Made by a program: the position numbers and the translations under genes
From: a virus
Lineage: Duplodnaviria > Caudoviricetes
DNA: 64,000 nucleotides
Virus record (IMG/VR): IMGVR_UViG_3300025934_000015
Location: 1-64,000 of that record
Reading direction: 5' to 3' (one strand)
The notes under the pieces: model-generated
What the model saw: only the letters and a program-made list of their open reading frames with translations
Databases searched by the model: none
What the model was told of the DNA's origin: nothing
Part shown: positions 1 to 64,000 of the stretch, in pieces
Numbering within the stretch: the first letter of the stretch is position 1
Layout of the letters: every line of letters starts with the position of its first letter

Positions 1-1092
1 GCGGGAGTCGTTGAACTGGAGAAACGAGTTCTTGATCGCGGGCAGCGTATTGTTGCGGATGATCAGCGCGAGAGTCACACCGTTGCCGATCAGGAACCCA
101 TACGGACAGTCGACGAACAGGTTATGCTCGAAGGTCAGCGAGCGGGTCTGCTGACTCGGGAAGTTATTGTCCGACCCGAGAATGCTCACGGCTCCGACCT
201 CTGCGGCCCGCCTGACGATATTGTTTTTGAAAATCACGTCGTCAACGACGACCCACGGCGTGTCGCCGTATTGGTTGCGTGGCGTGAGCATAATCGGCGT
301 TCCAGCCTGTCCGCTGCGCCAACAGCCGTCGAAGACGTTATTGTCGACGAGGACTTTGCGGGCGTTCTTCAGCTCGAACAAGTTCTTGACCAGCGCGCCA
401 TTGGTCCGCCACGTATCGGGCTTGAAGCACGTATTCCCACGGATGGTAATGTCTGTGGGGACACAGTTGGGGATGTGGATATGTTCGCCTCCGGCCATGA
501 TGTTTTCGCCGGAACCCTCGATGTAGCAGCCTTCCACGCGGTAGGGCCCAGGGCCGTTGTGAATCCAGATGCCTTGCCCTTCCTGCGCGCACCAGAAATT
601 CGTGATGCGCGTGTTGATGGCCGACAAATTCTTGCCGTGAAGCACGAGGCCCCGCTTGCCACCCTTGGGGCCTGCGGCAATCACGCATGTGTCGAAGAGC
701 ACGCCGTCCGGCTGGGCGTCCGCACTGGTTGCGTTGAAGTCGCCCACGACGACGCACTCGCGATCTGGCGCGCCGTTCTCGATGCCGAGTTTCGTGAATG
801 AGGTCTGTCCGGATTTCACCTGCACCGTCGGCGTGAAGATGTCACCCGGCGTCAATGTTGCGCCGGTCTCCGCCGTCAGCTTGATCGGTTTGCTGAAGAC
901 AAAGTTCCCCTTGTACTTGCCATTGTCACCGCCGGTCGCGACCAGCCGATACGTTCCGCCTTTCGCGGACGCAAGGTTGAGTGCATCGACAGTCGAAATG
1001 ACCGTTTCCTCGGGCGTCGGGTTCGCGAGTTCCTGTTGCAACTCGTGGACAAGCGCGTCCATCTGGTTCGCAAGGTCTTGCGCACGCGTCAT
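1..1092 (-). CDS. Right-handed parallel beta-helix (pectin-lyase-like) protein, runs off the window edge
   Basis: Absent from the ORF track because it is open to the edge. ATG at 1092 follows an AAAGGAG RBS; manual translation MTRAQDLANQMDALVHEL...GPGPYRVEGCYIEGSGENIMAGG...DITIRGN...VKNLFELKNARKVLVDNNVFDG shows Asn/Gly/Ile beta-helix repeats. Confidence 0.75.
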   Translation of the reverse strand, partial: MTRAQDLANQMDALVHELQQELANPTPEETVISTVDALNLASAKGGTYRLVATGGDNGKYKGNFVFSKPIKLTAETGATLTPGDIFTPTVQVKSGQTSFTKLGIENGAPDRECVVVGDFNATSADAQPDGVLFDTCVIAAGPKGGKRGLVLHGKNLSAINTRITNFWCAQEGQGIWIHNGPGPYRVEGCYIEGSGENIMAGGEHIHIPNCVPTDITIRGNTCFKPDTWRTNGALVKNLFELKNARKVLVDNNVFDGCWRSGQAGTPIMLTPRNQYGDTPWVVVDDVIFKNNIVRRAAEVGAVSILGSDNNFPSQQTRSLTFEHNLFVDCPYGFLIGNGVTLALIIRNNTLPAIKNSFLQFNDSR

Positions 1093-1265
1093 TGTGGGGA
1101 CTCCTTTACTGTCGCAGGGTGGGATCGGGCGATGACGGCGACGGTACCGTCTGGACGAATCACGCGCTCTTCGACACGGCCATCCTCAAGAGCGACACAT
1201 TCAATCCGGTAGCCGCGTTTTACGAGCATGTCTTTAATCTGCTGTAAAAATTCGGCCTCAGTCAT
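1089..1265 (-). CDS. Hypothetical protein (58 aa, MTEAEFLQQIKDML...)
   Basis: Manual translation; its stop overlaps the next start (ATGA). Confidence 0.5.
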   Translation of the reverse strand: MTEAEFLQQIKDMLVKRGYRIECVALEDGRVEERVIRPDGTVAVIARSHPATVKESPQ

Positions 1266-1375
1266 GGCGGATTAGGCGACCCGGTGACGGCGGACCGGCA
1301 CATTCGGTGGTTGGAGGCTCCGTCGGTCCAGCGGACAGAGAACCGAGCGGCGCAGACCGAATCTGGACAGGTCGC

Positions 1376-2515
1376 CTAAACATGGCTCGGTTGAGCGGCG
1401 AGCGTGACGTCCGCGCGTGTCGGGCCAGACACCATGTACTGGAGGTCACTGCCGAACGGTTTTACGATCGTGGGAATGAGCGGCGGTGGCACCTGATCGA
1501 GACACGTCACCGCAATGCCGTGCGTGACCGGCCAATCAATGTGTCCGAGATCGCGCTCAATGGCTAGCAGGACGTCCGGATGATACAGCGGTGCATAGCG
1601 CAACGCGCCCTGATAATCATTCGTCACGTTGGTCTCGGGACCACTCCAGCCAAAGGGGTGCCCTGGACACTCCCGATGGAGCGGTCCCGCGCCATGACGC
1701 GTCGTATAGCTGCGCGTGACGTAGACGACGTGCAGATCGCCCAACGGCGGATCCATCGAATGGAGCAGATGGGCGATGTTCGTGAGACCCGTTCGTGAGT
1801 GGGTCACATGCGGCCACGTGCCATAGACGGCATCCAACCGCAGCCCTTGCGCGCCCTCGAAGACCACGTCCTTGCCGCAACGAAGGACAGTCATGTCCGT
1901 CACGATCTCCGTACGATTGAGAAATTCCTCGACGTAGGAGAGAAAATTGGGAATGAGATCGTCTTTGAAGGTAATCGTCGGAATGCCGAGGCTACGACAG
2001 CGCTCCGGCACGTACTCCGTAGCAATCCGATGTAATCGATCCTGGAGTTTGGCAGAATCTTCCAGATGCGACGCGTGGAGACAGTATTTCGTATCGCGGC
2101 GTACCATGGTCTCATGGATGCCGAGGCCACAACTGCCATGGCGATTATCACTGCGCGCATTCTCGAGCGCACGATTGATCAACATGTCGAAAGGCGTCGT
2201 GACCTGCGCGGTCCAGTCCACAAAGACGCGTGGCGTCACCCACGGGGCGAGCGTCCGGAGTTCATCGGACTCCTGCACGAATAAAATAGGGTTGATCAGA
2301 AAGAACCGACTAAGGAGGGTATCCGCGCCACGGAACGTGCCTGCGCCGAGATGGTGGAATTCGTGCCGAAGACCGAGGGGTGTGACCACGGTATGGCCCG
2401 CCTGCGCGCCGCCATTGAAGCGGACGACCAGGGTGTTGCTGGTGGACAAGTAATCCACCAGCACCCCCTTCCCCTCATCCCCGAATTGTGCACCGATCAC
2501 CGCATGAATAGTCAT
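1376..2515 (-). CDS. Adenylosuccinate synthetase-like protein (divergent PurA family)
   Basis: GAQFGDEGKG, RFNGGAQAGHT, FEGAQG, GTWPHVT and TRSYTTRHGAGP motifs. Confidence 0.9.
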   Translation of the reverse strand: MTIHAVIGAQFGDEGKGVLVDYLSTSNTLVVRFNGGAQAGHTVVTPLGLRHEFHHLGAGTFRGADTLLSRFFLINPILFVQESDELRTLAPWVTPRVFVDWTAQVTTPFDMLINRALENARSDNRHGSCGLGIHETMVRRDTKYCLHASHLEDSAKLQDRLHRIATEYVPERCRSLGIPTITFKDDLIPNFLSYVEEFLNRTEIVTDMTVLRCGKDVVFEGAQGLRLDAVYGTWPHVTHSRTGLTNIAHLLHSMDPPLGDLHVVYVTRSYTTRHGAGPLHRECPGHPFGWSGPETNVTNDYQGALRYAPLYHPDVLLAIERDLGHIDWPVTHGIAVTCLDQVPPPLIPTIVKPFGSDLQYMVSGPTRADVTLAAQPSHV

Positions 2516-2661
2516 AATAAGTTCGCGCCGACTTCTTTGATCCTAGGGAGGAAGAAGTCGGAAGACCTCACGTCGCTGAGCCACCAGCATTGTTCAATCC
2601 CCGATGTTTTCACAGCCGGTCTTGCCCTCGGGGTGAGCGGGACTAGGCTCAGCTTCGATCT

Positions 2662-3576
2662 TTACAACGTCACCATGTCGCCGCCGACCGTATCGGCGCG
2701 TTTGGTCAGATGGGCCGTGGCGTGCTTGACCGCCAGGGCCGTGGTGCCGTCCCAGGACTTCAGGACAGTCGCGTGATCCACGCCTTCACGAATCTGCATG
2801 AGGCTGACGATTACCTCGGCCAATTTCGTGTGGTCCGCCAGAGTGAGCGCGTTCTCGCCCAGGAGGTCCGTCCACCGGCGTTGCACGTCCGGTGAACCCG
2901 TGTCGCCCTGCGAGAGCGTGATATGGAAGACCTCCCACTTGCGCGACACCAGATCGAGGAGCGTGTCCCGATTGACCGCCTCACCGCCGTCACCGAAGAC
3001 GGTGTGGATTTCTTTGGCGGTCAGATCCGGCGTCGGTCCGTCATCCCCGATGGTAATCAGGTAGGCCTTCTTGTGCCGCTTTTCGTAGCAGTCGATCAGG
3101 GTTTTGTGTGCGGCGAAGTACCACGCCAGCATGTAGGACTCGCTGCCGTTGCCGCCGCCACCCTGATGAATGTCCAGCTTTTCCATCTGCTGGGCGATGC
3201 GCAGGTCTGCCTCGAATTGCGTGATCTGGAACGGCACAGGATCGCCCGCGCGCACGTCTCCGATGCCCTGGATCATGATGTGGGGATCCGTGACTGGCTT
3301 GCGGTTGTAGATCTCCGTCACCAGGGTATTGAGACTCTTGCGGGCCACGTCGTCGATGATGGGCCGCATCGATCCGGTCACATCGAGACCGATGATAATG
3401 GCCGTAGACCGCGGGTTGTCCGGCGAATCCAGCGACTCCCGGCACTTGATGCCGTACGGGCTCAGATCCTTGTGGATGCCGTGCTGCGTGAAAATCTGTT
3501 GCGTCGTCTTCGTCGCGTAGCTCTGCGTCTTCGTGTAGTGATCCCACTTGTCGGGATCCCAGCGCCCTCCACCCAT
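2662..3576 (-). CDS. vWA-domain protein
   Basis: MGGGRW N-terminus, LDVTGSM MIDAS-like motif, GGGGNGSESY, ITIGDD. Confidence 0.85.
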   Translation of the reverse strand: MGGGRWDPDKWDHYTKTQSYATKTTQQIFTQHGIHKDLSPYGIKCRESLDSPDNPRSTAIIIGLDVTGSMRPIIDDVARKSLNTLVTEIYNRKPVTDPHIMIQGIGDVRAGDPVPFQITQFEADLRIAQQMEKLDIHQGGGGNGSESYMLAWYFAAHKTLIDCYEKRHKKAYLITIGDDGPTPDLTAKEIHTVFGDGGEAVNRDTLLDLVSRKWEVFHITLSQGDTGSPDVQRRWTDLLGENALTLADHTKLAEVIVSLMQIREGVDHATVLKSWDGTTALAVKHATAHLTKRADTVGGDMVTL

Positions 3577-3580
3577 AAAA

Positions 3581-3778
3581 TCACTTCCCTTCTGTATCTG
3601 AGCCTTCGGTCGTGCGCAGCTCGGCGGTCCGGGGCTGCTTGAGTGCGTCGTTCTCCTTGAGAATCTCCGCGACCTTCTCGGTGTCGCCGGACTGCACGAT
3701 TTCCTTGGCGCGGTCCTCGGCGGTCTTCATCGGCGCGGTGATGGCATTGTCGTTGACGGTCTGTCCCACGTTACACAA
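3581..3778 (-). CDS. Hypothetical protein
   Basis: ORF fills the gap in the operon and ends just before the vWA start. Confidence 0.45.
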   Translation of the reverse strand: MCNVGQTVNDNAITAPMKTAEDRAKEIVQSGDTEKVAEILKENDALKQPRTAELRTTEGSDTEGK

Positions 3779-4766
3779 CCTTTCCCTGATGACGGTAGAC
3801 GTCTGATGCAGTGAGAGGAAATTTGGTGAATCGGCGCGGGCCGAAGGTCTTGATGAGCACGTCGGTCCATTGCTTGTATTGGTCGAAGGCGTGTCCGGTG
3901 CCGACGTTGGTCAGCCACGTCTGCATAGGCTCAGGCGCAGGCATGTGCATGCACTCCCGTGCCGTCAACCGGATCAACTCCAGGTCCGTGCGTGTAGACG
4001 CCCGCTTGAACATCTTGGCGTTGAACGGCATCACCCCAAATGTCCGCCGCGGCACGGTCCGAATGGTGTCGCCCCGTGTGGCGCTACTCCACCAGCCGCC
4101 GAGTAACGCCCCGCTGTGGTGTTCCGGCGAAATGAAGTACGTATCCGGCGAAATGTCGTGGTGGACGATGTTGGCGTGCGCGAAGTAGCACGCGAGATTG
4201 AGGAGACTACTGATCATCCACGCCATGTGCACCGGCTCAATCGGTCCGTAGTGCGTCACCACATCGCGCAGCCGGACCAGATCCTTCGTCTTTTTCACCG
4301 CAAGGAGTTGTCGATGGTCGGTGAGGAGCGCGGTCGCGCTGGCATGCGGCAGGTATCGCTCGAACTCCGTGCGCATGTCCGGCGAGGCGAATGGCCGCTG
4401 TTTGGTCATCCATTCAAGGGCACGGCCGTAGGGCGCGGCATCGTAAAACAAATAGACCAGCACCTCGTCGGCCACGATCGCGTGGCCATACGGGAATGGA
4501 AAACTGGTCCTGGCCTGATAGCTGTAGTAGGTTTTATCCATCCCCTCGAATTGGACGAAGGCTGGACCCTCCCAGCGCCCATTGTTGATTTTGTCCAGCG
4601 CCTCTCGATAGAGTTTGGTCAGATGCGTAAACACGTCGGCGGATCCGGTGGCAACGTCGGGATGCCAGAACTTCGACATCTTCCGATAGATCGACTGTGC
4701 CCCATCCTTGTCAGCCGGAAACAGATCTTCGGGCCGTGTCACGGCCAACAGTTCACTTTTGGTCAC
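3771..4766 (-). CDS. J-domain / protein-kinase-like fusion
   Basis: N-terminal YRKMSKFWHPD (J-domain HPD); C-terminal kinase-like IVHHDISPDTYFI...LLGGWW; GTG start at 4766 preferred over the ORF-track start at 4844. Confidence 0.75.
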   Translation of the reverse strand: MTKSELLAVTRPEDLFPADKDGAQSIYRKMSKFWHPDVATGSADVFTHLTKLYREALDKINNGRWEGPAFVQFEGMDKTYYSYQARTSFPFPYGHAIVADEVLVYLFYDAAPYGRALEWMTKQRPFASPDMRTEFERYLPHASATALLTDHRQLLAVKKTKDLVRLRDVVTHYGPIEPVHMAWMISSLLNLACYFAHANIVHHDISPDTYFISPEHHSGALLGGWWSSATRGDTIRTVPRRTFGVMPFNAKMFKRASTRTDLELIRLTARECMHMPAPEPMQTWLTNVGTGHAFDQYKQWTDVLIKTFGPRRFTKFPLTASDVYRHQGKVV

Positions 4767-4833
4767 GGGCGTCTCGACTCTCGGAGCGTGAGGTAATCGA
4801 AGAAGACAGCGATCAGTTCTAACACGGCATCGA

Positions 4834-5238
4834 TCATGGGTCACGACGTTCCTTCACCAGTTGCCGCTCCAATGACAAGAGGGCCTCCGCTTGCGATTGG
4901 TGCCGTTCGATCCAGACGGAGATTTCGCGCTGGAGTTCCTCGCGTGACCATCGCTTACACCAGCGTGGCATCGACTCGCCTTCGAGCGGTGCACTGGCGG
5001 ATCCCCATTCGTTGCCCTCGATGTCCACCCACCGCCAGCCCGGACCGGCGGACCGAAGTTCAATCGCGCCGGGCGCAGAGTCCACGACTTCACGACCGTC
5101 TCGATCCACGAATACGACCATACAGGCCGGGCCGGTGATGATCACCGCACGCCTCCGTGACACATATCCCAGATTAACCCCGCGATCGGGCCAACGGTTC
5201 CGAGGACGAGAATGATGGTCACAAGAATGATTGCGCAC
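4834..5238 (-). CDS. Hypothetical protein
   Basis: Co-oriented ORF; start uncertain. Confidence 0.4.
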   Translation of the reverse strand: MRNHSCDHHSRPRNRWPDRGVNLGYVSRRRAVIITGPACMVVFVDRDGREVVDSAPGAIELRSAGPGWRWVDIEGNEWGSASAPLEGESMPRWCKRWSREELQREISVWIERHQSQAEALLSLERQLVKERRDP

Positions 5239-5264
5239 CAGTCTTGACGGTCCATGACACTACC

Positions 5265-6659
5265 CTAACCGAGTTGGAACGGCAGGTCAATCTCGTTTTT
5301 CAACGCCGTCCCTACGGTTTGCGTCTTCGGTGCCGGGCCTGCTGGGGCCAGCGTGCCGTGACCGTCCTCGATCAGCACGGACACATCGTCCGCGTTCTTC
5401 GTGACGTATTCCATCCAGACCTGGGCCTGCGCGTCCTCGGCCTGCTTCGCGACCATCTGGAGCGAGTCTTCATCGAGCACATTGCCATTGCGGATCAGGA
5501 GCACCTTGAGCGTCGGGTTCATGGCGAGGCCGATCGCCACACTCACGCGAATCTGCTCCGCCGCCGAGGCCTGCTTGAATGGGAGTCCATTGAACGTCAC
5601 GCCTGTTTCACTAAGCCCGAGACCGGCGACCGGGAATGTGACCGCCTCCAGCGCGGTACGTTTAGCGTCCTCACAGTCCTTGACGATCTGGTCCTGGGCC
5701 TTTGCGTCGAAGCCGATGCGATCCACTTCCGCTGCCGCCTCCTGGTACTTGAGATTGTCACGCACCTGGGCGTTGACGGTCGCGATGTGGGTCAGCTTCA
5801 CGCGTAGCGCGGCCATGTCTGGTACTTCACTCGCGGCCAGCTTCCTCCGTTCGTCCGCCGCCGCGATTTTGAGTTCACGCGCATTCAGGTCGCTGACGAT
5901 GGCGGTTTCCGTTTCACGCTGCCGTGTTAACTCTTCTTCCAGATGCTTAATGCGATCTTGTACCACTCGGAGGTCCGTGTTTCGCGCATCGCGGTTGCGT
6001 ACCTCGGACGTGTAGTCGCTTTCCGCCTTCGTGGCGGCGGTCTGCTTGGCTTCCGCTGCCGCCAGCTCCGCGATGACCTCGTCCTGCGGAATCTCCTGCG
6101 CCGGAGCGCCCTTGTGTGTGACCAGCTTCATGAGCTGGGCGGATTTGATGTCGTGGGTCTTATTGAGGATCGATCGTTGAGCGTACGCGTTCTGGCGTTT
6201 TTGTTCAATCGCGGAGACGTCGAGGTTGACCAGCGCGCGCAGCATGTCGTATTGCGGTTTTTCATCCGCGTTGGCGAAGGCTAGCGGATCGAAGGTCAGC
6301 TTGCCGAGGATCTTGTTCAGCAGGGTCTGTGGCGACGGGTAGGGCGCGCCATGGACGTTCGCGACGATCAGTTTCGATTCCGTCGGGCCCCACGTGCCAT
6401 CATCCAACTTGATCCGTGTGAATGACCGCGTCACCTTGTAGTCCCCGAGGTCCACCTCGATCTTGGCGGCGGACTCACCCGTCCGGATCGGTTCATCCGG
6501 CACCAGGGCGGCACCGCCGAGGGCCATGGCAATCGAGTTGAGCACACTGGTCTTGCCCGCGCCGTTCTTGCCACCGATGGTGATGAGATTGCCATCGGGT
6601 GTAATGTCCACGGCAACCAGCCGCATGACGTTTTCTGACTGGAGGCGGATCACTTTCAT
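5265..6659 (-). CDS. SMC/Rad50-like ABC-type ATPase with coiled coil
   Basis: Walker A GGKNGAGKTS, long coiled coil, signature-like QASAAEQ, degenerate Walker B LLIRNG. Confidence 0.85.
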   Translation of the reverse strand: MKVIRLQSENVMRLVAVDITPDGNLITIGGKNGAGKTSVLNSIAMALGGAALVPDEPIRTGESAAKIEVDLGDYKVTRSFTRIKLDDGTWGPTESKLIVANVHGAPYPSPQTLLNKILGKLTFDPLAFANADEKPQYDMLRALVNLDVSAIEQKRQNAYAQRSILNKTHDIKSAQLMKLVTHKGAPAQEIPQDEVIAELAAAEAKQTAATKAESDYTSEVRNRDARNTDLRVVQDRIKHLEEELTRQRETETAIVSDLNARELKIAAADERRKLAASEVPDMAALRVKLTHIATVNAQVRDNLKYQEAAAEVDRIGFDAKAQDQIVKDCEDAKRTALEAVTFPVAGLGLSETGVTFNGLPFKQASAAEQIRVSVAIGLAMNPTLKVLLIRNGNVLDEDSLQMVAKQAEDAQAQVWMEYVTKNADDVSVLIEDGHGTLAPAGPAPKTQTVGTALKNEIDLPFQLG

Positions 6660-6668
6660 ACGTACCTC

Positions 6669-7166
6669 TTAATAGACACTCGATGCCAGGGACCAATCGA
6701 ACGGCAGTCGTCGATCGAGTTGCTCGTCGTACGGGCCATCCCAGGGGTTGTCGGACACACTGGTATGCTGCACGCCAAACGCCGGAGGTTGAGGGACCCA
6801 CTGCGTGACGAGCACATTGGCATAGGCGGGCCAATGGTTGACTCCGGCCGGATCGATGACCTCCTGATAGGCGTGCAGGAAAATGGCAATATCGTCGATG
6901 GCGCGTCGCACATCGGCCGTGCGAATGAAGCAAGTATCGAAGGTCATCTTGAGGACAGCCCGCGCGGCCAGCGGCACATCATCATGATTGGCCAGCGGCC
7001 AGATCTCATCGGCGCGCATAGCCCAGGTGTGTGGGAGCGCCCCGAGATGCCGTTGTGCGATGGCGTTCCAGACGACTGGAGCCATGCCCCAGCCGTTCTT
7101 GAATTCGGCCAAGGTGACACGTCGTGTCTCACCGGGCCACAGACCGTAGACGGTAGAATGACTCAT
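6669..7166 (-). CDS. Hypothetical protein
   Basis: 165-aa ORF tightly packed between neighbours. Confidence 0.7.
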   Translation of the reverse strand: MSHSTVYGLWPGETRRVTLAEFKNGWGMAPVVWNAIAQRHLGALPHTWAMRADEIWPLANHDDVPLAARAVLKMTFDTCFIRTADVRRAIDDIAIFLHAYQEVIDPAGVNHWPAYANVLVTQWVPQPPAFGVQHTSVSDNPWDGPYDEQLDRRLPFDWSLASSVY

Positions 7167-7169
7167 ACG

Positions 7170-8021
7170 TTAATCGAACAAACTCGTTTGCGGTTTAGGC
7201 GTATCGTCGACCGGGGCTGATGGTTCCGGTGCAGATGTCTCCGTCGAGCGACTAGGAAAAGTGCCGAGGAGGGCGTCATTGACTATCGCCTTCACCTCGG
7301 CAGAAAAGTCGCCCTTGTACATCCACACGAGATAGCTGCGCGGCAGGGCTTTCAGCAGGGTTTTGGTCCGGCCGTGTTTGCCGAAGTTGATTTGGACCTC
7401 CCCCGTCTCCGTCCAGATGAACTTACCATCTGGGTCTACAAAGTGCCGTTCCTTGTCGAAGCAGCGGTCATGTAACTCTTGTAAGTCGCGCGGTAATTGC
7501 TGGAAGATCTCTAGTTGGGCCAGCGCCACGTCTAGCGCGTCCTTGGCGTCCTCGAATGCGCGATGCGCCTGTGCCGGGTCACGCCCCAGGAACCGTCGGA
7601 CCGCATCCGTCAACGTCCGTGGCTCGGCCAGCCGCCAGATCCGGAACGGGTCCAGTAACCGCGCATCCCCGAGGGACCACGGCACGCCTGCGCGCAGCAT
7701 TTCGGCACGGATAACACGTACGTCGTAGTTCACATTGTACCCACAGTAATCGCACTCCCGGAAGCCTTTCGCGAGGCTCGGCGCGAGCTGTTTGAACCGC
7801 GGCGCGTGCGACACCTGTTCGTTCGTGATGCCATGGACCGCTTGGGCCTCCGGATCGATGAGCAGATCCGGGTTCACGAACGACACCCAACTTTTCGGCG
7901 GACGCTCATCGTGAAAGAGCATGTAAAAGCCGATCTCACAGATGCGGGCCTCTTCCGGCGGCACGTTCGCATGCGTCTCGACGTCCAGCGCAATCAGCGG
8001 CCGTGTGAGCGTTAGGACCAT
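7170..8021 (-). CDS. DEDDh 3'-5' exonuclease (DnaQ/epsilon-like) with C-terminal FGKH domain
   Basis: ALDVET, GYNVNYD, HRAFEDA; C-terminal INFGKH...LPRSYLVWM; ends QTSLFD. Confidence 0.9.
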   Translation of the reverse strand: MVLTLTRPLIALDVETHANVPPEEARICEIGFYMLFHDERPPKSWVSFVNPDLLIDPEAQAVHGITNEQVSHAPRFKQLAPSLAKGFRECDYCGYNVNYDVRVIRAEMLRAGVPWSLGDARLLDPFRIWRLAEPRTLTDAVRRFLGRDPAQAHRAFEDAKDALDVALAQLEIFQQLPRDLQELHDRCFDKERHFVDPDGKFIWTETGEVQINFGKHGRTKTLLKALPRSYLVWMYKGDFSAEVKAIVNDALLGTFPSRSTETSAPEPSAPVDDTPKPQTSLFD

Positions 8022-8498
8022 GGATTACCATGACGCGTCACGTTTCTTCTCGTGGATCCACGCCATCGACATGTGATGTGCATCGCCTTTATCACCACCG
8101 AATCCCAGGGATCGATCCCGATGCACGAAATCGCGGAATCGCCAGTATAAGATCCGTAGGAATGCGAGCATTAGCGTTGCTCCTTTGTCGCGTAGGCTTG
8201 CCGCGCGAGGCACACTCGGCAATATCGATGCGCGAGCGCATTCCACACGCGGCAAAACTTGCACAGCCACTCTGTCGGCGTCGGTTCACTCATGCAGCCG
8301 CCGTCTGATCCTTCTGGTCGCCGTCCCGGGCGAGTTTCTCCTCAATAGCCTTGGCCATGAACTCAGACATGGACCGGCCCTGTCGGCGCAAGCGCTCCAA
8401 CTCGTCCTTGACTTCGCGCGTCACGTGACAACCAACCAGCACATTACGATTTGACCTGATCATACTCCTACCCTGGTGTACGTCCGCTACAGATAGGG

Positions 8499-8714
8499 CT
8501 AGCCTCCATAGCCCTTACGTTGGCTCCAGTGGGGATGGTCCTCCCACGGACACGGAATCCGATGGGCCGCGTGTTCGTCCAGCGGCTCCATATTGACCCA
8601 GCGCAGATACTGGTCCGCCCGGGTCATGATAGCAGATTTTCCGCCATGGACCACACAGAAGGGCGAGTCCGGCGCGGCCAACGCGATACATCCGGCATAG
8701 CCACAGTTATCCAT
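8499..8714 (-). CDS. Small Cys/His-rich hypothetical protein
   Basis: CxxxGC...FCxxH motif; overlaps the stop of the cold-shock gene. Confidence 0.45.
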   Translation of the reverse strand: MDNCGYAGCIALAAPDSPFCVVHGGKSAIMTRADQYLRWVNMEPLDEHAAHRIPCPWEDHPHWSQRKGYGG

Positions 8715-8931
8715 GGACGCTCCTCATGACACGCACAGCCTTCGCGCGCAGCTTATTGCCCTTGTCGCCACTGTGCGAGGGCTCGAACTCTACAGTCATG
8801 CCTGCGTGAATGCGCTCCCATTGCGTCTCGGCATGACAATCCGTCGCGTGTAGAAAGTACGGCTCGCCGTCCTCACCCATGACGAAGCCATACCCCTTCG
8901 TCAGAAAAATTCTCGTCACCGTCCCCGTCAT
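8707..8931 (-). CDS. Cold-shock domain protein
   Basis: MTGTV...KGYGFV (RNP1), YFLHATD (RNP2), VEFE...AKAVR. Confidence 0.9.
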   Translation of the reverse strand: MTGTVTRIFLTKGYGFVMGEDGEPYFLHATDCHAETQWERIHAGMTVEFEPSHSGDKGNKLRAKAVRVMRSVHG

Positions 8932-10263
8932 TCATTCACCCTCGGCCGCTTCTGGTGCGACGACTGTGTCCCACAATCCTCCGTCCGGTCGAAGGTCGCC
9001 TGGGACTTCCGTGGCATAGAGCGGTGCCACGCCACTAATCCGGCGGCGTGCCATGTCGGCGTACTTGGGATTCAGCTCAATGCCGATGAAATTCCGGCCC
9101 TGTCGAATGGCCGCGACGCCGGTCGTGCCACTGCCGGTAAAGGGATCGAGGACCGTATCACCCGGAATAAGTGCGCACTTGCAATTGACAATCCCTAGCG
9201 TCTCCAGACAATCGCAGCGCGTGCCCTCGGCACGACTGGACGCGAGGATGCACGGCAGGATCAGATCCTCGCTGAATGTGGCAAAGTGGGCTTCCTTGAA
9301 TGACTTCGTGGAGACTCGCCAGACGGTGCGTTTGTTCCGCTTGCCACGCGGAGCCACACCGCCGTCCGCTTCGCGCCACCGCTCACCATCATTGCGTTGG
9401 GTTTCCACCATATGCAACGAGCGCTTCCGCGCGTTCTCGATGATGCGCTTTTTCACTTCGGACGGATTCTGCACGCCTGCCGCCTCGTAGTCCTTCAGTC
9501 CGAGCCCGTCGTAGCCGTCCTCGATCTGTTTCTGCATGGCCTCCGAGGCCTCTTCCGCGATAGCGTCGCCGTTCCAGTAGTAATCCGATGACTTGGTGAG
9601 GACGAAGATGTACTCGTGCGCCTTGGTGAGTCGATCCGTGATGGACTCGGGCATCGGGTTGGGTTTGTCCCAGATCACATCGTTCCGCAGATACCACCCT
9701 TCGTCGCGGAGCGCGAACGCCACGGCCCACGGAATGCCGAGGAGATCTTTTGGTTTGATTTTGTCTGGCAGGATGCGCTTCTTCGATGGGTAGAAGGTTT
9801 CGTTCTCACGGATGAACTTGCCTTGGAATCCGCCGACCTTCGTGGGATCCCCGAGGCCGACGTTCGCGTAGGAGTCCCCGAGGTTTAGCCACACCACGCC
9901 ATCATCGCGCAACACCCGCCAGACTTCGCGGAAGACATCCACCAGGGCTTCGACGTATTGATCGGGCGTGTCCTCCAGTCCAATCTGATCGTCCTGCCGG
10001 ACTGCGCCGCACTTGGGACAGACCGAGCCATAGCCGACTTCCACGGATCCGGCGTTGGTCTGTTGCTTGCGGCTGTTCGGCGCATTATTGGCCTCGGTGA
10101 TCCGCTTGTGGTCACACGCCGGATCTCCGCCTTCCCACTCGCCGGTGCCGTAGTCCCGGAGACCGTAGTAGGGCGGCGACGTCACCACGCACTGCACGGA
10201 CGCCGATCGGAGTTCTTTCAGTTTCTTGCGCGTATCTCCGACGAGAATGCGATACGTATTCAC
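8932..10263 (-). CDS. DNA N4-C/N6-A methyltransferase (beta class) with Cys-rich inserts
   Basis: VTSPPYY precedes [11 protein letters not shown]; GTG start overlaps the upstream stop. Confidence 0.92.
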
Positions 10264-10478
10264 GGGTCGATACCTAGCTCCTTGAAGGACCAATACTCAA
10301 TGGAAATGTAGCAGGCGCAGCGTGTCCCGCCACAAAAGCACCGAAAGAAATCGAGGGTGACGCCATCATCAAAAATGTCAATCACTTGTCCGGACTCGCC
10401 ACCACGCGTGAACTGATCATCGGGGACGGTAAGGACTTGTCCCAGATGCACGTCCGCCCGCGTGAAGGGCTGGGTCAT
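10260..10478 (-). CDS. Hypothetical protein
   Basis: Start/stop overlaps on both sides. Confidence 0.55.
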
Positions 10479-11545
10479 CGAATGACCGTCAACACGTTCA
10501 GGAAGTTGTCACCATCGGTCAACAGGAGCGCGGCCTGCGGGGTTTTCAGATGGATGTCGATCGTCTTGCCGATCGCGGCCTCGAGAAACTGGAGGAGCAT
10601 TTTCCAGTTCACGGTCATGGTAATGTCGTCGCCCTCGTAGACCGTGGACACCGTTTCGTCGGCGTCCCCGACTTGGGCACTGCTCGACGTGATCGTCACG
10701 CTGCCATTCGTGAACGCCAGGGACATGGCCCGCTGGGTTTCGTCCGCGACCAGTCCTACACGACGCAGCGCCGACGCCAGCGCCATGCGACTGATTGTAA
10801 CCTTCTTGTCGTAGTCCTTCGGGATGATGCGCTCGTAGGCCGGGAACTTGCCATCGACCTGCCGGGAGAAGAGCGTGCGGTCGCCCATCTTGAAAAACAG
10901 TAGCCGATCGCCGCGCGAGAACTGGATATCGCCGTCCGCATTGAAGGTGCTGATGATATCCATCGTTTTGAGCGGCACCAGCGCCGACGTCGGCTCGCCC
11001 TGCACGCCCTGGACCCGGGCCACGGCCAGCCGTTTGCCGTCTGTAGACACCATGGACAGGCTACCCTCCAACAGCGAGATCAACGCGCCGCTGAGTTCAT
11101 GTCGCTCACCCTTTTCGGAGATGGCGTAGCGCGTTTTGTCAATCAGGCTGTGGAACAGGTTGGACGGCAGCGTGATCGGTGTGCCTTCCATGGTCGGCCA
11201 CGCCGGAAAGTCCCCGGCAGGCAGCGACTGGAGGCGGGACTTGAAGCTGCCGCAGGCCAGATGCACAATCGTGCCTTCCTGGGTGATGCGGACGTCGGCG
11301 TCTGGCATCTGATCGACGATGGCGAGGAACTTCTTGGACGGCAGCGTGACGGTGCCTTTGACCGGCACCCAGGCATTGCACGACGTCATCAACCCCGCTT
11401 CGAGATCCGTGGCCGACAACCGCAACTGATCGTCAGCGGTCAGCAGGACGTTACCCAGGACAGCGAGAGATGGTTTCGTCGGGACCAGCTTGTCGATCAA
11501 CTTCAGTTCCTGGGCAAGTAGCTGGGTGTTCACGGTCACATCCAT
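10475..11545 (-). CDS. dnaN: DNA polymerase III beta sliding clamp (phage-encoded)
   Basis: LSATDLE, VSTDGKRLA, GKFPAYERIIP; 356 aa is typical of a beta clamp. Confidence 0.93.
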   Translation of the reverse strand: MDVTVNTQLLAQELKLIDKLVPTKPSLAVLGNVLLTADDQLRLSATDLEAGLMTSCNAWVPVKGTVTLPSKKFLAIVDQMPDADVRITQEGTIVHLACGSFKSRLQSLPAGDFPAWPTMEGTPITLPSNLFHSLIDKTRYAISEKGERHELSGALISLLEGSLSMVSTDGKRLAVARVQGVQGEPTSALVPLKTMDIISTFNADGDIQFSRGDRLLFFKMGDRTLFSRQVDGKFPAYERIIPKDYDKKVTISRMALASALRRVGLVADETQRAMSLAFTNGSVTITSSSAQVGDADETVSTVYEGDDITMTVNWKMLLQFLEAAIGKTIDIHLKTPQAALLLTDGDNFLNVLTVIR

Positions 11546-11723
11546 CGGGCGCTCCTATTCTTCATTCATCCAAATCACAAGGTATTCGGTGACAATGTAC
11601 GTGGCGGCACCCATCACGGACATGTCGCAGATGGTGAGTGGGACCACGGCTACCAGATGCGACCGGGGCGATCGCGCCAAGTCGTCGAGGAACTCCGCCA
11701 CGTGTGCGGCGAGAATCGATTGA

Positions 11724-12440
11724 CTATGATGGCGCGTCATCGTACTCTAGATCCAACACGTTCTGGCCCAGCCGCTTCGCCGCCAACTCACACCACTTTT
11801 CTTCCAGCTCAATGCCGATGGCGCGACGCCCGAGGTTCTTCGCGGCACGAAGAGTCGTGCCGCTGCCCATGTAGGGATCGATCACCAAATCGCCTTTGTT
11901 GCTGTGGCGCAGCATGAACCGTTCGATGAGGCCTTCTGGTTTCTGCGTGGGGTGCCGTTTGTTGCGGCACACCGGGTGCCGCTCGATGTTCACGGTAAAT
12001 CCGTCCGCATTCCAGACCGCAGGTTTACCATGTTTGACCAGCCACACGATCCACTCGGTTGCGGAGACGTAGCCCGGTCGCGCCGCCGGACTCGGGTTGG
12101 TTTTCTCCCACACGATGGTGCCGCGCGACTTGAGCCGTTCGGTCTCCTTGAATTCCGAGATCATCCAGTCGCTACAGAAGGACAGCAGTGATCCCCCCGG
12201 GTACAGCAGGTCTGCGGCCGGAATCAGCAAGTCCTCGGGATTCCATCCGTAGTCCCACTGGCCGAAGTCCCTGGTCATGTCCGCCCGGTCGCTGAACACG
12301 ATATCGTCCGGCACGCTGATGTTATACGGCGGGTCCGTCAGGATGAGCCGCGCAATCCCCTGGCCTAACGTCGGCAGAATCTGCCGCGCGTCGCCCTGGT
12401 AGATCACGAGGTCGTCTTGGCGGTAGTAGGGTGTTACCAT
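11724..12440 (-). CDS. DNA methyltransferase (beta class)
   Basis: LTDPPYN, HPTQKP, IDPYMGSGTT, AIGIEL. Confidence 0.92.
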   Translation of the reverse strand: MVTPYYRQDDLVIYQGDARQILPTLGQGIARLILTDPPYNISVPDDIVFSDRADMTRDFGQWDYGWNPEDLLIPAADLLYPGGSLLSFCSDWMISEFKETERLKSRGTIVWEKTNPSPAARPGYVSATEWIVWLVKHGKPAVWNADGFTVNIERHPVCRNKRHPTQKPEGLIERFMLRHSNKGDLVIDPYMGSGTTLRAAKNLGRRAIGIELEEKWCELAAKRLGQNVLDLEYDDAPS

Positions 12441-12441
12441 T

Positions 12442-12978
12442 TTATCGTGTTACCCAACCGATACGGCGCAGAAATCTTTGGCGTTGCCTACGCATTTTCT
12501 GGAAATGGATCAATCTCGCCTCATGGAGTTTACGTCGTGCGACAACACCACATGATGTACAGCAACGAACCCCACCAACAGAGATGGCGATCTCAATGTG
12601 ATCGTTAATTGGCTTACCGCACAACCGGCACGGGGCGGTTAAAAACGGTTCGATGTGTGAAATATAGTTGACTAACTGGAGCGCGGTATACTGTGAGACA
12701 ATGGGTACGATGCTATCGCTAATACGAGGATAAACAGTATCGCTGGGCGTAGTGGTAGGAACAGCATGATCCTTAGGGCGACGGACGACGTGTGGTCGTT
12801 TTTTTAATGGTCTTCTTGTTAGGTGTCCGCTGAGCAATTCTTCAAGCATCTGTATTTCTAAGCGCACGTGAGTTAGATGTGCGAGTTGCCCTGCATAGTC
12901 CGCAGCGTTATTCGCGTCACCATTAGCAATCGCTAATAGGACTTTATCACGTAAATCTTTGAAATCTTGGGGCGTCAT
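12442..12978 (-). CDS. Hypothetical protein with C-terminal CxxC..CxxC, in AT-richer segment
   Basis: CRLCG...CTSCG; lower GC than flanks. Confidence 0.6.
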   Translation of the reverse strand: MTPQDFKDLRDKVLLAIANGDANNAADYAGQLAHLTHVRLEIQMLEELLSGHLTRRPLKKRPHVVRRPKDHAVPTTTPSDTVYPRISDSIVPIVSQYTALQLVNYISHIEPFLTAPCRLCGKPINDHIEIAISVGGVRCCTSCGVVARRKLHEARLIHFQKMRRQRQRFLRRIGWVTR

Positions 12979-14006
12979 TCGGCATACTCCCGATAGATTT
13001 TACCGTGACGCTTCCATGCCTGATTAAACTGCCGGTGCTTGGGTCCGATAAATAGAACGGTGATACCGTCTGTCGGACTGCCGCATTTATTGAGAACCCC
13101 GTTGTACTCGAACGTCATCCGTCCGTAGGTATGACAGAGGACATGATCCCACTGCTTGAAAATCTCTACCGCAGGCTCATTCGACATTTGCGTGTGGTTA
13201 AACGGCATAATGAGGTTTGAGACATGCCCTAGTGTTAGTTCACGAAGCGCTTTCTTTTGCCACTCCGATCCGTCCGTCAGCGGTACATGTGCCCATATAT
13301 CACCGATCCAGGGAGCACTAAGACCACTGCGAGAGGCGGTGCAGTATTTAGCCGCTTTGATTGTGATGTTAGCCGCATGATTAGATGCAACATCGATGAA
13401 TTCTGGATGATCATCAGAGGTTGCGAACGTCTCCCACACTGATTTTATGACGTCAGGTCTGGCGTGATAACCATCCAGTTTAGAGTTCGGCTCAGGAATC
13501 AACTCCCAAGGCGTTGGATCCGGACTAAACAGATCGGTCTCGATGTGTTTGATGCGCGGTTCCCTGCGCGTCGGTAACGGCATCCAATCAGCATAGGCCA
13601 TGGGTGGTTGACGACCGGCTCCCATACGAAAACCGTCCAGACTAGTCTCGACCAGATAGAGATCGCATAACCAGACGACCCACTGGAATATTTCTGGTGC
13701 ACATTGAAACCAGTCACCGCGTTCGATTCGCAGTCCCAACTTAGTAAAGTATCCTCGCGTAGCCTTATCTGCATCACTGTCGCCGTATAATACGGCTATC
13801 AGGAACGCAGGCACCCTGCCAGTAGATCCAGAAATTTGCTCTCGGATTCGTTGGAAATTTCCGTCATTGTTATCGGTGTGGCCGATCTTTATGTGGTGCT
13901 CGCCATTCTGATCGGTTTTCCCGAGGATATAAATCAGGCTTCCACTGGCTAACGGCTCATTGAGTAGAAAGTACGAGTGCGATCCTGTAAAAAATTGGTC
14001 ATTCAT
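12975..14006 (-). CDS. GIY-YIG/T5orf172-like domain fused to a degenerate phage Dam-like domain
   Basis: IYILG...IKIGHT...R...RGDWF; C-half IDVASNHAAN...SGLSAPWIGDIWAHVPL, where HVPL occupies the NPPY position. Confidence 0.55.
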   Translation of the reverse strand: MNDQFFTGSHSYFLLNEPLASGSLIYILGKTDQNGEHHIKIGHTDNNDGNFQRIREQISGSTGRVPAFLIAVLYGDSDADKATRGYFTKLGLRIERGDWFQCAPEIFQWVVWLCDLYLVETSLDGFRMGAGRQPPMAYADWMPLPTRREPRIKHIETDLFSPDPTPWELIPEPNSKLDGYHARPDVIKSVWETFATSDDHPEFIDVASNHAANITIKAAKYCTASRSGLSAPWIGDIWAHVPLTDGSEWQKKALRELTLGHVSNLIMPFNHTQMSNEPAVEIFKQWDHVLCHTYGRMTFEYNGVLNKCGSPTDGITVLFIGPKHRQFNQAWKRHGKIYREYAE

Positions 14007-14021
14007 TCATTCGTCCTGTGT

Positions 14022-14095
14022 TGGAGCGGATGCCGGGAGTTGAACTCGGATACTCAGATTGGCAACCTGAGGTCTTACCATTAGACGACATCCGC
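14022..14095 (-). tRNA. tRNA-Gly(GCC)
   Basis: GCGGATG acceptor stem pairs with CATCCGC; encoded TCCA end; D-arm GTCTAATGGTAAGAC; anticodon loop TTGCCAA; T-loop TTCAACT with one T-stem mismatch. Confidence 0.9.
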
Positions 14096-14102
14096 ATGTC
14101 AT

Positions 14103-14573
14103 TCATTCGTGGATGGAGATCTTGTCGCGCAGCCGGACGGCCGCGCACTCGTGCACTGATTTCATGAACTCGGCTACAAATCGATGATCGTGACCGCTGG
14201 CCTCCGCTTCTGGCGTCAGGTCCGTCAGATGCTTCGGATGGACGATGAGCGTTTTGCAGCCCGCCGCCGTCTCGAAATAAATGATGTAGCGACAGTACCC
14301 GACCTGCGCCAGCCGCTTGCAGGTCAGTTCCTGTAGCCCGAAGGAATAAAAATCAGGCGTGGCGTGCTTCGTTTCCCACCACGACTGAAACTTGTGGCCG
14401 GTCAGCGAAATGTCGGGAATGCCGATGCTCCGGACGTCCTCATGACGGAAGGCGATGTAGCGGGGGATGGGCAACACGATGGCGATTTCGTCCATCAACT
14501 GGGACCGTAACTCCCCTTCCCGCTTGGGGATTTTCACTTTCCGCACGTCACGCTCAGCAATCTCGCAGATCAT
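14103..14573 (-). CDS. VRR-NUC-like PD-(D/E)xK nuclease
   Basis: REGEL...GIPDISL...WWETK; near the polymerase. Confidence 0.7.
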   Translation of the reverse strand: MICEIAERDVRKVKIPKREGELRSQLMDEIAIVLPIPRYIAFRHEDVRSIGIPDISLTGHKFQSWWETKHATPDFYSFGLQELTCKRLAQVGYCRYIIYFETAAGCKTLIVHPKHLTDLTPEAEASGHDHRFVAEFMKSVHECAAVRLRDKISIHE

Positions 14574-14816
14574 TCGTCGTCGTCCGCTTGACGTTCCGCC
14601 GCCTCGGTATGTTCAGGGCACCAGGGATGATACTGACGCACCGGTCGGCCATCGTCATCCTTGACCAGACGATAGCCGACGGGTGCGCCACAGCGTCGGA
14701 CCGGGAACTCGCCCGGTTTCGAGAAGATCCAGCCGCAACTATGTTTCATGCGTGGACCCGGAACCTATCATGGTTTAAAACCGGCGTCAAGGTCGGGCTC
14801 ACTTGGTCATGTGACC

Positions 14817-15047
14817 TTAGGACTTGCCGAGTCCATCCTCGGCATTGCACATATCCGCGATGTTATCCGCGCGCAGTTTGCTCCACATCGGGCCTCCGGA
14901 GAACTCGCGTACGCTGCCGGTCTGTCGGTCCTTGATGACGTAACATGGGCCCTGGTCCGTGGCCATCGTCTCGACGTAGAACCTCGGGAGATCCGGTTGC
15001 GTCGTTGGATCCGGCTGCGGTGCATTGGTCGGTTGATCATCACTCAT
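14817..15047 (-). CDS. Hypothetical protein
   Basis: AGGAGG RBS upstream. Confidence 0.55.
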   Translation of the reverse strand: MSDDQPTNAPQPDPTTQPDLPRFYVETMATDQGPCYVIKDRQTGSVREFSGGPMWSKLRADNIADMCNAEDGLGKS

Positions 15048-15180
15048 GGGTCCCTCCTAGGCATTTTGGTCAGCTTCGTAAACTGGGCACGGCGTCGACG
15101 ACAGCGCTTACAGTGGCGATTCGCGCAGACTTGTCCGCGTAGGAGATTGCGATCGCAGATCAAATGCTTCTCCCAGGCCT

Positions 15181-17325
15181 TCACTTACACTCCGCCCAAT
15201 GTTGGCCGGTATTCACCGACCAGCGGATCGGCACCGTCAATTGCGGAAAGGATTGGCGATTGAGTACCTCGGCCACACGTTCGCGCGTGTATGACTCACG
15301 CGCGTCCCCGCAGACCTCATCGTGCACGGTGTAGCGCATGAGAAATTGTGTGTATCTCCGTTCGCGGTGCAGTTCCACCAGTTTGCGTTTCATGATGTCG
15401 GCGGCTGAGCCCTGAATGACGGCATTCAATGCCTTATAGGCAAACTTGTCGTCAGGGAAGCGGGCTCTACGTCCAAGGATCGTTTTGACAAACTTCCTCG
15501 ACTTCGCCAGACCTTCCGCACGTTTGAGCAACCTCGGGATCTCGGGAAACATCTTGTCGTAGATGTCTACCAGCTTATCGGACTCGGCCCTCGGAATCTC
15601 CAGATACGCCGCCGCCTTCGCACGTCCACCCCCGTAGATCTTCAGAAAGTTGTACGACTTGACCTTCGTATAGGGAATGTCTGGTACGAAGGGTTTGATG
15701 ATCTCCCCGACACGTTTGTGGTAACTCATGTCGGGGTCTTCGCGGTAGCCGTCGATGATCTTATCTGACTCGCTGTAGCTGGCAAAAATCCGGAATTCGA
15801 TCTGCGCCGCATCGGCCGACAGATAATCGCCGTCGCCGGCAATGAACAGCCGCCGCACATAGAAGTCGTCCGTCTCGAACGCGGCTTTGTGCGTGTCGTG
15901 GTTCATCACTTGCTGAATGTTTTTATCACTCGCCGAGAACCGCCCACGCACCGTGCCATGCTCGTCATTCCGGAGCTGATGGAGCTGGAACCTCAAGAGC
16001 CAATCATCCCCGACAACCTCATTGTAGGCGTCGAGGAACTTACTCAGCAGCGACGAGAGCTGACCCGCCTTGCGGCCCTTCTGCACGTACTTATGCTGAA
16101 TCGGTTTCAGCACCGAGTCCGCGAAGCTGGTTGCACCCTTCGCGGTCTTCGCTTCAATCGGAATATCGAAGTGCTCAAACAGGCGTTCCCAGTCCTTACC
16201 GGAGTCTGGGTTAAACGCGAAGTGCACTTCTTTTTCAATCTCCTGGAGCAACTTATCGCGCAGCGCCCGCGCGTCGCGACACCATTGCTGAAGTAGCTCG
16301 CGGTCAATCGGCGCGGCGTTCTTTTCCATCTCGCAGACCGGGTAGATGACATCGTCTTCGAGCTGCCGGACCTCCTGGAGTTCCTCCGCATCCAACTGCG
16401 GCCACATCTTTTCGCGCAGTTGCGCCACCAGCGTGGCCTGATACTCGGCGCGCGTGGCCACTTCGTCGGACCGATACTCCGCCATGTGTTTTTCATCCAC
16501 ACGCGGCACCTCGATGCCTCCGAGGTAGTCCTTTGCGAGGACGTCGAGCGCAAACTTCCGTCGCAGATCATCGAGCAGGGCGGCATAGTGTTGGATGTCA
16601 CTGACGCTATTCTCTTGCGCCTCCAGATCGAGGTCGGCCCACTCACGCGCCATGTGGACGTCAAACTTCGTATTGGCATTGAGAATGCGCTTGCCCCGGA
16701 GTTGTTCGCGTGCGTAGCGTTTGATGGCCTCCTCGTCGTGTTGCGGTCCGCCACCCCGATGACCAAACGGCAGATACTGCGTAAAGGATCCGTCCTGTGC
16801 GCCGATGGTCATGCCGATCGGGCGGTCGCCCTTGTACCAGTGCAGACCGTTGGTCTCGAAGTTGAGAATGATGTCGGTGACGCTATGGAGTTCGATGGGC
16901 GGTTTGAGGGTCCAGTCGGTCTGCGTGGGTTTGACGCCGATGGGGCCGAGCACCTGAAGGAGGGATTGCGGTTCGGACTCCGATCGGGGCGGTTGCCAGA
17001 ACGTCGCGAAGGGTAAGAGGTGAGGTTTCAGCGCTTTGATCTGCGCGCGATCGTCGTCGCTGAGCTGCGAGGCGTTGCTGATGAATAGTCGGCCGTCGGA
17101 CCGCAGCAAGGCGTGTCCGCGCGCCTCCAGCGCCCGGGCTAGGCTGTCCGCGGCGGACCGGACGTCTGGTCCTGGGTCCGGATTGGACGCGCCCGGGGCG
17201 GTTCTGGGCGGGGCTGGCGCGGTCCCTGGTGGTTGGAGCCGGCCATTGACCACGCGGCCCAGGGACTCCGCCAAGGACCGTGGACGCGGCTGGTCCTCGC
17301 CAAACAGTCCGAGATCGTCCGCCAC
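15181..17325 (-). CDS. polA: Family A DNA polymerase with degenerate 3'-5' exonuclease domain
   Basis: GTVRGRFSASDKNIQQ, motif A SADAAQIEFR, motif B KSYNFLKIYG, NAVIQGSAADIMK, motif C VHDE. Confidence 0.93.
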   Translation of the reverse strand: MADDLGLFGEDQPRPRSLAESLGRVVNGRLQPPGTAPAPPRTAPGASNPDPGPDVRSAADSLARALEARGHALLRSDGRLFISNASQLSDDDRAQIKALKPHLLPFATFWQPPRSESEPQSLLQVLGPIGVKPTQTDWTLKPPIELHSVTDIILNFETNGLHWYKGDRPIGMTIGAQDGSFTQYLPFGHRGGGPQHDEEAIKRYAREQLRGKRILNANTKFDVHMAREWADLDLEAQENSVSDIQHYAALLDDLRRKFALDVLAKDYLGGIEVPRVDEKHMAEYRSDEVATRAEYQATLVAQLREKMWPQLDAEELQEVRQLEDDVIYPVCEMEKNAAPIDRELLQQWCRDARALRDKLLQEIEKEVHFAFNPDSGKDWERLFEHFDIPIEAKTAKGATSFADSVLKPIQHKYVQKGRKAGQLSSLLSKFLDAYNEVVGDDWLLRFQLHQLRNDEHGTVRGRFSASDKNIQQVMNHDTHKAAFETDDFYVRRLFIAGDGDYLSADAAQIEFRIFASYSESDKIIDGYREDPDMSYHKRVGEIIKPFVPDIPYTKVKSYNFLKIYGGGRAKAAAYLEIPRAESDKLVDIYDKMFPEIPRLLKRAEGLAKSRKFVKTILGRRARFPDDKFAYKALNAVIQGSAADIMKRKLVELHRERRYTQFLMRYTVHDEVCGDARESYTRERVAEVLNRQSFPQLTVPIRWSVNTGQHWAECK

Positions 17326-17399
17326 GTCAGATCCGCCCTGCCTGTCCTTTCGGCGGCATGAGCTGTCGGGAAGCTAACCCCTCCCCCAGACAGGGCGGA

Positions 17400-17843
17400 T
17401 CATTCCTTCGCGATGACTCCGGACGTGTACAACCGACGGAGACACGCGAGAATATTCCGACGCTCGTCGTGTTTGAGCGCGGCGACGATTTGTGGAGTAC
17501 GTTGACGAGGGTGCAGCAGGATATAGGTAAGGACACGTTCATTCAACGATCCGGCGCGATAGGTGGGCGCATCCTTGGCCACCCAGCCCGGCAGGACTAG
17601 GCGGGCCGGTGAATCCGGATGTGTATCAGACGGCGGACCGGCTGTCAAGGCCGTTTCCGCGTCCGCCTCCGACAAGATGGGCAAGATCGCGTCCGCGCCA
17701 ATCGACACGCCCTTCGGGAGCGTGCGATTGACGCGTGACCGTTTGTACTTCCGCAGGGGCACAATGTACGCGCGGCACGTATTGACGTGCTCCACGCGAT
17801 GTGGCGTGCCGTTGTAGAGAACCAGCAGGCCCGGCTTCAGCAC
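17400..17843 (-). CDS. Hypothetical protein, possible C-terminal winged helix
   Basis: Start overlaps the Ro60 stop; basic helical C-terminus. Confidence 0.55.
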   Translation of the reverse strand: MLKPGLLVLYNGTPHRVEHVNTCRAYIVPLRKYKRSRVNRTLPKGVSIGADAILPILSEADAETALTAGPPSDTHPDSPARLVLPGWVAKDAPTYRAGSLNERVLTYILLHPRQRTPQIVAALKHDERRNILACLRRLYTSGVIAKE

Positions 17844-19354
17844 TCCGTCGTTTCTACTTCACGCACGAAGTCGATGACGCGCTCCGACCACCCGTCCACA
17901 TGCGTCCACGGACCATACCCGACGCCCGTGCGATTGGACGCCACGTTGATCACGTAGCCCTTGCCCCTCGGGTTCGGAGGCGTATCCTGCGACTGTTCAT
18001 CGGTGATGACAATCAGGCGATCGTACGGTTCCTGATTGAGCCGACGGACCGCAGCGCCCAGCAGGGTCGCTGCCGCCGGAACCTGCGACTTGAGCGCATC
18101 CGCCAGGGCGATGCCGAGATAGTTCGGCACCTCTTTCATCACGCTCGAAAAGACGAAGATGCGGGACTCATCCGACAGCGCCCGGCAGATGATCGCCACC
18201 GCCGCTGCCGCATCCAGCCGTGAGATCTCCGACTTGGCTGAGATCGGCTGGTTCATGGACGCCGACCCGTCCACCAGCACGATCGTGCGACCCGGCAGGC
18301 GCTCCATGCTTCCGAGGCACTTGACCATGGCCACGTCCAGCGCATCCACGAACCGCGGCGCGTAGCGTGCCGCCGCCAGGAACCGGAAGGGCAACACGCG
18401 CTCGGCGTTCATCGCGATCAGGGCCTGACGGATCAGGGTGTCGTTGACGCCCGCCTCGGTCATGTTCCGCAGGTTGCGCAACAGAGCCAGCGCGCCCAGC
18501 TTCCGCTCCTCGATCAGACGCGTGAACGTCGCCTTCTTGTCGGCACCACCCGACAGCGCGACCTCCCACGTGTCCGGCGTCGGCAGCGTGCCATACACGA
18601 GCTGATTGAAGATCGACTCCTGCGTCCGCAGCTCGTTGACCGGCGAGAGCGTCGAGGCCCGCTCGGCCCGCCGTGCCGCCCTGGTGTAACCCTTCCGGCC
18701 GTCCGTCGGTTTGGCGTGCGACAGAAAGAGTACGTCGCGCAGCTTCACCGGCGTGTCGCGATTGTACTTGGCCAACTGATAGGGGCTGAACCGCGTGAAC
18801 GCCCGCGCTAGTCCCTTCTTGACCTGGGCCGACAGCGGCGTCCGCGTCAGGGTCACCGTCGTACCCGCGCCCTTGCACAGCCGACAGGGCGTGGTTCCAC
18901 GCTGGGCCCGCAGCCGCTTCAGGACCGACTGCGACGTGACCTTACACGCCGGGCACGGCACGCGCGGGCCCTGCCAGTAGAGCGCGAGGAACTCTGCCAA
19001 CTCGTCGGCGCGCTGAATGATGCCGTCCAGGGTCTCGGCCACGTAGGGTTTGAGGCTCGGCGTGCGCGCCATCTCCCGGACAATCAGCAGCGGCACGTGC
19101 CGCAGCTTCATCGCGGTGCGCGCTTCGATCGCCAGCTTCGCGACCGCCTGCGGATTCGTGGCCCCGACTTCGACGGTCAGCCGACGAATGCGGTCGGCAA
19201 TGCCTTCCCCCGACTCGTAGAATTCATCTTCCCACAGCAGGCAGGAAAGCACCGAGCGTCGCAGCGCCTGCAGCGGCGTGATCGTGCGGGTGAGTCCGCC
19301 CTCGTGCGTGGTGTCCGTGAACGGGTTGCTCGGGCCGATGTTGACGCGCGACAT
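17837..19354 (-). CDS. rsr: Ro60/Rsr TROVE-domain RNA-binding protein
   Basis: THEGG, LRRSVLSCLLWEDEFYESG, YQLAKY, LRDVLFLSHAKP, PDTWEV, ALLRNLRNM, LPFRF; vWA VDGSASM and LIVITDEQ. Confidence 0.95.
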   Translation of the reverse strand: MSRVNIGPSNPFTDTTHEGGLTRTITPLQALRRSVLSCLLWEDEFYESGEGIADRIRRLTVEVGATNPQAVAKLAIEARTAMKLRHVPLLIVREMARTPSLKPYVAETLDGIIQRADELAEFLALYWQGPRVPCPACKVTSQSVLKRLRAQRGTTPCRLCKGAGTTVTLTRTPLSAQVKKGLARAFTRFSPYQLAKYNRDTPVKLRDVLFLSHAKPTDGRKGYTRAARRAERASTLSPVNELRTQESIFNQLVYGTLPTPDTWEVALSGGADKKATFTRLIEERKLGALALLRNLRNMTEAGVNDTLIRQALIAMNAERVLPFRFLAAARYAPRFVDALDVAMVKCLGSMERLPGRTIVLVDGSASMNQPISAKSEISRLDAAAAVAIICRALSDESRIFVFSSVMKEVPNYLGIALADALKSQVPAAATLLGAAVRRLNQEPYDRLIVITDEQSQDTPPNPRGKGYVINVASNRTGVGYGPWTHVDGWSERVIDFVREVETTEC

Positions 19355-19392
19355 GTTGACCTCAGTTCAAACGTGCATTCGTTCGTGATAAC

Positions 19393-19534
19393 GTGGCCGG
19401 GAACTGACGACAATGGTGCTTGTGTAAACAATTGCTCTACCAACTGAGCTACACGCGGGTGTCTAATCCACGTGACCGGACTCGAACCGGCGACCCATTG
19501 TGTGTGAAGTACCCACTATCTTCGCCACGGCCAC
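19393..19534 (-). ncRNA. YrlA-like Y RNA 5 with complete permuted tRNA-like domain
   Basis: GTGGCCG/CGGCCAC terminal stem, GGCGAAG motif, T-arm GCCGG-TTCGAGT-CCGGT, loop-closed acceptor stem, D-arm TAGCTCAGTTGGTAGAGCA. Confidence 0.9.
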
Positions 19535-19539
19535 TGAGA

Positions 19540-19668
19540 TTGCCGGAGTCGAAAAATACTTCGCAATCAGTAACTCCAGATCACATCAGGAACTTGGCCA
19601 TGTTTTCACGCGGCAGAGCACCCTCAGATATGGAGGACGTTTCGCTACTAGATCTCCAACTCCGGCAA
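19540..19668 (-). ncRNA. Unassigned structured RNA inside the Y RNA array
   Basis: Long terminal stem TTGCCGGAGTTGGAGA/TTTTCGACTCCGGCAA enclosing a multi-hairpin junction; lacks the Y motifs; strand assumed from the operon. Confidence 0.6.
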
Positions 19669-19672
19669 ACAC

Positions 19673-19782
19673 GTTCCCGGGAACCGGCGACGACGGATCT
19701 ATGTGGAGTCGAACCACCAACAGTGAGCACGAGTCCCACCGCTGTCAACCAAGAAGTAGCCGTTCGTCTGCGCCACGGGAAC
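19673..19782 (-). ncRNA. Y RNA-like 4 (retains a T-loop hairpin)
   Basis: GTTCCCG/CGGGAAC terminal stem, GTGGCGCAGA...GCTACTTC, GTGG-TTCGACT-CCAC, 3' GTCGCCGGTTCCC. Confidence 0.8.
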
Positions 19783-19790
19783 CGATACAT

Positions 19791-19863
19791 GTTGCTGGGA
19801 ACTTGCGACAACGGGTGCTGTCTTCAGTATGAGTGAAGTAACCGCCATCTTCGCCACAGCAAC
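19791..19863 (-). ncRNA. Y RNA-like 3 (minimal, 73 nt)
   Basis: GTTGCTG/CAGCAAC terminal stem, GTGGCGAAGA...GTTACTTC, 3' TTGTCGCAAGTTCCC. Confidence 0.8.
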
Positions 19864-19873
19864 GTTTCACAAA

Positions 19874-20012
19874 TCCCGACGGGAACTAGCGACAACCGAG
19901 ATTTTTCGTGTGCTACCACTACACTACGTCCAAGTGTGACCCTGAACGGCCGGATTCGAACCGACCCCCCGTCATCCACAATGAAGTAACGGCTATCTAC
20001 GCCACGTCGGGA
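19874..20012 (-). ncRNA. YrlA-like Y RNA 2 with complete permuted tRNA-like domain
   Basis: TCCCGACG/CGTCGGGA stem, T-arm GTCGG-TTCGAAT-CCGGC, closed acceptor stem, D-arm TAGTGTAGTGGTAGCACA. Confidence 0.88.
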
Positions 20013-20021
20013 ACATGTATT

Positions 20022-20106
20022 GATGGCGGGAACTGGTGTCAGCGGTTGGGCTTGCGCCCATCTCTTTGCAAGGAAAAGAAGTAACCGCTCACGTCGCCAC
20101 GCCATC
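20022..20106 (-). ncRNA. Y RNA-like 1 (two small internal hairpins)
   Basis: GATGGCG/CGCCATC stem, GTGGCGACG...GTTACTTC, 3' CCAGTTCCC. Confidence 0.78.
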
Positions 20107-20120
20107 GATCAGAACTGCGG

Positions 20121-20150
20121 TTTATAACACGGAACAAAAACCGTTGTCAA
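20121..20150 (-). promoter_or_regulatory. Sigma70-type promoter of the Y RNA array/Ro60 operon
   Basis: TTGACA-N18-TATAAA with TGn extension, about 15 nt upstream of the first RNA. Confidence 0.8.
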
Positions 20151-20272
20151 GGTCGTTGTTTCGTCTGAGAAACCGCTGGCGCAGACCACATACGGGCCTG
20201 CGCCATGGTCAACACGGTCGGTGTGGATGCGGCGTCCGAGGAACCGGCCCCACCGCATCCGTCCGTGACGTG

Positions 20273-20926
20273 TTAGACGCCCGCGCCGACGGTCTCGCCC
20301 TGCGGCGCGTTCTCGCCCTGCGGTGCTCCCTCGCCCTGCACCTTCGCGCGCAGCTTGGCCAGCTTCTGCTCCAGGCGCGCCATCTTCTCCGCGGCGGTCG
20401 GCTTCGGACGCGCGGCCAGACGGGCCTTGCGCTGTTCCTTGGTCTCCTGGGCGCGCGGCACCTTCGGACCCGCGAACAGCCCGGCCGGGAATTCGATGGT
20501 CGCCGGAGCCTTCGAATCCGGGAACAGGGTCTTGCTGAACCGGACGCTACCGGGGCGTCCCGGCAGGGTGTAGACCACCATAATGGTGGAGCGGTCCTTG
20601 GCGTCCAGCGTGGCGGTCACGGGGCCGGTCTGGGCCGCGTTCTGGTCGGCGTTCTGGGTCTGGTCGGTCGTCTGCGTGTCGGTCATGATGTGCTGATCCT
20701 TCTGATCCGTGTTGATGGTCGTGCCGGTCATCGGACCGGCGTCCTGTGTCACTGCGGAATCTACCGCAGTTCCGTCGTGGCTGTCAACGATTTTTTTGCT
20801 GGTCGCCGTGTTTTCCGCCGCCGGAGCCACGGGAGCCGTGGTCGCAGCGTTGGACTTTTTGGCCGACGCCTTGGGCGTCTTGGCCAGGGTCTGCGCGGTT
20901 TTCTTAGCGTTCTTGAGTTTTTCCAT
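20273..20926 (-). CDS. Lys/Ala/Thr-rich low-complexity hypothetical protein
   Basis: Own promoter and AAGGACGGAG RBS; basic N-terminus, coiled-coil C-terminus. Confidence 0.7.
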   Translation of the reverse strand: MEKLKNAKKTAQTLAKTPKASAKKSNAATTAPVAPAAENTATSKKIVDSHDGTAVDSAVTQDAGPMTGTTINTDQKDQHIMTDTQTTDQTQNADQNAAQTGPVTATLDAKDRSTIMVVYTLPGRPGSVRFSKTLFPDSKAPATIEFPAGLFAGPKVPRAQETKEQRKARLAARPKPTAAEKMARLEQKLAKLRAKVQGEGAPQGENAPQGETVGAGV

Positions 20927-20976
20927 ACGTTCGTCTCCGTCCTTCTTGGTTGATGGGTCCCGCGTGTGATTCCGTA

Positions 20977-21005
20977 GTTGTATCGTAGTTTTAAACTGCC
21001 GTCAA
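20977..21005 (-). promoter_or_regulatory. Sigma70-type promoter with AGTTTAAAAC spacer box
   Basis: TTGACG-N17-TACAAC. Confidence 0.6.
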
Positions 21006-21018
21006 GCGGTTCACGTCG

Positions 21019-21351
21019 TTATTTTTTCCCGTGGCGCGCCTTGAGCACGGTATACGCAGCCGTGACCTGTTTAAAGCGCTCGGTCGCCGCCTCAACCGTG
21101 AGTCCGTGGACGGCGCAGCGGTCCGGATGACACGCCATGGATGCCGCCCGGTAGGCACGCAGCAGCTCCAGGGCGGTCACGGCCGGGCCCACGCCCAGGA
21201 TGGCCTCCGGCGACCGGCTGCCCAGCGTGTCGCGCGCTTCATCCAGCCCCATGGTTGCGGTGAAGGCCTCGCGCCACGACCGCGCGTCGCCGTAGCCCTC
21301 GACGTCCGGATTGTACGTCCGGTAGCCCGACATGAACGGTCGCTTCGCCAT
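21019..21351 (-). CDS. Stand-alone J-domain (DnaJ-like) protein
   Basis: ILGV...RAYRAASMACHPDR...FKQVTAAYTVL. Confidence 0.85.
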   Translation of the reverse strand: MAKRPFMSGYRTYNPDVEGYGDARSWREAFTATMGLDEARDTLGSRSPEAILGVGPAVTALELLRAYRAASMACHPDRCAVHGLTVEAATERFKQVTAAYTVLKARHGKK

Positions 21352-21353
21352 GG

Positions 21354-21605
21354 CTACTTGGCCTCCGTCAGCACTTCATGTGGCTGCTCATGCGCGGGCA
21401 GCGCCAGCGCGCGGAGGTGTTTGCACGTGCGCGTGGTGCGCCAGCGCGGGCACGAACACCCCCAGTGCCGTTTCGTTTTGTGCTGGGACACCACATAAAC
21501 GCGATTGGATGTCTCCGACCGAATCTCGAAGCGGTTCGTCCACTGCGCGTTATCGGGCAGTTTGGACCCGCGGGGAATGCGGAGAACCGGTAGTGTGTTC
21601 GTCAT
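21354..21605 (-). CDS. SWIM zinc-finger protein
   Basis: WGCSCPRW...CKHL; start directly follows a repeat element. Confidence 0.8.
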   Translation of the reverse strand: MTNTLPVLRIPRGSKLPDNAQWTNRFEIRSETSNRVYVVSQHKTKRHWGCSCPRWRTTRTCKHLRALALPAHEQPHEVLTEAK

Positions 21606-21638
21606 GATCTGTTAGACGTGTCCCGAGGGTGAAAAGTT

Positions 21639-22166
21639 TCAGCGATAGATCTTTTTGCCGTTGCGGTCCGTCGTACCCTTCATCAGACCGTCAATGATGT
21701 AGCCGTCCACACCGACCTGTTCCATGAGCGCCTTGACCTCGGTCTCCACGGCCATCAGGGCGTCGTACGCGGCGTGCTGGCGCGCAATCGCGGCCTCCAG
21801 CGCGTCCAGCAGGCCCGAGTTGGTCAGCGCCGCCTGCCGGGCGGCGTTGCGTTCGTCACGTCCACTGTAGTGGCTCGTATTGTGCTCCAGCAGGAATGCC
21901 GGATCCATGACGACGTTCTTCTCGGCGTAAGCAATCAACAGACTATGGCCCTGGTTGCCCCCGGTCTGGCTGTAGCCGCCCCACTCCAGATGGGTCATGC
22001 CGTAGGCCTTGCGCATCCGCAGATCCGGCGCGCCTGCCTCCTGCGCCATCATCTTCTGAACGTCCCGCTCCGTGATGCGCTTGCCCGCATGGCGCTCGAA
22101 GTACGCGCGGATGGCGTCCGCGACGGTGGTGTCCTCCATGCGACTGGTGAGAATGTCCTTGATCAT
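21639..22166 (-). CDS. Hypothetical protein, leaderless sigma70 promoter
   Basis: TTGACA-N18-TAAACT-N6-ATG; stop lies within the next repeat element. Confidence 0.75.
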   Translation of the reverse strand: MIKDILTSRMEDTTVADAIRAYFERHAGKRITERDVQKMMAQEAGAPDLRMRKAYGMTHLEWGGYSQTGGNQGHSLLIAYAEKNVVMDPAFLLEHNTSHYSGRDERNAARQAALTNSGLLDALEAAIARQHAAYDALMAVETEVKALMEQVGVDGYIIDGLMKGTTDRNGKKIYR

Positions 22167-22217
22167 GATGACAGTTTACCTCGGGAGAAAAATAGCTGTC
22201 AAGTACGAAGTTTGAGA

Positions 22218-22403
22218 TCAGTCGAGTCCGTCGATCTGACGGACGAACAGCACCGACTTGCCGTCCGACGCGGTCACGAGGTAGTCGCGCCCTTCGCGCG
22301 TGATGGTGGACGAATAGCCCTTCTCCGTGGCCAGTAGGAACCGAAAGGCCTCGGCGTCCTTCTTGGGCGTGGGGCTGGAGACGGTCTGCACAATGTTGAT
22401 CAT
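22218..22403 (-). CDS. Hypothetical cassette protein
   Basis: ATG abuts repeat element. Confidence 0.7.
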   Translation of the reverse strand: MINIVQTVSSPTPKKDAEAFRFLLATEKGYSSTITREGRDYLVTASDGKSVLFVRQIDGLD

Positions 22404-22435
22404 GATCTGTTAGACGTGTACCGACGGTGAAAAGT

Positions 22436-22633
22436 TCAGGCGAGATTAGCGCGGTCCCAGGCCTTCAACCATGCATCCAGGGCAGCAATCACGCCCGCGG
22501 TATCCTTGCCTTTGATGTGGGCGCAGATGGCCGGGTCCAATGCGGGCACGCGCATTCGGCCGTCCGCGAAGGCTTGCGCGCCCAGGGCGGCGGCGGCAGT
22601 GGTGTCCACAAGGTGTGTGCGCTGTTTTCTCAT
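22436..22633 (-). CDS. Hypothetical cassette protein
   Basis: ATG abuts element; TGA lies in the next element. Confidence 0.7.
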   Translation of the reverse strand: MRKQRTHLVDTTAAAALGAQAFADGRMRVPALDPAICAHIKGKDTAGVIAALDAWLKAWDRANLA

Positions 22634-22665
22634 GATCGGTTAGACGGATCCTGCGGTGAAAAAGT

Positions 22666-22917
22666 TCACCGTGGGACCAAACGATAGACGTGCTCCACAA
22701 TGAATCCGGTGGTTTTCCAGGCCTTAGACCGTGGGTGGATAGCGGAGACGTGCCCGCTCACCTTCACCAGTCGGCCGCTGGCCACCAGGGCGTCCGCCGC
22801 CTTCGCCTCGCGCGTGCCGAACCGGCGCTTGTGCTCGCGGCCGAACACCACGGTGACGTGTCCGCCCTGACGTTCGGCGGTCGCCAGGAGCTGTTCCATG
22901 TGCGCGGTGACGGTCAT
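22666..22917 (-). CDS. Hypothetical cassette protein
   Basis: ATG abuts element; TGA lies in the next element. Confidence 0.7.
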   Translation of the reverse strand: MTVTAHMEQLLATAERQGGHVTVVFGREHKRRFGTREAKAADALVASGRLVKVSGHVSAIHPRSKAWKTTGFIVEHVYRLVPR

Positions 22918-22949
22918 GATCTGTTAGACGTGTACCGACGGTGAAAAGT

Positions 22950-23222
22950 TCACCGTCGGCGGATGACAATCTTGTGCAGTGGATTGCCGTCGTTGAGATT
23001 GACCAGCGGATCAGCCAGTCGGTTGGCGTGACGCGCGAAAAAGACGCGGGTCTGGCCAGCCGCGAAACCGTTCAGCAGGCGGAAGGTCACGCGGACGGCG
23101 TGCGCGTAGTCTGCGCCCAGCGGCGTGATGTCGGTGATCTGGCCACTGACGTGCGCCGCCACGTTGCGCGCCTTGCAGCCCTTCTCGATAACAATTTTGT
23201 CCCCGACGGTCAATGTGGTCAT
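22950..23222 (-). CDS. Hypothetical cassette protein (beta-rich)
   Basis: ATG abuts element; TGA lies in the next element. Confidence 0.7.
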   Translation of the reverse strand: MTTLTVGDKIVIEKGCKARNVAAHVSGQITDITPLGADYAHAVRVTFRLLNGFAAGQTRVFFARHANRLADPLVNLNDGNPLHKIVIRRR

Positions 23223-23273
23223 GATCTGTTAGACGGATCCCGCGGTGAAAAGTTTCACCGCGGTGCGAAAAAT

Positions 23274-23543
23274 TTAGCGGCCGACCATGCCTCGGCGGAC
23301 CGCTGGCAGAATCCGGCTGTCCCAGTCGGCCAGCATGACCCGCAGGTTGGCCGTCCGGTAGCCACCGACGTTGTCCCGCGGCGTCCCCACGCGGCCCGGG
23401 TGCGGCAGGAACACGTACCAGGAGCGGTCATCAAAGGGGCCGCTGCGGTCCACGCCACAGTTCCCGATGTACCCGAATGAGACGGTGGGGAATTCCGCTT
23501 TCAATGCGTCCACGCGGGCGTCCAGGTCGGGGATACCGGTCAT
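23274..23543 (-). CDS. Hypothetical protein (MTGIPDLDA...)
   Basis: GGAGG RBS and ATGA overlap with the upstream cassette gene. Confidence 0.7.
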   Translation of the reverse strand: MTGIPDLDARVDALKAEFPTVSFGYIGNCGVDRSGPFDDRSWYVFLPHPGRVGTPRDNVGGYRTANLRVMLADWDSRILPAVRRGMVGR

Positions 23544-23758
23544 TTGGCCTCCAAAAACGCGATCAGGTCCAGCGTGGCCTCCGCCTTCGTCGCGCGCCAT
23601 TCGCCGCCGACGGAGGCGTCACGGCTGGACGACCACCGCCATCCGCTGGCAAACTTTTCGACGTAGTACTTCGTTTCAATCATCTCCAGGGCAACGGTCG
23701 TACGCCAATCGTTGTAGACGTAGCGGCCAGCGGCCAGTCGTTGCAGTGTGATCGTCAT
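23540..23758 (-). CDS. Hypothetical cassette protein
   Basis: ATG abuts element. Confidence 0.7.
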   Translation of the reverse strand: MTITLQRLAAGRYVYNDWRTTVALEMIETKYYVEKFASGWRWSSSRDASVGGEWRATKAEATLDLIAFLEAK

Positions 23759-23806
23759 GATCTGTTAGACGGATCACCGCGGTGAAAAGTTCCACCGCGG
23801 TTTCGG

Positions 23807-24004
23807 TTATTCTTCGCTGACCGCGGGCTGGCCGTCACGGCTGTAGGCACTGACGCCTATGAAGCCTCCGCGTTCCTCTTCGGCCAGCGCCTCCTGACGG
23901 CGGACCCAGCGCTCCATGGCAGTCTCGGACGGAAAGCTGCGCTCGCGCGTGACCAGCTCGCCCTTGCGGTTGAAGGCCTGATAACGGATGGTAACGGATG
24001 CCAT
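23807..24004 (-). CDS. Hypothetical protein (MASVTIRYQ...)
   Basis: GGAGG RBS; second gene of its cassette. Confidence 0.65.
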   Translation of the reverse strand: MASVTIRYQAFNRKGELVTRERSFPSETAMERWVRRQEALAEEERGGFIGVSAYSRDGQPAVSEE

Positions 24005-24006
24005 GA

Positions 24007-24201
24007 CTACTTCGCCTCCTGCGCCAGCGCCAGACGCCACGCCTTGCGTGCGGCAAAATACAACTCGTTCGCCGCATTCGCCGGAGCCATTTTCGACATC
24101 CGCTTCGGGGCGCGCATGTAGCGCGTATTGATCTGCTTGAACGTGCGGCCAGTCTTCGCCACGTCGAGGGCGGCGTATTCCAGATGGTTATATGCGCTCA
24201 T
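24007..24201 (-). CDS. Hypothetical cassette protein
   Basis: ATG abuts element. Confidence 0.7.
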   Translation of the reverse strand: MSAYNHLEYAALDVAKTGRTFKQINTRYMRAPKRMSKMAPANAANELYFAARKAWRLALAQEAK

Positions 24202-24260
24202 GATCTGTTAGACGGATCACCGCGGTGAAAAGTTCCACCGCGGTTCGCCTTTTGTTTCGC

Positions 24261-24548
24261 CTACCACTTGGCGTAGTCTGGCAGACCTTCGTAGATGCGA
24301 TCACAAATCTGTTCGTAGACCAGCGCGCGGTCGATCTTGCCGTCGGCGCGCAGCTCCATGGCCACGGCCTTGTTACAGGCATAGTTCTTGAGGTTGGCCA
24401 CGACGGTCACATAACCCTTCGGGCGGGTCGGGAAGATTCCGCGCGCCACCGTGTAGGGCACGCCGCCGGATAGGCCGCAGGTCTTCCAGAAGTCCCACAG
24501 GTCGGCCGGGGTCATCGCGTCGAGGTTGGGCACGTTGCTGTCAGTCAT
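24261..24548 (-). CDS. Hypothetical cassette protein
   Basis: ATG abuts element. Confidence 0.75.
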   Translation of the reverse strand: MTDSNVPNLDAMTPADLWDFWKTCGLSGGVPYTVARGIFPTRPKGYVTVVANLKNYACNKAVAMELRADGKIDRALVYEQICDRIYEGLPDYAKW

Positions 24549-24603
24549 GATCTGTTAGACGGATCACCGCGGTGGAAAGTTCCACCGCGGTGTAACAAAA
24601 CTG

Positions 24604-25020
24604 TTAGAAGCTGGGATTGCGTTCGTTGTGCGTGCCAGCGGTCATGTACCAGGTCCCATTCGCGCGCCATGAGGCAGTCTGGCGCAGCCGGAAGAAGACG
24701 GTGCCGTCTGAGGTCTCCACGCGGCGCAGCGACTTCGAGACCTTGATAATCTGGCCAGCCGGGTAGTAGTCGCCATTGAACCCGCGGGACACGTCGCTGC
24801 CGACCGTCGGAGCCTCGATGACGTCATAGCGCGGCGAGGTGTGACTGCCCTTGTCTGCGGCCACGTGGAGACGGCCCGTCAGGGCGGTGGCGTCCGCTGC
24901 AATCTCCTCAGCGTGCGCCATGTTCAGAATGTCGTTCCGGTTGATCGCGCCCTGGTCATGGCCCTCGCCCAGGGGGTGAACTGCCGTCAGGGTGCCGTTG
25001 GTGTAAGTGAAAGTCAGCAT
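24604..25020 (-). CDS. Hypothetical cassette protein (MLTFTYTNG...ERNPSF)
   Basis: ATG at 25020 follows the element; the ORF-track start at 25059 reads through the promoter. Confidence 0.75.
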   Translation of the reverse strand: MLTFTYTNGTLTAVHPLGEGHDQGAINRNDILNMAHAEEIAADATALTGRLHVAADKGSHTSPRYDVIEAPTVGSDVSRGFNGDYYPAGQIIKVSKSLRRVETSDGTVFFRLRQTASWRANGTWYMTAGTHNERNPSF

Positions 25021-25081
25021 ATGAATGGTTAGACGGATCACCGCGGTGAAAAGTTCCACCGCGGTTTCGTTATTGTTTCGC

Positions 25082-25333
25082 CTACGCGGTAAACCGCACT
25101 TCGATCCACGAGTCCTTCGGCCACGCGTGCCAGCGGTCCGCCGTGGCCACCACGACAGCAGCCGGGAGCGCGCGCTTGACGGCGGCGGCGACCGTCTCCT
25201 CGGTCATGCCGTGGTGGTAGAAGTAGCCGCGCTTCGCCACAAAACAGCGCTCCTTGCGGCTGAACCCAACCGCCAGACCCGTACCCTCCAGAGCCGCGCG
25301 TACCGCCTTGAGCGTCATCAGTGTGTTCGTCAT
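25082..25333 (-). CDS. Hypothetical cassette protein
   Basis: ATG abuts element. Confidence 0.7.
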   Translation of the reverse strand: MTNTLMTLKAVRAALEGTGLAVGFSRKERCFVAKRGYFYHHGMTEETVAAAVKRALPAAVVVATADRWHAWPKDSWIEVRFTA

Positions 25334-25386
25334 GATCGGTTAGACGGATCACCGCGGTGAAAAGTTCCACCGCGGTGACAAAAGTG

Positions 25387-25692
25387 TTAGACGAGACCTT
25401 CGCGTTCCTCTCGCGTGTCCCAGGGCCTTTCGCTGGCGGCGTCCGCGCGCTCCTGCGCCCAGCGCTCAAACGCCGCCGTGGCCTGCCGGACAATGTCGGT
25501 CCACTGCGCCTCCGTGACGGTCACGGCTTCCGCCACGGTCACGTGGCCCTCGGCGTCCTCCGTGTAGATGATGACCACCTCCGGCTGATCCTCGCCCGGA
25601 TAGGCCATGACACGCACGTGCGCGGTATGCTGGTCCTCGCCCTGGTCGTACGGAATCTCGAACGTCGTCGTGAGCGGTTTGGATGTCGTCAT
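25387..25692 (-). CDS. Acidic hypothetical protein, leaderless sigma70 promoter
   Basis: TTGACA-N17-TAGGCT-N6-ATG. Confidence 0.7.
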   Translation of the reverse strand: MTTSKPLTTTFEIPYDQGEDQHTAHVRVMAYPGEDQPEVVIIYTEDAEGHVTVAEAVTVTEAQWTDIVRQATAAFERWAQERADAASERPWDTREEREGLV

Positions 25693-25727
25693 AGTTCCAG
25701 CCTATCGCACCGCGGTGCGATTGTCAA
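25693..25727 (-). promoter_or_regulatory. Sigma70-type promoter whose spacer is a perfect 18-bp palindrome
   Basis: ATCGCACCGCGGTGCGAT lies between TTGACA and TAGGCT. Confidence 0.75.
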
Positions 25728-25736
25728 ACCGACGTT

Positions 25737-26531
25737 CTACAGTACGTGGTCCCACCGCACATGCCAGTAGCGCCCATCTTCCGTCAGTGACTGATAGGCA
25801 ATCACCAGCGTGCGACCAATCCACGCCGCTGGGTCAGCCGCAAACTTCCGCCGCCAGTCGGCGTTTAGTGTTTTGACGGTCACTTCGACGCCGCGGGCGT
25901 CGCGCGCCTTGACCTTGGCGTACGGACCGAGTTTGGCCGCTTCGTAGCCGGTAATGGTCACGGGTGCCGCCTTGGGCCGTTTGAACTTCACCCACTGCGG
26001 GGATCGTGCGCCTGCCTGATAGATGGCGCTCCAACGTTTCACCACCGCGCCTTCCTGTCCACTCTGGAACCACGATTGCAGCAGGGCGGCGTCGGGCGCG
26101 AACTGGTCGGCCACTGTGACCGCGCCGTCCGGATCGGTGTGCATGACGGCCAACACCAACAGCTCCCGGCGCTCGCGGAAGGGTTTCGCCTGGGCGCTAT
26201 GCGGTCCGACCATCAACATGTCGAATAGCACGCAGCGGACTAGATGCTGCTTGGACGCGTCCTTGACCGCGGTACACGGCATGCCGGGAATGTAGAACTC
26301 CCCATCGTAGTACCCCGGAGCCAATCGCGCCAATTGCATGGCAATCTGGACCGGAATGTCGGCGGCGTTGCCGTAGCGCGACCACGCGACGGCCGCGCCA
26401 CCCTCGGCCACCTGAATGTGCCGCCGCTGCCCATCGTATTTACGCTCCATGACAAACTTGTCATTGGTGTAATGCGCCAGGGAGTCGCCTTCTGGTAGTG
26501 CAGACGCGAGCATGGGCTTAATGAATGCCAT
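25737..26531 (-). CDS. ATP-dependent DNA ligase (minimal)
   Basis: ERKYDGQR (KxDG), YDGEF, LFDML, EGAVVK, WVKFK; promoter TTGACA-N17-TAGACT-N6-ATG. Confidence 0.9.
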   Translation of the reverse strand: MAFIKPMLASALPEGDSLAHYTNDKFVMERKYDGQRRHIQVAEGGAAVAWSRYGNAADIPVQIAMQLARLAPGYYDGEFYIPGMPCTAVKDASKQHLVRCVLFDMLMVGPHSAQAKPFRERRELLVLAVMHTDPDGAVTVADQFAPDAALLQSWFQSGQEGAVVKRWSAIYQAGARSPQWVKFKRPKAAPVTITGYEAAKLGPYAKVKARDARGVEVTVKTLNADWRRKFAADPAAWIGRTLVIAYQSLTEDGRYWHVRWDHVL

Positions 26532-26567
26532 ACCAGCAGTCTAGCAGAATGCCCCCGCGGTGTCAAA

Positions 26568-29500
26568 TCACCCGAGGTTAGACGGCCGGATGCTGGTTAA
26601 TGTCATGAATTGCTCCAACATCAGATCGAAGTGCGTGGCCGGACGCCGTTCGACTTCCACCGCGTTCAGCTTCGCGGCAGCCTCCGGGATTTCGGTCTCG
26701 TGGTTGAAGTAGACGGGGAAGAGCTGGCCATTGTCATTGGCCTTGAACAGGACGCGGATGAGTGTCATGTCCATGAGACGCGCCCGTGCGCCACATCTGA
26801 CAGTTGGCCCAGCCGGGACTTGGCGGCGTCGCACTCCCGCTCCAGGTACGTATAGACGTCCCGCTTGCTCCAGCCAGCGCGGCGCATGATCGCGACGAAT
26901 TCATCGAGCGTGAATTCCTCAGCGGTCCAGCGGTCCAGCAACGTCGTAATGACGTCCTCGGGTGAGCGCATGACTTATCGTCCTGGATAGACGTCGTCGG
27001 TCAGGATGGCAATCTCGATCCGTGTGAGGCCTTCGACAGCCGCAAATGTCGCTTCGGCGGCGGGTGTTAGGAGCCACCGCGCGGCATCCTTAATGGATGC
27101 GAAGTAGCGATCCACTTCATGCTCCATCGGTCGAATGGATCGCTCAGTGTCCGTGAAGTAGTGGATCACGACCGTGATGTCGCTACTTTTCTGCGGTGAA
27201 CTTGGCACAGCCGCCCTCCTGTTTGATGACGGCCGGTGTCACCGCAGTCCCGACGTTATTGGTGACGATGTAGAGCATCATGCCGTTGCCACGGTCACAC
27301 AGGGCCGTGACATCGTGCGAGGGATTGCCACTGATGAGGGTGTGCGCCTGTACTTGCAACCTCTCGCCCCACGGTTCTGGTGTGACCGGCAGTGGTGTGG
27401 CAATGATGACGTGGATGTTCAGGTAGGATTCGATCAATATGATGAGGATGGCCGCGAACACCATGCCGAGAATCTCGGGTCGTCTCATTTGCCCACCTTG
27501 GTCTGAAGCGTGGTGTCGGACCGGACCGTGCGCGCTCGCATCCGCTCGGCGCGCAGGGATTCCAGCAGGTCGAGGGCACGCTCGAAGATGGCATGTCGCT
27601 CGCCCAGTGGCGCGCAACAGTTTTGCCGGGTGATTAAGACCTGCTCAGCGGCATCGAGCTGATCACTGTCGTACTCATAGACGATGCCGACCATGTAGTG
27701 GTCCACGCGCGCCACCGCCTCGAAGGCGTCCGCCAGTTGATTGATGAGTATCTGAGACATACGCATCAGCCTAGCGTGGTGGATAGAGAACGTCAAGCGT
27801 TTTGTTGGCGTCACGCACGGATGGAAGATCATCGCCCGCGATGTCGCTGAACCGAGGCGCGCTGTAGCGCCAGATGGCCCGGTACGCGCCCCACTGGTCG
27901 TCGGTCAGGGCTCCACGATAATGGGCCTGCCGAACGTAGCCGAAATCGCGAGTGAGCGCCCACACCGGCACGTTAACCGCCATGGCGTTCGCCAGGAAAA
28001 CGAATACCGACCATGCCATTGGCCAGATGCCGTGCGATCAGCATGGCAAACTCTTCCATGCTGGAGCCGGTGGACACTTCAACGGCGGGTTTACCGGGGA
28101 CGATCCCGAGGTTGGGAAACGTGCGATCGGGTGTCGCCTCCGCACGGATGATAAAGAATCGCGCGGGCCACCGCTCTTCCAAGATCGTGACGTCCTGTCC
28201 GTCCTCGGATGTTTTCGGCAGGGTCACAATCTGCACGGGTTTGCCATGCTCGAAGGGTCCGACCGGATGGTAAAGATCGCCAAACACGGCACGATCGCGA
28301 TCGTCTGCGCCGTAGAGGCTTTCAAGCGCGGGAATCGGGAACTTACGCATGCTGGTCTTCGCGCAGTCGCTGCGCAATCTCCGCCGCAATCGCTTGCAGT
28401 TCTCGAGCTGACGTCGGCACGCCGCGCTGACCGAAGGCCGACGTACTGATGTAGAGGACCACCTCCGCGCCACGTGCGCCCATCTGCGCCGTGACCGGCA
28501 GCGTAATGGCCATCGACAACGGCGGCGCAATGCGGTGTTCGATGTCTGTTACGTGGCTATCGTCGATCGTGAACGTCATGGGACTCCTGTGGGACTTCAA
28601 TGATGTCAGCCGTGGTTAGCTTCCGTCCGCAGGACTTGCGCGGCGCGCGCCATCCCGCGGTCTGGTGCTTCCACCCATGGAACCACAGCCCGACGTTGCA
28701 GCCGCAGTGCCGACAGATCAATTTTGGATGGCGCGTACCACGAGGCATTACTCGCACTCCGTGGGCCATGTCCCGGCTTCAGGGCAAGGCCACGTGTTGC
28801 CACTGGTTTGGCAGGTGTCGCACCACTCCGTGTGGACGGTGCCGTCACACGTGACCACCCATTCGTGCTCGTGCGGCGTCTCGGTTAAGGTCTCCATGAT
28901 CAATTGCCTTTGTACAGCAGATAGGTTTTGAAGCCCATGCCGGTCCGTTCTGCCTCAGACTTCTCGCGCAGCGTGTAGTGGTCGCGCATGATGTATGCAC
29001 CACCCTGCTGTGGCAGTCCCTGCACGAGGGCCCAGTTGGAATCATCGTTGTAGCGCAATGAGTCAACCGAAATGTCCGTGGAGGTCGGTACCGGATCCAT
29101 GGTCCGGTAGTCGGAAAAGCGCTGCTCGATGACTTCAATGTCGCCATGCTTCCGCTTGACCGCCGCCAGGTACTTTTGAAGATCGGAGATGGTCATGATC
29201 ACTCCGGAATGGTCACATACACGACCTCGCCACCAGGGCGGTACGTGCGGTAGAGCGTTGCGCCCGTGACGGCACAGATCTTCGTGGCTGGCGTGTTCAG
29301 TGGATGGTAGTGGCTACAGCCACACCCGAACGACCGGCAGGGTTGTGCGCCGCTGGCGTGTCGGGTGTGTTCGGTCCACGGATGACCACAGGCACACCGC
29401 GGTGGATTAACTGCATACATACAGCACCTCAACGCCCGCAGCGGCAGCCCGCGCGACCGCTTTGGCCTTGGCCTCGCCGTACGATCCGCGCTCCCAGAGC

Positions 29501-31147
29501 ACGTGGTCGAGGTAGTCACGGCGGTTGGGATTGACAGTGCAGAATGCCCAGCTCCCATTGCCGGAGGGGCGGCGCGCGTGTTCGCGCTCAAATTCCCGGG
29601 TGACGACTTCGACGGACGATACCAGCATAGGCACGGACATTACCTCAGTTTAAAACCGCTGTCAAGATCGGGTCTGGCATCTGCTGTTGAGAATGGTCAC
29701 GCACCGTTTGCACTCGGGATTGTGGCCATAATCGGCATCGTAGTGCACGGGAATGCGGATGCCGCAGAGCGTGGTCTGCTCGTCGTTCAGCCGGTGCACG
29801 CGGGACCAGCGGCCACCCTGGTGCACCTGCCACATGATGACATCCGGCACGGCGTCCGGGTCCGGCGACTGGTCCATGAGTTCTTGCAGCGTGCTAGCCA
29901 CGTTTCACCACCTTGAAGCCGGTCGTCTGGCGCAGCATGTCCTTGATGAGCGGCCACTGCGCCTCCGGGATGAATTCGTCCGACAGCGTGACAAAGCGGC
30001 AGTTGCCTTCCGGCGCTTCCGCTTCGATCTTGACCTGGACCCCACCGTCCTTTTTGGTGCACGTCACCAGACGGCCACTATTCTTGGCGCGCGGTTCATA
30101 CGCGTTGACGGTAAACTCCGCCACGAAGGACGTGAACGTCGTGCTGTTGGTCATGTAGTGTTAGACGGATCACCGCGGTGAAAAGTTCCACCCGATCTTT
30201 CGCCTACGTTTCGCCACCGCCAGTCGATGCTTGAGCGGTCACGCCGTCGATCTCGTTCTGGCACTTCTGGCACCAGCCGTTGCAGTGACCACGCGCGCCA
30301 TTGAGCGGCATCCCGAGGCCCCAATAGAGCGCCATCTTTTTCAACATGGCCTCGTTGGTGATTTGCTTCGGTCGCGGGCCTTTGGAGAAGTCGTGGCGCA
30401 TCAGGTGTCCACCGCGGACGCACTGGAACGTGGCGACCGTACCCTCCAGCTTCACGCAGTGCTGTTTGCCATTGACCGCGCCTACAGGCACGGGGATTCG
30501 TCGGCCCTGCTTCGTTTTATACGCCATCAGGCGTCCCTCCCATGCTTGAACTTCCACAGCACGACCGCCAGGGCTGCCACGTCGCGGTCGCGGTGTGAGC
30601 CGCTATCCTTGTAGTGCACGAGGTTGCGCAGGGTGGTATCGGCCACGTCAATCGTGGCAGTCAACGCGCCGTCCGGAATATCGTTCACGCACTCGCGGAC
30701 AAACCGCTCGACATAATCACGCGTCATCAGCCTTCTCCTGTGCCTCCAGCGCGTCGTTGACATCCTCGATGTTGGCCGTGACAGGTACATTGTCGATACC
30801 CGTCCGGATCCAGTATGCCTTTTGGGCCGCTTCGGTCAGCATTTGTACCAGTTCGTCATCGACGTAGTAGTGATCCGCACTCACCACGATCGTGATCTTT
30901 TGAATCATGATTCCCCCAACGTCCGGAACGGGGGCAACTGGTCGAACGGGTCGGCCTCGCGTTCCATGGACTGCGCCAGCGCCTTGATCTCGCGCTTGGT
31001 CTGTTTGATCTCGCCCTGAAGTTCTCGGACCACGCGCATCCGGTCGCGGTAGCGGCGTTGCAGCGAGGCCAGCTTATTGGCCAGTCGAATCATGTCGGCG
31101 GGGAGGGCGGTCTGGGACCGCCCTCCACGTTTCACAGTTTTGGCCAT
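26568..31147 (-). other. Run of about 18 small co-oriented hypothetical ORFs (e.g. 26765-26971, 26975-27208, 28343-28600, 28900-29202, 29407-29640, 29662-29901, 29894-30154, 30717-30908, 30905-31147)
   Basis: Chained start/stop overlaps on the minus strand; several Cys/His motifs; no family recognised; individual starts uncertain. Confidence 0.6.
30152..30191 (-). promoter_or_regulatory. ECF-type promoter element copy 11 abutting the ATG of 29894-30154
   Basis: GGAACTTTTCACCGCGGTGATCCGTCTAACACTAC-ATG. Confidence 0.85.
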
Positions 31148-31150
31148 GGC

Positions 31151-31936
31151 CTACTCCACGTCGATCACGTCACCGTCGATCGTATCGTCGGCGTCGCCAT
31201 CGAGGTCCGTGTGGATCTGGAAGGCGCGCCCCAGTTCCAGGGACGCGCGGAACAGGCGCACGGGGCTGAGGTCACGCGCGGCGCGCGTCATGGCATTGTG
31301 GAGGCCCCACAGCGTGCGGGGCTGGCAGTCGGTCATCTCGTCGCTGGGCTTGAAGTAGTAGCGGCTGACGTCGGTGAACAGGTGCAGCGGCAGGACGCCC
31401 GCGTTGAACACGTCGAAGATCCGGTTCTTAGCGTCCATGTCGCTGATGGCGGTCAGCTCCAGGATCTCGATCTGGAGGTCCAGCACCTGCGCCTGCTCCA
31501 CGAATTTGTCGAAACCGACGCCGACGACTTCGGTGAGGTCGAGGCCGGAGGTGGACTTGCGGCGGAAGGCAATCATGTCGCCGCTCATGGTCATGTTGTC
31601 GCAGACAAACACGCGCGTGCCTGCCACACCACTGATGGCCATGAGCTGGTCCGTGGAGGACCGGAAGCCGAACGACAGGCCACGGCCGGTCTTGAGACTG
31701 GCGAAGTCGAGGACGCCGAACAGCGCGGCCTGATTGCGGGCCAGCGCGTACTGTTCGCGCGTGACCGTCATGCCGCGTTTGGCAATCTCGGCCAGTAAGG
31801 TGTCGATGAGGCGGGCGTGATGGACCGGCTTGTGACGACTGCCCAGGGCCATCGGCTCGGGGATCGTGCGGATCTGGTCGAGCGTGACCAGCTTGGACTG
31901 GAACTTCGGACTGTGGGCGCTCAGCGTGGAAGACAT
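31151..31936 (-). CDS. DUF932/DUF945-like protein
   Basis: HKPVHHARLID, GTRVFVCDNM, RTLWGLHNAMT; GAAAGGA RBS before ATG at 31936. Confidence 0.75.
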   Translation of the reverse strand: MSSTLSAHSPKFQSKLVTLDQIRTIPEPMALGSRHKPVHHARLIDTLLAEIAKRGMTVTREQYALARNQAALFGVLDFASLKTGRGLSFGFRSSTDQLMAISGVAGTRVFVCDNMTMSGDMIAFRRKSTSGLDLTEVVGVGFDKFVEQAQVLDLQIEILELTAISDMDAKNRIFDVFNAGVLPLHLFTDVSRYYFKPSDEMTDCQPRTLWGLHNAMTRAARDLSPVRLFRASLELGRAFQIHTDLDGDADDTIDGDVIDVE

Positions 31937-31975
31937 ACGTTCGTGTCCTTTCAAGAAACCGTGTTGACTGAAACT

Positions 31976-32004
31976 ATCCTAGCGCGGTTTTAAACTCCGG
32001 TCAA
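31976..32004 (-). promoter_or_regulatory. Sigma70-type promoter with AGTTTAAAAC spacer box
   Basis: TTGACC-N17-TAGGAT. Confidence 0.65.
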
Positions 32005-32048
32005 GGCTTATTTCACAAAAAGTTTTGGGCGGTCAGCCAGACCGACGG

Positions 32049-32264
32049 TTAATCGTCGTTCTCGGTCAGCCGTTTTCGGCACGTGTGGCAGCGGTAGCCG
32101 GTGCCGTCGTAGTCCGGGTGGTCGGCGTGGTAGCTGAAACAGTTACCGCGACCATCGGGCCCGTCCCCGACGGACCCGTACCGGCGATCGGCCGTGACCT
32201 CCGATGGAAAACAGCGGTTGCAAAAGTCCAGCGGGTCGTTGGCGCTCGTGTAGATGCGGGGCAT
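32049..32264 (-). CDS. Small Cys-rich (Zn-binding) protein
   Basis: FCNRCF...YRCHTC. Confidence 0.6.
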   Translation of the reverse strand: MPRIYTSANDPLDFCNRCFPSEVTADRRYGSVGDGPDGRGNCFSYHADHPDYDGTGYRCHTCRKRLTENDD

Positions 32265-32266
32265 GA

Positions 32267-32509
32267 TCACTCCGTGAAACACTGAAACGAACAATCGGGG
32301 AGCGCGCGGTGTTCGGGTGTGCGGAAGTCGGGACGGCCAAACGCGCCACACTGCCACCACCCTGCTAAGGCCAGATTCCGCCGGAGCGCGGTGCCACACT
32401 GCGGGCATTTGCCGGAGGCTACCACGCGTCCCGCTTCGGCCTTGGCGGCGATACGCTCCTGGGCGCTCTTCCGCAGATACGCGCGTGACAGTCGCTGTTG
32501 TTTGGTCAT
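32267..32509 (-). CDS. Small Zn-ribbon protein (MTKQQRLS...)
   Basis: GGAG RBS; CPQCG...WQCG...CSFQC. Confidence 0.65.
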   Translation of the reverse strand: MTKQQRLSRAYLRKSAQERIAAKAEAGRVVASGKCPQCGTALRRNLALAGWWQCGAFGRPDFRTPEHRALPDCSFQCFTE

Positions 32510-32520
32510 CGGTACTCCGG

Positions 32521-32557
32521 AAAAAGGTGGGCCCGCTGCAATCGCCCGGCGGGCCCG
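32521..32557 (-). terminator. Intrinsic terminator-like hairpin within a leader
   Basis: GGGCCCGC-N12-GCGGGCCC followed by ACCTTTTT. Confidence 0.55.
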
Positions 32558-32624
32558 GTCTCCACGTCCGCTGACCGCGCCATGCGGCCTCTTGGTTCCC
32601 GTCACGCTCGTAACGGTCTGTAGG

Positions 32625-32665
32625 GTTAGACGGATCACCGCGGTGAAATGTTCCCCCGCGGTGAT
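32625..32665 (-). promoter_or_regulatory. ECF-type promoter element copy 12, not followed by ATG
   Basis: GGAACATTTCACCGCGGTGATCCGTCTAAC. Confidence 0.8.
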
Positions 32666-32674
32666 CAAAAAGTG

Positions 32675-33205
32675 TTACGCCAGCGCGGCGCGCAGGGTCT
32701 TCATGCGACCCGCGTGCGTGCGCGCTTCCGCCGCCTTGTGCAGCGTGGCCGGGATCGACACCATACGGCGGAAGTCCTGCTCGGCCAGATAGTTCCCGGC
32801 AGCCTTCCGGGTCCGCAACACCGCCAGCGCGGCGCGCACGGCGTCCCTGGTGTCCATATACTCCTTGGCGGTGGCACGCGCCTTGCCCTCATCAACAAAT
32901 TTCACTTTCGGCACGCCACCCATATCGATCGTCACCAACACGGTCCGGCCGGTGCCGTGGTTGACGCCGCCGCAGGCGCACTCGCAGAGCGGCCCACGCG
33001 CGCCCGTGCAGCGGCCATCGCAGGCGCAGCGCTCCTCGACGCGGACCAGCCGGTCGCCTTCGACGCGGCCCATATTCTCAATAGTCCCGTCGCAGATGTC
33101 GCAGCGCCAGTCGGCGGACGGCACGGTCTCGACGGACGCCACCGTCAGGCAGAGCGTGCAGCGGATAAACCAGCGATTCACCGTCGGTCCGTTGTGTGAT
33201 GTCAT
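32675..33205 (-). CDS. Cys-rich hypothetical protein, leaderless sigma70 promoter
   Basis: CTLC, CDIC, CACDGRCTGARGPLCECACGGVNHG; TTGACA-N17-TAGTCT-N6-ATG. Confidence 0.8.
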   Translation of the reverse strand: MTSHNGPTVNRWFIRCTLCLTVASVETVPSADWRCDICDGTIENMGRVEGDRLVRVEERCACDGRCTGARGPLCECACGGVNHGTGRTVLVTIDMGGVPKVKFVDEGKARATAKEYMDTRDAVRAALAVLRTRKAAGNYLAEQDFRRMVSIPATLHKAAEARTHAGRMKTLRAALA

Positions 33206-33373
33206 GACGCTAGACTATCGCGGTTTTAAACTGGTGTCAATAGACACCGCGCTCGGTCACATGCCTATGGCGGAAGGACAGCGAAGCCGTGTCGGCTTGA
33301 CTTTGTGACGCAAAGTCGAGTGGGAAAAACGTTAGGAATGTGGCGGGTTTTTCCGTGCAGACCGTCTTCGGCC

Positions 33374-33401
33374 TTGACTTCTGGCGGACCGGGGGTATAG
33401 T
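33374..33401 (+). promoter_or_regulatory. Sigma70-type promoter of the rightward arm
   Basis: TTGACT-N16-TATAGT in the divergent intergenic region. Confidence 0.6.
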
Positions 33402-33531
33402 CGCGGTTTGGTCCGGACGGGCGGCCGCTCTTTACCGAAGGATTGATTAGACCCGATCTAACGGGTCCGGACCATTCACCTTCACATTTAACACGGGAGG
33501 TCTAAACCGTGCGCTCGCACTCAGACCACGC

Positions 33532-35631
33532 ATGAGTGGTCTCGACATCGTTCACGAATACGTCAATAGAGGGTGGCGATTCGTGACGTGGCCGCAAGTC
33601 GGGGACGACAAGGGCCCGAAAACTAAAGACTGGACGCAGCGGACATACGGGCTGCACGATTACCACGAGGGCCAACGTGTCGGTATCATGACCGGCACGC
33701 AGATCGCGCCTGGCTGCTATCTCCACGACGTTGATATCGACTGGACCGAAGGCGCCAACATCGCCCTGGCCTTTCTTCCGACCACCGACTTCGTCTTTGG
33801 TCGCGAGAGTAAACCGGTCTCGCACTGCTTCTACACGCTGCCCGAACCGATCCCTACGTTTAAATACGAGGATATTGATAAGACGTCGCTGATTGAAATC
33901 CGCGGGTCCAAGGCCAACGGCGAGATCGGTTTCCAGACCATGGTGCCGCCCTCCGAATGGACGAAGGCGGAGAGTGACGGTCACGGTACGGTCACGGTCC
34001 GTCGGGAACAACTCATCTTCCAAAAGAACGGCACGCCCGCCCACGTCAACACCACGACGGTCCTGCGTGAGAAGGTCTGCTACTCGGCTATTGGGATGAT
34101 TCTCGCCAAGCATTTGGGCGTCAATGGGTTTGGTCATGACCCGCGCATGGCCTGGGCCGGATTTCTGTTGCGTGCCGGAGTGTCGCCCGAAGATCTGATC
34201 ATTATGGGCGAGGCAATGTCCTGGTACTGCAATAACCGGGAAATCGACGACGTCCGGCGCGTGGTGGAGTCTACGGCGCAAGCGCTCCAGAACGCGGAGA
34301 AAAAGGTCAAAGGCGGACCGACCCTCGCACGCATCCTGGGCAGTAACGGGAAAGCGATTCTTGCGCAGATCAATAAGTGGTTAGGCCGCGACGTCGATTT
34401 CGTCCGCAACGCCGAAGGCCACATCCTCAAGGACCACCAGGAGAATATCCGTCGTGCACTGATCATGATGAACGTGGAACTCTCCTATGATGAGTTCTCC
34501 GAACGCGCGATGGTGGACCGCAAAGGCACGTTGGATGACGCCAAGTTCGATGACATTTGGCTGCGGATGGATGAAGAGTACAAACTTCGACCGACGTACG
34601 TTTTCTATGAAAAAGTGATTAAACGCATTTGTCGGGAAAACAGCTTTCATCCGGTCCGCGAGTACTTGAACACGCTGGAGTGGGATGGGATCAGTCGGCT
34701 AGATAGTTGGTTGATCGATCATGCGGGCGCGGAGGATACGCCGTACGTCCGCGCCGTGTCGTCCATTGTCCTCATCGCAGCCGTCCGTCGCATCCGGAAA
34801 CCGGGCTGCAAGTACGACGAAATGCTCATCCTCGAAGGTGAGCAGGGTCTGAACAAATCGTCCGCGCTCCGGGCGCTCTGCCCACGTCCGGAGTGGTTCT
34901 CTGATGACTTACCCCTCAATATCAGTAGCCAGCGCGTGATTGAGGGCACGCTGGGCAAGTGGATCATTGAAGCGGCGGATCTCGCCGGCAAACGCAAGGC
35001 GGAGATTGAACAGCTCAAGTCCACACTCTCGCGCGGCACCGATGGTCCGGCGCGCATGGCCTACGCGCATCAACCGGTAGAACGCGCACGACAATTCATC
35101 CTCATTGGCACCACGAACAGCGCGGCCTATCTGACCGATCCCACGGGCGCACGACGGTTCTGGCCGGTCGCCATCGGTCGATTTGATGTGGGCAAGTTGC
35201 TGACGGCGCGGGATCACATCTGGGCGGAAGCGGCAGCCCGGGAAGCGGCCAACGAATCGATCCGGTTAGCCGAGGAGTTGTGGCCAGACGCGGCGCAGCA
35301 ACAGGAAAAACGCCGGGAAATTGACCCGTGGGAAGCGTCGATCCGTGATGCCTTGTCCGCCATCATCCCCAATACCGACGGCAAGCGCAGAGTGGCGACC
35401 AACACCCTCTGGGAAGCGCTCGGCATTGAAAACTCCCGCCGGGACCGGCAAGGCGCGACCAGGGTGTCTGAGATCATGCAGCGGTTAGGGTTCCGTCGCA
35501 CCACCGTCCGTCTGGAAGGCGGCGTTGCGGTCGGCTACATCACCGACAATGAGGCCAAGTTGGAGAGCCTGACGCCGGAAGATGAGGAGACGGTGAAGCG
35601 GACCGCGAAGACCAAGGCTCCGGAGTTCTAA
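33532..35631 (+). CDS. Primase-polymerase / VapE(VirE)-type helicase fusion
   Basis: N-terminal KGP..KDW, VGIMTG, DVDID, SHCFY; C-terminal FHPVREYL, LEGEQGLNKS, GTTN, DPTGARRFWP. Confidence 0.88.
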   Translation: MSGLDIVHEYVNRGWRFVTWPQVGDDKGPKTKDWTQRTYGLHDYHEGQRVGIMTGTQIAPGCYLHDVDIDWTEGANIALAFLPTTDFVFGRESKPVSHCFYTLPEPIPTFKYEDIDKTSLIEIRGSKANGEIGFQTMVPPSEWTKAESDGHGTVTVRREQLIFQKNGTPAHVNTTTVLREKVCYSAIGMILAKHLGVNGFGHDPRMAWAGFLLRAGVSPEDLIIMGEAMSWYCNNREIDDVRRVVESTAQALQNAEKKVKGGPTLARILGSNGKAILAQINKWLGRDVDFVRNAEGHILKDHQENIRRALIMMNVELSYDEFSERAMVDRKGTLDDAKFDDIWLRMDEEYKLRPTYVFYEKVIKRICRENSFHPVREYLNTLEWDGISRLDSWLIDHAGAEDTPYVRAVSSIVLIAAVRRIRKPGCKYDEMLILEGEQGLNKSSALRALCPRPEWFSDDLPLNISSQRVIEGTLGKWIIEAADLAGKRKAEIEQLKSTLSRGTDGPARMAYAHQPVERARQFILIGTTNSAAYLTDPTGARRFWPVAIGRFDVGKLLTARDHIWAEAAAREAANESIRLAEELWPDAAQQQEKRREIDPWEASIRDALSAIIPNTDGKRRVATNTLWEALGIENSRRDRQGATRVSEIMQRLGFRRTTVRLEGGVAVGYITDNEAKLESLTPEDEETVKRTAKTKAPEF

Positions 35632-36338
35632 TGTTTCACTACTACGGCACGAAGCGGCAATTGGCAGCGGCGTATCCGCCCCCGGACTATCCCCTCATCA
35701 TTGAGCCGTTCGCGGGTTCAGCGGCATATGCCGTGCACCATCTCCGGCTGAATCCGTCGCTCCAGGTGTTGCTGTTTGAAAAGAACCCCCGGGTATTCAA
35801 CGTCTGGCACCGATTATTGTCCTTAACACCCGCGGAAGTGTTGGCGCTCCCGCGTCCGGCGGCGGGGGAGTGGACCAGGGACTTCCTCTACATGACCACC
35901 GAGTATAGCAATGCGATTGCGCATTGTACCGGCGTCACCGTGACGCCGAGGATGGAAGCATCGATCCCGCGCATGCTCGAAGATATCGCGTGGACACTCA
36001 CCTTCGTGCGCGGCCGGATTGACGTGGTGCTCGGGGACTACCGGGATGCGCCGGACACCGAGGCCACATGGTACATCGACCCGCCCTATCAGACGAACGA
36101 TAAGGAAGCGCGGACCGCGAAGGGCAACGGCTACGGCGATTACAGTGCCGATAAGTTAGACTTCCCGGCGCTCGGTGCGTGGTGTCAATCACGCCCGGGT
36201 CAGGTGATCGTCGCGGAACAGCTCGGCGCGGATTGGTTGCCGTTCGTGCCCTTGCGGAATATGCGGGATAGTCAGGGGCAGCGGAAACTTGAAGTATGGT
36301 GGACCAATCGTCCGCCGCGGACACTCTTTGATGAATGA
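35631..36338 (+). CDS. DNA adenine methyltransferase (alpha class)
   Basis: FHYYGTK, IEPFAGSA, YIDPPY. Confidence 0.85.
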   Translation: MFHYYGTKRQLAAAYPPPDYPLIIEPFAGSAAYAVHHLRLNPSLQVLLFEKNPRVFNVWHRLLSLTPAEVLALPRPAAGEWTRDFLYMTTEYSNAIAHCTGVTVTPRMEASIPRMLEDIAWTLTFVRGRIDVVLGDYRDAPDTEATWYIDPPYQTNDKEARTAKGNGYGDYSADKLDFPALGAWCQSRPGQVIVAEQLGADWLPFVPLRNMRDSQGQRKLEVWWTNRPPRTLFDE

Positions 36339-39300
36339 AACGTCCTGGTTTGCCATGAATGGCGTGAAGGTGCCCGCCATCAGCGTGATTCCCACCATCA
36401 CGTTTGACATGCACACACAGGCGGAGCGGTGGAGTCTGCAAGTAGACCTTGACAGGGCGGAACTCGGGGAGTACCGTGCGTTAGTTCAAAACTTCGTGGT
36501 GATGGATCTCGTGTTTTTGGACGGGAATTTTCAGGTTCGGCGGGGCCGGGCGGTGCTGGCCTCGGCCTTGGCTATGGGTGGCGGCGTGGTCCGGCTGGCG
36601 TGGCTGGGCCGTGGGAGGCTCCGCTGATGCGCATCTATTACTGTGCTATCTGTCGCCGGTTTTTCCCGGCTGATGTTCTCGAACAAGGTCGTCATCGTAT
36701 CATCGTGATGTACGGTCCTGATATCTTCCATAGCGTGACGCTTGTTGATCCGGAGGCCTGATGCACAGTAAACCGATGGCCGATTCTGACGGGACGTTTG
36801 CGGAGTGGAAGATCCATCCTGAGCGATGCACACGACCCATCGCCTCCGAGTCGACGTCCGGCGTTCAGCGCGAATGTGGGGCCGTGGTGCGCTACCGACT
36901 CTGGGAATCGAGCGATGGTGCGTACGAGGATTATCAGTTGCGCTGTGAGAACGGTCATATGTGGTGGGTGGAGGGCTCAGACGCGTGATCTGTACACGAT
37001 GCAACAAAAATCTCTGGGATTGCCGCTGTCGCACGGATGCGGAGTTGCGCGAGATCACCGACGTCGTAGCAACCAAATGGTGTCGGGGCTGCGATAAACA
37101 CTACTCGCGATGTGTCTGTGCATCGCCGCAGTGGGTGGTCCTGCTCCATGGGGAGTTCTATCCGTTTCCTTTGTCGGAGTCGTGACCATGGCTGAACTGC
37201 ATTTTTCGCGTGATGGCTATTTCAACGGGCCATCCCTCTGTCGGGGTGGCGATGCGAAACCCACGTACCCGAGGGATCTGCCGCTGCGGATGCGCGTCGA
37301 AGTGACGTGTCCAGAGTGCATTGAACGGGACAAAGACGAACCACGACCATCACCGTGGGAGACGGTCGATCGTGCCAAGCATTAAAGATCAGATCCACGA
37401 TCTCCATCGTGCGTTTAATGTGGCCATCCGTCGGGTCCATGGCACGCACATGCTTGCGTGTGACGGGGACGACTGCGCGGTCTGCGAGTACGTCCGGGCC
37501 AGGGAGGACGTGAAAGAGGACATGCGCAAAATGATCGGGGACGCGCGCCTCCGGTTTCTGCGGGATGCGCAGGACGTGGTCGGCAGTGACGATCGCCTCC
37601 GTGCGCTGGCGTGGGGCCTGCTGTTCGCGATTGGCGAGGTGTCACCCGAGGATGCGCTCCAAGTCCTCTACCGTGAGAAGTACCGTGAGGTGCCGTCGTG
37701 ATCGTCGTCTACATCGCAGGGCCTTTTCGATCCGTCAATCCGGCGACTGGCAAATCCAATGCGTGGGGCGTGCAGCAAAACGTGATGCGTGCCATGGCAT
37801 TAGCCCTCGAAGTGTGGAAGCGGGGCGCGGTCGCGCTCTGTCCGCACAGCAATACCATGTTTTTTCAGGACGCCGACGGGGTCGAGGATACGGTGTGGCT
37901 CCAGGGAGATTTGGAGCTGTTGAGCCGCTGTGACGCCATGCTCCTCACCGAGAATTGGCAGGCCTCCAGTGGCGCACGGGCCGAAGTGCAGTGGTATGAG
38001 GAGCAGGGCGGTATCATTCTTCCTAATCTTGAGGCGTTAGATGCCTTTCTCGCCGGACGGACATGATCATCTGCCCGGCGTGTCGGGGACGGGCGACGAA
38101 GTTAGTCAATATCAGTTGGGGCACCATCACGTGCCAGCAATGCGGTCATTCGTGGGAGTGTGTGATGCCTGAGCCTGTCGGGACATTGTCCAATGAGCGG
38201 CTGTTGAACATGATTCATCGGTGGGAGCGGGGCCGCTTGTACGCGGTCCAGCACGCCATGACCACGACGGATCCCATCACCATTCCGTGGCCGGAGGGCT
38301 ACGAGGAAGCGGTGATGGAGGCGCAGCGGCGGAAGTTGTGTCTGTAGGCGAGGAGCGACCGCTTGGCATCTGTGGCCGCTGTTACGACGAAGGTGTGGAG
38401 ATCTTTCCGGCCACGTGCGTGGAGAAACCGGAGGCGTTGATCGGGGCACCTATCGGCATGTACCATTGCCCGGATTGTGGTGCCATGGTCTTAGCGGGAC
38501 TGCCGCATCCGGAGGTCTGCCGCCGGTGCCTTGAGGGCCGACGGCCTGGGTGGGATTGTCAATTTGAGGACGGTCGGGATGGACCCGAGATATCAGGCGT
38601 GGATTGACGCGCAGGGCTTGCCGGACTATCCGGTGGGGCTGTGTTATACCGTGTCGACGAAGATGGCGGAGGCCTTTCCGGAGTTGGTCTTGACCCGCGG
38701 CCATGTGACGATGCCGTGTCCGGACCAGGGACTCAAGCGCTGGCCGCACTGGTGGCTGGTCGCGCCCGACGGATCGATTGTGGATCCGACGGCCGCGCAG
38801 TTTCCCGGGGCGACCCCGAAGGACTACGAGGAAGAACCTCCGAACGCCGAAGAACCCACCGGCAAGTGCCTCGAATGTGGGGCGTACACGTACCGTGGTG
38901 ATAGCTTCTGTAGCGTTGTGCATGAACGATCCTACATGGCCTACATCATGGACCCGCGGAGGTACTAACATGGCATCCCGGATGTATATCGAGAAAGTCG
39001 AAGCCTTCTTAGCGGATCTGGCGGGCGATGACAACCTGGGTGATCACGAGTACGTCGAAGTCTTGGACGAACTGATTGATCGGGCCGAGTCCGCACGCAC
39101 AGCCAAGCAACAGGAGATGTCGAAGGACGACACCGAGGAGGAATGGGGATGGCTAGTACGACGCACATGCTCTACCGCTGTGACCACTGCCAGCATGAGA
39201 GCCTCGTGCGGGCGGAGGCGCATCGTCCTCGCATGTGTCCGCAGACGAATTGCAATGGGACCCAGTCCCCGGTCGTGACGACCGACGATCAACAGCGGTT

Positions 39301-42300
39301 AGGGTGGCGTGCGGGCCCAGGGGCACCGACGCCTCCAGACCCGTCGGATCACGTCTGGCGCTGCTTTCACTGCGACGAGGTGTTTACCGATCATGGCTCG
39401 GCCAGGGAACACTTTGGTGAGTATGTGGACAGTACGCCTGCCTGTAAGCTAGCCGAGTCAGAGGGCGGACTGGTTCAGCGCATCCGAGATCTGGAGCGTG
39501 CGCTTGATGAGGCGCTGGCTGAGGTCTCCTCGTACGAGAATGACGCGCGGCTGTGGCACGATGCGGAAGCGGACCGCGTGCGACGGATTGGTCATGTGCA
39601 GTGGTGGCAGGAGCTGGACTCGAAACAGGGCGAGATTCTCGTACTCCAGGAAGAGGTCGCGCGGCTGAAGGCGGGGAAGTTCACCGCCGACGAAATTCAC
39701 GATATTTGTCATGACCTCCATGGTACGGTAGACGCCCAGGGCTTTGCCGACGGCTGCGCCATTGAACAGCAGCGGCTGTATGGGTGTGCGCCGGATCGGG
39801 ATCGCGTAGCGCGGTTGCGGGGCGTCCTGCAACGGGCCCTGGTATTCATGGACCATGCGCCGGGCTGTGGCACACGGAGGCGCGAGGATCTCCTCTCGCC
39901 GGCGTGCACGTGTGGGCTGATGGAAGTCGCTACGGCTATGGATGCCGAGCGACGGGGGCCACGCGTTCACGAACTCCGCTGTACCGCGTGTGGCGTGTCC
40001 ATCACGCCGGAGGCGTGGACTGGGGCGTGTCCAGGGTGTGGCAATGGCACGATGCGTGAGATGACATCATGAGTGTAGACGAGCGGGATCACTATCGATT
40101 GGCGGTGGCGAGGAAGGCCATTCGGGAGCAGCCAAGTGCGCTCGCAGCCTCTGCCGTGTGGCGCGCGATCCGGGACACGGCACGCGCCCATGCCTTGGCG
40201 GACGGCTTCGTGGACTGGCGCACCCTGGAACCACTGTTTGAACGGGCCTTTGAGGACAGTCCCTCGCCAGAAACGGGACCGAGGCTCTCCCCGTCTGTCC
40301 GGGACTTAGCGGCGGAGATTGCGAAGGCGTTGTGGCCGACACCCGTTCGTCTGTTACGGTCGCAGGCTGAGCGGGACGTCCGCGAGGGGCGGGAACAGTT
40401 GATTGCGCATATTCTGGAACGGGTGTTGTCGTGAGCGTCCTGCGTGATAGCGCGCTCCGGCAACTGGCCCGGTACCATGCGCTGCGGATCCTCGACGATC
40501 TGTCTCCGGCCTCCACCAAGGACTTTGAGACCCTGGTGCAGGCGCTCCTCGCGTTTCACCATGAAGCAGGATCGCGATGGGAGACCGATGCACCGTCGAT
40601 TACGTGTCCACGCTGTCGCAAAACGTCGTATCACATCAATGACGTGCGGCAGCGGTACTGCGGGAACTGTCATGTGTTTCTGCGAGAGGAAGAACTGGGA
40701 TGATCGACAAGCATGCTGTGGGCCTCTATGACAAGTTCAGCGTACGTCGTACGGACGGCAGTGATGCGCCCGGTGGCAAACACGACGGCTGTACCTACTT
40801 CGTGTTAGACGCTACGCACGATCCGCACGCGCTTCCGGCTTTGCGGGCGTATGCGAACTCCTGTCGTTCAGATTATCCATTGTTAGCGAGGGATCTCGAT
40901 GCACTCGCAGATCGGCATGCGCATAAGGAGCCTCGATGAAGAATGACGAGACCGGCTGGATTGAGGCGGATATCACCATCAATGGGCAACCGCTCTCGTT
41001 TGCCGAATCACTCACGTTGCGCGTGGCCATTCAGAGTTTTCTGATGTTTCTGTCATCGGTCCAGGTGCAACAGGATCTGGGCGTCATTAGTGACGGGTAC
41101 AGCCGCGCGTGTCAGAGCATCAACGAGAAGCTGTTTCGGCCCAAGCCCTGACACGCCATGACACGCCCCAAAGTTCGCTGTCCGCGGTGTCTGCGTACGC
41201 TCGCACGTCGCAGCCGGGATCATCAGGATCCGCTGCCGGATCACTTCTGTCCGCATCGCATCTACTGCACTGCGGAATCGCCGTGCGTGGATTGCATCGA
41301 CCTCTCGTGGCAGCACGAGGTGGACCAGGGACAGTTTGATGGAGGGTCCTAGCTATGCTCGTTGCCGTTCTCACCCTCTTCCTGATTATATTCATTGTGC
41401 TCGCGGTTGTGCTCTCCGCCGCACTCCGTGGACTAAGGCTGGCCTATGCGGAGTTGATTGCGGTGCGCAAGGCCATGCAGAGTCTCATCGATGTGCAGGC
41501 CGAGGCTATTAGTGCGCAGCGTGAAGCCATTGCGGCGCAGGACCGGCTGATGGCGGAAATGCGTAAGGTCGCCTGGGAGCAGGGAGTGACGTTGCCATGA
41601 CGCATCTACTAGCGAAGGCTGAGGAGATTGCCGGGAAGTTCGAGGGCAACGGGTGGGATCGGTTGTTACTGGTCAACATGATCCATGTGGCTCTGATGGA
41701 TGCGGTCAAGGATGCCAAAGCGGAGGCCAATGCCTTGGCGTACGACAAGACGTGCCTCCACGAGGATCTCGCGCAGGCGACAGCAGCCCTCAAAGCGTGC
41801 GAAGCCGTGTTCGTGCATGGCGACGGGTTTCCCGAGGAGAATGCCTCCCTCGTTGACTGGGCAGCGGAACGCCAACGGCTCTGGGAGGTCGCCAGGGCGG
41901 AGGTGAAAGCCGTACGCCAGAAGGTGTGCCGTGACTGATCGGGAATGGGTGGCTCGTGCGGGCCTCTTGCTGTTCATCAATGGCCTGGGTGCACTCAGCT
42001 TGGGCTCGCAGTCTGAGTGGGTAGGACTGGAGATGCCACTCCGGATTCGCTATGCCTTGATCCTGTGTGGTGGATTGGGGACCTTGTATGGGATCTATGT
42101 GGTGTATGCGTCGTATGGACCGGGTGTGTCGTGACGAATGAGGAGCGGGATTGGGTGCTGGCCAATAGCGCGTTCGAGAAGATGACGTTGGAGGAACGAC
42201 GGTTGGTGCTCATGATCTTTGCGAGACTTCAGTATCCGAGGGTTGAGGATCGCTTCTTCGAAGCGGTGTATCAGGTGGTGCGAGGGATGCCGTCATGAAG

Positions 42301-42573
42301 ATTCCGTATCCGGATTCCGAGGTAGGGACCATCGTCGCCATCCTATTCTTGATGGTGACTGCCGTGGTGGTCGTGTTTGTGCGCGTCGCGTACACCCTGC
42401 GGCTGCAATCGAAAGTGATCCGCCAGATGCAGAAGACTATGGACGCGCAGGATGATGCCATTCGTGTGTTGCACGAGGCACTGACGGCCGTGGATGCGAA
42501 CCTGTCGCCGGAACAATTGTCCGGAGTCATGCTCCGTGGATTGAAACGGCAGGGATTGTTGGACCGGGACTAA
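36331..42573 (+). other. Run of about 20 small co-oriented hypothetical ORFs, many with CxxC motifs and some with TM helices (e.g. 36761-36988, 38063-38347, 38579-38968, 39143-40072, 40069-40434, 40431-40703, 40700-40939, 41355-41600, 41597-41938, 42295-42573)
   Basis: Chained ATGA/GTGA overlaps and GGAG RBSs. Confidence 0.65.
37698..38066 (+). CDS. Nucleoside 2-deoxyribosyltransferase-like (DUF4406/DUF1937-type) protein
   Basis: VYIAGPF, LCPH, DLELLSRCDAMLL..NWQASSGARAE. Confidence 0.75.
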   Translation: MIVVYIAGPFRSVNPATGKSNAWGVQQNVMRAMALALEVWKRGAVALCPHSNTMFFQDADGVEDTVWLQGDLELLSRCDAMLLTENWQASSGARAEVQWYEEQGGIILPNLEALDAFLAGRT

Positions 42574-42983
42574 TGGGTAGTGCCACCGCTGTCGTCATCA
42601 TCGTTCGGCATGGGTTGTCGGCCGAGCAGCTCCAGGAGCGTGCGAGGTTTGCCGGGTTCGACTTCCTCACGGATACCGGTGACGATAGGGGATTTGATAT
42701 CGTCGGGGTCCACAGGTTCTGTTTTCCGGCGGCGGGCGGCAGCGGCAGCTCTACGTCGTGAGTCCTTCCGAGGATCCTCGGGCAGAGACGGCAGTGACCA
42801 GTACCACTTGTGATCCTCGCCATAGATTGCCCGCACCTTGAGGGCATCTTTCGCACGACGGATCGTGCGCCATGAGATGGGTGTGTAAAACACCGCGGCC
42901 TGTATCTCGTCAATACGGACAGGTTCCTTTCCAAGTAGCATCTTCTTGAGAAACGTTTTGGCATCTGCAAGACGTGATGTCAT
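42570..42983 (-). CDS. Small helical (wHTH-like) protein
   Basis: AKTFLKKML...ISWRTIRRAKDALKV...WYWSLP. Confidence 0.6.
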   Translation of the reverse strand: MTSRLADAKTFLKKMLLGKEPVRIDEIQAAVFYTPISWRTIRRAKDALKVRAIYGEDHKWYWSLPSLPEDPRKDSRRRAAAAARRRKTEPVDPDDIKSPIVTGIREEVEPGKPRTLLELLGRQPMPNDDDDSGGTTH

Positions 42984-42985
42984 AG

Positions 42986-43225
42986 TTATTTTTGCCAGCA
43001 GCGGCGACCCACATCATAGTTGTGAATTGACGTGACCTGCAGGTCACGTCTGGCCTGTTCGACGCGGTGCCATGGAATGTGTTGACGTTGCGCGAGGTGA
43101 CGGATGTGCACGACGGGCACTGGTAATCCCTCCATGAGAAGATCATGAAGGAGGGATTTGGCGCGGTCCAGATCGTCGGCCATGCTGGACCGTTCTATCA
43201 TAGGGACCGGCTGAGTTACAATCAA
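42986..43225 (-). CDS. Small helical protein, apparent paralog of 42570-42983
   Basis: AKSLLHDLL...IPWHRVEQARRDLQV; the real start may be the internal MADDL. Confidence 0.5.
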   Translation of the reverse strand: MIVTQPVPMIERSSMADDLDRAKSLLHDLLMEGLPVPVVHIRHLAQRQHIPWHRVEQARRDLQVTSIHNYDVGRRCWQK

Positions 43226-43804
43226 AATCTACACCATGAGTCAGCTTGCCCTGTGGCCAGATTGGTTGGTCATGCCTGACCACGATCTGTGTCACAAACC
43301 GGACGCAAACGCGCGGACTGTTGGATATCTGGACACGGAACGTAAGCCGTGGGCCGTCAAAACGTGCCGTGTAAGCGCGTAAGCGCCCGTAAGCTGGATC
43401 CCCAGGAGGGTACAGGGTGTACCGAACTGAGGGACAAGCATGGCCAACTTTATTTTAGGATACCGCTGCTAACATGCATAGTTGCTGCCAAGAGTCAACT
43501 GACCATGGTCAGACTGACCAAGGCCCATTAAGTCCCAACTGTCACTTACATCTCTTACGAGACTTACAAGACTAATCAAGTCAAGAGAGTCAAGGGGTTA
43601 GCTGTAACCGTCGGTGTAACCGTCGCGTTCGGCCGTCACTTACACATGCCAACTTTCTGCTATCTGAACCGCAGTTTCCGCTTGACACGCCCGGCGTCCT
43701 CGTGCACTCGCACAGTGTTCGTGCCGGTCTAGCACACTTTTTCTGGTTGGGCCAGCGGAAACCGCTTGACACAGCCGTCATGAACCGCTATCCGTAGTGG
43801 TGCC

Positions 43805-44248
43805 ATGGCTGCGCCGCGCAACCTAGCCGAAGCACTCGGCATCAAGAATCCGCTGGTCGAGGAGGCCAAGGCCAAGGGCAGGCCAGAACCGGACCCGGTG
43901 CCGGTCGGGGAGTTGAACGGTCGCGATCTGGCGCGCTATGTCCTGAACTCCACGCAGTACCGCGAATCTATCCTGCGGCGCATTCTGTTTGACGAGCTGC
44001 CACCTGCCGTCGAAACGAAACTGATGGACTACGCGTGGGGTCGTCCGACCGAGCGCGTCGAGATCAACGACACTCGCTCGAACCTCGAAAACCTGACGAC
44101 CGAAGAACTGGAACAGAAGGCCCTGGTCCTGGCGACCTTGGCCCGGCAACTGCGCAATCGCGACGTCGCACGTATGAATGATGTATCCACTGATCGGCCG
44201 TCTGAAGATGAGGACGACCGGCCCCAGTCTGATCCATCGATTCATTGA
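43805..44248 (+). CDS. Putative terminase small subunit
   Basis: Immediately upstream of terL; LMDYAWGRPTERVEI...LENLTTEEL. Confidence 0.7.
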   Translation: MAAPRNLAEALGIKNPLVEEAKAKGRPEPDPVPVGELNGRDLARYVLNSTQYRESILRRILFDELPPAVETKLMDYAWGRPTERVEINDTRSNLENLTTEELEQKALVLATLARQLRNRDVARMNDVSTDRPSEDEDDRPQSDPSIH

Positions 44249-45879
44249 GTTATAGCGCCAGTTCCTCGCCTCCGGCGACCCTCCATCCTGCTAACGCTCC
44301 CGCAGCCATCACCTATCGACAGGTGGTGGATGAACTCGCGGAGATAGAAGCGGAGTTACAGCGCCGTCGCTGGGCCGAGGATCCCGAGGCCTGGGCGCGT
44401 GAACGACTCGGCGACGAACTCTGGTCCGGTCAAGTCCGCATCCTCCAATCCGTTCAACAGCATCGACGCACCGCGTGTCCCACTTGCCACGAGGTTGGGA
44501 AGTCGTACTCGGCTGGTGTGATCGTCGCATGGTGGTTGGACACGCATAAGCCGGGGGAAGCCTTCGTCGTGACCACCGCGCCGACGGCTCCCCAGGTCGA
44601 AGTCATCCTGTGGAAAGAAATCGGCCGCGCGCACAGCCGTGGGAAACTCGCCGGTCGTGTGAACCAGACCGAATGGAAGATGACGGTCGGGTCACGCACC
44701 GAGACCGTGGCCATGGGCCGCAAGCCGAACGACTATTCTCCGACGGCGTTCCAGGGCATTCACGCCGCGTTTGTCCTCATCATCGTCGACGAGGCCAATG
44801 GTGTGCGCGGTCCGCTATGGAATGCGCTCGACTCGTTGATGGCCAACGACAGCTCGAAGATCCTCGAAATCGGCAACCCTGACGAACCGTCGGGGGAGTT
44901 CTATCAGCACTGTCGCCCTGGCAGCGGCTATCATGTCGTCACGATCAGCGCCTTTGATTCTCCGAACCTGACGGGAGAACCGCTGTCCCAGCGGATCCGC
45001 CGGGAGCTGATTGGCCGCACGTACATCGAGGAGAAACGGAAGAAGTGGGCGCAGAATTGGTACTGGGTGGATGCCGAGGGCAACCCCAGTGACTGGCAAC
45101 ATGGCCTCAAGGTCGTGCCGCCCACCAAGCTGAATGAGGACGGCGACGTCGTCGAAGATACCACGCTGTCGTTGGCCAATCCCTACTGGTACTCCAAAGT
45201 TCTCGGGGAGTTTCCGGAGAACGCGGAAGCGGGTGGGCTCATTCCGCTCTCGTGGATCAAGGCGGCGCAACTGCGGAGCCTCGACGCGACATCGGACCGC
45301 AATGAGTTAGGCGTGGACGTCGGCGGTGGCGGGGATTCGACGGCAGTGTGTCATCGGCGTGGCAAGGTGTACCGCATCAAGCGCACCGACCATGACCCCA
45401 ACACCATGTCGCAGTGCGGCAAGATCATTCAAGACATCCGTGACACGAATGCCGTCGTTGCGAAAGTGGACAAGATCGGTATCGGCTGGGGCATTGTGGA
45501 CCGGGGCAAGGAACTCAATCAGCCGATCGTTGGCATCAATGTCGGAGAAGGCCCCACCGAACCACCGCCCGATAGCGACGATGCATCAGACGATGAGCGC
45601 TTCCTGAACAAGCGCGCCGAGTTGTGGTGGGCGGTGCGGGATACATTTGAATCCGGCAACATCGACATTGAGGATGATACGACGCCCTACGGCGAGGACT
45701 TAGCGGCGGAACTGTGTAGCATCCGCTACGAACGTAAGTCGAACGGTAAGATCAAGATTGCCGACAAGCGCAAGGATGCGCAGGGTCATGTGATTAACAG
45801 TCCAAACCTGGGCGAGTCCCTGATGCTGGCGCACGCGCCGGTGCCGCCGCCGAAGCCCGAGGAGTGGGTGACGTGGTAG
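44245..45879 (+). CDS. terL: Terminase large subunit
   Basis: LWSGQ, CHEVGKS (Walker A), IIVDEA (Walker B), IGNP, nuclease LGVDVGGGGDS. Confidence 0.92.
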   Translation: MSYSASSSPPATLHPANAPAAITYRQVVDELAEIEAELQRRRWAEDPEAWARERLGDELWSGQVRILQSVQQHRRTACPTCHEVGKSYSAGVIVAWWLDTHKPGEAFVVTTAPTAPQVEVILWKEIGRAHSRGKLAGRVNQTEWKMTVGSRTETVAMGRKPNDYSPTAFQGIHAAFVLIIVDEANGVRGPLWNALDSLMANDSSKILEIGNPDEPSGEFYQHCRPGSGYHVVTISAFDSPNLTGEPLSQRIRRELIGRTYIEEKRKKWAQNWYWVDAEGNPSDWQHGLKVVPPTKLNEDGDVVEDTTLSLANPYWYSKVLGEFPENAEAGGLIPLSWIKAAQLRSLDATSDRNELGVDVGGGGDSTAVCHRRGKVYRIKRTDHDPNTMSQCGKIIQDIRDTNAVVAKVDKIGIGWGIVDRGKELNQPIVGINVGEGPTEPPPDSDDASDDERFLNKRAELWWAVRDTFESGNIDIEDDTTPYGEDLAAELCSIRYERKSNGKIKIADKRKDAQGHVINSPNLGESLMLAHAPVPPPKPEEWVTW

Positions 45880-46618
45880 ATGATCCCCATCACTGCGCGG
45901 CGTGTGGACATGCCTGGGCAGGGGTGGCCTCGCCGGTGGAGCTGTGTGGCGATTGCTGGCGCACGGTGCAAGAGGGTAAGGCCTTGCGCGTGTCTGCGCA
46001 GGCCCATCCGGCGATTTGGCTGCCGGATCACTACTATGTGCTGGGCGATCCAGAAGCCTACGCCCGGCGACTGTTTCGACGGGATGGGGAACAGATCATT
46101 CTGGTGGGTGTGATTTTCGACGCGGACGCGGCGCAGCAGATTCTTCGAGCGCTCTCGGGCGGTGAATAGAGTTCAGATCGTCGTGATCTCCCTGGCGGTT
46201 GCCGTGGCGATACTCTGGGGAGTCGTGTTGGCGTACATCATTCTTCATGGCTAAGGTGTTTGTCGTGTATCCCCGGGGGAACGCCCAGCGGTCGCGCGTG
46301 TACGCCTCGCGCACGCGGGCGCGCCGCTATGTGCGACGGCAACTGTGGCCGAACACGTGGGTCATGCACCAGCGGACGATCCGATGAAGCCATTAGCCCT
46401 GGCCGAACCCCACGATGTGCTCTGTGGGCCCTTTGATGTGGACCCCGAGTATTACATCGTGTTGTCGAACGTCGAGCGGTTCTATTGGAACCGTCCGCCG
46501 ATTCCGGCCGCAATCGCCAAGGACTTTGTGGACGTGCTCGTCGGCACAATCTTGACTGTCGAATGGCGCTGCTCGACGATGGCGCGCCTGCCGTCACTCG
46601 TGATTACAGGGACGCACG

Positions 46619-47548
46619 ATGCAACCCGTCGTTGACCTGATCATCTATCACGCCGGATGTCCGGACGGCTTTTGCGCCGCGGTGGTCGCGCATCGTCGCT
46701 GGCCGCAGGCCTCGCTGATGCCCATGACGCATGGACAGGCCGTCAACTTTGCGCAGTTGGCCGGGAAGCATCTACTTGTGGTCGACTTTTCGTGGAAGCG
46801 GCCACTCTGTGAAGAGATCTTTCATGCGTCGGCGTCCATGCGCATCCTCGATCACCACAAAACCGCCGAGCAAGAACTGGCGGGCCTCGACTACGTCACC
46901 TTCGACATGGCGCGAAGTGGGGCCACCCTTGCCTGGGATCTCCTCATTGGCGGGTCACGCCCGTGGTGGGTCAGCTACGTCGAGGACCGGGACCTCGCGC
47001 GCTACGCCTTGCCGGACTCGAAAGCCGTGTCCGCCTACATCATGAGTCTGCCGCAGACGCTGGAGGCGTGGGCAAGGCTGCAAGCCCTGTCCCTGGACTA
47101 CGTCAAGTCCATGGGCGCGGCCATTCGTCTGCACGTCGAACACTACGTCGACGAGGTTTGCGCCGAACGGCGGATCGGCATGCTCGCTGGACACCGGACC
47201 GCGATCGTCAATGCGCCCTTCCAGAATATTGGCGACATCTGCATGGCCTTGACCCAGTACGCGGACATTGGCTGCGGCTGGTTTGAACGCGCGGACAGTC
47301 AGGTGCAATTCAGTCTGCGCTCGACGGGTGATGTGGACGTCAGTGCGATTGCGCAACTCTACGGAGGCGGCGGACATAAAAATGCGGCCGGCTTCCAGTT
47401 GCCCTACCGTCAAGGCTACGCGGTCGTGCACCACATGCTCGGGCGGCTCAGTGACTTCGACCGAAACGCGCTCCACATTGACCGCATCGTGAACCGTGAG
47501 CGTCCGGTGCCCTCCGGCGTGCAGGAATTGCTGGAGTATCAACCATGA
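46619..47548 (+). CDS. DHH/DHHA1 phosphoesterase
   Basis: YHAGCPDG, VVDFS, LDHHK, EDRD, SLRS, GGGHKNAAG. Confidence 0.9.
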   Translation: MQPVVDLIIYHAGCPDGFCAAVVAHRRWPQASLMPMTHGQAVNFAQLAGKHLLVVDFSWKRPLCEEIFHASASMRILDHHKTAEQELAGLDYVTFDMARSGATLAWDLLIGGSRPWWVSYVEDRDLARYALPDSKAVSAYIMSLPQTLEAWARLQALSLDYVKSMGAAIRLHVEHYVDEVCAERRIGMLAGHRTAIVNAPFQNIGDICMALTQYADIGCGWFERADSQVQFSLRSTGDVDVSAIAQLYGGGGHKNAAGFQLPYRQGYAVVHHMLGRLSDFDRNALHIDRIVNRERPVPSGVQELLEYQP

Positions 47549-47745
47549 TCATCGTTCCCACGAGTACCGACTTGTGCCGGGCCCTGGAGGCGGAAGGCTT
47601 TCCGCTGCCGGACGAATGCGCGGACGTTTCCCTGCGCATGCCCGCCGACGGGGTCTTTCAACTGGTCTACACCGTGAACGTGAGCGGGACACGGCTTCAG
47701 CAACTCGGTCGCGCCCTGGAGCGCGTCGGCAAGACTCATGAGTAA
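47545..47745 (+). CDS. Hypothetical protein
   Basis: Overlaps both neighbours. Confidence 0.5.
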   Translation: MIIVPTSTDLCRALEAEGFPLPDECADVSLRMPADGVFQLVYTVNVSGTRLQQLGRALERVGKTHE

Positions 47746-49561
47746 CGTCGTGGTCCACGCGGACTTTCAGCCGACACCATCGCAGATGCCTGCGTCGATG
47801 AAGACGGCGGAACTCCGTGCGGCCACCTCGGTCCTCCTGGAGCGCATGCAGTTTCTGCGCGCCGCGGGCATGTCCTTCAATGGCCTGCGGGATCTCTACA
47901 ACATCCTCGGCTATCCCCGTGTCATTTCCCCGGCCCAATACCGGGACCGCTACGCACGCGGCGGCATTGCCGGGCGCGTGGTGGACGCTATGCCCAAGGC
48001 GACATGGCGCGGCGGCGTCGAGATCATTGAGGACGAAGATCCGGAAGTCTCGACGACCTTCGAGGAAACCTGCGCCGCGTTGATGACCCGGTTGAAACTG
48101 ACGCAGGTCTTTCAGCGGCTCGACATCCTCGCCCAGCAGTGCCGCTATGGCGTACTGCTTCTCGGCGCGCCCGGCGATTTCAATCAGGAACTGCCGAAGG
48201 GTAAACCGGAACAGTTGGTCTATGTGACGCCGTTTGCCGAAGAAGATGCGCGCGTCATGGAGTGGGAGCTGGACGAACACAACCCCCGCTTCGGCCAACC
48301 CACGCACTACCAACTCAGTCGTCTGACCGCGAACTCTCTGGCCAACATCGGATCGTGGGGCGTGCCTGCGTTTAGTCCGGCTGCGTTGCAACAGCCCGTC
48401 CACTGGAGTCGCGTCATTCACGTCCCGGCTGAGGGAATTCTCGACAACGAGGTGTTTGGTCCGCCCGCCCTGGAACGTGTGTGGAACCTGCTCGATGACC
48501 TCGACAAGGTCATTGGTGGTGGTGCCGAGGCCTTTTGGCTGCGCGCCAATCAGGGCCTGCATCTGAACATCGACAAGGATACGGCCAACGTCAAGCCGGA
48601 GGACCTGAAGGACCTGAAAGATCAGGCCGACGAATACCAGCATCAGATCCGCCGCATCCTCCGGACGCGTGGCGTAGACGTCAATGAGCTGGGGTCGGAT
48701 GTGGCCAACTTCAGTAACCCGGCGGATGCGGTGGTGACGCAGATTGCGGGATCCAAGGCGATTCCGAAGCGCATCCTGACCGGCAGTGAGATGGGCGAGT
48801 TAGCGTCGAGCCAGGACCGTGAGAACTTTCGCGACCAAGTGAACGGTCGCCAACTATCGTACGCCGAGCCCACGATCCTTCGGCAGTTCTTCGATCGACT
48901 GATTACCTACAAATACATCGTCGCGCCGAAGAAGGGCGCGGAAGCCTATCAGATCAAGTGGGCACATGTGCAAGTGCTCACCGAGCAGGAGAAGGCGGAA
49001 GGGGCGAGTAAGTGGGCGTCGGTCAATAACACGCAGGGTGCGCCCGTCTTCTTGAATCGCGAGATCCGCGATAAGTGGTACGCGATGCCGCCGCTCACGC
49101 CCGAGGAGATCCAGAAGGAAAAGGAATTGGCCAAGCCCCTGGAGCCGCCTGCGCCACCGCCGGGCGCGCCGGGCACGGTCGACGAAAACGGCAACCCCGT
49201 GGAACCGGGCAAGACGTTGCCGGGCAAGAATCCGCAGTCGCAGGGGCCGCGCGCGAAGGCCGAGGACGACACGGCGGACACGCCCGCAAAGGCCCGTGCC
49301 GCCGCGGACGCGGCGCAACTGGAACCGATCATTACGCTGTTAGAGCGCGCGTTGCGTGAGGGCAATACTGCGCTCCTTGATCAAGTGCTGGGCATCCGCC
49401 ATGAGACACAGCAAACGATCGTCTTACCAGACGTTACAATCCAGCCGCCTCCAGCAACCACGACCACCGTCCGCAAAGTCATCGAGTACGGCGACGTCCA
49501 CGGCACCGTCCGACCGATCGCGATCACCGAAACCACCGATAGTGGCGGCGACGCCGATTAA
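47738..49561 (+). CDS. Portal protein (DUF1073-like)
   Basis: Downstream of terL; YARGGIAGRVVD, PRFGQPTHY, VHWSRVIH, IPKRILTGSEMGELAS. Confidence 0.85.
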   Translation: MSNVVVHADFQPTPSQMPASMKTAELRAATSVLLERMQFLRAAGMSFNGLRDLYNILGYPRVISPAQYRDRYARGGIAGRVVDAMPKATWRGGVEIIEDEDPEVSTTFEETCAALMTRLKLTQVFQRLDILAQQCRYGVLLLGAPGDFNQELPKGKPEQLVYVTPFAEEDARVMEWELDEHNPRFGQPTHYQLSRLTANSLANIGSWGVPAFSPAALQQPVHWSRVIHVPAEGILDNEVFGPPALERVWNLLDDLDKVIGGGAEAFWLRANQGLHLNIDKDTANVKPEDLKDLKDQADEYQHQIRRILRTRGVDVNELGSDVANFSNPADAVVTQIAGSKAIPKRILTGSEMGELASSQDRENFRDQVNGRQLSYAEPTILRQFFDRLITYKYIVAPKKGAEAYQIKWAHVQVLTEQEKAEGASKWASVNNTQGAPVFLNREIRDKWYAMPPLTPEEIQKEKELAKPLEPPAPPPGAPGTVDENGNPVEPGKTLPGKNPQSQGPRAKAEDDTADTPAKARAAADAAQLEPIITLLERALREGNTALLDQVLGIRHETQQTIVLPDVTIQPPPATTTTVRKVIEYGDVHGTVRPIAITETTDSGGDAD

Positions 49562-49889
49562 GTGTCGTCTGGTCGAAGTCGATTGGGAACATGCGCAACC
49601 GGGAGATATGTTTTGGGTCACGTTTGCGGGCGGACACTGTGACACGCACGAGCCGCCCTGTGAGCGGCACTTATATGTGGTTACGCCTGACGGAAACTGG
49701 TGGGACATCGATGGACGTGCAGGCAATTGCACGATGAAGGACGATAAGGTGCACCATTGTTGGGTGCGGCACGGCGAGCCGCCCGCTATCACCGTGGACA
49801 AACAGGGCGTGACCTGTGCCGTTGGCGCAGGTTCTATTCAATCGTCCAACTGGCATGGGTTTTTGCGGAACGGGGAGCTAGTGCCGTGA
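49542..49889 (+). CDS. DUF6527-like small protein
   Basis: HCWVRHGEPPAITV...SIQ...WHGFLRNGEL; GTG start inferred. Confidence 0.6.
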   Translation: MAATPIKCRLVEVDWEHAQPGDMFWVTFAGGHCDTHEPPCERHLYVVTPDGNWWDIDGRAGNCTMKDDKVHHCWVRHGEPPAITVDKQGVTCAVGAGSIQSSNWHGFLRNGELVP

Positions 49890-50314
49890 TCGCGGATCTG
49901 ACGAAAGTCGATGTCTATGTCCGTGACCTTGCGGCCGGACTCCATAATGGCGCGATCAACGCCGATACGGATACGTTGGCGGTGTTTCTCACCAACGATG
50001 TGATCGACAAAGCCCTCGTCGCGGTCAAGAGTGACGTTACGGAAATTGCGACCGGCAATGGCTACGATGGTCCTGTCGATACGCATAACTCCGCCGCCCG
50101 CATTGATGGCGTGATCTATGTCGGCGCGATCGACATCCTGCTGATTGGCACCGGTCCAGGGGCGTTTGGTCCGTTCCGCAACGCCGTGCTGTGTAACCTG
50201 ACGGCACCAGGGCAACCGATCATTGGTTACTGGGACTATGGCGCGTCCATTAGCGTTTCGATGGGCGAACAGTTTGCGCTGACCTTCGGGGATGCGCTGT
50301 TGGTGGTGGGCTGA
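49886..50314 (+). CDS. Putative virion structural protein
   Basis: DTDTLAVFLTN...EIATGNGY...GPFRNAVL...IGYWDYG pattern common in tail-associated proteins. Confidence 0.65.
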   Translation: MIADLTKVDVYVRDLAAGLHNGAINADTDTLAVFLTNDVIDKALVAVKSDVTEIATGNGYDGPVDTHNSAARIDGVIYVGAIDILLIGTGPGAFGPFRNAVLCNLTAPGQPIIGYWDYGASISVSMGEQFALTFGDALLVVG

Positions 50315-50532
50315 TGTATCTGACCGTGCGCACGCAGACGGGCGGCGAAGTGCTCTGTAACTCGGACCACATCGTCGCCGTGCAGATTCCGAGTGTCGTC
50401 GACAATGACCCGCAGTGCAAAGTGTTTCTCTACGGACCCGTCATGCTCGGCGTGACGCATGCGGAAGCCGAACGGGTGCGAGATATTCTTGTGTCGTATC
50501 AAGCGACGCCCATGATGAAACCTGGGAACTAA
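50314..50532 (+). CDS. Hypothetical protein
   Basis: TGATG coupling with the upstream gene. Confidence 0.55.
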   Translation: MYLTVRTQTGGEVLCNSDHIVAVQIPSVVDNDPQCKVFLYGPVMLGVTHAEAERVRDILVSYQATPMMKPGN

Positions 50533-50534
50533 CG

Positions 50535-51566
50535 ATGTCCCTGCGCTACGACGAACCCGCCACCGGCCAGGACGTCGAGACCGACGTCGTCGGCGGCAAA
50601 AACGTGCAGGTCATGAAGATGGCGTTCGGGCTGTCGGCGGAGAGCCAGCGTGTCGACGAGACCGCGCCTCTGCCGGTCACGACCTCCCCGGCAGGCAGTA
50701 CGTCGTGGGGACAGGCCACGTACACGGGCGGTTTCGGAGAAGTGATTCGTTTTGCGGTTCCAGCGGCTACACAATGGCTCCTCTTGTCCATCGAGAGCGC
50801 GTCGATGGACGCCGCACTGCAAGCCCAGTTCTCGATCGACGGGGGCACGACGTTCGGTGTTGTCGGGATTGCGATGTTGCGTGAGGTCACGCAACAATTC
50901 GGCTATGCCTTCATTGACTGGCGGACCGGCTATGATGGTGGGGCGAAGCCCTCTCGATGGACCGTCATTGGCCCAATGCCGCCATGGATCACACACTTCC
51001 GCATCAATGTGACTGGTGGTGCTGGGAGTGGGTCGTCGGTCTTCCGGATCGCGGCCATGGACAAGTCGTGGGATATCTCCTCGCTTGCCGTGGGTGCGCC
51101 GACCTCCGGGGCACTTGGGGGCGTGCAGATCTCCGGCTACGACGCAGGCAGCTCACAGAGCAAGTTCATTCCGACGTTCGACAAGTTCAACATCGATGAT
51201 ACAGGCTCGAACGGCCTTGCGGTGGCGTTGGTGACGATGTCCTCAGGACTGACCTTCCGTACCCGGTCCGCGCCGGTCACAACGCTGTTCGATTCGGAGC
51301 TACTCGATATTCCCGTGGGATCTCCGGCGACTGTGGTGACGGGCACGGTGTACGCGGATGTGGTCGTGTTGGTCAACACGACGACGGAGTTGCAAGACTT
51401 TACGCTCACGGATATTTCTGGTCCGCCGCGTGACTATGGCGGGGAGGATCTGCGGCCAAACGAGTGTCGTGTGCTGCCACTCTACGGACTCAAATTCAAC
51501 GGTGGGATCAAGGCCGGAGCGCTGAACGCGGGACTCAAGATTCAGGTCAAGGGGTGGCAGGCATGA
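50535..51566 (+). CDS. Beta-rich putative virion/decoration protein
   Basis: Gly/Thr/Ser-rich; located in the structural region. Confidence 0.6.
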   Translation: MSLRYDEPATGQDVETDVVGGKNVQVMKMAFGLSAESQRVDETAPLPVTTSPAGSTSWGQATYTGGFGEVIRFAVPAATQWLLLSIESASMDAALQAQFSIDGGTTFGVVGIAMLREVTQQFGYAFIDWRTGYDGGAKPSRWTVIGPMPPWITHFRINVTGGAGSGSSVFRIAAMDKSWDISSLAVGAPTSGALGGVQISGYDAGSSQSKFIPTFDKFNIDDTGSNGLAVALVTMSSGLTFRTRSAPVTTLFDSELLDIPVGSPATVVTGTVYADVVVLVNTTTELQDFTLTDISGPPRDYGGEDLRPNECRVLPLYGLKFNGGIKAGALNAGLKIQVKGWQA

Positions 51567-54247
51567 GCGTGCGCCCTGCCAAGATCGTCTTCTGTGCGAT
51601 TGTGATTTTGTTCGTCATTCTGCTTCTGGCCTTGCGCGCGGACGCACAAGTAGGCCGGGCGAATGGATCGTTGGCGGCGGAAAACGCGGCGGTGACGATT
51701 GGCAACACCGGCCACGCTGCGCAAATCAGTATCTCCGTCGAGGGTACGTACGACGCCACAATCTGGTTTGAAGGCAAGGTCGATCTCGTCAACACGTTCT
51801 GGCGTCCGATGCAATGCTTCCGGCCAGACTCCCTGCCGCCGAATTCCAACAGTGGCACGATTCAAAACATCGCCGGCGAGCAGGGTGCGTATCTGTGCAG
51901 TGGCAGCGGGTTCCAGACCGTGCGAGCCCGCATGGAAAGCTACGTCAGTGGTACGGCCACGGTGATCGTGAAAGCGCTCGGGACCGCCTCCAGTGTAGCG
52001 GTCATGCCGAACATGTTGACCGTGCAGGTCTCGGGGCGTGTGCCGTCCTATCTCGTGACGTCGGCTGGGAGTAGCTTGGCGGTCAAGAATACGACCCCCA
52101 GCGCCGGCGACTTAGCGTTAGTCGTGCGGAATCTTCCCTCAGGCACACAGGACGTGAACGTCACGAATTTTCCAGCGACGCAAGCGGTCACTGGAACGTT
52201 CTGGCAGGCGACCCAACCGATTTCTGGTACGGTGACGGCCAATGCAGGCACCAATCTTAACACGTCAGCCTTAGCCCTCGATGCGACACTCACAGGCGGC
52301 ACGCAAACGACACGGGTTACTGACGGCACCAACACAGCCACCGTTAAGCCTGCGAGCACAGGTGCAGTGGCTACGGATAAGGCTCTCGTCGTTGCAATAC
52401 ATCCGTCAACGACTGTTGGTGTTACAGGCACATTCTGGCAAGCCACGCAGCCTATCAGTGGATCAGTTAGCGTCTCTAATTTCCCAGCGACCCAAGCCGT
52501 GTCCGGCACCTTCTGGCAGGCGACACAGCCGGTCTCGGGGACGTTCTGGCAGGCGACACAGCCGGTCTCTGGTGGCACGGCGACGAACACGGGACTGACG
52601 ACGGGCCTGCCAGTCCTGGCGGGCCGTGCGCAGACCAGTGCGCCGACGTTCACCGATGGCAACCTCGGGTATCTCTCCATGGATACCGCAGGGAGCCTGC
52701 GGACGGCCGTGCAAAACTTCCCCTCGTCGCAGACCATCAATGGGACAGTGACGATTGCCGGGAGTGGCGGCACGCCCGATGTGGTGACGTGTTGCGGGGG
52801 TCTCGGACGCGCCCTGGTCGTGGATGGCCACAACTTTACGCAACCGGTGTCGGGCACGTTCTGGCAGGCGACGCAACCGGTCTCTGGGACGTTCTGGCAG
52901 GCGACGCAGCCGGTGTCGATTGCGTCCATGCCATCGACCCCCGTCACCGGCACGTTCTGGCAAGCGACGCAGCCGGTCTCACTGACCACCCTTCCGGCGC
53001 TCACCGCAGGCACGGCGGTTATTGGGCACGTCATTAGTGATAGTGGATCGACCACCGCCGTGACCGGCAATGTGACAGCCGTGCAATCCACGGGGTCGAA
53101 TCTGCATGTCGTCGTGGATACTGCGCCGACGACTGCGGTGACATTGGCCTCGACAACGCTGACCGCGAATGCGGTTGTGTCCACGGTCAACAGTAGCACG
53201 GCGACCCTGGGCATCGGTGGGGTGTTCACCGGCACCAGCGAGGACATGACGGAGTACGCGGACATCCGCGTGACGGTGTTTGCCGATCAAGCCTCCGCGA
53301 CGGACGGTCTGTCAATCCAGCAATCCTCGAACGGCACAAATTGGGACGTCACCGACGTCTTTACGATTGCGGCTGGAGCTGGACGCACCTTTGCGATTGG
53401 CAGCTCTGCGAAGTTCTTCCGTGTGGTGTATACGAATGGCGGCGTGGCGCAGGGCGCATTCCGTCTCCAAACTATCTTCCACAAAACGTTTCATAAGCCT
53501 TCCACGAATCGTCCAGCCGACGCCCGTACGAATGAGACAGACACAGAGGAAAATACCTCGTTTCTCATGGGCTACAACGGTACGACGTGGGACCGTCTGC
53601 GCTCCACGACGGCCAATGGGTTGGCGGTGGATGTCACGCGCGTCCCCGCCAATCAATCCAGTAACCAGACCCAGATCAATGGCGTGGCCGTCTCTGTCGA
53701 TCGTGGTACGACGGATACCGGGACGCAGCGCGTGACGACTGCGCAGGATGCGACGTATGCGGCTTCGACGGCGGCGAAGACTGCTACCGCCGCAGGCACG
53801 GCGGCGTTTTTCGAGATTTGCGGCAGTGCCTCGAAGACCATTCGAATTCAGCGCATTGTGGTAAGCGGTACGGTTGCCACCGCAGCCATCTATGGCGATG
53901 TGCAGATTCGCAAGACCAGTAGTGCCGGAACGGGTGCGACCTCGACGACGTTAACGGCGGTGCCCTACGACAGTAACTCGGCGGCGGCAACGGCCACGGC
54001 GAAATTCAATACGGTCCTCCCGACTGGCGGGAATACCCTGGTCGGTAATATCTTTAGCCAGACGCTCTTTTTTCCGATTACAGGGACGGTGACATCTTTT
54101 CAGCCACAACTGCTGTACGTGTGGCGTGATTTGGATGCGGAGTCGCCGGTACTTCGTGGAACGGCGCAGTGCTTGACTGCCGGGTTTGGCACGACGCCGA
54201 CCAACGCGCCCACACTCTCGGTCAGTGTGGCGTGGACGGAGAAGTGA
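51563..54247 (+). CDS. Thr-rich fibre-like repeat protein with N-terminal signal-peptide-like sequence
   Basis: MSVRPAKIVFCAIVILFVILLLALRADA-Q; seven GTFWQATQP[VI]S repeats. Confidence 0.75.
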   Translation: MSVRPAKIVFCAIVILFVILLLALRADAQVGRANGSLAAENAAVTIGNTGHAAQISISVEGTYDATIWFEGKVDLVNTFWRPMQCFRPDSLPPNSNSGTIQNIAGEQGAYLCSGSGFQTVRARMESYVSGTATVIVKALGTASSVAVMPNMLTVQVSGRVPSYLVTSAGSSLAVKNTTPSAGDLALVVRNLPSGTQDVNVTNFPATQAVTGTFWQATQPISGTVTANAGTNLNTSALALDATLTGGTQTTRVTDGTNTATVKPASTGAVATDKALVVAIHPSTTVGVTGTFWQATQPISGSVSVSNFPATQAVSGTFWQATQPVSGTFWQATQPVSGGTATNTGLTTGLPVLAGRAQTSAPTFTDGNLGYLSMDTAGSLRTAVQNFPSSQTINGTVTIAGSGGTPDVVTCCGGLGRALVVDGHNFTQPVSGTFWQATQPVSGTFWQATQPVSIASMPSTPVTGTFWQATQPVSLTTLPALTAGTAVIGHVISDSGSTTAVTGNVTAVQSTGSNLHVVVDTAPTTAVTLASTTLTANAVVSTVNSSTATLGIGGVFTGTSEDMTEYADIRVTVFADQASATDGLSIQQSSNGTNWDVTDVFTIAAGAGRTFAIGSSAKFFRVVYTNGGVAQGAFRLQTIFHKTFHKPSTNRPADARTNETDTEENTSFLMGYNGTTWDRLRSTTANGLAVDVTRVPANQSSNQTQINGVAVSVDRGTTDTGTQRVTTAQDATYAASTAAKTATAAGTAAFFEICGSASKTIRIQRIVVSGTVATAAIYGDVQIRKTSSAGTGATSTTLTAVPYDSNSAAATATAKFNTVLPTGGNTLVGNIFSQTLFFPITGTVTSFQPQLLYVWRDLDAESPVLRGTAQCLTAGFGTTPTNAPTLSVSVAWTEK

Positions 54248-54687
54248 TGACGGACATTCAAGCCGGGCAAATTCTGCTGTTGATGACGACCGTGGGAGGA
54301 TTTATCGCGCAGGCATGGCGTGAGTCGCGCAATCGGCAGTGGGCCATTGCGGATCGGCGGGCTGAGTTGGATGCGCAGACCACGAAGATCATTGCGGAAG
54401 CCAACGCGCGGGCTAAGGCCCTGCTCATTGAAACCGAAACGAAGGCTAAGATTCTGCACTTGGAGCAACTGGCCAGGGCTGAGGAGATTCGGGTGCGCTT
54501 GGATACCCACGATGAATGGGAGCGTCAGGAACGACAGACGTCCGCCGATACGACCGCGCACGTGGTGGGTCTCATTCAAGACGCCAAGTCCGCGGCGCAG
54601 GGCGCGTTTACCGAAGCCAATCACGTGAACCTGAAAATTGCCGATCTCAATCGGCGGCTGCTTCATGAGGAGGAAAAGGGCTCGTGA
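54247..54687 (+). CDS. Membrane-anchored coiled-coil protein (possibly lysis-related)
   Basis: N-terminal hydrophobic segment followed by a charged helix. Confidence 0.55.
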   Translation: MTDIQAGQILLLMTTVGGFIAQAWRESRNRQWAIADRRAELDAQTTKIIAEANARAKALLIETETKAKILHLEQLARAEEIRVRLDTHDEWERQERQTSADTTAHVVGLIQDAKSAAQGAFTEANHVNLKIADLNRRLLHEEEKGS

Positions 54688-55541
54688 GTCTCCTCCTTTT
54701 CTGGTCGCCACGCGCGGCAACAGGTGTTTACACCTATGACGGCGAGATTGCGTGTCAGTCGAGCGTCACGGCCCTCGTTGTCGCCCTGGTGGAACCCGTC
54801 ACGGCGATCGCCGCGCAGTCCACCGTCTCGTCACCGGTATCGTTTACAGCCGTTCCCGACGCGGTGATCGCGGCGCAGTTTGGTGTCGTCTCACCATACA
54901 GCTTCACGCACGAATTCGTCACGGCAGGCGAGATTGCGGCGCAGTCTACGGTGGAATCGGCGTACAGCTTTACGCCCTCGAACACGATTGAACTGATCGC
55001 GCGTCCCGGTATCATTTTGACGACGGGACAGGCAGGTCTGACGTATACGCCCGTGGCACGGCCGGACACGGGTGGTGGGGGCATGGCGTGGCCCACGCCG
55101 CAGCGTGTACGTCGCGTACGCCCGCGCGAGCGTGTACCCGTCCTCGTGCATCGGACAATCGTCGCGCGCCCCGCGCGCGTACGCGTGCATGGCTCGGTCT
55201 GCGCATTCTACTTCCGGCGGTCGATCGTCGCCGGACCAGGGACCGTGACGGTTCGGGGCGGGGCCGTCACGGGCACGCTGGTCCGCGCCATCGTGGCCGC
55301 GCGCCCAGCCGGTCGCCAGCCGGTCCCGGCGGTCCGTGGGACGTTCCAGCGGACCATCCTGGCCCGTCCGGTCATGGTCCTCAGCCGCGCGTCTGGGACG
55401 GTCCAGTACCAGTCCGGGGTTATGGCCCAGGTTGGCCGGGTCTTGACCAGTGGCGCGCCTGCAACGCTCACCATCTCCAAACACCCGCGCTACGAAACGA
55501 TGTTCGCTGACGAGGAGTGGCTGCTCATGGAGGTCGCATGA
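54684..55541 (+). CDS. Hypothetical protein (acidic repeat N-half, Arg-rich C-half)
   Basis: Repeated IAAQSTVxS units; GTGA/ATGA overlaps. Confidence 0.6.
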   Translation: MSLLLFWSPRAATGVYTYDGEIACQSSVTALVVALVEPVTAIAAQSTVSSPVSFTAVPDAVIAAQFGVVSPYSFTHEFVTAGEIAAQSTVESAYSFTPSNTIELIARPGIILTTGQAGLTYTPVARPDTGGGGMAWPTPQRVRRVRPRERVPVLVHRTIVARPARVRVHGSVCAFYFRRSIVAGPGTVTVRGGAVTGTLVRAIVAARPAGRQPVPAVRGTFQRTILARPVMVLSRASGTVQYQSGVMAQVGRVLTSGAPATLTISKHPRYETMFADEEWLLMEVA

Positions 55542-57679
55542 CCCTCGAGCGTTTGGCCCATCTCCGCGCGTTCGCGCGCGTGCGCGCCTTGCAGGCGCAC
55601 GAGGTGCTCCGCACGCTCCAGAATGGTGACGTCCATACGTTCTCATCCACACAGGTGGACTTGCCGGACTCCTTAGCCGATGCCGTGCGGAGTCTCCAGG
55701 TCCTCATTCCGCCTGACCATCTGACGGCAGACGGCTACGAAAAGCGTCCGCATGTGACGGTCAAGTACGGCATCCACGACACGTCCCCGAAGGCGGCATC
55801 GGCCCTGGTCTCCAACACGGGACCCATCACGATGACGTTAGGGCCGACGGGTGTGTTTGAGGCCGATGACTACGACGTCGTCTATGTGTCGGTGGACTCG
55901 GACGCCCTGCGCCAGCTCAATGCGAAGATTTCGGCGGGTGTGCCCGTGACCGACACGCATCCCGAGTACACGCCGCATGCGACGGTGGCGTACGTGGAGA
56001 AAGGCCTCGGGAAGATCTACGACGGCAATCCCACGTTGAATGGGATGACTGCCACGGTAGACGCGTTGCGGTTTATCTCGAAGGACGGGACCGAGACACT
56101 GATTCGGACGGCGGGTGGTCCAGGCTCGGGCAACTTCGGCCATGGTGGACGTCCAGGACAGATTGGTGGATCGTCGAGCGACGAGGGTGTCGTTCATAAA
56201 ATTACAGGTCCCGGCATTGGCGCAGGCATGGCGTCTTATGATCCTGCACGACCTGTTACCGTCCATCACACAGATAAGCGCGATCAGAATTTCGAGATCA
56301 CTGGTCCGACGACCGGCAAAGTGCTTGTGCATAAGGATGATCGGGGATTTGTCGTAACGGATGCCCGTGGAAAACATCCGGACGAAGGCGGACGTCGATT
56401 CACACGTGTGCACCACGCGTATGCCACGAAGGATGAAGCCCTGGCCGTAGCGATCAAGCTGGCCAAAACGCGTGTCAATGATCTCGAAAATGCACATGAG
56501 TGGCCCGACGATGACGACCTCGAAACATTGGGTGGTCCCGGTTCCGGCAACTTCGGCCATGCCGGACGTCCCGGCGAAGTCGGCGGATCGTCCTCCGAAG
56601 ACGGATCCTCATGGAAGGACCCGGGTGGACAGAACCACTCGGGCGTCACGTGGAAGCAGCCGACCGATCCGAAGACCGGCCGTCCCATTCCGATCAAAGT
56701 GGACACGGTGGAGGACGCGGTCAAGCTAGTCTCGGAAGGGAAAGTCGTCGAGGTCAAGGACGTCAAGTCCGCCTACACCCTGATCGATAAACTGGCCGAA
56801 CTGTCACAGCAGGCCAAGGCCAACACCGGCAAGGAAATCGATTACGACCTCTGTCAGGTGACGGTCGCCGGGACCAACATGTTTTGTACCGAGTCCTTGC
56901 GTGAGGCTAAGGTCGGGACGAAGGAGTATAAGGAAGGCGTCCCCCGGATCGAGATGCCACAGTTGGCCGGTCTGCCCGAACCCGGATCCGAAGCCGACAA
57001 CCTGCCGAAAAATGCCAAGGGTGAAGTGGACGCCAGCGCGCACTTTATCCACTTCCTCCAAGGCATCGGCATGAAGACGACCCACGAAGAAGTGCCTGCG
57101 GAAAAACTCCGCGCGTCACAGCGCGAGTTAGTGGGCCAGAACGTGGGCGGCATGATGCGGAACAAGGACTTCGATCCCGCCAAGGATCCGATCTTCATCT
57201 CCAGTGATAACTACGTGGTGGACGGCCACCACCGCTGGGCCGCAACCGTCGGGCGTGACGCGGAAGATGGCCACCTCGGGGACTCCACGATGAAGGTCCG
57301 CCGCATCAACGCGCCGATCTCTGAAGTGCTGCATCTGGCGAATGAGTATTCGAAGCGCTTCGGCATTAAACAGAAGGGTGTTGGCGCAGGCGCGCGGCAC
57401 GCGGGTGGTTCTGGCTCAGGGAACTTCGGTCATAGCGGACGCCCTGGAGAAGTGGGCGGATCGGCCAATAAGGACTTCGAGTCCTACATGACTGCCAATC
57501 CCCACAAGAGCACGTTCGAGATTGGCATCGAAATTCCGCTCGAACGCAAGGGCAAGCCACAGATGGCGAAGTTAGTCCGCAAGGAACATCACGGCGAGGA
57601 GTGGCGCATTCATAACGAACGAGGCCAATACGTCTATTCCGAAGGCTTCCGCTACGTGACTGAGCATCGCAAGAAATGA
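55538..57679 (+). CDS. Polyvalent protein 1: 2H phosphoesterase, unknown module, ParB/Srx-like module, unknown module, with 3 linker peptides
   Basis: PHVTVKYG and PHATVAY (two HxT motifs); PIFISSDNYVVDGHHRWAA; GGAGG RBS. Confidence 0.85.
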   Translation: MTLERLAHLRAFARVRALQAHEVLRTLQNGDVHTFSSTQVDLPDSLADAVRSLQVLIPPDHLTADGYEKRPHVTVKYGIHDTSPKAASALVSNTGPITMTLGPTGVFEADDYDVVYVSVDSDALRQLNAKISAGVPVTDTHPEYTPHATVAYVEKGLGKIYDGNPTLNGMTATVDALRFISKDGTETLIRTAGGPGSGNFGHGGRPGQIGGSSSDEGVVHKITGPGIGAGMASYDPARPVTVHHTDKRDQNFEITGPTTGKVLVHKDDRGFVVTDARGKHPDEGGRRFTRVHHAYATKDEALAVAIKLAKTRVNDLENAHEWPDDDDLETLGGPGSGNFGHAGRPGEVGGSSSEDGSSWKDPGGQNHSGVTWKQPTDPKTGRPIPIKVDTVEDAVKLVSEGKVVEVKDVKSAYTLIDKLAELSQQAKANTGKEIDYDLCQVTVAGTNMFCTESLREAKVGTKEYKEGVPRIEMPQLAGLPEPGSEADNLPKNAKGEVDASAHFIHFLQGIGMKTTHEEVPAEKLRASQRELVGQNVGGMMRNKDFDPAKDPIFISSDNYVVDGHHRWAATVGRDAEDGHLGDSTMKVRRINAPISEVLHLANEYSKRFGIKQKGVGAGARHAGGSGSGNFGHSGRPGEVGGSANKDFESYMTANPHKSTFEIGIEIPLERKGKPQMAKLVRKEHHGEEWRIHNERGQYVYSEGFRYVTEHRKK

Positions 57680-60600
57680 TTCAACTGCCACTGTCCCCAG
57701 ACGTCGGCGCGCGGGTGCTTACCCAGGCACTCCTGCGGCTTCGTCTGCTCGGCGGTCCCGGCAGTGGTAACTTCGGGCACAGTGGACGCCCGGGCGAAGT
57801 GGGCGGCTCCAGTGGTGAGCGACAACCCCAGGGCGATGAGGAAGACAACGATCTCAAGGCGCGTACCTTCTTCCATGGCACGCACTCGCTGAGTGTGCAG
57901 GACATTCTCCAACAGGGACTGTTAGTCGGCCATGCGGGGAAGATGTGGCCGAGTTTCTCCTCGCGCGAACATACATACATCACGACCGACCACGACAACG
58001 CGGAACACTGGGCCGAGTCGGCGGTGCAGAAAATGAAGATTGATCACCGGGATGCGGAGATCTATCCGGTGATTTTGACTGTGCGCGTGCCGCCCGAGTA
58101 CGCGCGACGTGTGGTGCAGGATTCCCACTTCCCTGAGCCCGGATCCCCGGCGCGGCAATTCAAAGGCAACATCCACCCCTCGTGGATCATCGGCGCGAAG
58201 ATGGGTGCGTGGGACGATGATGCGGACGGCATTGTATGGAAGGACGTATCGCGGTCGTCCCCGATGCCACGCGCCGCGGCGGACGCCGACACGATTATCC
58301 ACATTGTCCTGTTGCTGACGTCGAAGAAGTTGCGGACAGCCGGTGGTCCTGGCTCGGGCAACTTCGGCCACAGTGGACGCCCAGGACAGGTGGGCGGTTC
58401 TAGTAGCGCATTGACGGATAGCACAACGCATCCGGCCGACATGTCCTTCGAGCAGTTCCAAAAGCCTGTGCCGTTGCCTCCCGTTCCGGAGGGCCATATT
58501 CGGCTGTCGCATGTGACGTCCGCCGAGAATGTGCCGAACATTCTGCGCGAAGGGTTAAAGCAGTCCAAGTCGAAGGGGGCGTCCTACGGCGAGCCGAGTG
58601 TAGTCTGGGCCACGACGCATGGTGAGACGTGGGGCGGCGCACTGGACGCCAACGCCCGCGAAATCATTTTTGACATGCCGACGAAGGACGTCAGCAGTGC
58701 GGGCACACTGCATCGCATGGCGGATGTGCCGCCAGAGGCGATTGTCTCGGTGGAGCGCGCGGGATTTAGCGATGTGTCCACCGGCGCGTTGACCCTCCGG
58801 CAGGAACGGAAACACGAGGATCTGAACACGCGACGCCAGTACTGGGAAGCCTACCAGCGCGAGAAGCCCAAGTCGCCCCTGCCGTTCCGTCCGCCCGGCG
58901 TCTACGACGAGAAGGGGCGGTTGATTGCGCCGGTACAGTCGCAGCCGCACGCGCGGCCGTCCGGCCCGTGGGACATGAACCGTGCCGCCGGAGGTCCTGG
59001 CTCGGGAAACTTCGGCCACAGCGGACGTCCCGGACAAGTCGGCGGATCGACGTCTGGCGACGATGCGCGTATTGATAACCTCGAATCCTTCGACAAAATT
59101 CAGGTAGGCGACTACACGGTCCGTCGGGACATGTATGGCATGTGGGTCGTGTACAACGACCACAGTCACGCCGCGTTTGAGGATGCGCAGGGTGCCAAGC
59201 TGTACCTGCGGTCCAAACAGACGGCCGTGAACGCCGACCCGCATACGCTCGACGTGCCCGTGTCCATCTACCACAATTCGCCAGACCAGTTTGCGGAAAA
59301 TAAACCCACGTTTGGTGCGTACTTCGGGGATGAGCATTTCCTTAAGGCGTTTCCGAATGAATGGGGCGAGCACACGTATAAGGTCACACTGCCGAAGGGC
59401 AGTAAGGTGTTAGACCTGGGTAAGGATACGCCTGAGGCCCGGGAGTTTATGGCGACCGTGGCCGGGATTGCGTATCCGAAGGATCCTGGCATTGCGGACT
59501 GGCAAGCGCGACTTCGACAGGGCGATCCTGCGGCCAGTAGCTACGATGAATTCTACGAAGCGTGGACAGATAAGAAAAACATCCTCGGTGCGTTGAAACA
59601 GCACAAGGGCTACGATGCGGTCCGCTATCAGTCAGAGTACGTGTTGCCACCAGAGACCCTGAAGAAACTCAAGGGCACGAAACTGAAGACGGCGGAAGTG
59701 TTCAGGACGCTCGGTGGATCGGGGTCCGGTAATTTCGGCCACGCGGGACGGCCGGGTGAAGTTGGGGGATCGGTAACAGAGGGTGGACCTAACGGGGAAT
59801 CGGAGCCATTACACGCGGGCCCGCGTATTGGATTTGTAACCCCGACAGGTCAAGAACGTGTCGCTAGTAAAACCAGTGGCGGTATTGGTGGTTACGGTGA
59901 AGACCATACGGATCTTGCACGACGGTTGATGGACGATGAGAACGGCGGCGTACAACCGGCATTGAAACAGGGGTACTTACGCTATTGGGTGCGTAATGGC
60001 GAGATTGCACTCAACTTTAAGTCTGGTCAACCAAATACCGCATCTAACGCTCTTCGATTCATCAAGGAAAACGTTCAGGACGGCGATCGCATTTACCTCG
60101 ACATTGAACATCCCCATGGCGATAACGTTACGCTTGGAGGATTCTTCGACAACCCTCGTGAAGCCAATCAGGCGATCCGTCGTGCAGGTGGACTGAAAAC
60201 ACTTGGGGGCCCTGGCTCCGGTAACTTCGGCCACACCGGACGGCCCGGCGAAGTCGGCGGCTCCTCGGGTGGTGAACTGGGTCCGCGTCCAACGCCCATC
60301 AAGGTGTCGAAGGTCAAGGACGCCATCCCGCTCATCCTCCAGGGCAAAGTCGTCGAGCTGCCGAACGTCCGCAAGGTCAATGTGCTGATGCAGCGATTGG
60401 CCAAGATCGCGAAGGACGCCAAGCGACAGGGTAAGGACGCGCCCTCGTATGATGCGTGTCAGATCGTGGTGCCGGGGTCCAATATCTTCTGTGGTCAGCA
60501 CCTTGTGACCAAGGAATACCCTAACGGCATGCCCCGCATTGTCATGCCGCAGTTTGCTAGTGAACCGATTCCTGGAACGCCTGCCGATAAACTGCCGCGC

Positions 60601-62689
60601 GATGCGAAGGGAGTGGTCGATGCGGGTCCGGAATTTATTGATCATCTGGCATCACGCGGTATCACGAGTACACGTGTGGACGTCCCCTCGGCGTCCCTGC
60701 GGCCCAGTCAGGCGCAACTCGACGGTCCCAAAATCGCCAAGCGCATGGTCCAGAAGGACTACCGGCCCAGTAGTCCGATCTTTATCTCACGTGACGGTTA
60801 CATCGTGGATGGCCACCACCGTTGGGCAGCCGTGGTCGGCCGCGACGCCGAAGACGGACACTTAGGCGACTCCACGATCCGCGCCTACAAGATTGACGCG
60901 CCGATCAGCGAGATCCTGAACATTGCGAAGACCTGGACTAAGACCTTTGGGCTCGAACAGAAGGGGATTGGGCGCGCGGCTGGTGGACCCGGGAGCGGGA
61001 ATTTCGGCCATAGCGGACGGCCGGGTGAAGTCGGTGGATCGTCCAGTGAGGGCGGATCAGCCGTCACGAAAAGTACGCCGTTCAAACGATGGTTCAAACA
61101 ATCCAAAGTCGTCGACGCGGAAGGCAAACCGCTGGTCGTCTACCACGGTACGACGCATGACTTCGACACGTTTGAACCGGCGGGCTCGGATAAGTACAAC
61201 ATCGAATCCGACTTCGGCGCAGCCGCCTATTTCTCCAACTCCGCGTCGGATGTATCCGAAAACTACGCAGGTGTAGGGCCGGATCTCACGAGCCGTCTGG
61301 AACAGCGTGCCGACCAACTGACGAGCGAGAACGACGAGCTGGATCATGAGGCCGCACTGAAGCAGGCGCGCGAGGAGTTAGTGGGCCGGAGCGGCGCGCT
61401 GGGCGTGCCCGTCTATCTGTCGATGCAAAACCCCTTTGTGCTGGGGGACGCGTACGACGAGGATCATCCGGTCAAGGAAACCTACCTCACGCACGAGTAT
61501 GTCTACGACGATCCCAATGACCCCGATTCTGACATCGTGGGTGAGGAAGGCACGCTCGTCGACTTTATCACCGCGTTGAAGGATGAGGCTGGGCAGTTCC
61601 ACGATACCGAAGGCGTTGATGACTTCCTGACGAAGTTAGCGGATAACAGCTTTGATGGCATGCACGCCAGTGAACTCGACAAACTGTGGCGCACCACGGA
61701 AACGACTGCCTATGTGACCGACGATCAGGGGCGGCTGGCAGGCAACGAACTCTATCGACGTGCGCTGGAGCGCGCAGGGTTCGATGGCGTGATTGACCGC
61801 TCGGTCGATACGAAGTTTGGCTCGGCACGGCGCATTGGTAAGCAGATGATCGGTGTGACTGCCGATACCGAACATTACATCGTCTTCAAACCCCAGCAGA
61901 TTAAGTCCGCTATCGGGAATCGGAAGTTTAACCCGAAGAGTCCCGTGATCACGCTCGGTGGTCCGGGCTCCGGCAACTTCGGTCACGCCGGACGGCCCGG
62001 TGAAGTCGGGGGCTCTGGCGTAGGCGACAGTACCGCGCACTTACCGGAATCGGTCGCGTATGTCCTGCGGGCGCGCGAACAGAAATTAAAGGAACTTGAC
62101 TACGAAGCCGCCGCTATTCTCTCACCTACGGGCGAGGTGGTGAATTATATCTCCAGTTACGCGAAGGACTACATCACGATCGATGAAAAGTTGAAGCCAA
62201 GTTTGGCCGATACCATCTTTACCCACAATCATCCGGGCAGTAACGGTCTGAGTCTGGCGGACGGCGACGTGGCGGTTAACCTGAATATCCGCGAGATACG
62301 AGCGATTGGCGCGGATGGGCGTGTGCATAGTCTGCGACGCGAGGGCGACCGTTGGCCGGACAATTTTATGGCCCTGGTGCGTGTGGCGGACTATGAAACG
62401 CAAAAGACCTTTTCTGAGGAGATCCGCGCCGGACACATGACGATGCAGGAGGCCAATGCGAAGCACTACGATCATGTGTACGCAACGGCTGTAGCAAAAA
62501 TCCCTGGTGTCGCGTTCGTGATGGCTCCCAGTCTGCCGGTGGTCTCGGAGGTCCATGTCTGAGATCATTTTGATTGACGATCGTGAGTTCCGGATCCCGG
62601 TCTACACCGAGGAGAGTGTCCGCACACTCGGCGGTCCCGGCTCGGGCAACTTCGGCCACAGCGGACGCCCTGGCGAGGTGGGGGGCTCC
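56114..62689 (+). repeat. Eleven in-frame copies of the 20-codon peptide GG[PS]GSGNFGHxGRPG[EQ][VI]GGS
   Basis: Copies start at 56114, 56531, 57404, 57751, 58342, 58990, 59713, 60205, 60982, 61957 and 62630; differences are mostly synonymous. Confidence 0.97.
57676..62562 (+). CDS. Polyvalent protein 2 (1628 aa): several ADP-ribosyltransferase-like, ParB-like and JAB/MPN-like modules, with 7 linker peptides
   Basis: FFHGT..ILQQGL; LSHVT..ILREGL; SKVVDAEGKPLVVYHGT...QIKSAIGN; VDGHHRWAA; FTHNHPGSNGLSLAD. Confidence 0.85.
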   Translation: MIQLPLSPDVGARVLTQALLRLRLLGGPGSGNFGHSGRPGEVGGSSGERQPQGDEEDNDLKARTFFHGTHSLSVQDILQQGLLVGHAGKMWPSFSSREHTYITTDHDNAEHWAESAVQKMKIDHRDAEIYPVILTVRVPPEYARRVVQDSHFPEPGSPARQFKGNIHPSWIIGAKMGAWDDDADGIVWKDVSRSSPMPRAAADADTIIHIVLLLTSKKLRTAGGPGSGNFGHSGRPGQVGGSSSALTDSTTHPADMSFEQFQKPVPLPPVPEGHIRLSHVTSAENVPNILREGLKQSKSKGASYGEPSVVWATTHGETWGGALDANAREIIFDMPTKDVSSAGTLHRMADVPPEAIVSVERAGFSDVSTGALTLRQERKHEDLNTRRQYWEAYQREKPKSPLPFRPPGVYDEKGRLIAPVQSQPHARPSGPWDMNRAAGGPGSGNFGHSGRPGQVGGSTSGDDARIDNLESFDKIQVGDYTVRRDMYGMWVVYNDHSHAAFEDAQGAKLYLRSKQTAVNADPHTLDVPVSIYHNSPDQFAENKPTFGAYFGDEHFLKAFPNEWGEHTYKVTLPKGSKVLDLGKDTPEAREFMATVAGIAYPKDPGIADWQARLRQGDPAASSYDEFYEAWTDKKNILGALKQHKGYDAVRYQSEYVLPPETLKKLKGTKLKTAEVFRTLGGSGSGNFGHAGRPGEVGGSVTEGGPNGESEPLHAGPRIGFVTPTGQERVASKTSGGIGGYGEDHTDLARRLMDDENGGVQPALKQGYLRYWVRNGEIALNFKSGQPNTASNALRFIKENVQDGDRIYLDIEHPHGDNVTLGGFFDNPREANQAIRRAGGLKTLGGPGSGNFGHTGRPGEVGGSSGGELGPRPTPIKVSKVKDAIPLILQGKVVELPNVRKVNVLMQRLAKIAKDAKRQGKDAPSYDACQIVVPGSNIFCGQHLVTKEYPNGMPRIVMPQFASEPIPGTPADKLPRDAKGVVDAGPEFIDHLASRGITSTRVDVPSASLRPSQAQLDGPKIAKRMVQKDYRPSSPIFISRDGYIVDGHHRWAAVVGRDAEDGHLGDSTIRAYKIDAPISEILNIAKTWTKTFGLEQKGIGRAAGGPGSGNFGHSGRPGEVGGSSSEGGSAVTKSTPFKRWFKQSKVVDAEGKPLVVYHGTTHDFDTFEPAGSDKYNIESDFGAAAYFSNSASDVSENYAGVGPDLTSRLEQRADQLTSENDELDHEAALKQAREELVGRSGALGVPVYLSMQNPFVLGDAYDEDHPVKETYLTHEYVYDDPNDPDSDIVGEEGTLVDFITALKDEAGQFHDTEGVDDFLTKLADNSFDGMHASELDKLWRTTETTAYVTDDQGRLAGNELYRRALERAGFDGVIDRSVDTKFGSARRIGKQMIGVTADTEHYIVFKPQQIKSAIGNRKFNPKSPVITLGGPGSGNFGHAGRPGEVGGSGVGDSTAHLPESVAYVLRAREQKLKELDYEAAAILSPTGEVVNYISSYAKDYITIDEKLKPSLADTIFTHNHPGSNGLSLADGDVAVNLNIREIRAIGADGRVHSLRREGDRWPDNFMALVRVADYETQKTFSEEIRAGHMTMQEANAKHYDHVYATAVAKIPGVAFVMAPSLPVVSEVHV

Positions 62690-64000
62690 GCGCCCGAGGA
62701 CGGACCGGCCATCGGTGGCAGCATCCGCGCGCAAAAAGAGGAAGGCGTGCGCCGCGTCGAAGCGCTCCTCGACAAGGCGGTCAAGTCGGCGGACTTTACG
62801 GTCGCGGGTGACGAGAGTTATACCGAAGACGATTTGACCTGGAGTGATTTCTCCAGTACGCAGCAGGATCGCGCATTTGAAAATTTCCGTGACCAGTCCT
62901 ATAACGAAGGCGTGGAGGTTGATGATAGCGAGATCATCAGTGACCTCTACAAGGACTTATACCGCGATAACGAGAAGGTCGTCGAGGAGGCTTCACAGAA
63001 GTTAATCGACGACATCAATAATCCGGAGTCCACGGTTCAGGCGTTTCAGCAGACGACCGAACTGCCGTTTACCACGGAGAGTGGCGAGCCCGCGCCGGTG
63101 GTGCAGCGGTTCTATCTCGATCCCGACACGATCGAAGCGGAAGAAGATACGGGCGATGGCGCGCCCCTCAATGAGGACGCCCTGCGTCTGACCAATGGTG
63201 AGGAGCTGACGCCCCAACAAAAAGAAGCCGTGGACATGCTCTGGTCCCATCACTACGAAGCGGAGATGGACAAGGCCAAGGAGCGGGTGACCGAGAGTGA
63301 CGAATACTCCGAGCGCCGCAATGAGTTAGAGTCTGAGGAGATCGATAGTCAGTGGAATAACATGTCCGACTCGAAGAAGATCGACTATCTCGATCAAAAC
63401 GACAAGGACGCTGCACTCGAAGAGAAGGCTGGTACCGGAACTGAAACCTTAGACAACTCCGAACCCGATAACTGGATTGTCGATACGGAAGTCGAGGAAT
63501 CCACCGGCCGCGCCACGGATGAGAGCAAGCGGGAGGACTACGACAAGACCCGCATTCTCGCGCGGAAGCTGGCCGAACTGCGCACATCGGAGATCCTAAC
63601 TGAACGCGGGTTAAGTACGACGGGCGCGGCGGACATTCCCCGCAGTGTGTGGGAGGCGTGGAAAGGATCGTCGACGAGCGACTTAGGATTGGCATTGCAG
63701 TTAGCCGCCGCGGAAGAACTCGGTGGACACCATCGGCTGAATGAGCGGGAAGTGAGTCACGCACGACAAATCGCGGATCAGCAATTTGGTATTCAGGTGC
63801 CGTTTGCAGATTTACCCAAGGCAACACAAGATCAGGCGCATGAACGCTACGTACGTGAATTTGCGGACTACGAGGTGCAGAGTTTCAAAACGCAAAACGA
63901 TAACGCAAAAGTGCCCTACACCGAAGCCGATGTCCAAGCCTACCGTCAGAAGGCGGAGGATCGGTGGGAAAAAGGGTGGGAGTCACTGTCTGGATATGGT
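62555..64000 (+). CDS. Polyvalent protein 3 (acidic), runs off the window edge
   Basis: Absent from the ORF track. GGAGG RBS, then MSEIILIDDREFRIPVYTEESVRTL-GGPGSGNFGHSGRPGEVGGS followed by Asp/Glu-rich sequence open to the end. Confidence 0.85.
   Translation, partial: MSEIILIDDREFRIPVYTEESVRTLGGPGSGNFGHSGRPGEVGGSAPEDGPAIGGSIRAQKEEGVRRVEALLDKAVKSADFTVAGDESYTEDDLTWSDFSSTQQDRAFENFRDQSYNEGVEVDDSEIISDLYKDLYRDNEKVVEEASQKLIDDINNPESTVQAFQQTTELPFTTESGEPAPVVQRFYLDPDTIEAEEDTGDGAPLNEDALRLTNGEELTPQQKEAVDMLWSHHYEAEMDKAKERVTESDEYSERRNELESEEIDSQWNNMSDSKKIDYLDQNDKDAALEEKAGTGTETLDNSEPDNWIVDTEVEESTGRATDESKREDYDKTRILARKLAELRTSEILTERGLSTTGAADIPRSVWEAWKGSSTSDLGLALQLAAAEELGGHHRLNEREVSHARQIADQQFGIQVPFADLPKATQDQAHERYVREFADYEVQSFKTQNDNAKVPYTEADVQAYRQKAEDRWEKGWESLSGYG

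What the first reader, a model, noticed from the sequence alone, without database searches (positions are those of the whole stretch)
19393..20150. Tandem array of five different Y RNAs co-transcribed with a phage Ro60
Seen: between a strong sigma70-type promoter and the Ro60 ATG lie five units sharing a scaffold: 5' GTGGCG(A/T/C)...G(G/T/C)TACTTC, 3' ...(A/G)GTTCCC, and 7-8-bp terminal stems whose sequences differ in every copy but always pair. Their inserted modules differ: two full permuted tRNA mimics (T-arm, loop-closed acceptor stem, D-arm), one with a T-loop hairpin, one with two small hairpins, and one minimal. Established: Ro60/Rsr binds Y RNAs, YrlA RNAs have this permuted tRNA-like domain and tether Ro to effectors such as PNPase, and some phages encode Ro with YrlA. 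Inference: one scaffold protein with a set of interchangeable RNA adaptors processed from a single precursor, perhaps acting as tRNA decoys against anticodon nucleases or redirecting host RNA decay. I know of loci with one or two Y RNAs, not five diversified ones.
Basis: partly seen in the sequence, partly recalled or inferred. Interest (0 to 1): 0.9.

Follow-up and report, generated by a model that had tools for sequence, protein, structure and literature searches.

The report
Five-unit Y RNA array before phage Ro60
An uncultured 121-kb phage carries five small Y-type RNA genes in a row in front of its Ro60 gene, but rows of 3 to 8 such RNAs turn out to be the normal layout at Ro60 genes of phages and bacteria, so this locus is a typical member and not an exception.

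Summary
On the minus strand, between a promoter-like site (20150-20121) and the Ro60 start (19354), lie five units. Each has a 7-8 bp terminal stem that differs in sequence but always pairs, a conserved handle (GUGGCG.AG...UACUUC / ...CG..AGUUCCC) and a different insert. U2 and U5 are YrlA-type permuted tRNA mimics, U4 has a T-arm only, U1 has two hairpins and U3 is minimal. They are the only copies in the 120.8-kb genome.

They are best read as Y RNA genes transcribed as one precursor, cut at short AU-rich linkers, and bound by the phage Ro60.

A model built from these units finds 1-5 units (median 3) upstream of Ro60, on the same strand, in all 33 related viral contigs. It finds 8 in the published Caulobacter phages CcrColossus and CcrPW, 5-6 in Xanthomonas and Brevundimonas phages, and a mean of 3.8 (up to 8) at 80 bacterial rsr loci. 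The same insert classes recur there.

The papers I could search describe at most two characterised Y RNAs per bacterial or phage locus, so the array layout is under-described but common. This scan has noted such arrays before on other DNA.

The parts
20121..20150 (-). Promoter-like site: -35 TTGACA (20150-20145), 18-nt spacer, TGn plus -10 TATAAA (20126-20121). The predicted transcription start is near 20115, about 9 nt before U1.
   Evidence: Only match to this pattern in 64 kb on either strand, 0.01 expected. It is a consensus match only and was not listed by the stricter scan.
20022..20106 (-). U1, 85 nt: handle plus two hairpins (a CUUCUUU...AAAGAG hairpin and a GC-rich GCAA-loop hairpin). 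The Ro-helix motif reads GGCGACG.
   Evidence: R1 71.6 bits, R2 55.8 bits. The same insert class occurs in CcrPW, L002, L019 and L015.
19874..20012 (-). U2, 139 nt: handle plus a permuted tRNA mimic (T-arm GUCGG-UUCGAAU-CCGGC, 7-bp loop-closed acceptor stem, short D-arm GUGU-AGUGGUA-GCAC).
   Evidence: R1 105 bits, R2 98 bits. Rfam YrlA gives only 16.6 bits, E 2.2. It falls in a clade of 8 units from 8 phages, SH-aLRT 96.
19791..19863 (-). U3, 73 nt: handle plus one short hairpin (CUUCA-CUCAUAC-UGAAG). This is the minimal class. Motif GGCGAAG.
   Evidence: R1 69.9 bits, R2 58.4 bits. Minimal units of 65-75 nt are frequent in other arrays.
19673..19782 (-). U4, 110 nt: handle plus a hairpin and a T-arm (GUGG-UUCGACU-CCAC), with no D-arm. 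Motif GGCGCAG.
   Evidence: R1 86.8 bits, R2 60.5 bits. T-only units recur in other arrays (17 of 120 units). M. smegmatis YrlB also has a T-arm (PMC4201824).
19536..19672 (-). X, 137 nt: a long hairpin closed by a 16-bp stem, lying inside the array but without the handle. Function unknown.
   Evidence: MFE -52.8 kcal/mol, z -4.84, 0 of 200 shuffles fold as well. R2 gives no hit on this strand even with filters off. No Rfam hit at E up to 10. No similar sequence in 157 loci.
19393..19534 (-). U5, 142 nt: handle plus a canonical YrlA-type permuted tRNA mimic (T-arm GCCGG-UUCGAGU-CCGGU, 6-bp loop-closed acceptor stem, D-arm GCUC-AGUUGGUA-GAGC). Motif GGCGAAG.
   Evidence: Rfam YrlA 45.4 bits, E 1e-8, full length but below the gathering score of 69. 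R1 100.9 bits, R2 82.9 bits.
19355..19392 (-). 38-nt leader between U5 and the Ro60 start codon, with GAGG 5 nt before the ATG. No terminator-like site.
   Evidence: Sequence read directly. No stable fold, z 0.12. No terminator listed.
17837..19354 (-). Ro60/Rsr-type protein, 505 aa (TROVE domain plus a probable vWA domain). Its stop overlaps the start of the next ORF (17400-17843).
   Evidence: Pfam TROVE 55.6 bits (cut-off 23); vWA_Ro60 21.3 bits, below its cut-off. Thermus phage phiLo Ro60 structures 9KOP and 9L5Y, E 3e-17. 46% identical to TROVE proteins of Brevundimonas, Caulobacter and Xanthomonas phages.

Best explanation
This is an ordinary, fairly large example of an rsr/Ro60 operon with a polycistronic Y RNA array. 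One promoter drives a precursor that carries five Y RNAs (plus the unexplained element X) and probably continues into the Ro60 mRNA. Each unit is a complete Y RNA. Its 5' and 3' ends pair in a unit-specific 7-8 bp stem that would shield the ends. Next to that stem lies the conserved Ro-binding handle (the GUGGCG.AG strand facing ..CG.., a 3' GUUCC bulge, a 5-bp inner helix and the invariant UACUUC). Host nucleases probably cut the short AU-rich linkers and release the units. The phage Ro60 then binds the shared handle, and the different inserts offer different docking surfaces: two kinds of tRNA elbow/acceptor mimic, a lone T-arm and plain hairpins. By analogy with Ro60-Y RNA-PNPase particles, these would tether Ro60 to host RNA enzymes and so redirect RNA decay or quality control during infection. 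Shown here: the anatomy, covariation, strand, linkage to Ro60, and recurrence of the layout and insert classes. Inferred: transcription as one precursor, processing, Ro60 binding and partner recruitment.
For: Handle and stems pair with compensatory changes within the window and across 49 units from many phages. In that set the outer and inner helices are about 94% paired with all pair types, and 0 of 500 shuffles reach the covariation score; this alignment is fitted to the model. Frequent G-U pairs fit RNA on the Ro60 strand only. The five units are the only hits in the window and in the whole genome. 132 of 132 hits in phage loci and all 302 in bacterial loci lie on the Ro60 strand, nearly all within about 1.5 kb upstream. 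The GNCGAAN0-1G Ro-binding motif of Chen et al. (PMC4201824) is exact in U3 and U5 and one base off in the others, at a position that varies family-wide. U5 matches Rfam YrlA at E 1e-8. Linkers are 8-10 nt here and a median of 12 nt family-wide, with AU 0.62 against 0.48 in units. There is a unique promoter-like site and no internal terminator. ORFs over the array show no coding signal. Precedents: M. smegmatis YrlA and YrlB come from one precursor upstream of rsr, and phiLo Ro60 binds two phage Yrl RNAs and forms ternary assemblies with host PNPase (PMC12135203). The phage encodes no RtcB, RNA ligase or CCA enzyme, so any partner must come from the host.
Against: There are no expression, processing or binding data for this uncultured phage, and the host is unknown. 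No unit reaches the Rfam YrlA gathering score. The U1 Ro helix has two mismatches, and only U3 and U5 carry the exact published motif. The promoter is a consensus match whose -10 lacks the final T. Element X does not fit the model. In one relative (L026) a terminator-like hairpin separates the array from Ro60, so coupling to the Ro60 mRNA is not universal.
Confidence: 0.8

Rival explanations
1. The array is mainly a cis-acting leader. The repeated handles in the 5' untranslated region would be Ro60 binding sites through which the protein feeds back on its own mRNA, and not a source of stable trans-acting RNAs.
For: The units lie between the promoter-like site and the Ro60 start, with no terminator between them. 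The last unit ends 38 nt before the ATG.
Against: Insert classes, including full tRNA mimics, are conserved across distant phages and bacteria. That is hard to explain if only the handle mattered. YrlA and YrlB accumulate as discrete Rsr-bound RNAs in M. smegmatis. L026 has a terminator-like hairpin between its array and Ro60.
Confidence: 0.08
2. The tRNA-like units act as decoys or sponges for tRNA-directed host defences.
For: U2 and U5 copy the tRNA elbow and acceptor stem. Two distinct D-arm types are kept across phages. The phage has only 3 tRNAs.
Against: None of the inserts has an anticodon stem-loop, so nucleases that recognise the anticodon loop could not be decoyed. Three of the five units are not full tRNA mimics. 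The same arrays sit at chromosomal rsr loci of many bacteria, which argues for a general RNA-metabolism role and against a phage-specific counter-defence.
Confidence: 0.07
3. The region is a decayed tRNA gene cluster or a set of DNA-level repeats (iterons, recombination sites) next to the replication genes.
For: T-arm and D-arm sequences are present. The array lies in a replication module with PolA, a clamp, a ligase and methyltransferases. Published records call single 'tRNA' genes inside such arrays.
Against: ARAGORN finds no tRNA there. The arm order is permuted (T, acceptor, D), as in YrlA. The conserved part is the non-tRNA handle. The helices covary and use G-U pairs, which only make sense as RNA on one strand.
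Confidence: 0.02

Closest known systems
Bacterial and phage YrlA/YrlB Y RNAs with Rsr (Ro60): Salmonella, M. smegmatis, mycobacteriophages, CcrColossus (Chen et al. 2014, PMC4201824; Rfam RF02553)
   Same: Encoded just upstream of rsr on the same strand. The end-pairing stem carries a GNCGAA-type motif. One or more units carry a permuted tRNA-like domain (T arm, acceptor stem, D arm), accompanied by hairpin-type or T-arm-only units. In M. smegmatis they are processed from one precursor.
   Different: There are five units plus X, against the two characterised per species. The handle has its own well-conserved version (UACUUC, a 3' GUUCC bulge, an extra outer stem). All units score below the Rfam gathering threshold, so standard annotation misses them.
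Thermus phage phiLo Ro60 with Yrl1 and Yrl2 (PMC12135203; PDB 9KOP, 9L5Y)
   Same: A phage-encoded Ro60, and the best solved-structure match to this protein (E 3e-17), with Y-like RNAs upstream that carry a CGAA motif. It was shown to bind them and to form ternary assemblies with host PNPase.
   Different: phiLo has two units and no tRNA-like domain is described for them. Sequence identity to this Ro60 is low.
Unannotated arrays in published phages: Caulobacter phages CcrColossus and CcrPW (8 units), Brevundimonas phage Kikimora (6), Xanthomonas phage 10KY502B (5)
   Same: Same handle, same strand and position relative to Ro60, and the same mix of short, T-only and T+D units.
   Different: Ro60 is only 44-47% identical. 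The unit inserts are at most about 60-65% identical. None has an element like X by sequence.
Deinococcus radiodurans Yrn1/Yrn2 and metazoan Y RNAs
   Same: Several Y RNAs per genome (2-4 in vertebrates; four small RNAs upstream of rsr in Deinococcus). Ro binds the terminal stem and Y RNA tethers Ro to PNPase.
   Different: The handle sequence differs, the tRNA-like arms are oriented differently, and the genes are not arranged as a tight tandem array.

Membership tests
YrlA-type Y RNA (Rfam RF02553; Chen et al. 2014) | Encoded within about 4 kb of a Ro60 ortholog, on the same strand | tested here: met
   All five units lie 39-750 nt upstream of the Ro60 ATG on the minus strand.
YrlA-type Y RNA (Rfam RF02553; Chen et al. 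2014) | Stem formed by the 5' and 3' ends that carries the GNCGAAN0-1G motif | tested here: met
   The end-pairing stems covary. The motif is exact in U3 and U5 (GGCGAAG) and one base off in U1, U2 and U4, at a position that varies (A, U or C) across 49 related units.
YrlA-type Y RNA (Rfam RF02553; Chen et al. 2014) | Permuted tRNA-like domain: T-arm, loop-closed acceptor stem, D-arm | tested here: met
   Met for U2 and U5. U4 has only a T-arm, and U1 and U3 have none; those three resemble the YrlB/Yrn2 hairpin type and are not YrlA proper.
YrlA-type Y RNA (Rfam RF02553; Chen et al. 2014) | Score at or above the Rfam gathering threshold (69 bits) | tested here: not met
   U5 scores 45.4 bits (E 1e-8), U2 16.6 bits (E 2.2), and the others have no hit. 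Units of the published Ro60 phages also stay below 69 bits, so the threshold excludes this whole phage group.
YrlA-type Y RNA (Rfam RF02553; Chen et al. 2014) | Bound by Rsr/Ro60 in vivo; carries tRNA-type modifications or is processed by RNase P and the CCA enzyme | not testable with these tools
   This needs RIP, Northern blots or modification mapping. U2 has the 7-bp acceptor stem that Chen et al. link to RNase P cleavage.
Ro60/Rsr protein (TROVE + vWA ring) | TROVE (HEAT-repeat ring) domain | tested here: met
   Pfam PF05731, 55.6 bits against a cut-off of 23. phmmer to phiLo Ro60 (9KOP), E 3e-17 over residues 174-502.
Ro60/Rsr protein (TROVE + vWA ring) | C-terminal vWA domain | tested here: inconclusive
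   PF25045 vWA_Ro60 scores 21.3 bits against a cut-off of 27.7, E 2.8e-4. The alignment to the Ro60 chain 9NEN covers residues 334-455, E 4e-5. The MIDAS residues were not examined.
Ro60/Rsr protein (TROVE + vWA ring) | Closed ring fold | not tested
   No structure prediction was run; the sequence homology was judged sufficient.

The most novel reading that the evidence does not exclude
Arrays at Ro60 genes are a conserved kit of several adaptors. The recurring insert classes would each dock a different host enzyme onto one Ro60 ring. These classes are the minimal hairpin, the hairpin plus GC tetraloop hairpin, the T-arm only, and two old subtypes of tRNA elbow mimic with different D-arms. Element X would be a further partner RNA of a new kind that lacks the handle.
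Probability: 0.3. Interest if true: 0.65.

Novelty: new member of a known kind. Interest (0 to 1): 0.35.

Why it matters
This locus by itself adds one more phage Ro60/Y RNA operon. The wider point is that Ro60 genes of phages and bacteria usually come with 3-8 tandem Y RNAs that share one handle and draw on a few recurring insert classes. The papers I could search characterise at most two such RNAs per bacterial or phage locus, and Rfam's YrlA threshold misses these units. Published phage records leave the region blank or call a lone 'tRNA' inside it. A better model would correct those annotations. Culturable systems such as Caulobacter with CcrColossus could be used to find out what each adaptor class recruits.

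Tried and rejected
1. A DNA search of the array against 50,697 phage records gave no real relative, only a 66-nt match to an Enterococcus phage.
2. Rfam at gathering thresholds finds nothing in the array.
3. I tested whether X is a divergent unit. R2 with filters off gives no hit on the array strand and only an 8-bit, E 0.13 hit on the opposite strand. blastn against 157 loci and the rest of the window gives nothing. X does contain the words GUAGCGAA and AAGUUCC in the right order, but the Ro helix would not pair, so I leave it unexplained.
4. I tested whether position in the array predicts unit kinship. The labels first, last and only are not clustered on the tree (25 changes against 26.7 in shuffles). 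Only one split is well supported.
5. I looked for phage-encoded partner enzymes. No RtcB, RNA ligase or CCA-adding enzyme was found, and the neighbours are replication and methylation genes or unknowns.
6. The supplementary tables of Chen et al. 2014, which would give per-genome YrlA counts, and the 2020 Annual Review are not held. I therefore cannot say how many copies per phage those authors listed.
7. A GAAG/CUUC pairing inside the handle was considered and dropped: the CUUC side is invariant while its partner position varies, so there is no covariation.

Full report
**What is there.**
The window is the first 64 kb of a 120.8-kb IMG/VR virus record (59.9% GC, rated complete) with no close cultured relative. 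Its PolA is at most 28% identical to any phage record. The ORF at 17837-19354 on the minus strand is a Ro60:
- Pfam TROVE scores 55.6 bits against a cut-off of 23.
- The best solved-structure match is the Thermus phage phiLo Ro60, E 3e-17.
- It is 44-47% identical to TROVE proteins of Brevundimonas, Caulobacter and Xanthomonas phages.

Read on the minus strand, the 760 nt upstream hold five units, each with GTGGCG, TACTTC and GTTCCC in register:

| Unit | Coordinates (minus strand) |
|---|---|
| U1 | 20106-20022 |
| U2 | 20012-19874 |
| U3 | 19863-19791 |
| U4 | 19782-19673 |
| U5 | 19534-19393 |

**Is it more than chance?**
- In the five-way alignment the scaffold has three helices: a terminal stem, a six-pair 'Ro helix' (UGGCGA facing UCGYCA) followed by a five-base 3' bulge (GUUCC), and a five-pair inner helix.
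- The scaffold is 93% paired. The terminal stem is 100% paired, with compensatory changes at 6 of its 7 pairs.
- No shuffle out of 500 reaches the observed values, and sliding the register drops pairing to 26-64%.
- A covariance model built from the five units (R1) hits only these five places in the window, at 70-105 bits. A broader model (R2) hits only these five in the whole genome.
- ORFs that overlap the array have no third-position GC bias (0.50-0.56, against 0.71-0.86 in real genes) and no Pfam match.
- The array is 54.5% GC, against about 66% for its neighbours.

- U2 and U5 carry a T-arm, a loop-closed acceptor stem and a D-arm in the YrlA order.
- U4 has a T-arm only, U1 has two hairpins and U3 has one short hairpin.
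- U5 matches Rfam YrlA over its full length (45.4 bits, E 1e-8), though below the gathering score of 69. U2 matches only weakly (16.6 bits).

Between U4 and U5 lies X (19672-19536), 137 nt closed by a 16-bp stem.
- It folds at -52.8 kcal/mol, z -4.84.
- It matches neither the scaffold models on this strand, even with filters off, nor any Rfam family, nor any fetched locus.
- Gaps of similar size in two other arrays (L005, L002) turned out to be divergent scaffold units that the model had missed.
- X has only the words GUAGCGAA and AAGUUCC, and its Ro helix would not pair. It stays unexplained.

**Transcription.**
- TTGACA-18 nt-TGn-TATAAA at 20150-20121 is the only such site in 64 kb, with 0.01 expected. 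It places a start about 9 nt before U1.
- The stricter consensus scan does not list it, because the -10 ends in A.
- The linkers are AAUACAUGU, UUUGUGAAAC and AUGUAUCG. At 8-10 nt they are too short to hold promoters of their own.
- No terminator-like site lies between U1 and the Ro60 ATG.
- Upstream of the promoter, two strong hairpins follow the previous gene.
- The Ro60 stop overlaps the start of the next ORF, and PolA follows.

A single precursor that runs into Ro60 is therefore a reasonable inference, but it is not shown.

**How common is this?**
This is the decisive point. The Ro60 protein retrieved 33 viral contigs with Ro60 at 32-59% identity over the best-matching segment, mostly 39-47%.
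- With R1, all 66 hits were on the Ro60 strand, within about 1 kb upstream.
- With R2 at E <= 0.01, every one of the 33 loci has units: 1 unit in one locus, 2 in nine, 3 in eleven, 4 in seven and 5 in five. The median is 3. All 132 hits of that search, which also covered four published phage records, were on the Ro60 strand.
- Counts in published, cultured phages:

| Phage | Units |
|---|---|
| Caulobacter CcrPW | 8 |
| Caulobacter CcrColossus | 8 |
| Brevundimonas Kikimora | 6 |
| Xanthomonas 10KY502B | 5 |

- In those records the region is blank, or carries a lone 'tRNA' call that lies inside a unit.
- At 80 bacterial rsr loci (best matches Acidobacteriaceae and Caulobacterales, Ro60 40-51% identical) R2 finds 302 units at E <= 0.001, all on the Ro60 strand, a mean of 3.8 per locus.
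- There are eight units in L193, L211 and L215, and five in the isolates Granulicella aggregans and Caulobacter sp. KR2-114.
- These counts are lower bounds.

**The family.**
- Across 49 units from many phages the handle consensus is GUGG(C/U)G-N-AG, four variable bases, a five-pair helix, and UUACUUC on the 5' side. On the 3' side it is the helix partner, C-G-(C/U)YU and GUUCC(C), all enclosed by a variable stem.
- The outer and inner helices are about 94% paired and use all pair types, with many G-U pairs. That alignment was fitted to the model, which favours the structure somewhat.
- Unit lengths are bimodal, at about 65-95 and 130-140 nt, and most arrays mix the two.
- The window's inserts belong to recurring classes. 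The U1 type (CUUC-UUU...AAAGA hairpin plus a GC tetraloop hairpin) is also seen in CcrPW, L002, L019 and L015. The U3 minimal type is frequent.
- The tRNA-like units split into two subtypes on the one well-supported branch of the tree (SH-aLRT 96). The U2 type has a short D-arm (UCGUCUAGUGG-UAGGACAC-like), which from memory resembles the D-arms of Glu/Asp/Gly-type tRNAs. The U5 type has GUAGCUCAGUUGGUAGAGC.
- Position in the array does not predict kinship.
- Linkers have a median of 12 nt and are richer in A and U than the units (0.62 against 0.48; higher in 24 of 28 loci).

**Mechanism.**
Established knowledge:
- Ro60 binds the terminal stem of Y RNAs, and Y RNA tethers Rsr to PNPase.
- YrlA carries a tRNA-like domain that is handled by tRNA enzymes.
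- M. smegmatis YrlA and YrlB are processed from one precursor upstream of rsr (PMC4201824).
- The phiLo Ro60 binds two phage Yrl RNAs and, together with each of them, forms ternary assemblies with host PNPase (PMC12135203).

Applied here, one precursor would be cut in the AU-rich linkers and the ends trimmed back to the outer stems. Ro60 would bind the shared handle, and the inserts would recruit host partners. The phage itself encodes no RtcB, RNA ligase or CCA enzyme. The proposal of decoys against anticodon nucleases is unlikely, because the inserts lack an anticodon arm and the same arrays sit in bacterial chromosomes.

**Comparison and verdict.**
This is a new member of a known kind. It is a phage rsr operon whose Y RNAs include YrlA-type and YrlB-type units, larger than the two-RNA loci characterised in the papers I could read, but average for the family in sequence data. 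I found no paper that describes the multi-unit arrays or their insert classes. However, the supplementary tables of Chen et al. and the 2020 review were not available to me. This scan has already noted Ro60-linked RNA arrays on other DNA many times. I treated those notes as leads and rely on my own tests. Interest is therefore moderate to low for this window. The general phenomenon and element X are the parts worth following.

Noticed in passing
window 19536-19672 (-): Element X: a 137-nt long hairpin (16-bp closing stem, z -4.84) inside the array. It has no handle, no Rfam match and no relatives among the fetched loci. It contains GUAGCGAA and AAGUUCC, so it could be a decayed unit.
   Followed up: partly
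window 20160-20272 (-): Two strong GC-rich hairpins (20258-20223 and 20205-20178; the stretch as a whole has z -3.0) between the stop of the upstream 217-aa ORF and the array promoter. They may be terminators without a U-tract.
   Followed up: partly
L156 1673-1740; L157 2311-2385; L158 2301-2368: 'tRNA-Gln' in CcrColossus, 'tRNA-Ser' in Kikimora and 'tRNA-Thr' in Xanthomonas 10KY502B each lie inside a Y RNA unit (R2 hits 1668-1834, 2312-2445 and 2296-2429). They are probably tRNA-like inserts miscalled as tRNA genes.
   Followed up: partly
L157 5886-6231 (+): Brevundimonas phage Kikimora carries a permuted tmRNA about 2 kb downstream of its Ro60 (Rfam tmRNA_permuted, 57.7 bits, above the gathering score of 47).
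   Followed up: no
L026 3945-3972 (+): A strong terminator-like hairpin (12 pairs plus a U-tract) sits between the last Y unit and Ro60 in this relative. The window has none, so coupling of the array to the Ro60 mRNA varies between phages.
   Followed up: no
window 17400-17843 (-): A 147-aa ORF whose start overlaps the Ro60 stop, which suggests translational coupling. It has no Pfam or PHROG match. I did not check whether it travels with Ro60 in relatives.
   Followed up: no
window 8932-12440, 21019-21351 and 25737-26531 (-): The neighbourhood is a replication and modification module: two DNA methyltransferases, a sliding clamp, PolA, an ATP-dependent DNA ligase, and a small DnaJ-domain protein (110 aa).
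   Followed up: partly
L164-L243 (bacterial loci): The closest cellular Ro60 homologues (50-51% identity) are in Acidobacteriaceae MAGs and isolates, with GC content similar to this phage. This is a weak hint about the host. I did not check whether these loci are chromosomal rsr genes or prophages.
   Followed up: no

Follow-up and report, generated by a model that had tools for sequence, protein, structure and literature searches.

Hairpins overlapping predicted ECF-type promoters precede small, putatively leaderless gene cassettes in a soil phage

Introduction

The T4-type phages RB49/phi1, T4/PST and KVP40/nt-1 carry promoter-early stem-loops (PeSLs), short conserved units in which a stem-loop lies upstream of a sigma70-type promoter (Arbiol et al. 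2010, PMC2839356; Comeau et al. 2014, PMC4122927). PeSLs are repeated between small ORFan genes of a hyperplastic early region, and related phages differ by cassette insertion, deletion or replacement at the repeats. Three further systems bear on the locus described here. RpoE/AlgU-class ECF sigma factors read promoters with the consensus GAACTT-N16/17-TCtgA (AlgU; PMC10651043) or GAACTT-16/17-TCCAAA (RpoE; the Shewanella rpoE promoter reads GAACTTTTTCAAAGTACGCGAGTCTAC; PMC4336711). Phages phiEco32 (gp36) and 7-11 encode a sigma factor and use a repeated non-sigma70 promoter class to control one gene block (PMC8948821, PMC4331800). Finally, the cI mRNA made from lambda PRM is leaderless (PMC10491246).

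Here we describe an array of repeats in an uncultured soil phage, found in a window of 64,000 nucleotides that belongs to a complete virus record of 120.8 kb (~121 kb; completeness estimate 100%, CheckV). The phage is called lytic, and the array region is a hyperplastic early-gene region. Like PeSLs, the repeats are short conserved composites of stem-loop and promoter, set between small ORFan genes. Unlike in PeSLs, the promoter is of ECF type, the hairpin overlaps it with the -35 in the loop, no U-tract follows the stem, and an ATG without Shine-Dalgarno sequence sits at the predicted +1; nor is the phage T4-like, its head genes being nearest to those of Brevundimonas siphoviruses. Judged by sequence, the arrangement is a variant of T4 PeSL-type shuffling cassettes. 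In the reading that we consider probable, the repeats are composite units of regulation, in which an ECF-type promoter read by a host sigma factor is combined with a leaderless start, a recombination patch and, in ten of the twelve copies, a hairpin.

Twelve copies of one unit precede unrelated genes

The repeat unit comprises about 50 bases, in which a hairpin overlaps an ECF-type promoter that adjoins the start codon of unrelated small genes. A prior sequence-only reading of the window had claimed 12 copies, and we found the same number, every one in minus-strand orientation within 21603-32669. Nine match GAACTT-N16-18-TCTAA exactly (all minus strand, 22410-30188), whereas shuffled sequences contain 0.03 matches on average and never more than one; tolerating up to two mismatches adds the copies at 21639, 23256 and 32653. 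Scanning the whole 120.8-kb record for GAAC-N16-18-CGTCTAA with at most one mismatch returned the same 12 copies and three background matches (1-10 matches in shuffles), and no array unit was found in the rest of the record. Every copy is on the coding strand and has an ORF or a leader immediately downstream. The sequence-only reading had extended the cassette array over all of 21603-32665; the pure array occupies 21.6-25.4 kb, with ten copies, and from 25.4 to 32.7 kb only two copies are scattered among sigma70-type promoters and Shine-Dalgarno-led genes. That reading also drew the unit too small: the hairpin and an invariant CGTCTAA belong to the full unit, in which conservation reaches upstream to the preceding stop codon (45-75 nt in length), including in several copies a GGCGAAAC-N-GGCGAA module.

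We compared the array with three metagenomic relatives (L007, L008 and L012), which offer only ~7 kb of related sequence. All copies and cassette genes below lie on the minus strand, with hairpin dG in kcal/mol, and the copies are numbered in the direction of transcription from copy 1, treated last. Copy 2 (30152..30204; weak hairpin, dG -10.8; GAACTT-N17-TCTAA, 6 nt, ATG) is conserved in L007 and precedes an 86-aa ORFan gene (29894..30154; 97% identical in L007). Copy 3 (25331..25383; hairpin, promoter and ATG; dG -24.9) is identical in L008 and precedes an 83-aa ORFan gene (25082..25333) whose L012 homologue, 73% identical, also lies directly after an element. Copies 4 (25018..25072; hairpin, promoter, 8 nt, ATG; dG -19.6) and 5 (24546..24598; dG -25.1) precede ORFan genes of 138 aa (24604..25020) and 95 aa (24261..24548). 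Two-gene cassettes follow copies 6 (24199..24251) and 7 (23756..23808), both with dG -19.6: the first (23807..24201) pairs a predicted leaderless 64-aa gene (24007-24201; 49% identical to its L012 homologue) with a Shine-Dalgarno-led 65-aa gene (23807-24004), and the second (23274..23758) pairs a predicted leaderless 72-aa gene (23540-23758) with a coupled 89-aa gene (23274-23543, Shine-Dalgarno GGAGG).

Copy 8 (23220..23272; dG -18.9), whose -35 GAAAC can be read as a 16-nt spacer to AAC or as one mismatch, precedes a 90-aa gene (22950..23222). This gene ends in CGA CGG TGA, codons that double as the 5' arm of the following hairpin and as the beginning of the following -35. In copy 9 (22915..22967; dG -20.5) the left arm lies within coding sequence, and the two arms, CCGACGGTG and CACCGTCGG, carry compensating changes with respect to the main type. 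An 83-aa gene (22666..22917) leads to copy 10 (22631..22683; interrupted hairpin, dG -15.5), a 65-aa gene (22436..22633) to copy 11 (22401..22438; boxes only, dG -2.3), and a 61-aa gene (22218..22403) follows. Copy 12 (21603..21641; AAACTT-N17-TCTAA, no hairpin, dG -2.4) precedes a two-gene cassette (21019..21605) of a predicted leaderless 83-aa gene (21354-21605; weak SWIM zinc-finger match, Pfam E = 0.006) and a Shine-Dalgarno-led 110-aa J-domain protein (21019-21351; DnaJ match, Pfam E = 2e-10). As previously claimed, the TGA of the upstream gene overlaps the next -35 in four cases, with stop codons at 21639, 22436, 22666 and 22950, and the cassette ORFs are unrelated: all-against-all blastp of the cassette proteins gave no pair with E < 0.01. 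The cassette genes are ORFans, and early proteins of this region are mostly ORFans without a Pfam match.

Predicted promoter boxes adjoin the start codon

No position of the -10 box CGTCTAA varies among the 12 window copies or in four copies of L012, and the AAC of the -35 (GAACTTTT) is invariant or nearly so, whereas the spacer changes; this is the conservation pattern expected of a two-box promoter. With a -35 of GAACTT(TT), a 17-nt spacer (16 nt in one copy) and a -10 of (G)TCTAA, boxes and spacing match at the sequence level the published RpoE/AlgU consensus (PMC10651043, PMC4336711), as the sequence-only reading had proposed. With the A of the ATG taken as +1, GGAAC/TGAAC spans -34 to -31 and CGTCTAA spans -13 to -7, the predicted start falls 6-7 nt after the -10, and the unit has the geometry of an RpoE/AlgU-class ECF promoter; we infer the sigma class, promoter activity and the start site from sequence. 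The sequence-only reading had described the spacer as varying in sequence but essentially constant in length. Its length is indeed held, mostly at 17 nt, and the compensating 1-nt indels reported for the 22631 copy are present, but it forms the 3' arm of the hairpin and is identical in seven of 12 copies, an eighth (24582) differing by one base. Selection need not explain the seven identical spacers, which recent duplication or gene conversion could have produced instead.

Ten copies have an ATG 6 nt behind TCTAA and the 25056 copy has one at 8 nt, none with a Shine-Dalgarno sequence, in line with the 6-8 nt reported for 11 copies; the 32653 copy lacks an ATG at the expected place. The 6-nt-gap copies read CGTC TAA CAG ATC ATG: the TAA of their -10 is in frame with the ATG, a stop three codons ahead of it, and neither a Shine-Dalgarno sequence nor an alternative start codon would fit in between. 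By sequence the start codon in these copies is unambiguous, and homologous L012 proteins start at the same ATG. AAGGAG or GGAGG precedes most internal genes, so that the lack of a Shine-Dalgarno sequence is specific to the genes that follow an element. The predicted transcription start coincides with the A of the ATG or lies no more than 2 nt away, and the resulting mRNA would carry neither a leader nor a Shine-Dalgarno sequence. The predicted start at the A of the ATG, with no ribosome-binding site, resembles that of lambda cI mRNA; in lambda this is a single regulatory case, whereas leaderless first genes would be the rule here (11 ECF-type and at least eight sigma70-type units). With no ribosome-binding site before the ATG, any transcript reading through from a preceding unit would be poorly translated, and each gene would be expressed only from its own promoter.

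The sigma70-type units form a parallel class that the sequence-only reading had missed: eight TTGAC(A/G)-N17/18-TAnnnT promoters in the phage genome with an ATG 6-8 nt after the -10, and three more of the same geometry in L012. Their -10-to-ATG distance equals that of the ECF-type units. They include TTGACA-N17-TAGTCT, 6 nt, ATG (33203..33240, minus strand) before the predicted leaderless 176-aa gene that opens the minus-strand block (32675-33205); the promoters of a 264-aa DNA-ligase-like gene (26529..26566, minus strand; gene 25737-26531) and a 101-aa gene (25690..25727, minus strand; gene 25387-25692), the latter with the palindrome TCGCACCGCGGTGCGA in its spacer; and, inside the ECF-type array, TTGACA-N18-TAAACT, 6 nt, ATG (22164..22202, minus strand) before a 175-aa gene (21639-22166).

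A host sigma factor is the likeliest reader

The lack of a sigma gene, first noted for the window, extends to the complete genome. Six-frame searches of the record with Pfam r2, r4, r4_2, Sigma70_ECF and TIGR02937 found no sigma factor, and an unfiltered custom profile of 22 ECF sigmas, run on all 1441 six-frame ORFs, gave a best match of only E = 0.77; no T7-type RNA polymerase was detected in the phage either. This favours the first branch of the earlier proposal of a host sigma or a phage sigma encoded elsewhere, and a host RpoE/AlgU-like ECF holoenzyme would most likely read the promoters, tying the ORFan block to the envelope-stress state that infection provokes in the host. Such a reading assumes that a matching ECF sigma exists in the host, to which the phage proteins point only distantly (capsid and portal are 36-37% identical to those of Brevundimonas phages, the portal likewise to that of a Halorubrum phage, the polymerase ~26-28% to phages of Proteobacteria). 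ECF sigmas are normally kept inactive by anti-sigma factors, so a phage with 12 such promoters needs activation of the host sigma; no phage factor with this activity was identified. The elements also differ from known RpoE/AlgU promoters in lacking accompanying sigma or anti-sigma genes, in recurring as twelve near-identical copies within 11 kb, and in their predicted control of leaderless ORFans instead of envelope-maintenance genes. The only r4-like matches in the phage fall in a tape-measure-like protein.

The same observations leave some room for a less likely alternative, in which promoters and leaderless mRNAs are real but form a phage-specific middle class that involves no host ECF sigma, read by host core polymerase with a divergent phage specificity factor or by sigma70 re-targeted as in T4 MotA/AsiA. 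All copies sit in a single region of the phage and resemble one another far more closely than the promoters of a bacterial regulon do, some phages are known to encode a sigma factor that has a separate promoter class (phiEco32, 7-11), and a factor could escape recognition among early proteins that are mostly ORFans without Pfam match. Yet the boxes and spacing closely fit a host sigma class, a reader of -35 AAC and -10 CGTC is expected to retain recognisable sigma2 and sigma4 domains, and unlike in phiEco32 and 7-11, with which the array shares a repeated non-sigma70 class over one gene block, neither the five sigma HMMs nor the custom profile detects any in a record estimated complete.

The hairpin covaries

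Overlapping the promoter is a hairpin that the sequence-only reading had missed. Its stem is 9-14 bp long, and dG is -10.8 to -25.1 kcal/mol in ten of 12 copies; the other two (22401-22438 and 21603-21641), and one L012 copy, lack it and keep both boxes. The arms covary within the phage and in L012: three unrelated arm pairs occur (ACCGCGGTG/CACCGCGGT, CCGACGGTG/CACCGTCGG and CCCTACAGG/CCTGTAGGG), with two-sided changes in seven of 10 pairs. The covariation score of 0.297, against at most 0.16 in slid controls, was reached by none of 500 shuffles, and shows selection on structure.

We therefore weighed whether the repeats act in RNA and are not promoters, as REP-like exonuclease stops or as guides for an endonuclease cutting before each ATG, so that leaderless cistrons would arise by processing of long early transcripts. 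The selected structure speaks for this, as does its location where each upstream cistron ends (3'), and in phage T7 the early RNA undergoes processing at hairpins between genes. We nevertheless judge it improbable: invariance falls on the -35 and -10 boxes and not on the stem, both boxes persist in the three copies without hairpin, the loop GAACTTTT is maintained even where the stem is missing, and the distance to the ATG is that of the genome's bona fide sigma70-type promoters. In a composite unit with a host-read promoter, we infer that the hairpin would form part of the upstream transcript's 3' end, probably attenuating or terminating that transcript or protecting its end. On the coding strand no U-tract follows the element hairpins, though the phage has a canonical TTTTT-tailed hairpin elsewhere (in the leader after copy 1), which makes a terminator role doubtful; several copies have a T-rich tail on the opposite strand.

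Relatives differ by whole cassettes at the repeats

The sequence-only reading had proposed shuffling between repeats, and cassette content indeed differs among the relatives, so order is not invariant: they differ by whole-cassette insertions, deletions and swaps with breakpoints at repeats. L012, only 72-86% identical to the window phage, lacks the 138-aa and 95-aa cassettes, with the gap exactly between two repeats, and has other genes in the position of the 101-aa cassette. It also carries one left/right chimeric repeat with the crossover in the GAACTTTT loop, just as an RB49 PeSL crossover was mapped to the hairpin loop. In L008 a single cassette, the sigma70-type promoter at 26529..26566 with its 264-aa ligase-like gene, is swapped (~65% identical) between flanks that are 100% identical on both sides, and in L007 one gene is replaced by two others. 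As with PeSLs, the repeats would serve as homology patches, recombination between which inserts, deletes and swaps cassettes. Every part of the earlier interpretation that could be tested in silico held.

That the palindromic CACCGCGGTG boxes are instead operators of a dimeric phage regulator or, like the hairpin-forming attC repeats between integron cassettes, site-specific recombinase sites, with a secondary likeness to promoters, is highly improbable. In favour of this reading, the genome has 12 occurrences of CACCGCGGTG, none outside 21.5-32.7 kb, one of them in a sigma70-type promoter spacer (25708) and one alone (29395). Against it, arms differ wholly between copies of one genome (CCCTACAGG, CCGACGGTG, ACCGCGGTG) and each pairs with its own partner only, which fits a structure and not a sequence-specific protein site, and no tyrosine or serine recombinase was detected in the genome.

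Copy 1 (32626..32669, minus strand; hairpin, dG -22.2; GAACAT as -35, CGTCTAA as -10) stands apart. Where the sequence-only reading took the array to be one of leaderless genes, this copy, at 32653, is predicted to drive a structured leader of ~110 nt. As read from the sequence, this leader or small RNA of about 100-110 nt (32520..32619, minus strand) gave no match in an Rfam search; it ends in GGGCCCGC..GCGGGCCC followed by TTTTT, terminator-like, and downstream lies a Shine-Dalgarno-led ORF (32269-32508, minus strand).

A hairpin-promoter unit is repeated ahead of unrelated genes

The pattern GAACTT-N16-18-TCTAA matches exactly at nine sites, every one on the minus strand, where 0.03 would be expected; with up to two mismatches allowed there are 12 copies, the number counted in a sequence-only reading. 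Scanning the whole genome with GAAC-N16-18-CGTCTAA at no more than one mismatch returned the same 12 copies and three background matches, which lie within the range of shuffled sequence. As also described earlier, an ATG follows the element in 11 copies (after a 6-nt gap in ten and an 8-nt gap in one), and in four copies the first bases of the -35 come from the TGA of the preceding gene. The downstream proteins, all compared with one another, are mutually unrelated, and almost all of them are without a Pfam match.

The two promoter boxes of the element were borne out, but its extent was not: the repeated unit is larger than first described and includes a hairpin. Its consensus reads (stop codon)-linker-ACCGCGGTG-GAACTTTT-CACCGCGGTG-ATC-CGTCTAA-CAGATC-ATG. 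Because the inverted repeat flanks GAACTTTT on both sides, the -35 falls in the hairpin loop and the 3' arm doubles as the promoter spacer. As RNA, ten of the 12 copies fold with a dG of -10.8 to -25.1 kcal/mol; the other two, which are compact, lack the hairpin. Arm pairs in the window are ACCGCGGTG/CACCGCGGT and CCGACGGTG/CACCGTCGG, the left arm CCGACGGTG falling within the upstream coding sequence, and L012, a metagenomic relative of the phage on the 48-kb contig Ga0307469_10000037, carries the pair CCCTACAGG/CCTGTAGGG. When the 12 window copies are aligned with four from L012, both sides have changed in seven of ten stem pairs. The arms give a covariation score of 0.297, compared with at most 0.16 for slid partners, and none of 500 shuffles reaches 0.297. 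This covariation argues that the structure is under selection, and makes a sequence-specific operator unlikely; an operator model for CACCGCGGTG was rejected on the grounds that the arms covary and are not the same from copy to copy.

The 10-mer CACCGCGGTG occurs 12 times genome-wide, always within 21.5-32.7 kb. One copy, at 25708, sits in the spacer of a sigma70-type promoter as part of the palindrome TCGCACCGCGGTGCGA, and another, at 29395, follows a stop codon on its own; both may be relics of recombination between units. In the stretch from the stop codon to the hairpin, several units also carry a conserved upstream module with the sequence TAG-GCGAAAC-N3-5-GGCGAA(A)C (~25057-25083, 24236-24262 and 30189-30215, and in copies from L012 and L007, a second relative). 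Read on the opposite strand, the module forms a T-rich tail after the hairpin and resembles an antisense terminator.

Two promoter classes are aligned to predicted leaderless start codons

The boxes have the features of ECF-class promoters. GAAC is present in 10 of the 12 copies, the exceptions being AAAC (21639) and GAAAC (23256), and all four L012 copies have GGAAC. The -10 box CGTCTAA is identical in all 16 copies, drawn from two lineages that share only 72-86% identity, and AAC hardly varies; it is the two boxes, rather than the stem, that are invariant. GAACTT and TCTAA are 17 nt apart, or 16 nt in one copy. The -35 thus has the GGAAC/GAACTT form with the conserved AAC, and the -10 the TCTnA form at 16-17 nt. 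Boxes and 17-nt spacing agree with the published RpoE/AlgU consensus, in which the -10 is (C)GTC/TCTnA at 16-17 nt (PMC10651043, PMC4336711), in keeping with the earlier assignment to this class.

The first genes had been read as leaderless, and the detailed arrangement agrees. Where the gap is 6 nt, the -10 supplies an in-frame TAA three codons ahead of the ATG, and there is no Shine-Dalgarno (SD) sequence. The two codons in between, CAG and ATC, are not initiation codons, so that only one start is possible and an SD has no room. AAGGAG or GGAGG precedes most internal phage genes. Taking the A of the ATG as +1 would put GAAC at -34 to -31 and CGTCTAA at -13 to -7.

The genome also contains eight sigma70-type promoters, TTGAC(A/G)-N17/18-TAnnnT (mostly TAGnnT), in which the -10 is followed 6-8 nt later by an ATG and no SD is present. 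Four are on the minus strand of the window (33203-33240, 26529-26566, 25690-25727 and 22164-22202) and four lie beyond it (~117354, 104601, 103957 and 102325); L012 has three more with an ATG after the -10. With a second class also leaderless, this design is the rule for first genes rather than a peculiarity of the ECF units. It is hard to explain how two unrelated promoter classes come to be aligned alike to start codons unless both initiate at the ATG, and from the match to the predicted +1 position we infer that they do. In practice, where ORFans abound, the repeats can be used in annotation to locate genuine start codons and the limits of transcription units.

The sequence GTTT(T/A)AAAC recurs in the spacers of seven sigma70-type promoters, immediately downstream of TTGAC (window 33223-33231, 31987-31995, 29648-29656, 20988-20996 and 14773-14781; genome 100458-100466 and 116912-116920), and may serve as the operator of a regulator of early genes.

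The exceptional ECF-type copy, at 32653, precedes a leader of ~100-110 nt (32520-32619, minus strand) followed by an SD-led 79-aa ORF. The leader ends in GGGCCCGC..GCGGGCCC and then TTTTT, a canonical hairpin-plus-T5 terminator-like structure. An Rfam search of 32520-32619 gave no match; the RNA from this region may be a small RNA or act as an attenuating leader. The same element, its -35 overlapped by an upstream TGA, occurs at 500-545 of a 1-kb metagenome contig (L009), where an SD-led small gene follows; the contig probably comes from a relative further removed, whose unit is not leaderless.

Cassettes are gained, lost and swapped at the repeats

Shuffling of the cassettes by recombination between repeats had been proposed, and we compared cassette content and order across ~7 kb of related sequence in three relatives (L008, L012 and L007) found by an exact-pattern scan of metagenomes. 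The three differ by insertions, losses and swaps of whole cassettes. L008, a close relative, matches the window at 100% identity on either flank of 25693-26637 and at only ~65% inside it. This interval is exactly one cassette, a sigma70 promoter and a gene for a 264-aa ATP-dependent DNA-ligase-like protein, and the difference is a clean single-cassette allelic swap; no relative of the protein was found in IMG/VR. L012 retains the ligase-like gene at 92% amino-acid identity, followed by four different small genes in place of the window's 101-aa cassette. It also lacks the 138-aa and 95-aa cassettes, with the gap falling precisely between two repeats, and has one extra sigma70-type leaderless cassette. 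In L007, two cysteine-rich genes replace the 107-aa gene.

One L012 repeat is chimeric: its left and right arms belong to different types, so that the crossover maps to the GAACTTTT loop. Neither a Phage_integrase nor a Resolvase domain was found in the 120.8-kb record, so general homologous recombination between repeats would be the likely mechanism of shuffling. An integron-like array with attC sites and an integrase was rejected, as no tyrosine recombinase is encoded.

A host ECF sigma factor as the candidate reader

The window had been noted to lack a sigma factor gene, and this absence extends to the rest of the record: six-frame searches with Pfam Sigma70_r2, r4, r4_2 and Sigma70_ECF and with TIGR02937 found none, and a profile of 22 bacterial ECF sigmas, run unfiltered against all 1441 six-frame ORFs, gave a best match of E = 0.77. 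With no sigma factor in the record, an ECF sigma of the host would be the simplest reader of these promoters. A phage-encoded factor too divergent to be recognised is a possible alternative. Weak matches to sigma r4-like regions were rejected, all of them falling within a coiled-coil, tape-measure-like protein of 1138 aa, and a search for a T7-type polymerase domain gave no match, its control being likewise silent.

The bacterial loci carrying the 20-base motif (L010, L011/L013, L014 and L015) are about as numerous as expected by chance, and no ECF sigma gene lies beside any of them. At L010, a VIT-vWA gene has its ATG 5 nt after the motif, and its nearest protein clusters are mostly from Pseudomonadota, a weak clue to the host. 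Upstream of 29 ECF sigma genes in two MAGs, no autoregulatory motif resembling the element turned up.

Since each hairpin is located 5' of the start site predicted for its own unit, only RNA from the upstream unit would contain it; possible roles there are attenuation or termination of that RNA, or protection of its 3' end. On the coding strand the stem is not followed by a U-tract, which makes the terminator reading weak; several copies have a T-rich tail on the opposite strand. The leaderless design may itself insulate each gene from read-through, in that an ATG without a ribosome-binding site would be poorly translated within a longer RNA. We consider it possible, though less likely than not, that a lytic phage with no sigma factor has wired some 12 ORFan genes to the envelope-stress ECF sigma of its host, each leaderless and translated only when its own promoter fires, with the hairpin, its loop containing the -35, linking each unit's end to the beginning of the following one in a stress-sensing, translationally insulated array. 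If a host ECF sigma does read the promoters, the phage would sense the envelope-stress response and time a set of unknown genes with no transcription factor encoded for the task, raising the testable question of whether phages exploit stress responses that they provoke. Strictly leaderless first genes in both promoter classes also offer a natural system for testing insulation from read-through.

Comparison with promoter-early stem-loops

Cassettes built on promoter-early stem-loops (PeSLs) are the best-documented route by which phages trade small accessory genes; to our knowledge, every example described is from a T4-type phage and uses sigma70 promoters. They are the closest described system to the array. 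PeSLs combine a terminator and a promoter in one repeat, flank ORFans and mediate modular shuffling, with crossovers mapped to the hairpin loop in one phage (PMC2839356, PMC4122927). Both systems have a repeated intergenic unit with a promoter and a stable stem-loop (here in 10 of 12 copies, with covarying arms), and both place ORFans in a hyperplastic region where relatives differ by indels and replacements at the repeats, one repeat here being chimeric. The PeSL promoter is of the sigma70 early type and is followed by an SD, whereas the units here have ECF-type boxes and no SD, and their hairpin overlaps the promoter. A terminator role and mini-circles are PeSL features; the coding strand here lacks the U-tract.

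Nor is this phage a T4-type myovirus. Its portal and capsid proteins are nearest to those of the Brevundimonas siphoviruses StAshley and MaInes (36-37% identity), the portal being also close to that of Halorubrum phage Hardycor1, and no T4-like match to either protein was among the matches listed. The same cassette logic thus appears in an unrelated soil phage with other parts, namely a promoter of ECF type, a hairpin that folds over the -35, and starts predicted to be leaderless.

Genome setting

The virus record, whose first 64 kb make up the window, comprises 120,838 bp at 60% G+C, with a CheckV completeness estimate of 100%, and encodes a portal, a major capsid protein, a tape-measure-like protein, a DNA polymerase, a primase-helicase and helicases. 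The minus strand carries the genes from 33205 down to 1, and the array occupies the ORFan-rich upstream part of this block. We found no near relative among sequenced phages in GenBank and no exact copy of the motif in IMG/VR. Searching IMG/VR with the DNA polymerase returned one contig (L005, 49% identity), which lacks the motif.

The phage further encodes an ordinary one-piece tmRNA (L004, a stretch of the phage's own record, 10276-10623; genome 112276-112623, minus strand; Rfam 88.6 bits), tRNA-Cys, tRNA-His and tRNA-Gly, and a Thg1-like tRNA-His guanylyltransferase (Pfam E = 8e-28); further coordinates for this group are 15017-15181 of a second such stretch, L003, and 2764-3516 of L004. About four repeats of 30-40 nt, at 19496-20107, precede a Ro60/TROVE protein gene (gene and repeat region, 17837-19354 and 19393-20150), and Rfam gave no match to them at its gathering score. 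The GATC inside the element was rejected as a special feature, since a twofold excess of GATC (916 observed, 436 expected) spans the whole genome, which also encodes a 453-aa DNA methyltransferase (8932-10293).

What the first reader, a model, noticed from the sequence alone, without database searches (positions are those of the whole stretch)
55538..64000. Modular polyproteins punctuated by an 11-fold conserved 20-aa tag: candidate package-and-cleave effector system
Seen: three consecutive overlapping ORFs contain 11 copies of GG[PS]GSGNFGHxGRPG[EQ][VI]GGS. The copies differ mainly at synonymous sites, so the peptide is what is conserved. Each falls between unrelated domains and is preceded by RTA, ETL, RHA, RLL, RTA, RAA, RTL, KTL, RAA, ITL or RTL; in ORFs 2 and 3 the first copy starts at codon 26. 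Some modules (about 56170-56500 and 59770-60200) look more AT-rich than neighbours. Established: polyvalent and MuF-associated proteins in head modules carry enzymatic effectors thought to be delivered with the DNA, and T4 internal proteins use a capsid-targeting peptide processed by the prohead protease. Inference: each tag is a cleavage site plus a capsid/portal-docking or ejection signal, so the polyprotein matures into individually tagged anti-host enzymes, while the 60-bp coding repeat doubles as a recombination joint for swapping modules.
Basis: partly seen in the sequence, partly recalled or inferred. Interest (0 to 1): 0.92.

Follow-up and report, generated by a model that had tools for sequence, protein, structure and literature searches.

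The report
Header-tagged cargo polyproteins in phage head
Three head genes of a 121-kb phage string together at least 13 enzyme modules, and each junction carries a likely capsid-protease cutting site followed by the same 20-residue peptide, which also occurs in thousands of uncultured phages and was not found in the literature or family libraries searched here.

Summary
There are 11 copies of GGPGSGNFGHxGRPGxVGGS in the window and a 12th just past it. They are conserved as peptide, not as DNA. They sit in disordered stretches between unrelated domains of three overlapping ORFs lying between the portal and the protease/capsid genes.

The ORFs are phage-type polyvalent proteins (2H, two ParB-like, ART-PolyVal and MuF modules). 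The tag itself is widespread: 4,159 protein clusters match it, mostly from metagenomes. I found it in no Pfam, PHROG, NCBIfam or PDB entry and in no searchable paper.

New evidence concerns the three residues before the tag.
- They vary by phage lineage and track the prohead-protease family. [R/K]-x-[A/L] and x-x-D go with DUF2213, x-x-K with S78, and [L/I/V]-x-E with a T4 gp21-like S77 protease. The last matches gp21's known motif.
- Relatives of this phage's protease carry the tag exactly at conserved R-x-A or x-T-L sites.

Best reading (about 0.6): the prohead protease cuts just before each tag, releasing cargo enzymes that begin with it. What reads the tag is unknown. The short N-terminal leaders, not the tags, resemble T4 capsid-targeting sequences. 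Modules do swap at tag borders, but DNA identity between tags is low.

The scan has noted similar header tags before on other genomes. One tool, the look-up of encoding contigs, was closed.

The parts
47738..49561 (+). Portal protein; context, marks the start of the head module
   Evidence: PF06381 E 7.7e-32 and phrog_146 E 3.7e-59
55538..57679 (+). ORF1, polyvalent cargo protein 1 (713 aa from the ATG): leader, 4 modules, 3 tags
   Evidence: the identical 713-aa protein is on record; AlphaFold2 domain/linker profile
55538..55618 (+). ORF1 N-terminal leader, 27 aa, ending R-T-L and not followed by a tag; candidate targeting propeptide
   Evidence: predicted helix at residues 3-28, then a disordered stretch before the 2H domain; the same length and the same ending as the leaders of ORF2 and ORF3
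55619..56113 (+). Module M1a: 2H phosphoesterase (weakly Acb1-like); the only module without a tag in front
   Evidence: PF13563 E 1.8e-13; PF23474 E 0.002, below its cut-off; homologues in 9 other tag proteins end where a tag starts
56114..56173 (+). Tag 1 (preceded by R-T-A)
56174..56530 (+). Module M1b, unknown function, low GC3 (0.51); probably a recent acquisition
   Evidence: no homologue among the collected tag proteins
56531..56590 (+). Tag 2 (preceded by E-T-L)
56591..57403 (+). Module M1c: ParB/Srx-like (D-G-H-H-R motif)
   Evidence: phrog_2859 E 1.3e-15; 50% identical to M2e; 91% identical block in P0023, bounded by tags on both sides; pLDDT 80-90. Pfam gives no hit
57404..57463 (+). 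Tag 3 (preceded by R-H-A)
57464..57676 (+). Module M1d, 71 aa, unknown function
   Evidence: 76% identical C-terminal module after a tag in P0023 and P0154
57676..62562 (+). ORF2, polyvalent cargo protein 2 (1628 aa): leader, 7 tags, 7 modules
57676..57750 (+). ORF2 leader, 25 aa, ending R-L-L; belongs to a leader family conserved in many tag proteins
57751..57810 (+). Tag 4
57811..58341 (+). Module M2a, weakly ART/KptA-like
   Evidence: PARP E 0.061; RNA 2'-phosphotransferase E 0.023; these are leads only
58342..58401 (+). Tag 5
58402..58989 (+). Module M2b, unknown function
58990..59049 (+). Tag 6
59050..59712 (+). Module M2c, unknown function; shared with 7 other tag proteins
59713..59772 (+). 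Tag 7
59773..60204 (+). Module M2d, unknown function, lowest GC3 (0.44); probably a recent acquisition
60205..60264 (+). Tag 8
60265..60981 (+). Module M2e: second ParB/Srx-like module
   Evidence: 50% identical to M1c; phrog_2859 E 2.6e-16
60982..61041 (+). Tag 9
61042..61956 (+). Module M2f: ADP-ribosyltransferase of polyvalent proteins
   Evidence: PF18760 E 7.5e-19, covering profile positions 1-137 of 140
61957..62016 (+). Tag 10
62017..62559 (+). Module M2g, unknown function; has an H-N-H-P...S..D motif that recalls JAB/RadC, not confirmed
   Evidence: no Pfam or PDB hit; protein atlas gives only weak leads of 0.80-0.81; its homologues are nearly always the last module of their protein
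62555..64000 (+). ORF3, polyvalent cargo protein 3 (1157 aa in all). It runs to genome nt 66028, with MuF at residues 865-977, tag 12 at residue 991, and a 147-aa C-terminal module
62555..62629 (+). ORF3 leader, 25 aa, ending R-T-L; the same leader family is seen in P0059 and P0192
62630..62689 (+). Tag 11

Best explanation
The three ORFs are phage polyvalent cargo proteins made in the head-assembly module.

Structure of each junction:
- a short prohead-protease site, here [R/K]-x-[A/L] at P3 to P1;
- directly after it, a disordered 20-residue header peptide that is almost invariant.

Proposed course of events (steps 1-3 are inferred; nothing has been shown at the bench):
1. The proteins enter the procapsid by their short conserved N-terminal leaders and/or through the MuF module of ORF3.
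2. The phage's DUF2213 protease, which has the T4 gp21/herpesvirus assemblin fold and is encoded about 1.2 kb downstream, cuts after P1 at every junction.
3. This releases about 13 separate enzymes: a 2H phosphoesterase, two ParB-like modules, an ART-PolyVal ADP-ribosyltransferase, further weakly ART-like and unknown modules, and MuF. Twelve of them start with the header. They travel in the capsid and act early in the next host.

The header is not needed for cutting as such, because homologous sites exist without it. It is therefore probably a handle on the mature cargo, or a universal presentation pad for the site. Its reader is unknown and must be common to phages with quite different head proteins. 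Because the header frames every module, modules can be exchanged in frame between phages.
For: - Head-module context: portal, then cargo ORFs with MuF, then DUF2213 protease, then HK97-like capsid protein.
- Protease fold: a model of a close relative's DUF2213 protein matches T4 gp21 (5jbl, probability 1.0) and then herpesvirus proteases.
- Tags are disordered and lie between domains.
- Asymmetry: a tag often follows a leader of about 30 aa, but is almost never near a C-terminus.
- Residue -1 is fixed within a protein (88% majority share against 48% when shuffled) and differs between lineages.
- The upstream logo depends on P1. P1 A or L goes with P3 R/K in 75-90% of cases. P1 E goes with P3 L/I/V/M in 78% (p 7e-9), which is the published gp21 motif L/I-x-E.
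- The record with six [L/F/I]-x-E tags encodes a Peptidase_S77.
- Lysine-type (K) loci have S78 and never DUF2213 (0 of 34 against 34 of 110, p 4e-5). DUF2213 records are D, L, A or H types.
- In DUF2213 proteins, 17 of 121 homologues carry the tag within 40 residues after the protease domain, next to the family's invariant ...R-x-A site. This phage's own protease keeps R-T-A and E-T-L there without a tag.
- Module homology blocks in other proteins begin just after one tag and end at the next.
Against: - No proteomic or biochemical data exist for any tag-bearing phage. None was found among cultured phages or in PHROGs.
- The link between P1 type and protease family is confounded by shared ancestry.
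- 14 of 38 large records, 8 of them judged at least 99% complete, have none of the four protease families searched.
- R-x-[A/L] is not enriched in this phage's capsid, portal or protease proteins overall.
- AlphaFold2 does not dock the tag on the protease in cis.
- A 20-residue, nearly invariant P'-side sequence is not explained by cleavage alone.
Confidence: 0.6

Rival explanations
1. Uncleaved hinge. The polyvalent proteins stay whole, as Iyer et al. assumed for many such proteins. In this reading the tag is a conserved flexible spacer, for instance one that lets a very long chain be packed or threaded through the portal and tail.
For: Tags are disordered. Some known polyvalent proteins are transferred at full length (PMC5512222). 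There is no direct evidence of cleavage.
Against: A mere spacer does not need 16 invariant residues in 626 instances. The lineage-specific P3-x-P1 pattern that tracks the protease family, including the gp21 motif, has no reason to exist under this reading. Tags link portal and protease domains to cargo, and those domains must work as free oligomers.
Confidence: 0.12
2. Cargo address read by a non-protease partner, such as packaged DNA (through the G-R-P core, as in an AT-hook), the capsid interior (as with encapsulin loading peptides), the portal or MuF. The tag itself would drive loading, retention or ejection, whether or not cleavage happens next to it.
For: Extreme conservation of a disordered peptide is typical of a short linear binding motif. 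The tag heads each module. MuF is the commonest neighbouring family. The capsid protein gives a weak Linocin/encapsulin-family hit.
Against: No protein partner is universal. MuF is found in 28 of 38 records and is missing from 4 of 15 complete ones. There are two portal families, at least four protease families and at least two capsid families. The tag lacks the basic flanks of an AT-hook. Conserved N-terminal leaders are already present as candidate targeting signals. This reading is compatible with the best explanation as its second half.
Confidence: 0.18
3. Recombination cassette border. The repeat is kept mainly because it lets modules be exchanged, like the conserved motifs that precede variable toxin domains in polymorphic toxins. 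The peptide itself would have no function of its own.
For: Module homology stops at tags, and module order differs between phages. Two modules have foreign GC3, bounded by tags. The ParB-like module is duplicated.
Against: Selection acts on the peptide, not the DNA: 654 synonymous against 119 non-synonymous codon differences, and serine coded by both codon families. Exact shared runs are only 5-23 nt. Correlation of tag GC3 with the neighbouring modules is weak.
Confidence: 0.06
4. Self-acting peptide. The tag would cause its own chain break (Asn/His-assisted autoproteolysis or a translational skip), so that no protease is needed.
For: Invariant His, frequent Asn and Gly-rich context. Many complete records have no recognised protease.
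Against: Asn is replaced by His, Phe, Asp or Tyr in 23% of tags. A 20-mer in a disordered stretch lacks the strained fold that known autoproteolytic sites need. This reading does not explain the protease-specific upstream motifs.
Confidence: 0.04

Closest known systems
Phage-type polyvalent proteins (Iyer, Burroughs, Anand, de Souza, Aravind 2017, PMC5512222)
   Same: Many effector domains in one polypeptide. They are encoded beside portal, MuF and capsid genes and draw on the same domain repertoire: ART-PolyVal, 2H, DdrB-like ParB, MuF, Zeta, Fic, NUDIX, RelA/SpoT. They are predicted to be packaged and injected.
   Different: That paper proposes processing by an in-built zincin-like metallopeptidase (MPTase) domain. 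In the terms I searched, it mentions no conserved junction peptide. Here no MPTase was detected, and the junctions carry prohead-protease-type sites plus a header that is the same in every module and phage examined.
T4 internal proteins and Alt: capsid-targeting sequence plus gp21 processing (PMC9026906)
   Same: Short N-terminal leader ending in the protease motif. Assemblin-fold prohead protease with a three-residue motif. Cargo includes an ADP-ribosyltransferase. Proteins are ejected with the DNA. One tag-bearing phage (G001/L115) has a gp21-like protease, and its tags are preceded by [L/F/I]-x-E; four of its tag ORFs have the leader, site, cargo layout.
   Different: T4 cargo consists of single proteins with no header after the site. 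Here up to 7 modules are chained, the site in this phage is [R/K]-x-[A/L], and every mature N-terminus would carry the same 20 residues.
MuF polymorphic toxins of temperate phages (Jamet et al. 2017, PMC5576092)
   Same: A MuF domain followed by a variable C-terminal module. In ORF3 and in 8 of the 20 MuF-tag fusion ORFs in the fetched loci, the tag sits about 5-17 residues after the end of the MuF domain.
   Different: No immunity gene or prophage state was examined here. In the terms I searched, the paper does not describe the junction peptide. Most tags in this phage are not next to MuF.
Giant-phage (phiKZ, SPN3US) ejection and inner-body proteins cut by the prohead protease
   Same: Many head-internal proteins matured by a gp21-type protease at a short motif (PMC9026906).
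   Different: The cargo consists of separate genes, the motif ends in Glu, and no shared header is known.
Encapsulin cargo-loading peptides; pre-toxin junction motifs of polymorphic toxins (from memory)
   Same: A short conserved peptide, joined by Gly-rich linkers, that marks cargo for an HK97-fold shell; or a conserved motif that frames exchangeable toxin modules.
   Different: These are analogies only. Encapsulin peptides are usually C-terminal and bind one shell family. No binding or loading was tested here.

Membership tests
Phage-type polyvalent proteins (Iyer et al. 2017) | Two or more unrelated effector-type domains in one polypeptide | tested here: met
   2H (PF13563, E 1.8e-13), ART-PolyVal (PF18760, E 7.5e-19), MuF (PF04233, E 6e-9), two ParB-like modules (phrog_2859), and several unknown modules
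Phage-type polyvalent proteins (Iyer et al. 2017) | Encoded among virion/head genes of a phage with a portal-terminase system | tested here: met
   Portal upstream; DUF2213 protease and HK97-like capsid protein downstream
Phage-type polyvalent proteins (Iyer et al. 2017) | Packaged in the capsid and delivered into the host | not testable with these tools
   Needs virion proteomics and infection assays
T4-type internal head proteins (capsid-targeting sequence plus prohead-protease processing) | Prohead protease of the gp21/assemblin fold encoded in the head module | tested here: met
   DUF2213 (PF09979, E 1.9e-5) in the downstream gene. The model of a close homologue matches T4 gp21 (5jbl) best, then herpesvirus proteases. 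Ser and His residues are invariant in the family alignment
T4-type internal head proteins (capsid-targeting sequence plus prohead-protease processing) | N-terminal targeting propeptide ending in the protease motif | tested here: inconclusive
   Leaders of 25-27 aa ending in R-x-L are present in all three ORFs and fall into families conserved across phages. Neither targeting nor removal has been shown
T4-type internal head proteins (capsid-targeting sequence plus prohead-protease processing) | Cleavage after Glu in L/I-x-E | tested here: not met
   In this phage P1 is A or L and P3 is R or K. The Glu motif is met only in the S77-bearing relative
MuF polymorphic toxins (Jamet et al. 2017) | MuF domain followed by a variable C-terminal toxin module | tested here: inconclusive
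   ORF3 has MuF, then tag 12, then a 147-aa module of unknown function. Here MuF is not N-terminal, and toxicity is unknown
MuF polymorphic toxins (Jamet et al. 2017) | Cognate immunity gene; temperate phage | not tested
   Not examined

The most novel reading that the evidence does not exclude
The tag is one class of a general, undescribed 'header code' for capsid cargo in tailed phages. Under this reading, a small set of interchangeable header peptides is placed straight after the prohead-protease site. The set includes this class, the ...N-Q-Y-T/S classes seen at the same protease junction, and the N-P-x-H-D..G-R-F class noted earlier in the scan. The headers would be read by something common to phages with unrelated portal, protease and capsid families.
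Probability: 0.3. Interest if true: 0.88.

Novelty: new variant of a known kind. Interest (0 to 1): 0.74.

Why it matters
Packaged effector proteins are a phage's first strike against host defences, but outside T4, P1, N4 and the giant phages little is known about how they are loaded and released.

A junction grammar (leader, protease site, header, module) shared by thousands of uncultured phages would have three uses.
- It would let cargo enzymes be recognised from sequence alone, including the many modules with no known family. The two foreign-composition modules in this window are examples.
- It would predict the specificity of four prohead-protease families directly from genomes.
- It would offer a portable way to load proteins into capsids.

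It also makes an old suggestion testable with one proteomics experiment: that polyvalent proteins are cut into working units.

Tried and rejected
1. JAB/ubiquitin-like cutting after Gly-Gly by the last module of ORF2. The H-N-H-P motif has the wrong spacing, there is no Pfam or PDB hit, and the atlas scores are only 0.80-0.81. Most tag proteins lack such a module.
2. MuF as the universal reader of the tag. It is the commonest neighbour but is absent from 4 of 15 complete records.
3. One portal, capsid or protease family common to all tag phages. This is not the case.
4. Tag docking on the protease in cis. AlphaFold2 leaves residues 227-277 of the relative's protein below pLDDT 50.
5. A shared R-x-[A/L] site in the capsid and portal N-termini (earlier first-stage note). 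Counts are at chance level. Only the positionally conserved sites in the protease protein carry weight.
6. Tag codon composition following the downstream module. The correlation is r 0.41 (p 0.19, n 12), so it is suggestive only.
7. Cultured phages and family libraries. tblastn against 50,697 phage records found nothing for ORF3, for a tag segment or for a Clostridiales-MAG (uncultured) prophage tag protein; BLAST's low-complexity filter may hide the tag. No PHROG, Pfam, NCBIfam, PADLOC or PDB entry holds the tag.
8. Literature string searches for the tag and for the alternative headers found nothing relevant.
Gene neighbourhoods therefore came from loci fetched by DNA pattern and from whole-record family searches.
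10. The P1 residue of the HK97 protease site could not be checked in the library. My recollection that it is Lys is unverified and is not used as evidence.

Full report
WHAT IS THERE

The window is the first 64 kb of a single 120,838-bp, 60% GC virus record.

Three co-directional ORFs lie between the portal gene (47738-49561) and a DUF2213 protease/scaffold gene plus an HK97-like capsid gene. The latter two lie just beyond the window. The ORFs overlap by 4 and 8 nt.
- ORF1: 55538-57679
- ORF2: 57676-62562
- ORF3: 62555 to genome nt 66028

They carry 12 copies of GGPGSGNFGHxGRPGxVGGS, 11 of them in the window.
- A degenerate DNA pattern for the core hits 11 times, against none in 100 shuffles.
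- Copies differ by 654 synonymous and 119 non-synonymous codon changes. One serine uses both codon families, so selection is on the peptide.

WHAT THE PROTEINS ARE

The recognisable modules are:
- a 2H phosphoesterase (weakly Acb1-like);
- two ParB/Srx-like modules that are 50% identical to each other;
- an ART-PolyVal ADP-ribosyltransferase;
- MuF in ORF3.

The rest have no family. This is the repertoire and gene context of the phage-type polyvalent proteins of Iyer et al. 2017 (PMC5512222).

AlphaFold2 of ORF1 gives a helical 27-residue leader, folded 2H and ParB-like domains, and pLDDT below 50 exactly over the three tags and their Ser/Asp/Gly-rich spacers.

THE TAG IS WIDESPREAD AND APPARENTLY UNDESCRIBED

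- A profile of the 12 copies finds 4,159 representative proteins (clusters at 50% identity) at E <= 0.001, with 769 at E <= 1e-10 and up to 9 copies per protein.
It also occurs in 31 contigs of prokaryote assemblies, mostly MAGs of Clostridia/Lachnospiraceae but also Dehalococcoidia, Omnitrophota and others.
- Over 626 instances, 13 positions are at least 95% identical.
- Attached domains include three ART families, 2H/Acb1, Zeta toxin, Fic, GNAT, NUDIX, RelA/SpoT, ParBc, a PI3/PI4-kinase-like domain, Tad6, topoisomerase I-like and FAD oxidoreductases. They also include the head-assembly anchors themselves: N-terminal portal domains of two families, MuF, and prohead proteases DUF2213 and S78_2.
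- Ten top hits looked up by exact sequence were all unnamed metagenomic proteins.
- No Pfam, PHROG, NCBIfam, PADLOC or PDB entry contains the tag.
- Full-text searches for the motif found nothing relevant, and the two key papers do not mention it under the terms I tried.
- Earlier follow-ups in this scan described similar 'header tags' on other genomes. This is a second sighting within the scan, not independent evidence.

THE TAG BELONGS TO THE MODULE THAT FOLLOWS IT

- Among 188 other tag proteins, the median distance from the N-terminus to the first tag is 30 residues, and 68% have a tag within 60 residues.
- Only 5 of 194 have a tag within 60 residues of the C-terminus.
- Inter-tag distances are domain-sized, with a median of 198 residues.
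- The short leaders fall into families conserved across phages, including those of ORF2 and ORF3. ORF1 has a leader of the same length, ending R-T-L, but no tag after it.

THE THREE RESIDUES BEFORE THE TAG LOOK LIKE THE PROHEAD-PROTEASE SITE

1. In this phage, P1 is A or L in 12 of 12 tags and P3 is R or K in 10 of 12 (p about 1e-8 each).

2. Across phages, residue -1 is fixed within a protein (88% majority share against 48% when shuffled). It differs between lineages: L, K, A, N, R, D, E, H.

3. Over 996 distinct instances, the upstream logo depends on P1.
 - A or L goes with P3 R/K in 75-90% of cases and a hydrophobic or Pro residue at P4.
 - R goes with P3 V/T/I in 82%.
 - E goes with P3 L/I/V/M in 78%.
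 - The last is the published T4 gp21 motif L/I-x-E (PMC9026906).

4. The record holding six [L/F/I]-x-E tags encodes a gp21-like Peptidase_S77 (E 8e-16). Four of its tag ORFs have a 18-39-residue leader followed by the site, the tag and a cargo domain, which is the layout of T4 internal proteins plus a tag.

5. P1 type and protease family go together.
 - K-type loci have Peptidase_S78 (9 ORFs) and HK97-type capsid and portal genes, and never DUF2213 (0 of 34 against 34 of 110 other loci, p 4e-5).

 Among 38 records of at least 40 kb:

 | Protease family found | P1 types of the records |
 |---|---|
 | DUF2213 | D 14, L 4, A 1, H 1 |
 | S78 | K 2 |
 | S78_2 | K 1 |
 | S77 | E 1 |
 | none of the four | 14 records |

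6. DUF2213 has a prohead-protease fold. A model of a close relative's protein (protease domain pLDDT above 90) matches T4 gp21 best and then herpesvirus assemblins. Ser and His residues are invariant in the family alignment.

7. Positional homology within the DUF2213 family.
 - The protease domain ends in a conserved ...G-C-G-x-x-R-x-A, with the R invariant. A second conserved G-x-P-R-x-A lies near the C-terminus.
 - 17 of 121 homologues have the tag within 40 residues after the domain, directly behind R-A-A or behind a conserved ...E-x-L segment.
 - This phage's own protein keeps R-T-A and E-T-L at those places without a tag.
 - Its N-terminal mini-domain ends in R-A-A where two relatives have R-A-A followed by the tag.

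 Site and tag are therefore separable. The site is old and belongs to the protease family; the tag is an add-on.

These points are correlative and share phylogenetic history. Together they are hard to explain unless the chain is cut just before the tag.

WHAT THE TAG ITSELF DOES IS OPEN

- It is not required for cutting: tag-less homologous sites exist, and T4 has none.
- It is not tied to one portal, capsid, protease or MuF family. MuF, the commonest neighbour, is found in 28 of 38 large records and 11 of 15 complete ones.
- AlphaFold2 does not dock it on the protease in cis.
- At the same DUF2213 junction, behind the same sites, 13 of 120 homologues carry other conserved peptides: IGNGNNQYT, GHxFHGNQYT and NPEGINQYS. 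This suggests several interchangeable header classes.

My preferred reading is a handle on the mature N-terminus of each cargo protein, used for retention, for ejection or in the host. The alternative is a universal unstructured presentation pad for the site. I cannot choose between these with the tools at hand.

MODULE EXCHANGE

- Each module of ORF1-3 that has relatives matches a block in other tag proteins that begins a few residues after one tag and ends at the start of the next. Module orders and combinations differ between proteins.
- Modules 56174-56530 and 59773-60204 have GC3 of 0.51 and 0.44 against about 0.7-0.8 around them. The shift is bounded by tags, and they have no relatives in the set.
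- Tags therefore frame exchangeable cassettes. However, the DNA of the tags is only 77% identical, with exact runs of 5-23 nt. Exchange is more likely illegitimate or micro-homology joining filtered by selection for an intact junction than homologous recombination through the repeat.

VERDICT

The locus belongs to a known kind (polyvalent, head-packaged effectors processed like T4 internal proteins). It also carries an apparently undescribed, pan-phage junction element whose reader is unknown.

LIMITS

- There are no experimental data.
- No cultured phage with the tag was found.
- Several complete records have no recognised protease.

Noticed in passing
window 14022-14095 (-): The phage encodes a tRNA-Gly (anticodon GCC), which reads GGC/GGU. 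Those are the commonest glycine codons in the 12 glycine-rich tags. A link is speculative.
   Followed up: no
P0199, P0222, P0284, P0227, P0305, P0269 and others (DUF2213 homologues): Other conserved peptides sit at the same protease-scaffold junction, behind the same R-x-A or x-x-L sites...NGNNQYT...HxFHGNQYT and ...NPEGINQYS. They occur in 13 of 120 homologues and sometimes repeat within one protein. These are probably further header classes, and no literature was found on them.
   Followed up: partly
window 56174-56530 and 59773-60204: Two tag-bounded modules of unknown function with foreign codon composition (GC3 0.51 and 0.44). They have no Pfam hit and no relatives among about 190 tag proteins. 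They are candidate newly captured effectors.
   Followed up: partly
L115 (record G001), about 15 kb: A T4-like arrangement. Six [L/F/I]-x-E-plus-tag junctions are spread over six reading frames. Four of these frames have a short leader (18-39 aa) before the site, tag and cargo; cargo includes DRAT-like ART, GNAT and PI3/PI4-kinase-like domains. A gp21-like S77 protease is encoded at the edge of the locus.
   Followed up: partly
L001:5360-7579 (own protease/scaffold gene, genome nt 67360-69579) and L017:6205-8253 (-): Both proteins share a small N-terminal domain (phrog_3684) and a conserved G-x-P-R-A-A segment about 35-45 residues from the C-terminus. The segment is a likely second self-processing site of the scaffold part.
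   Followed up: partly
P0202, P0228, P0276, P0314 (DUF2213 homologues): Half tags: the first six residues (G-G-P-G-S-G) are followed by unrelated sequence at the usual junction. This hints that the tag has two separable halves.
   Followed up: no
window 50415-55541: Three ORFs (383, 927 and 285 aa) between the portal gene and the cargo genes have no Pfam or PHROG match. The 927-aa one has a strongly hydrophobic stretch near its N-terminus.
   Followed up: no
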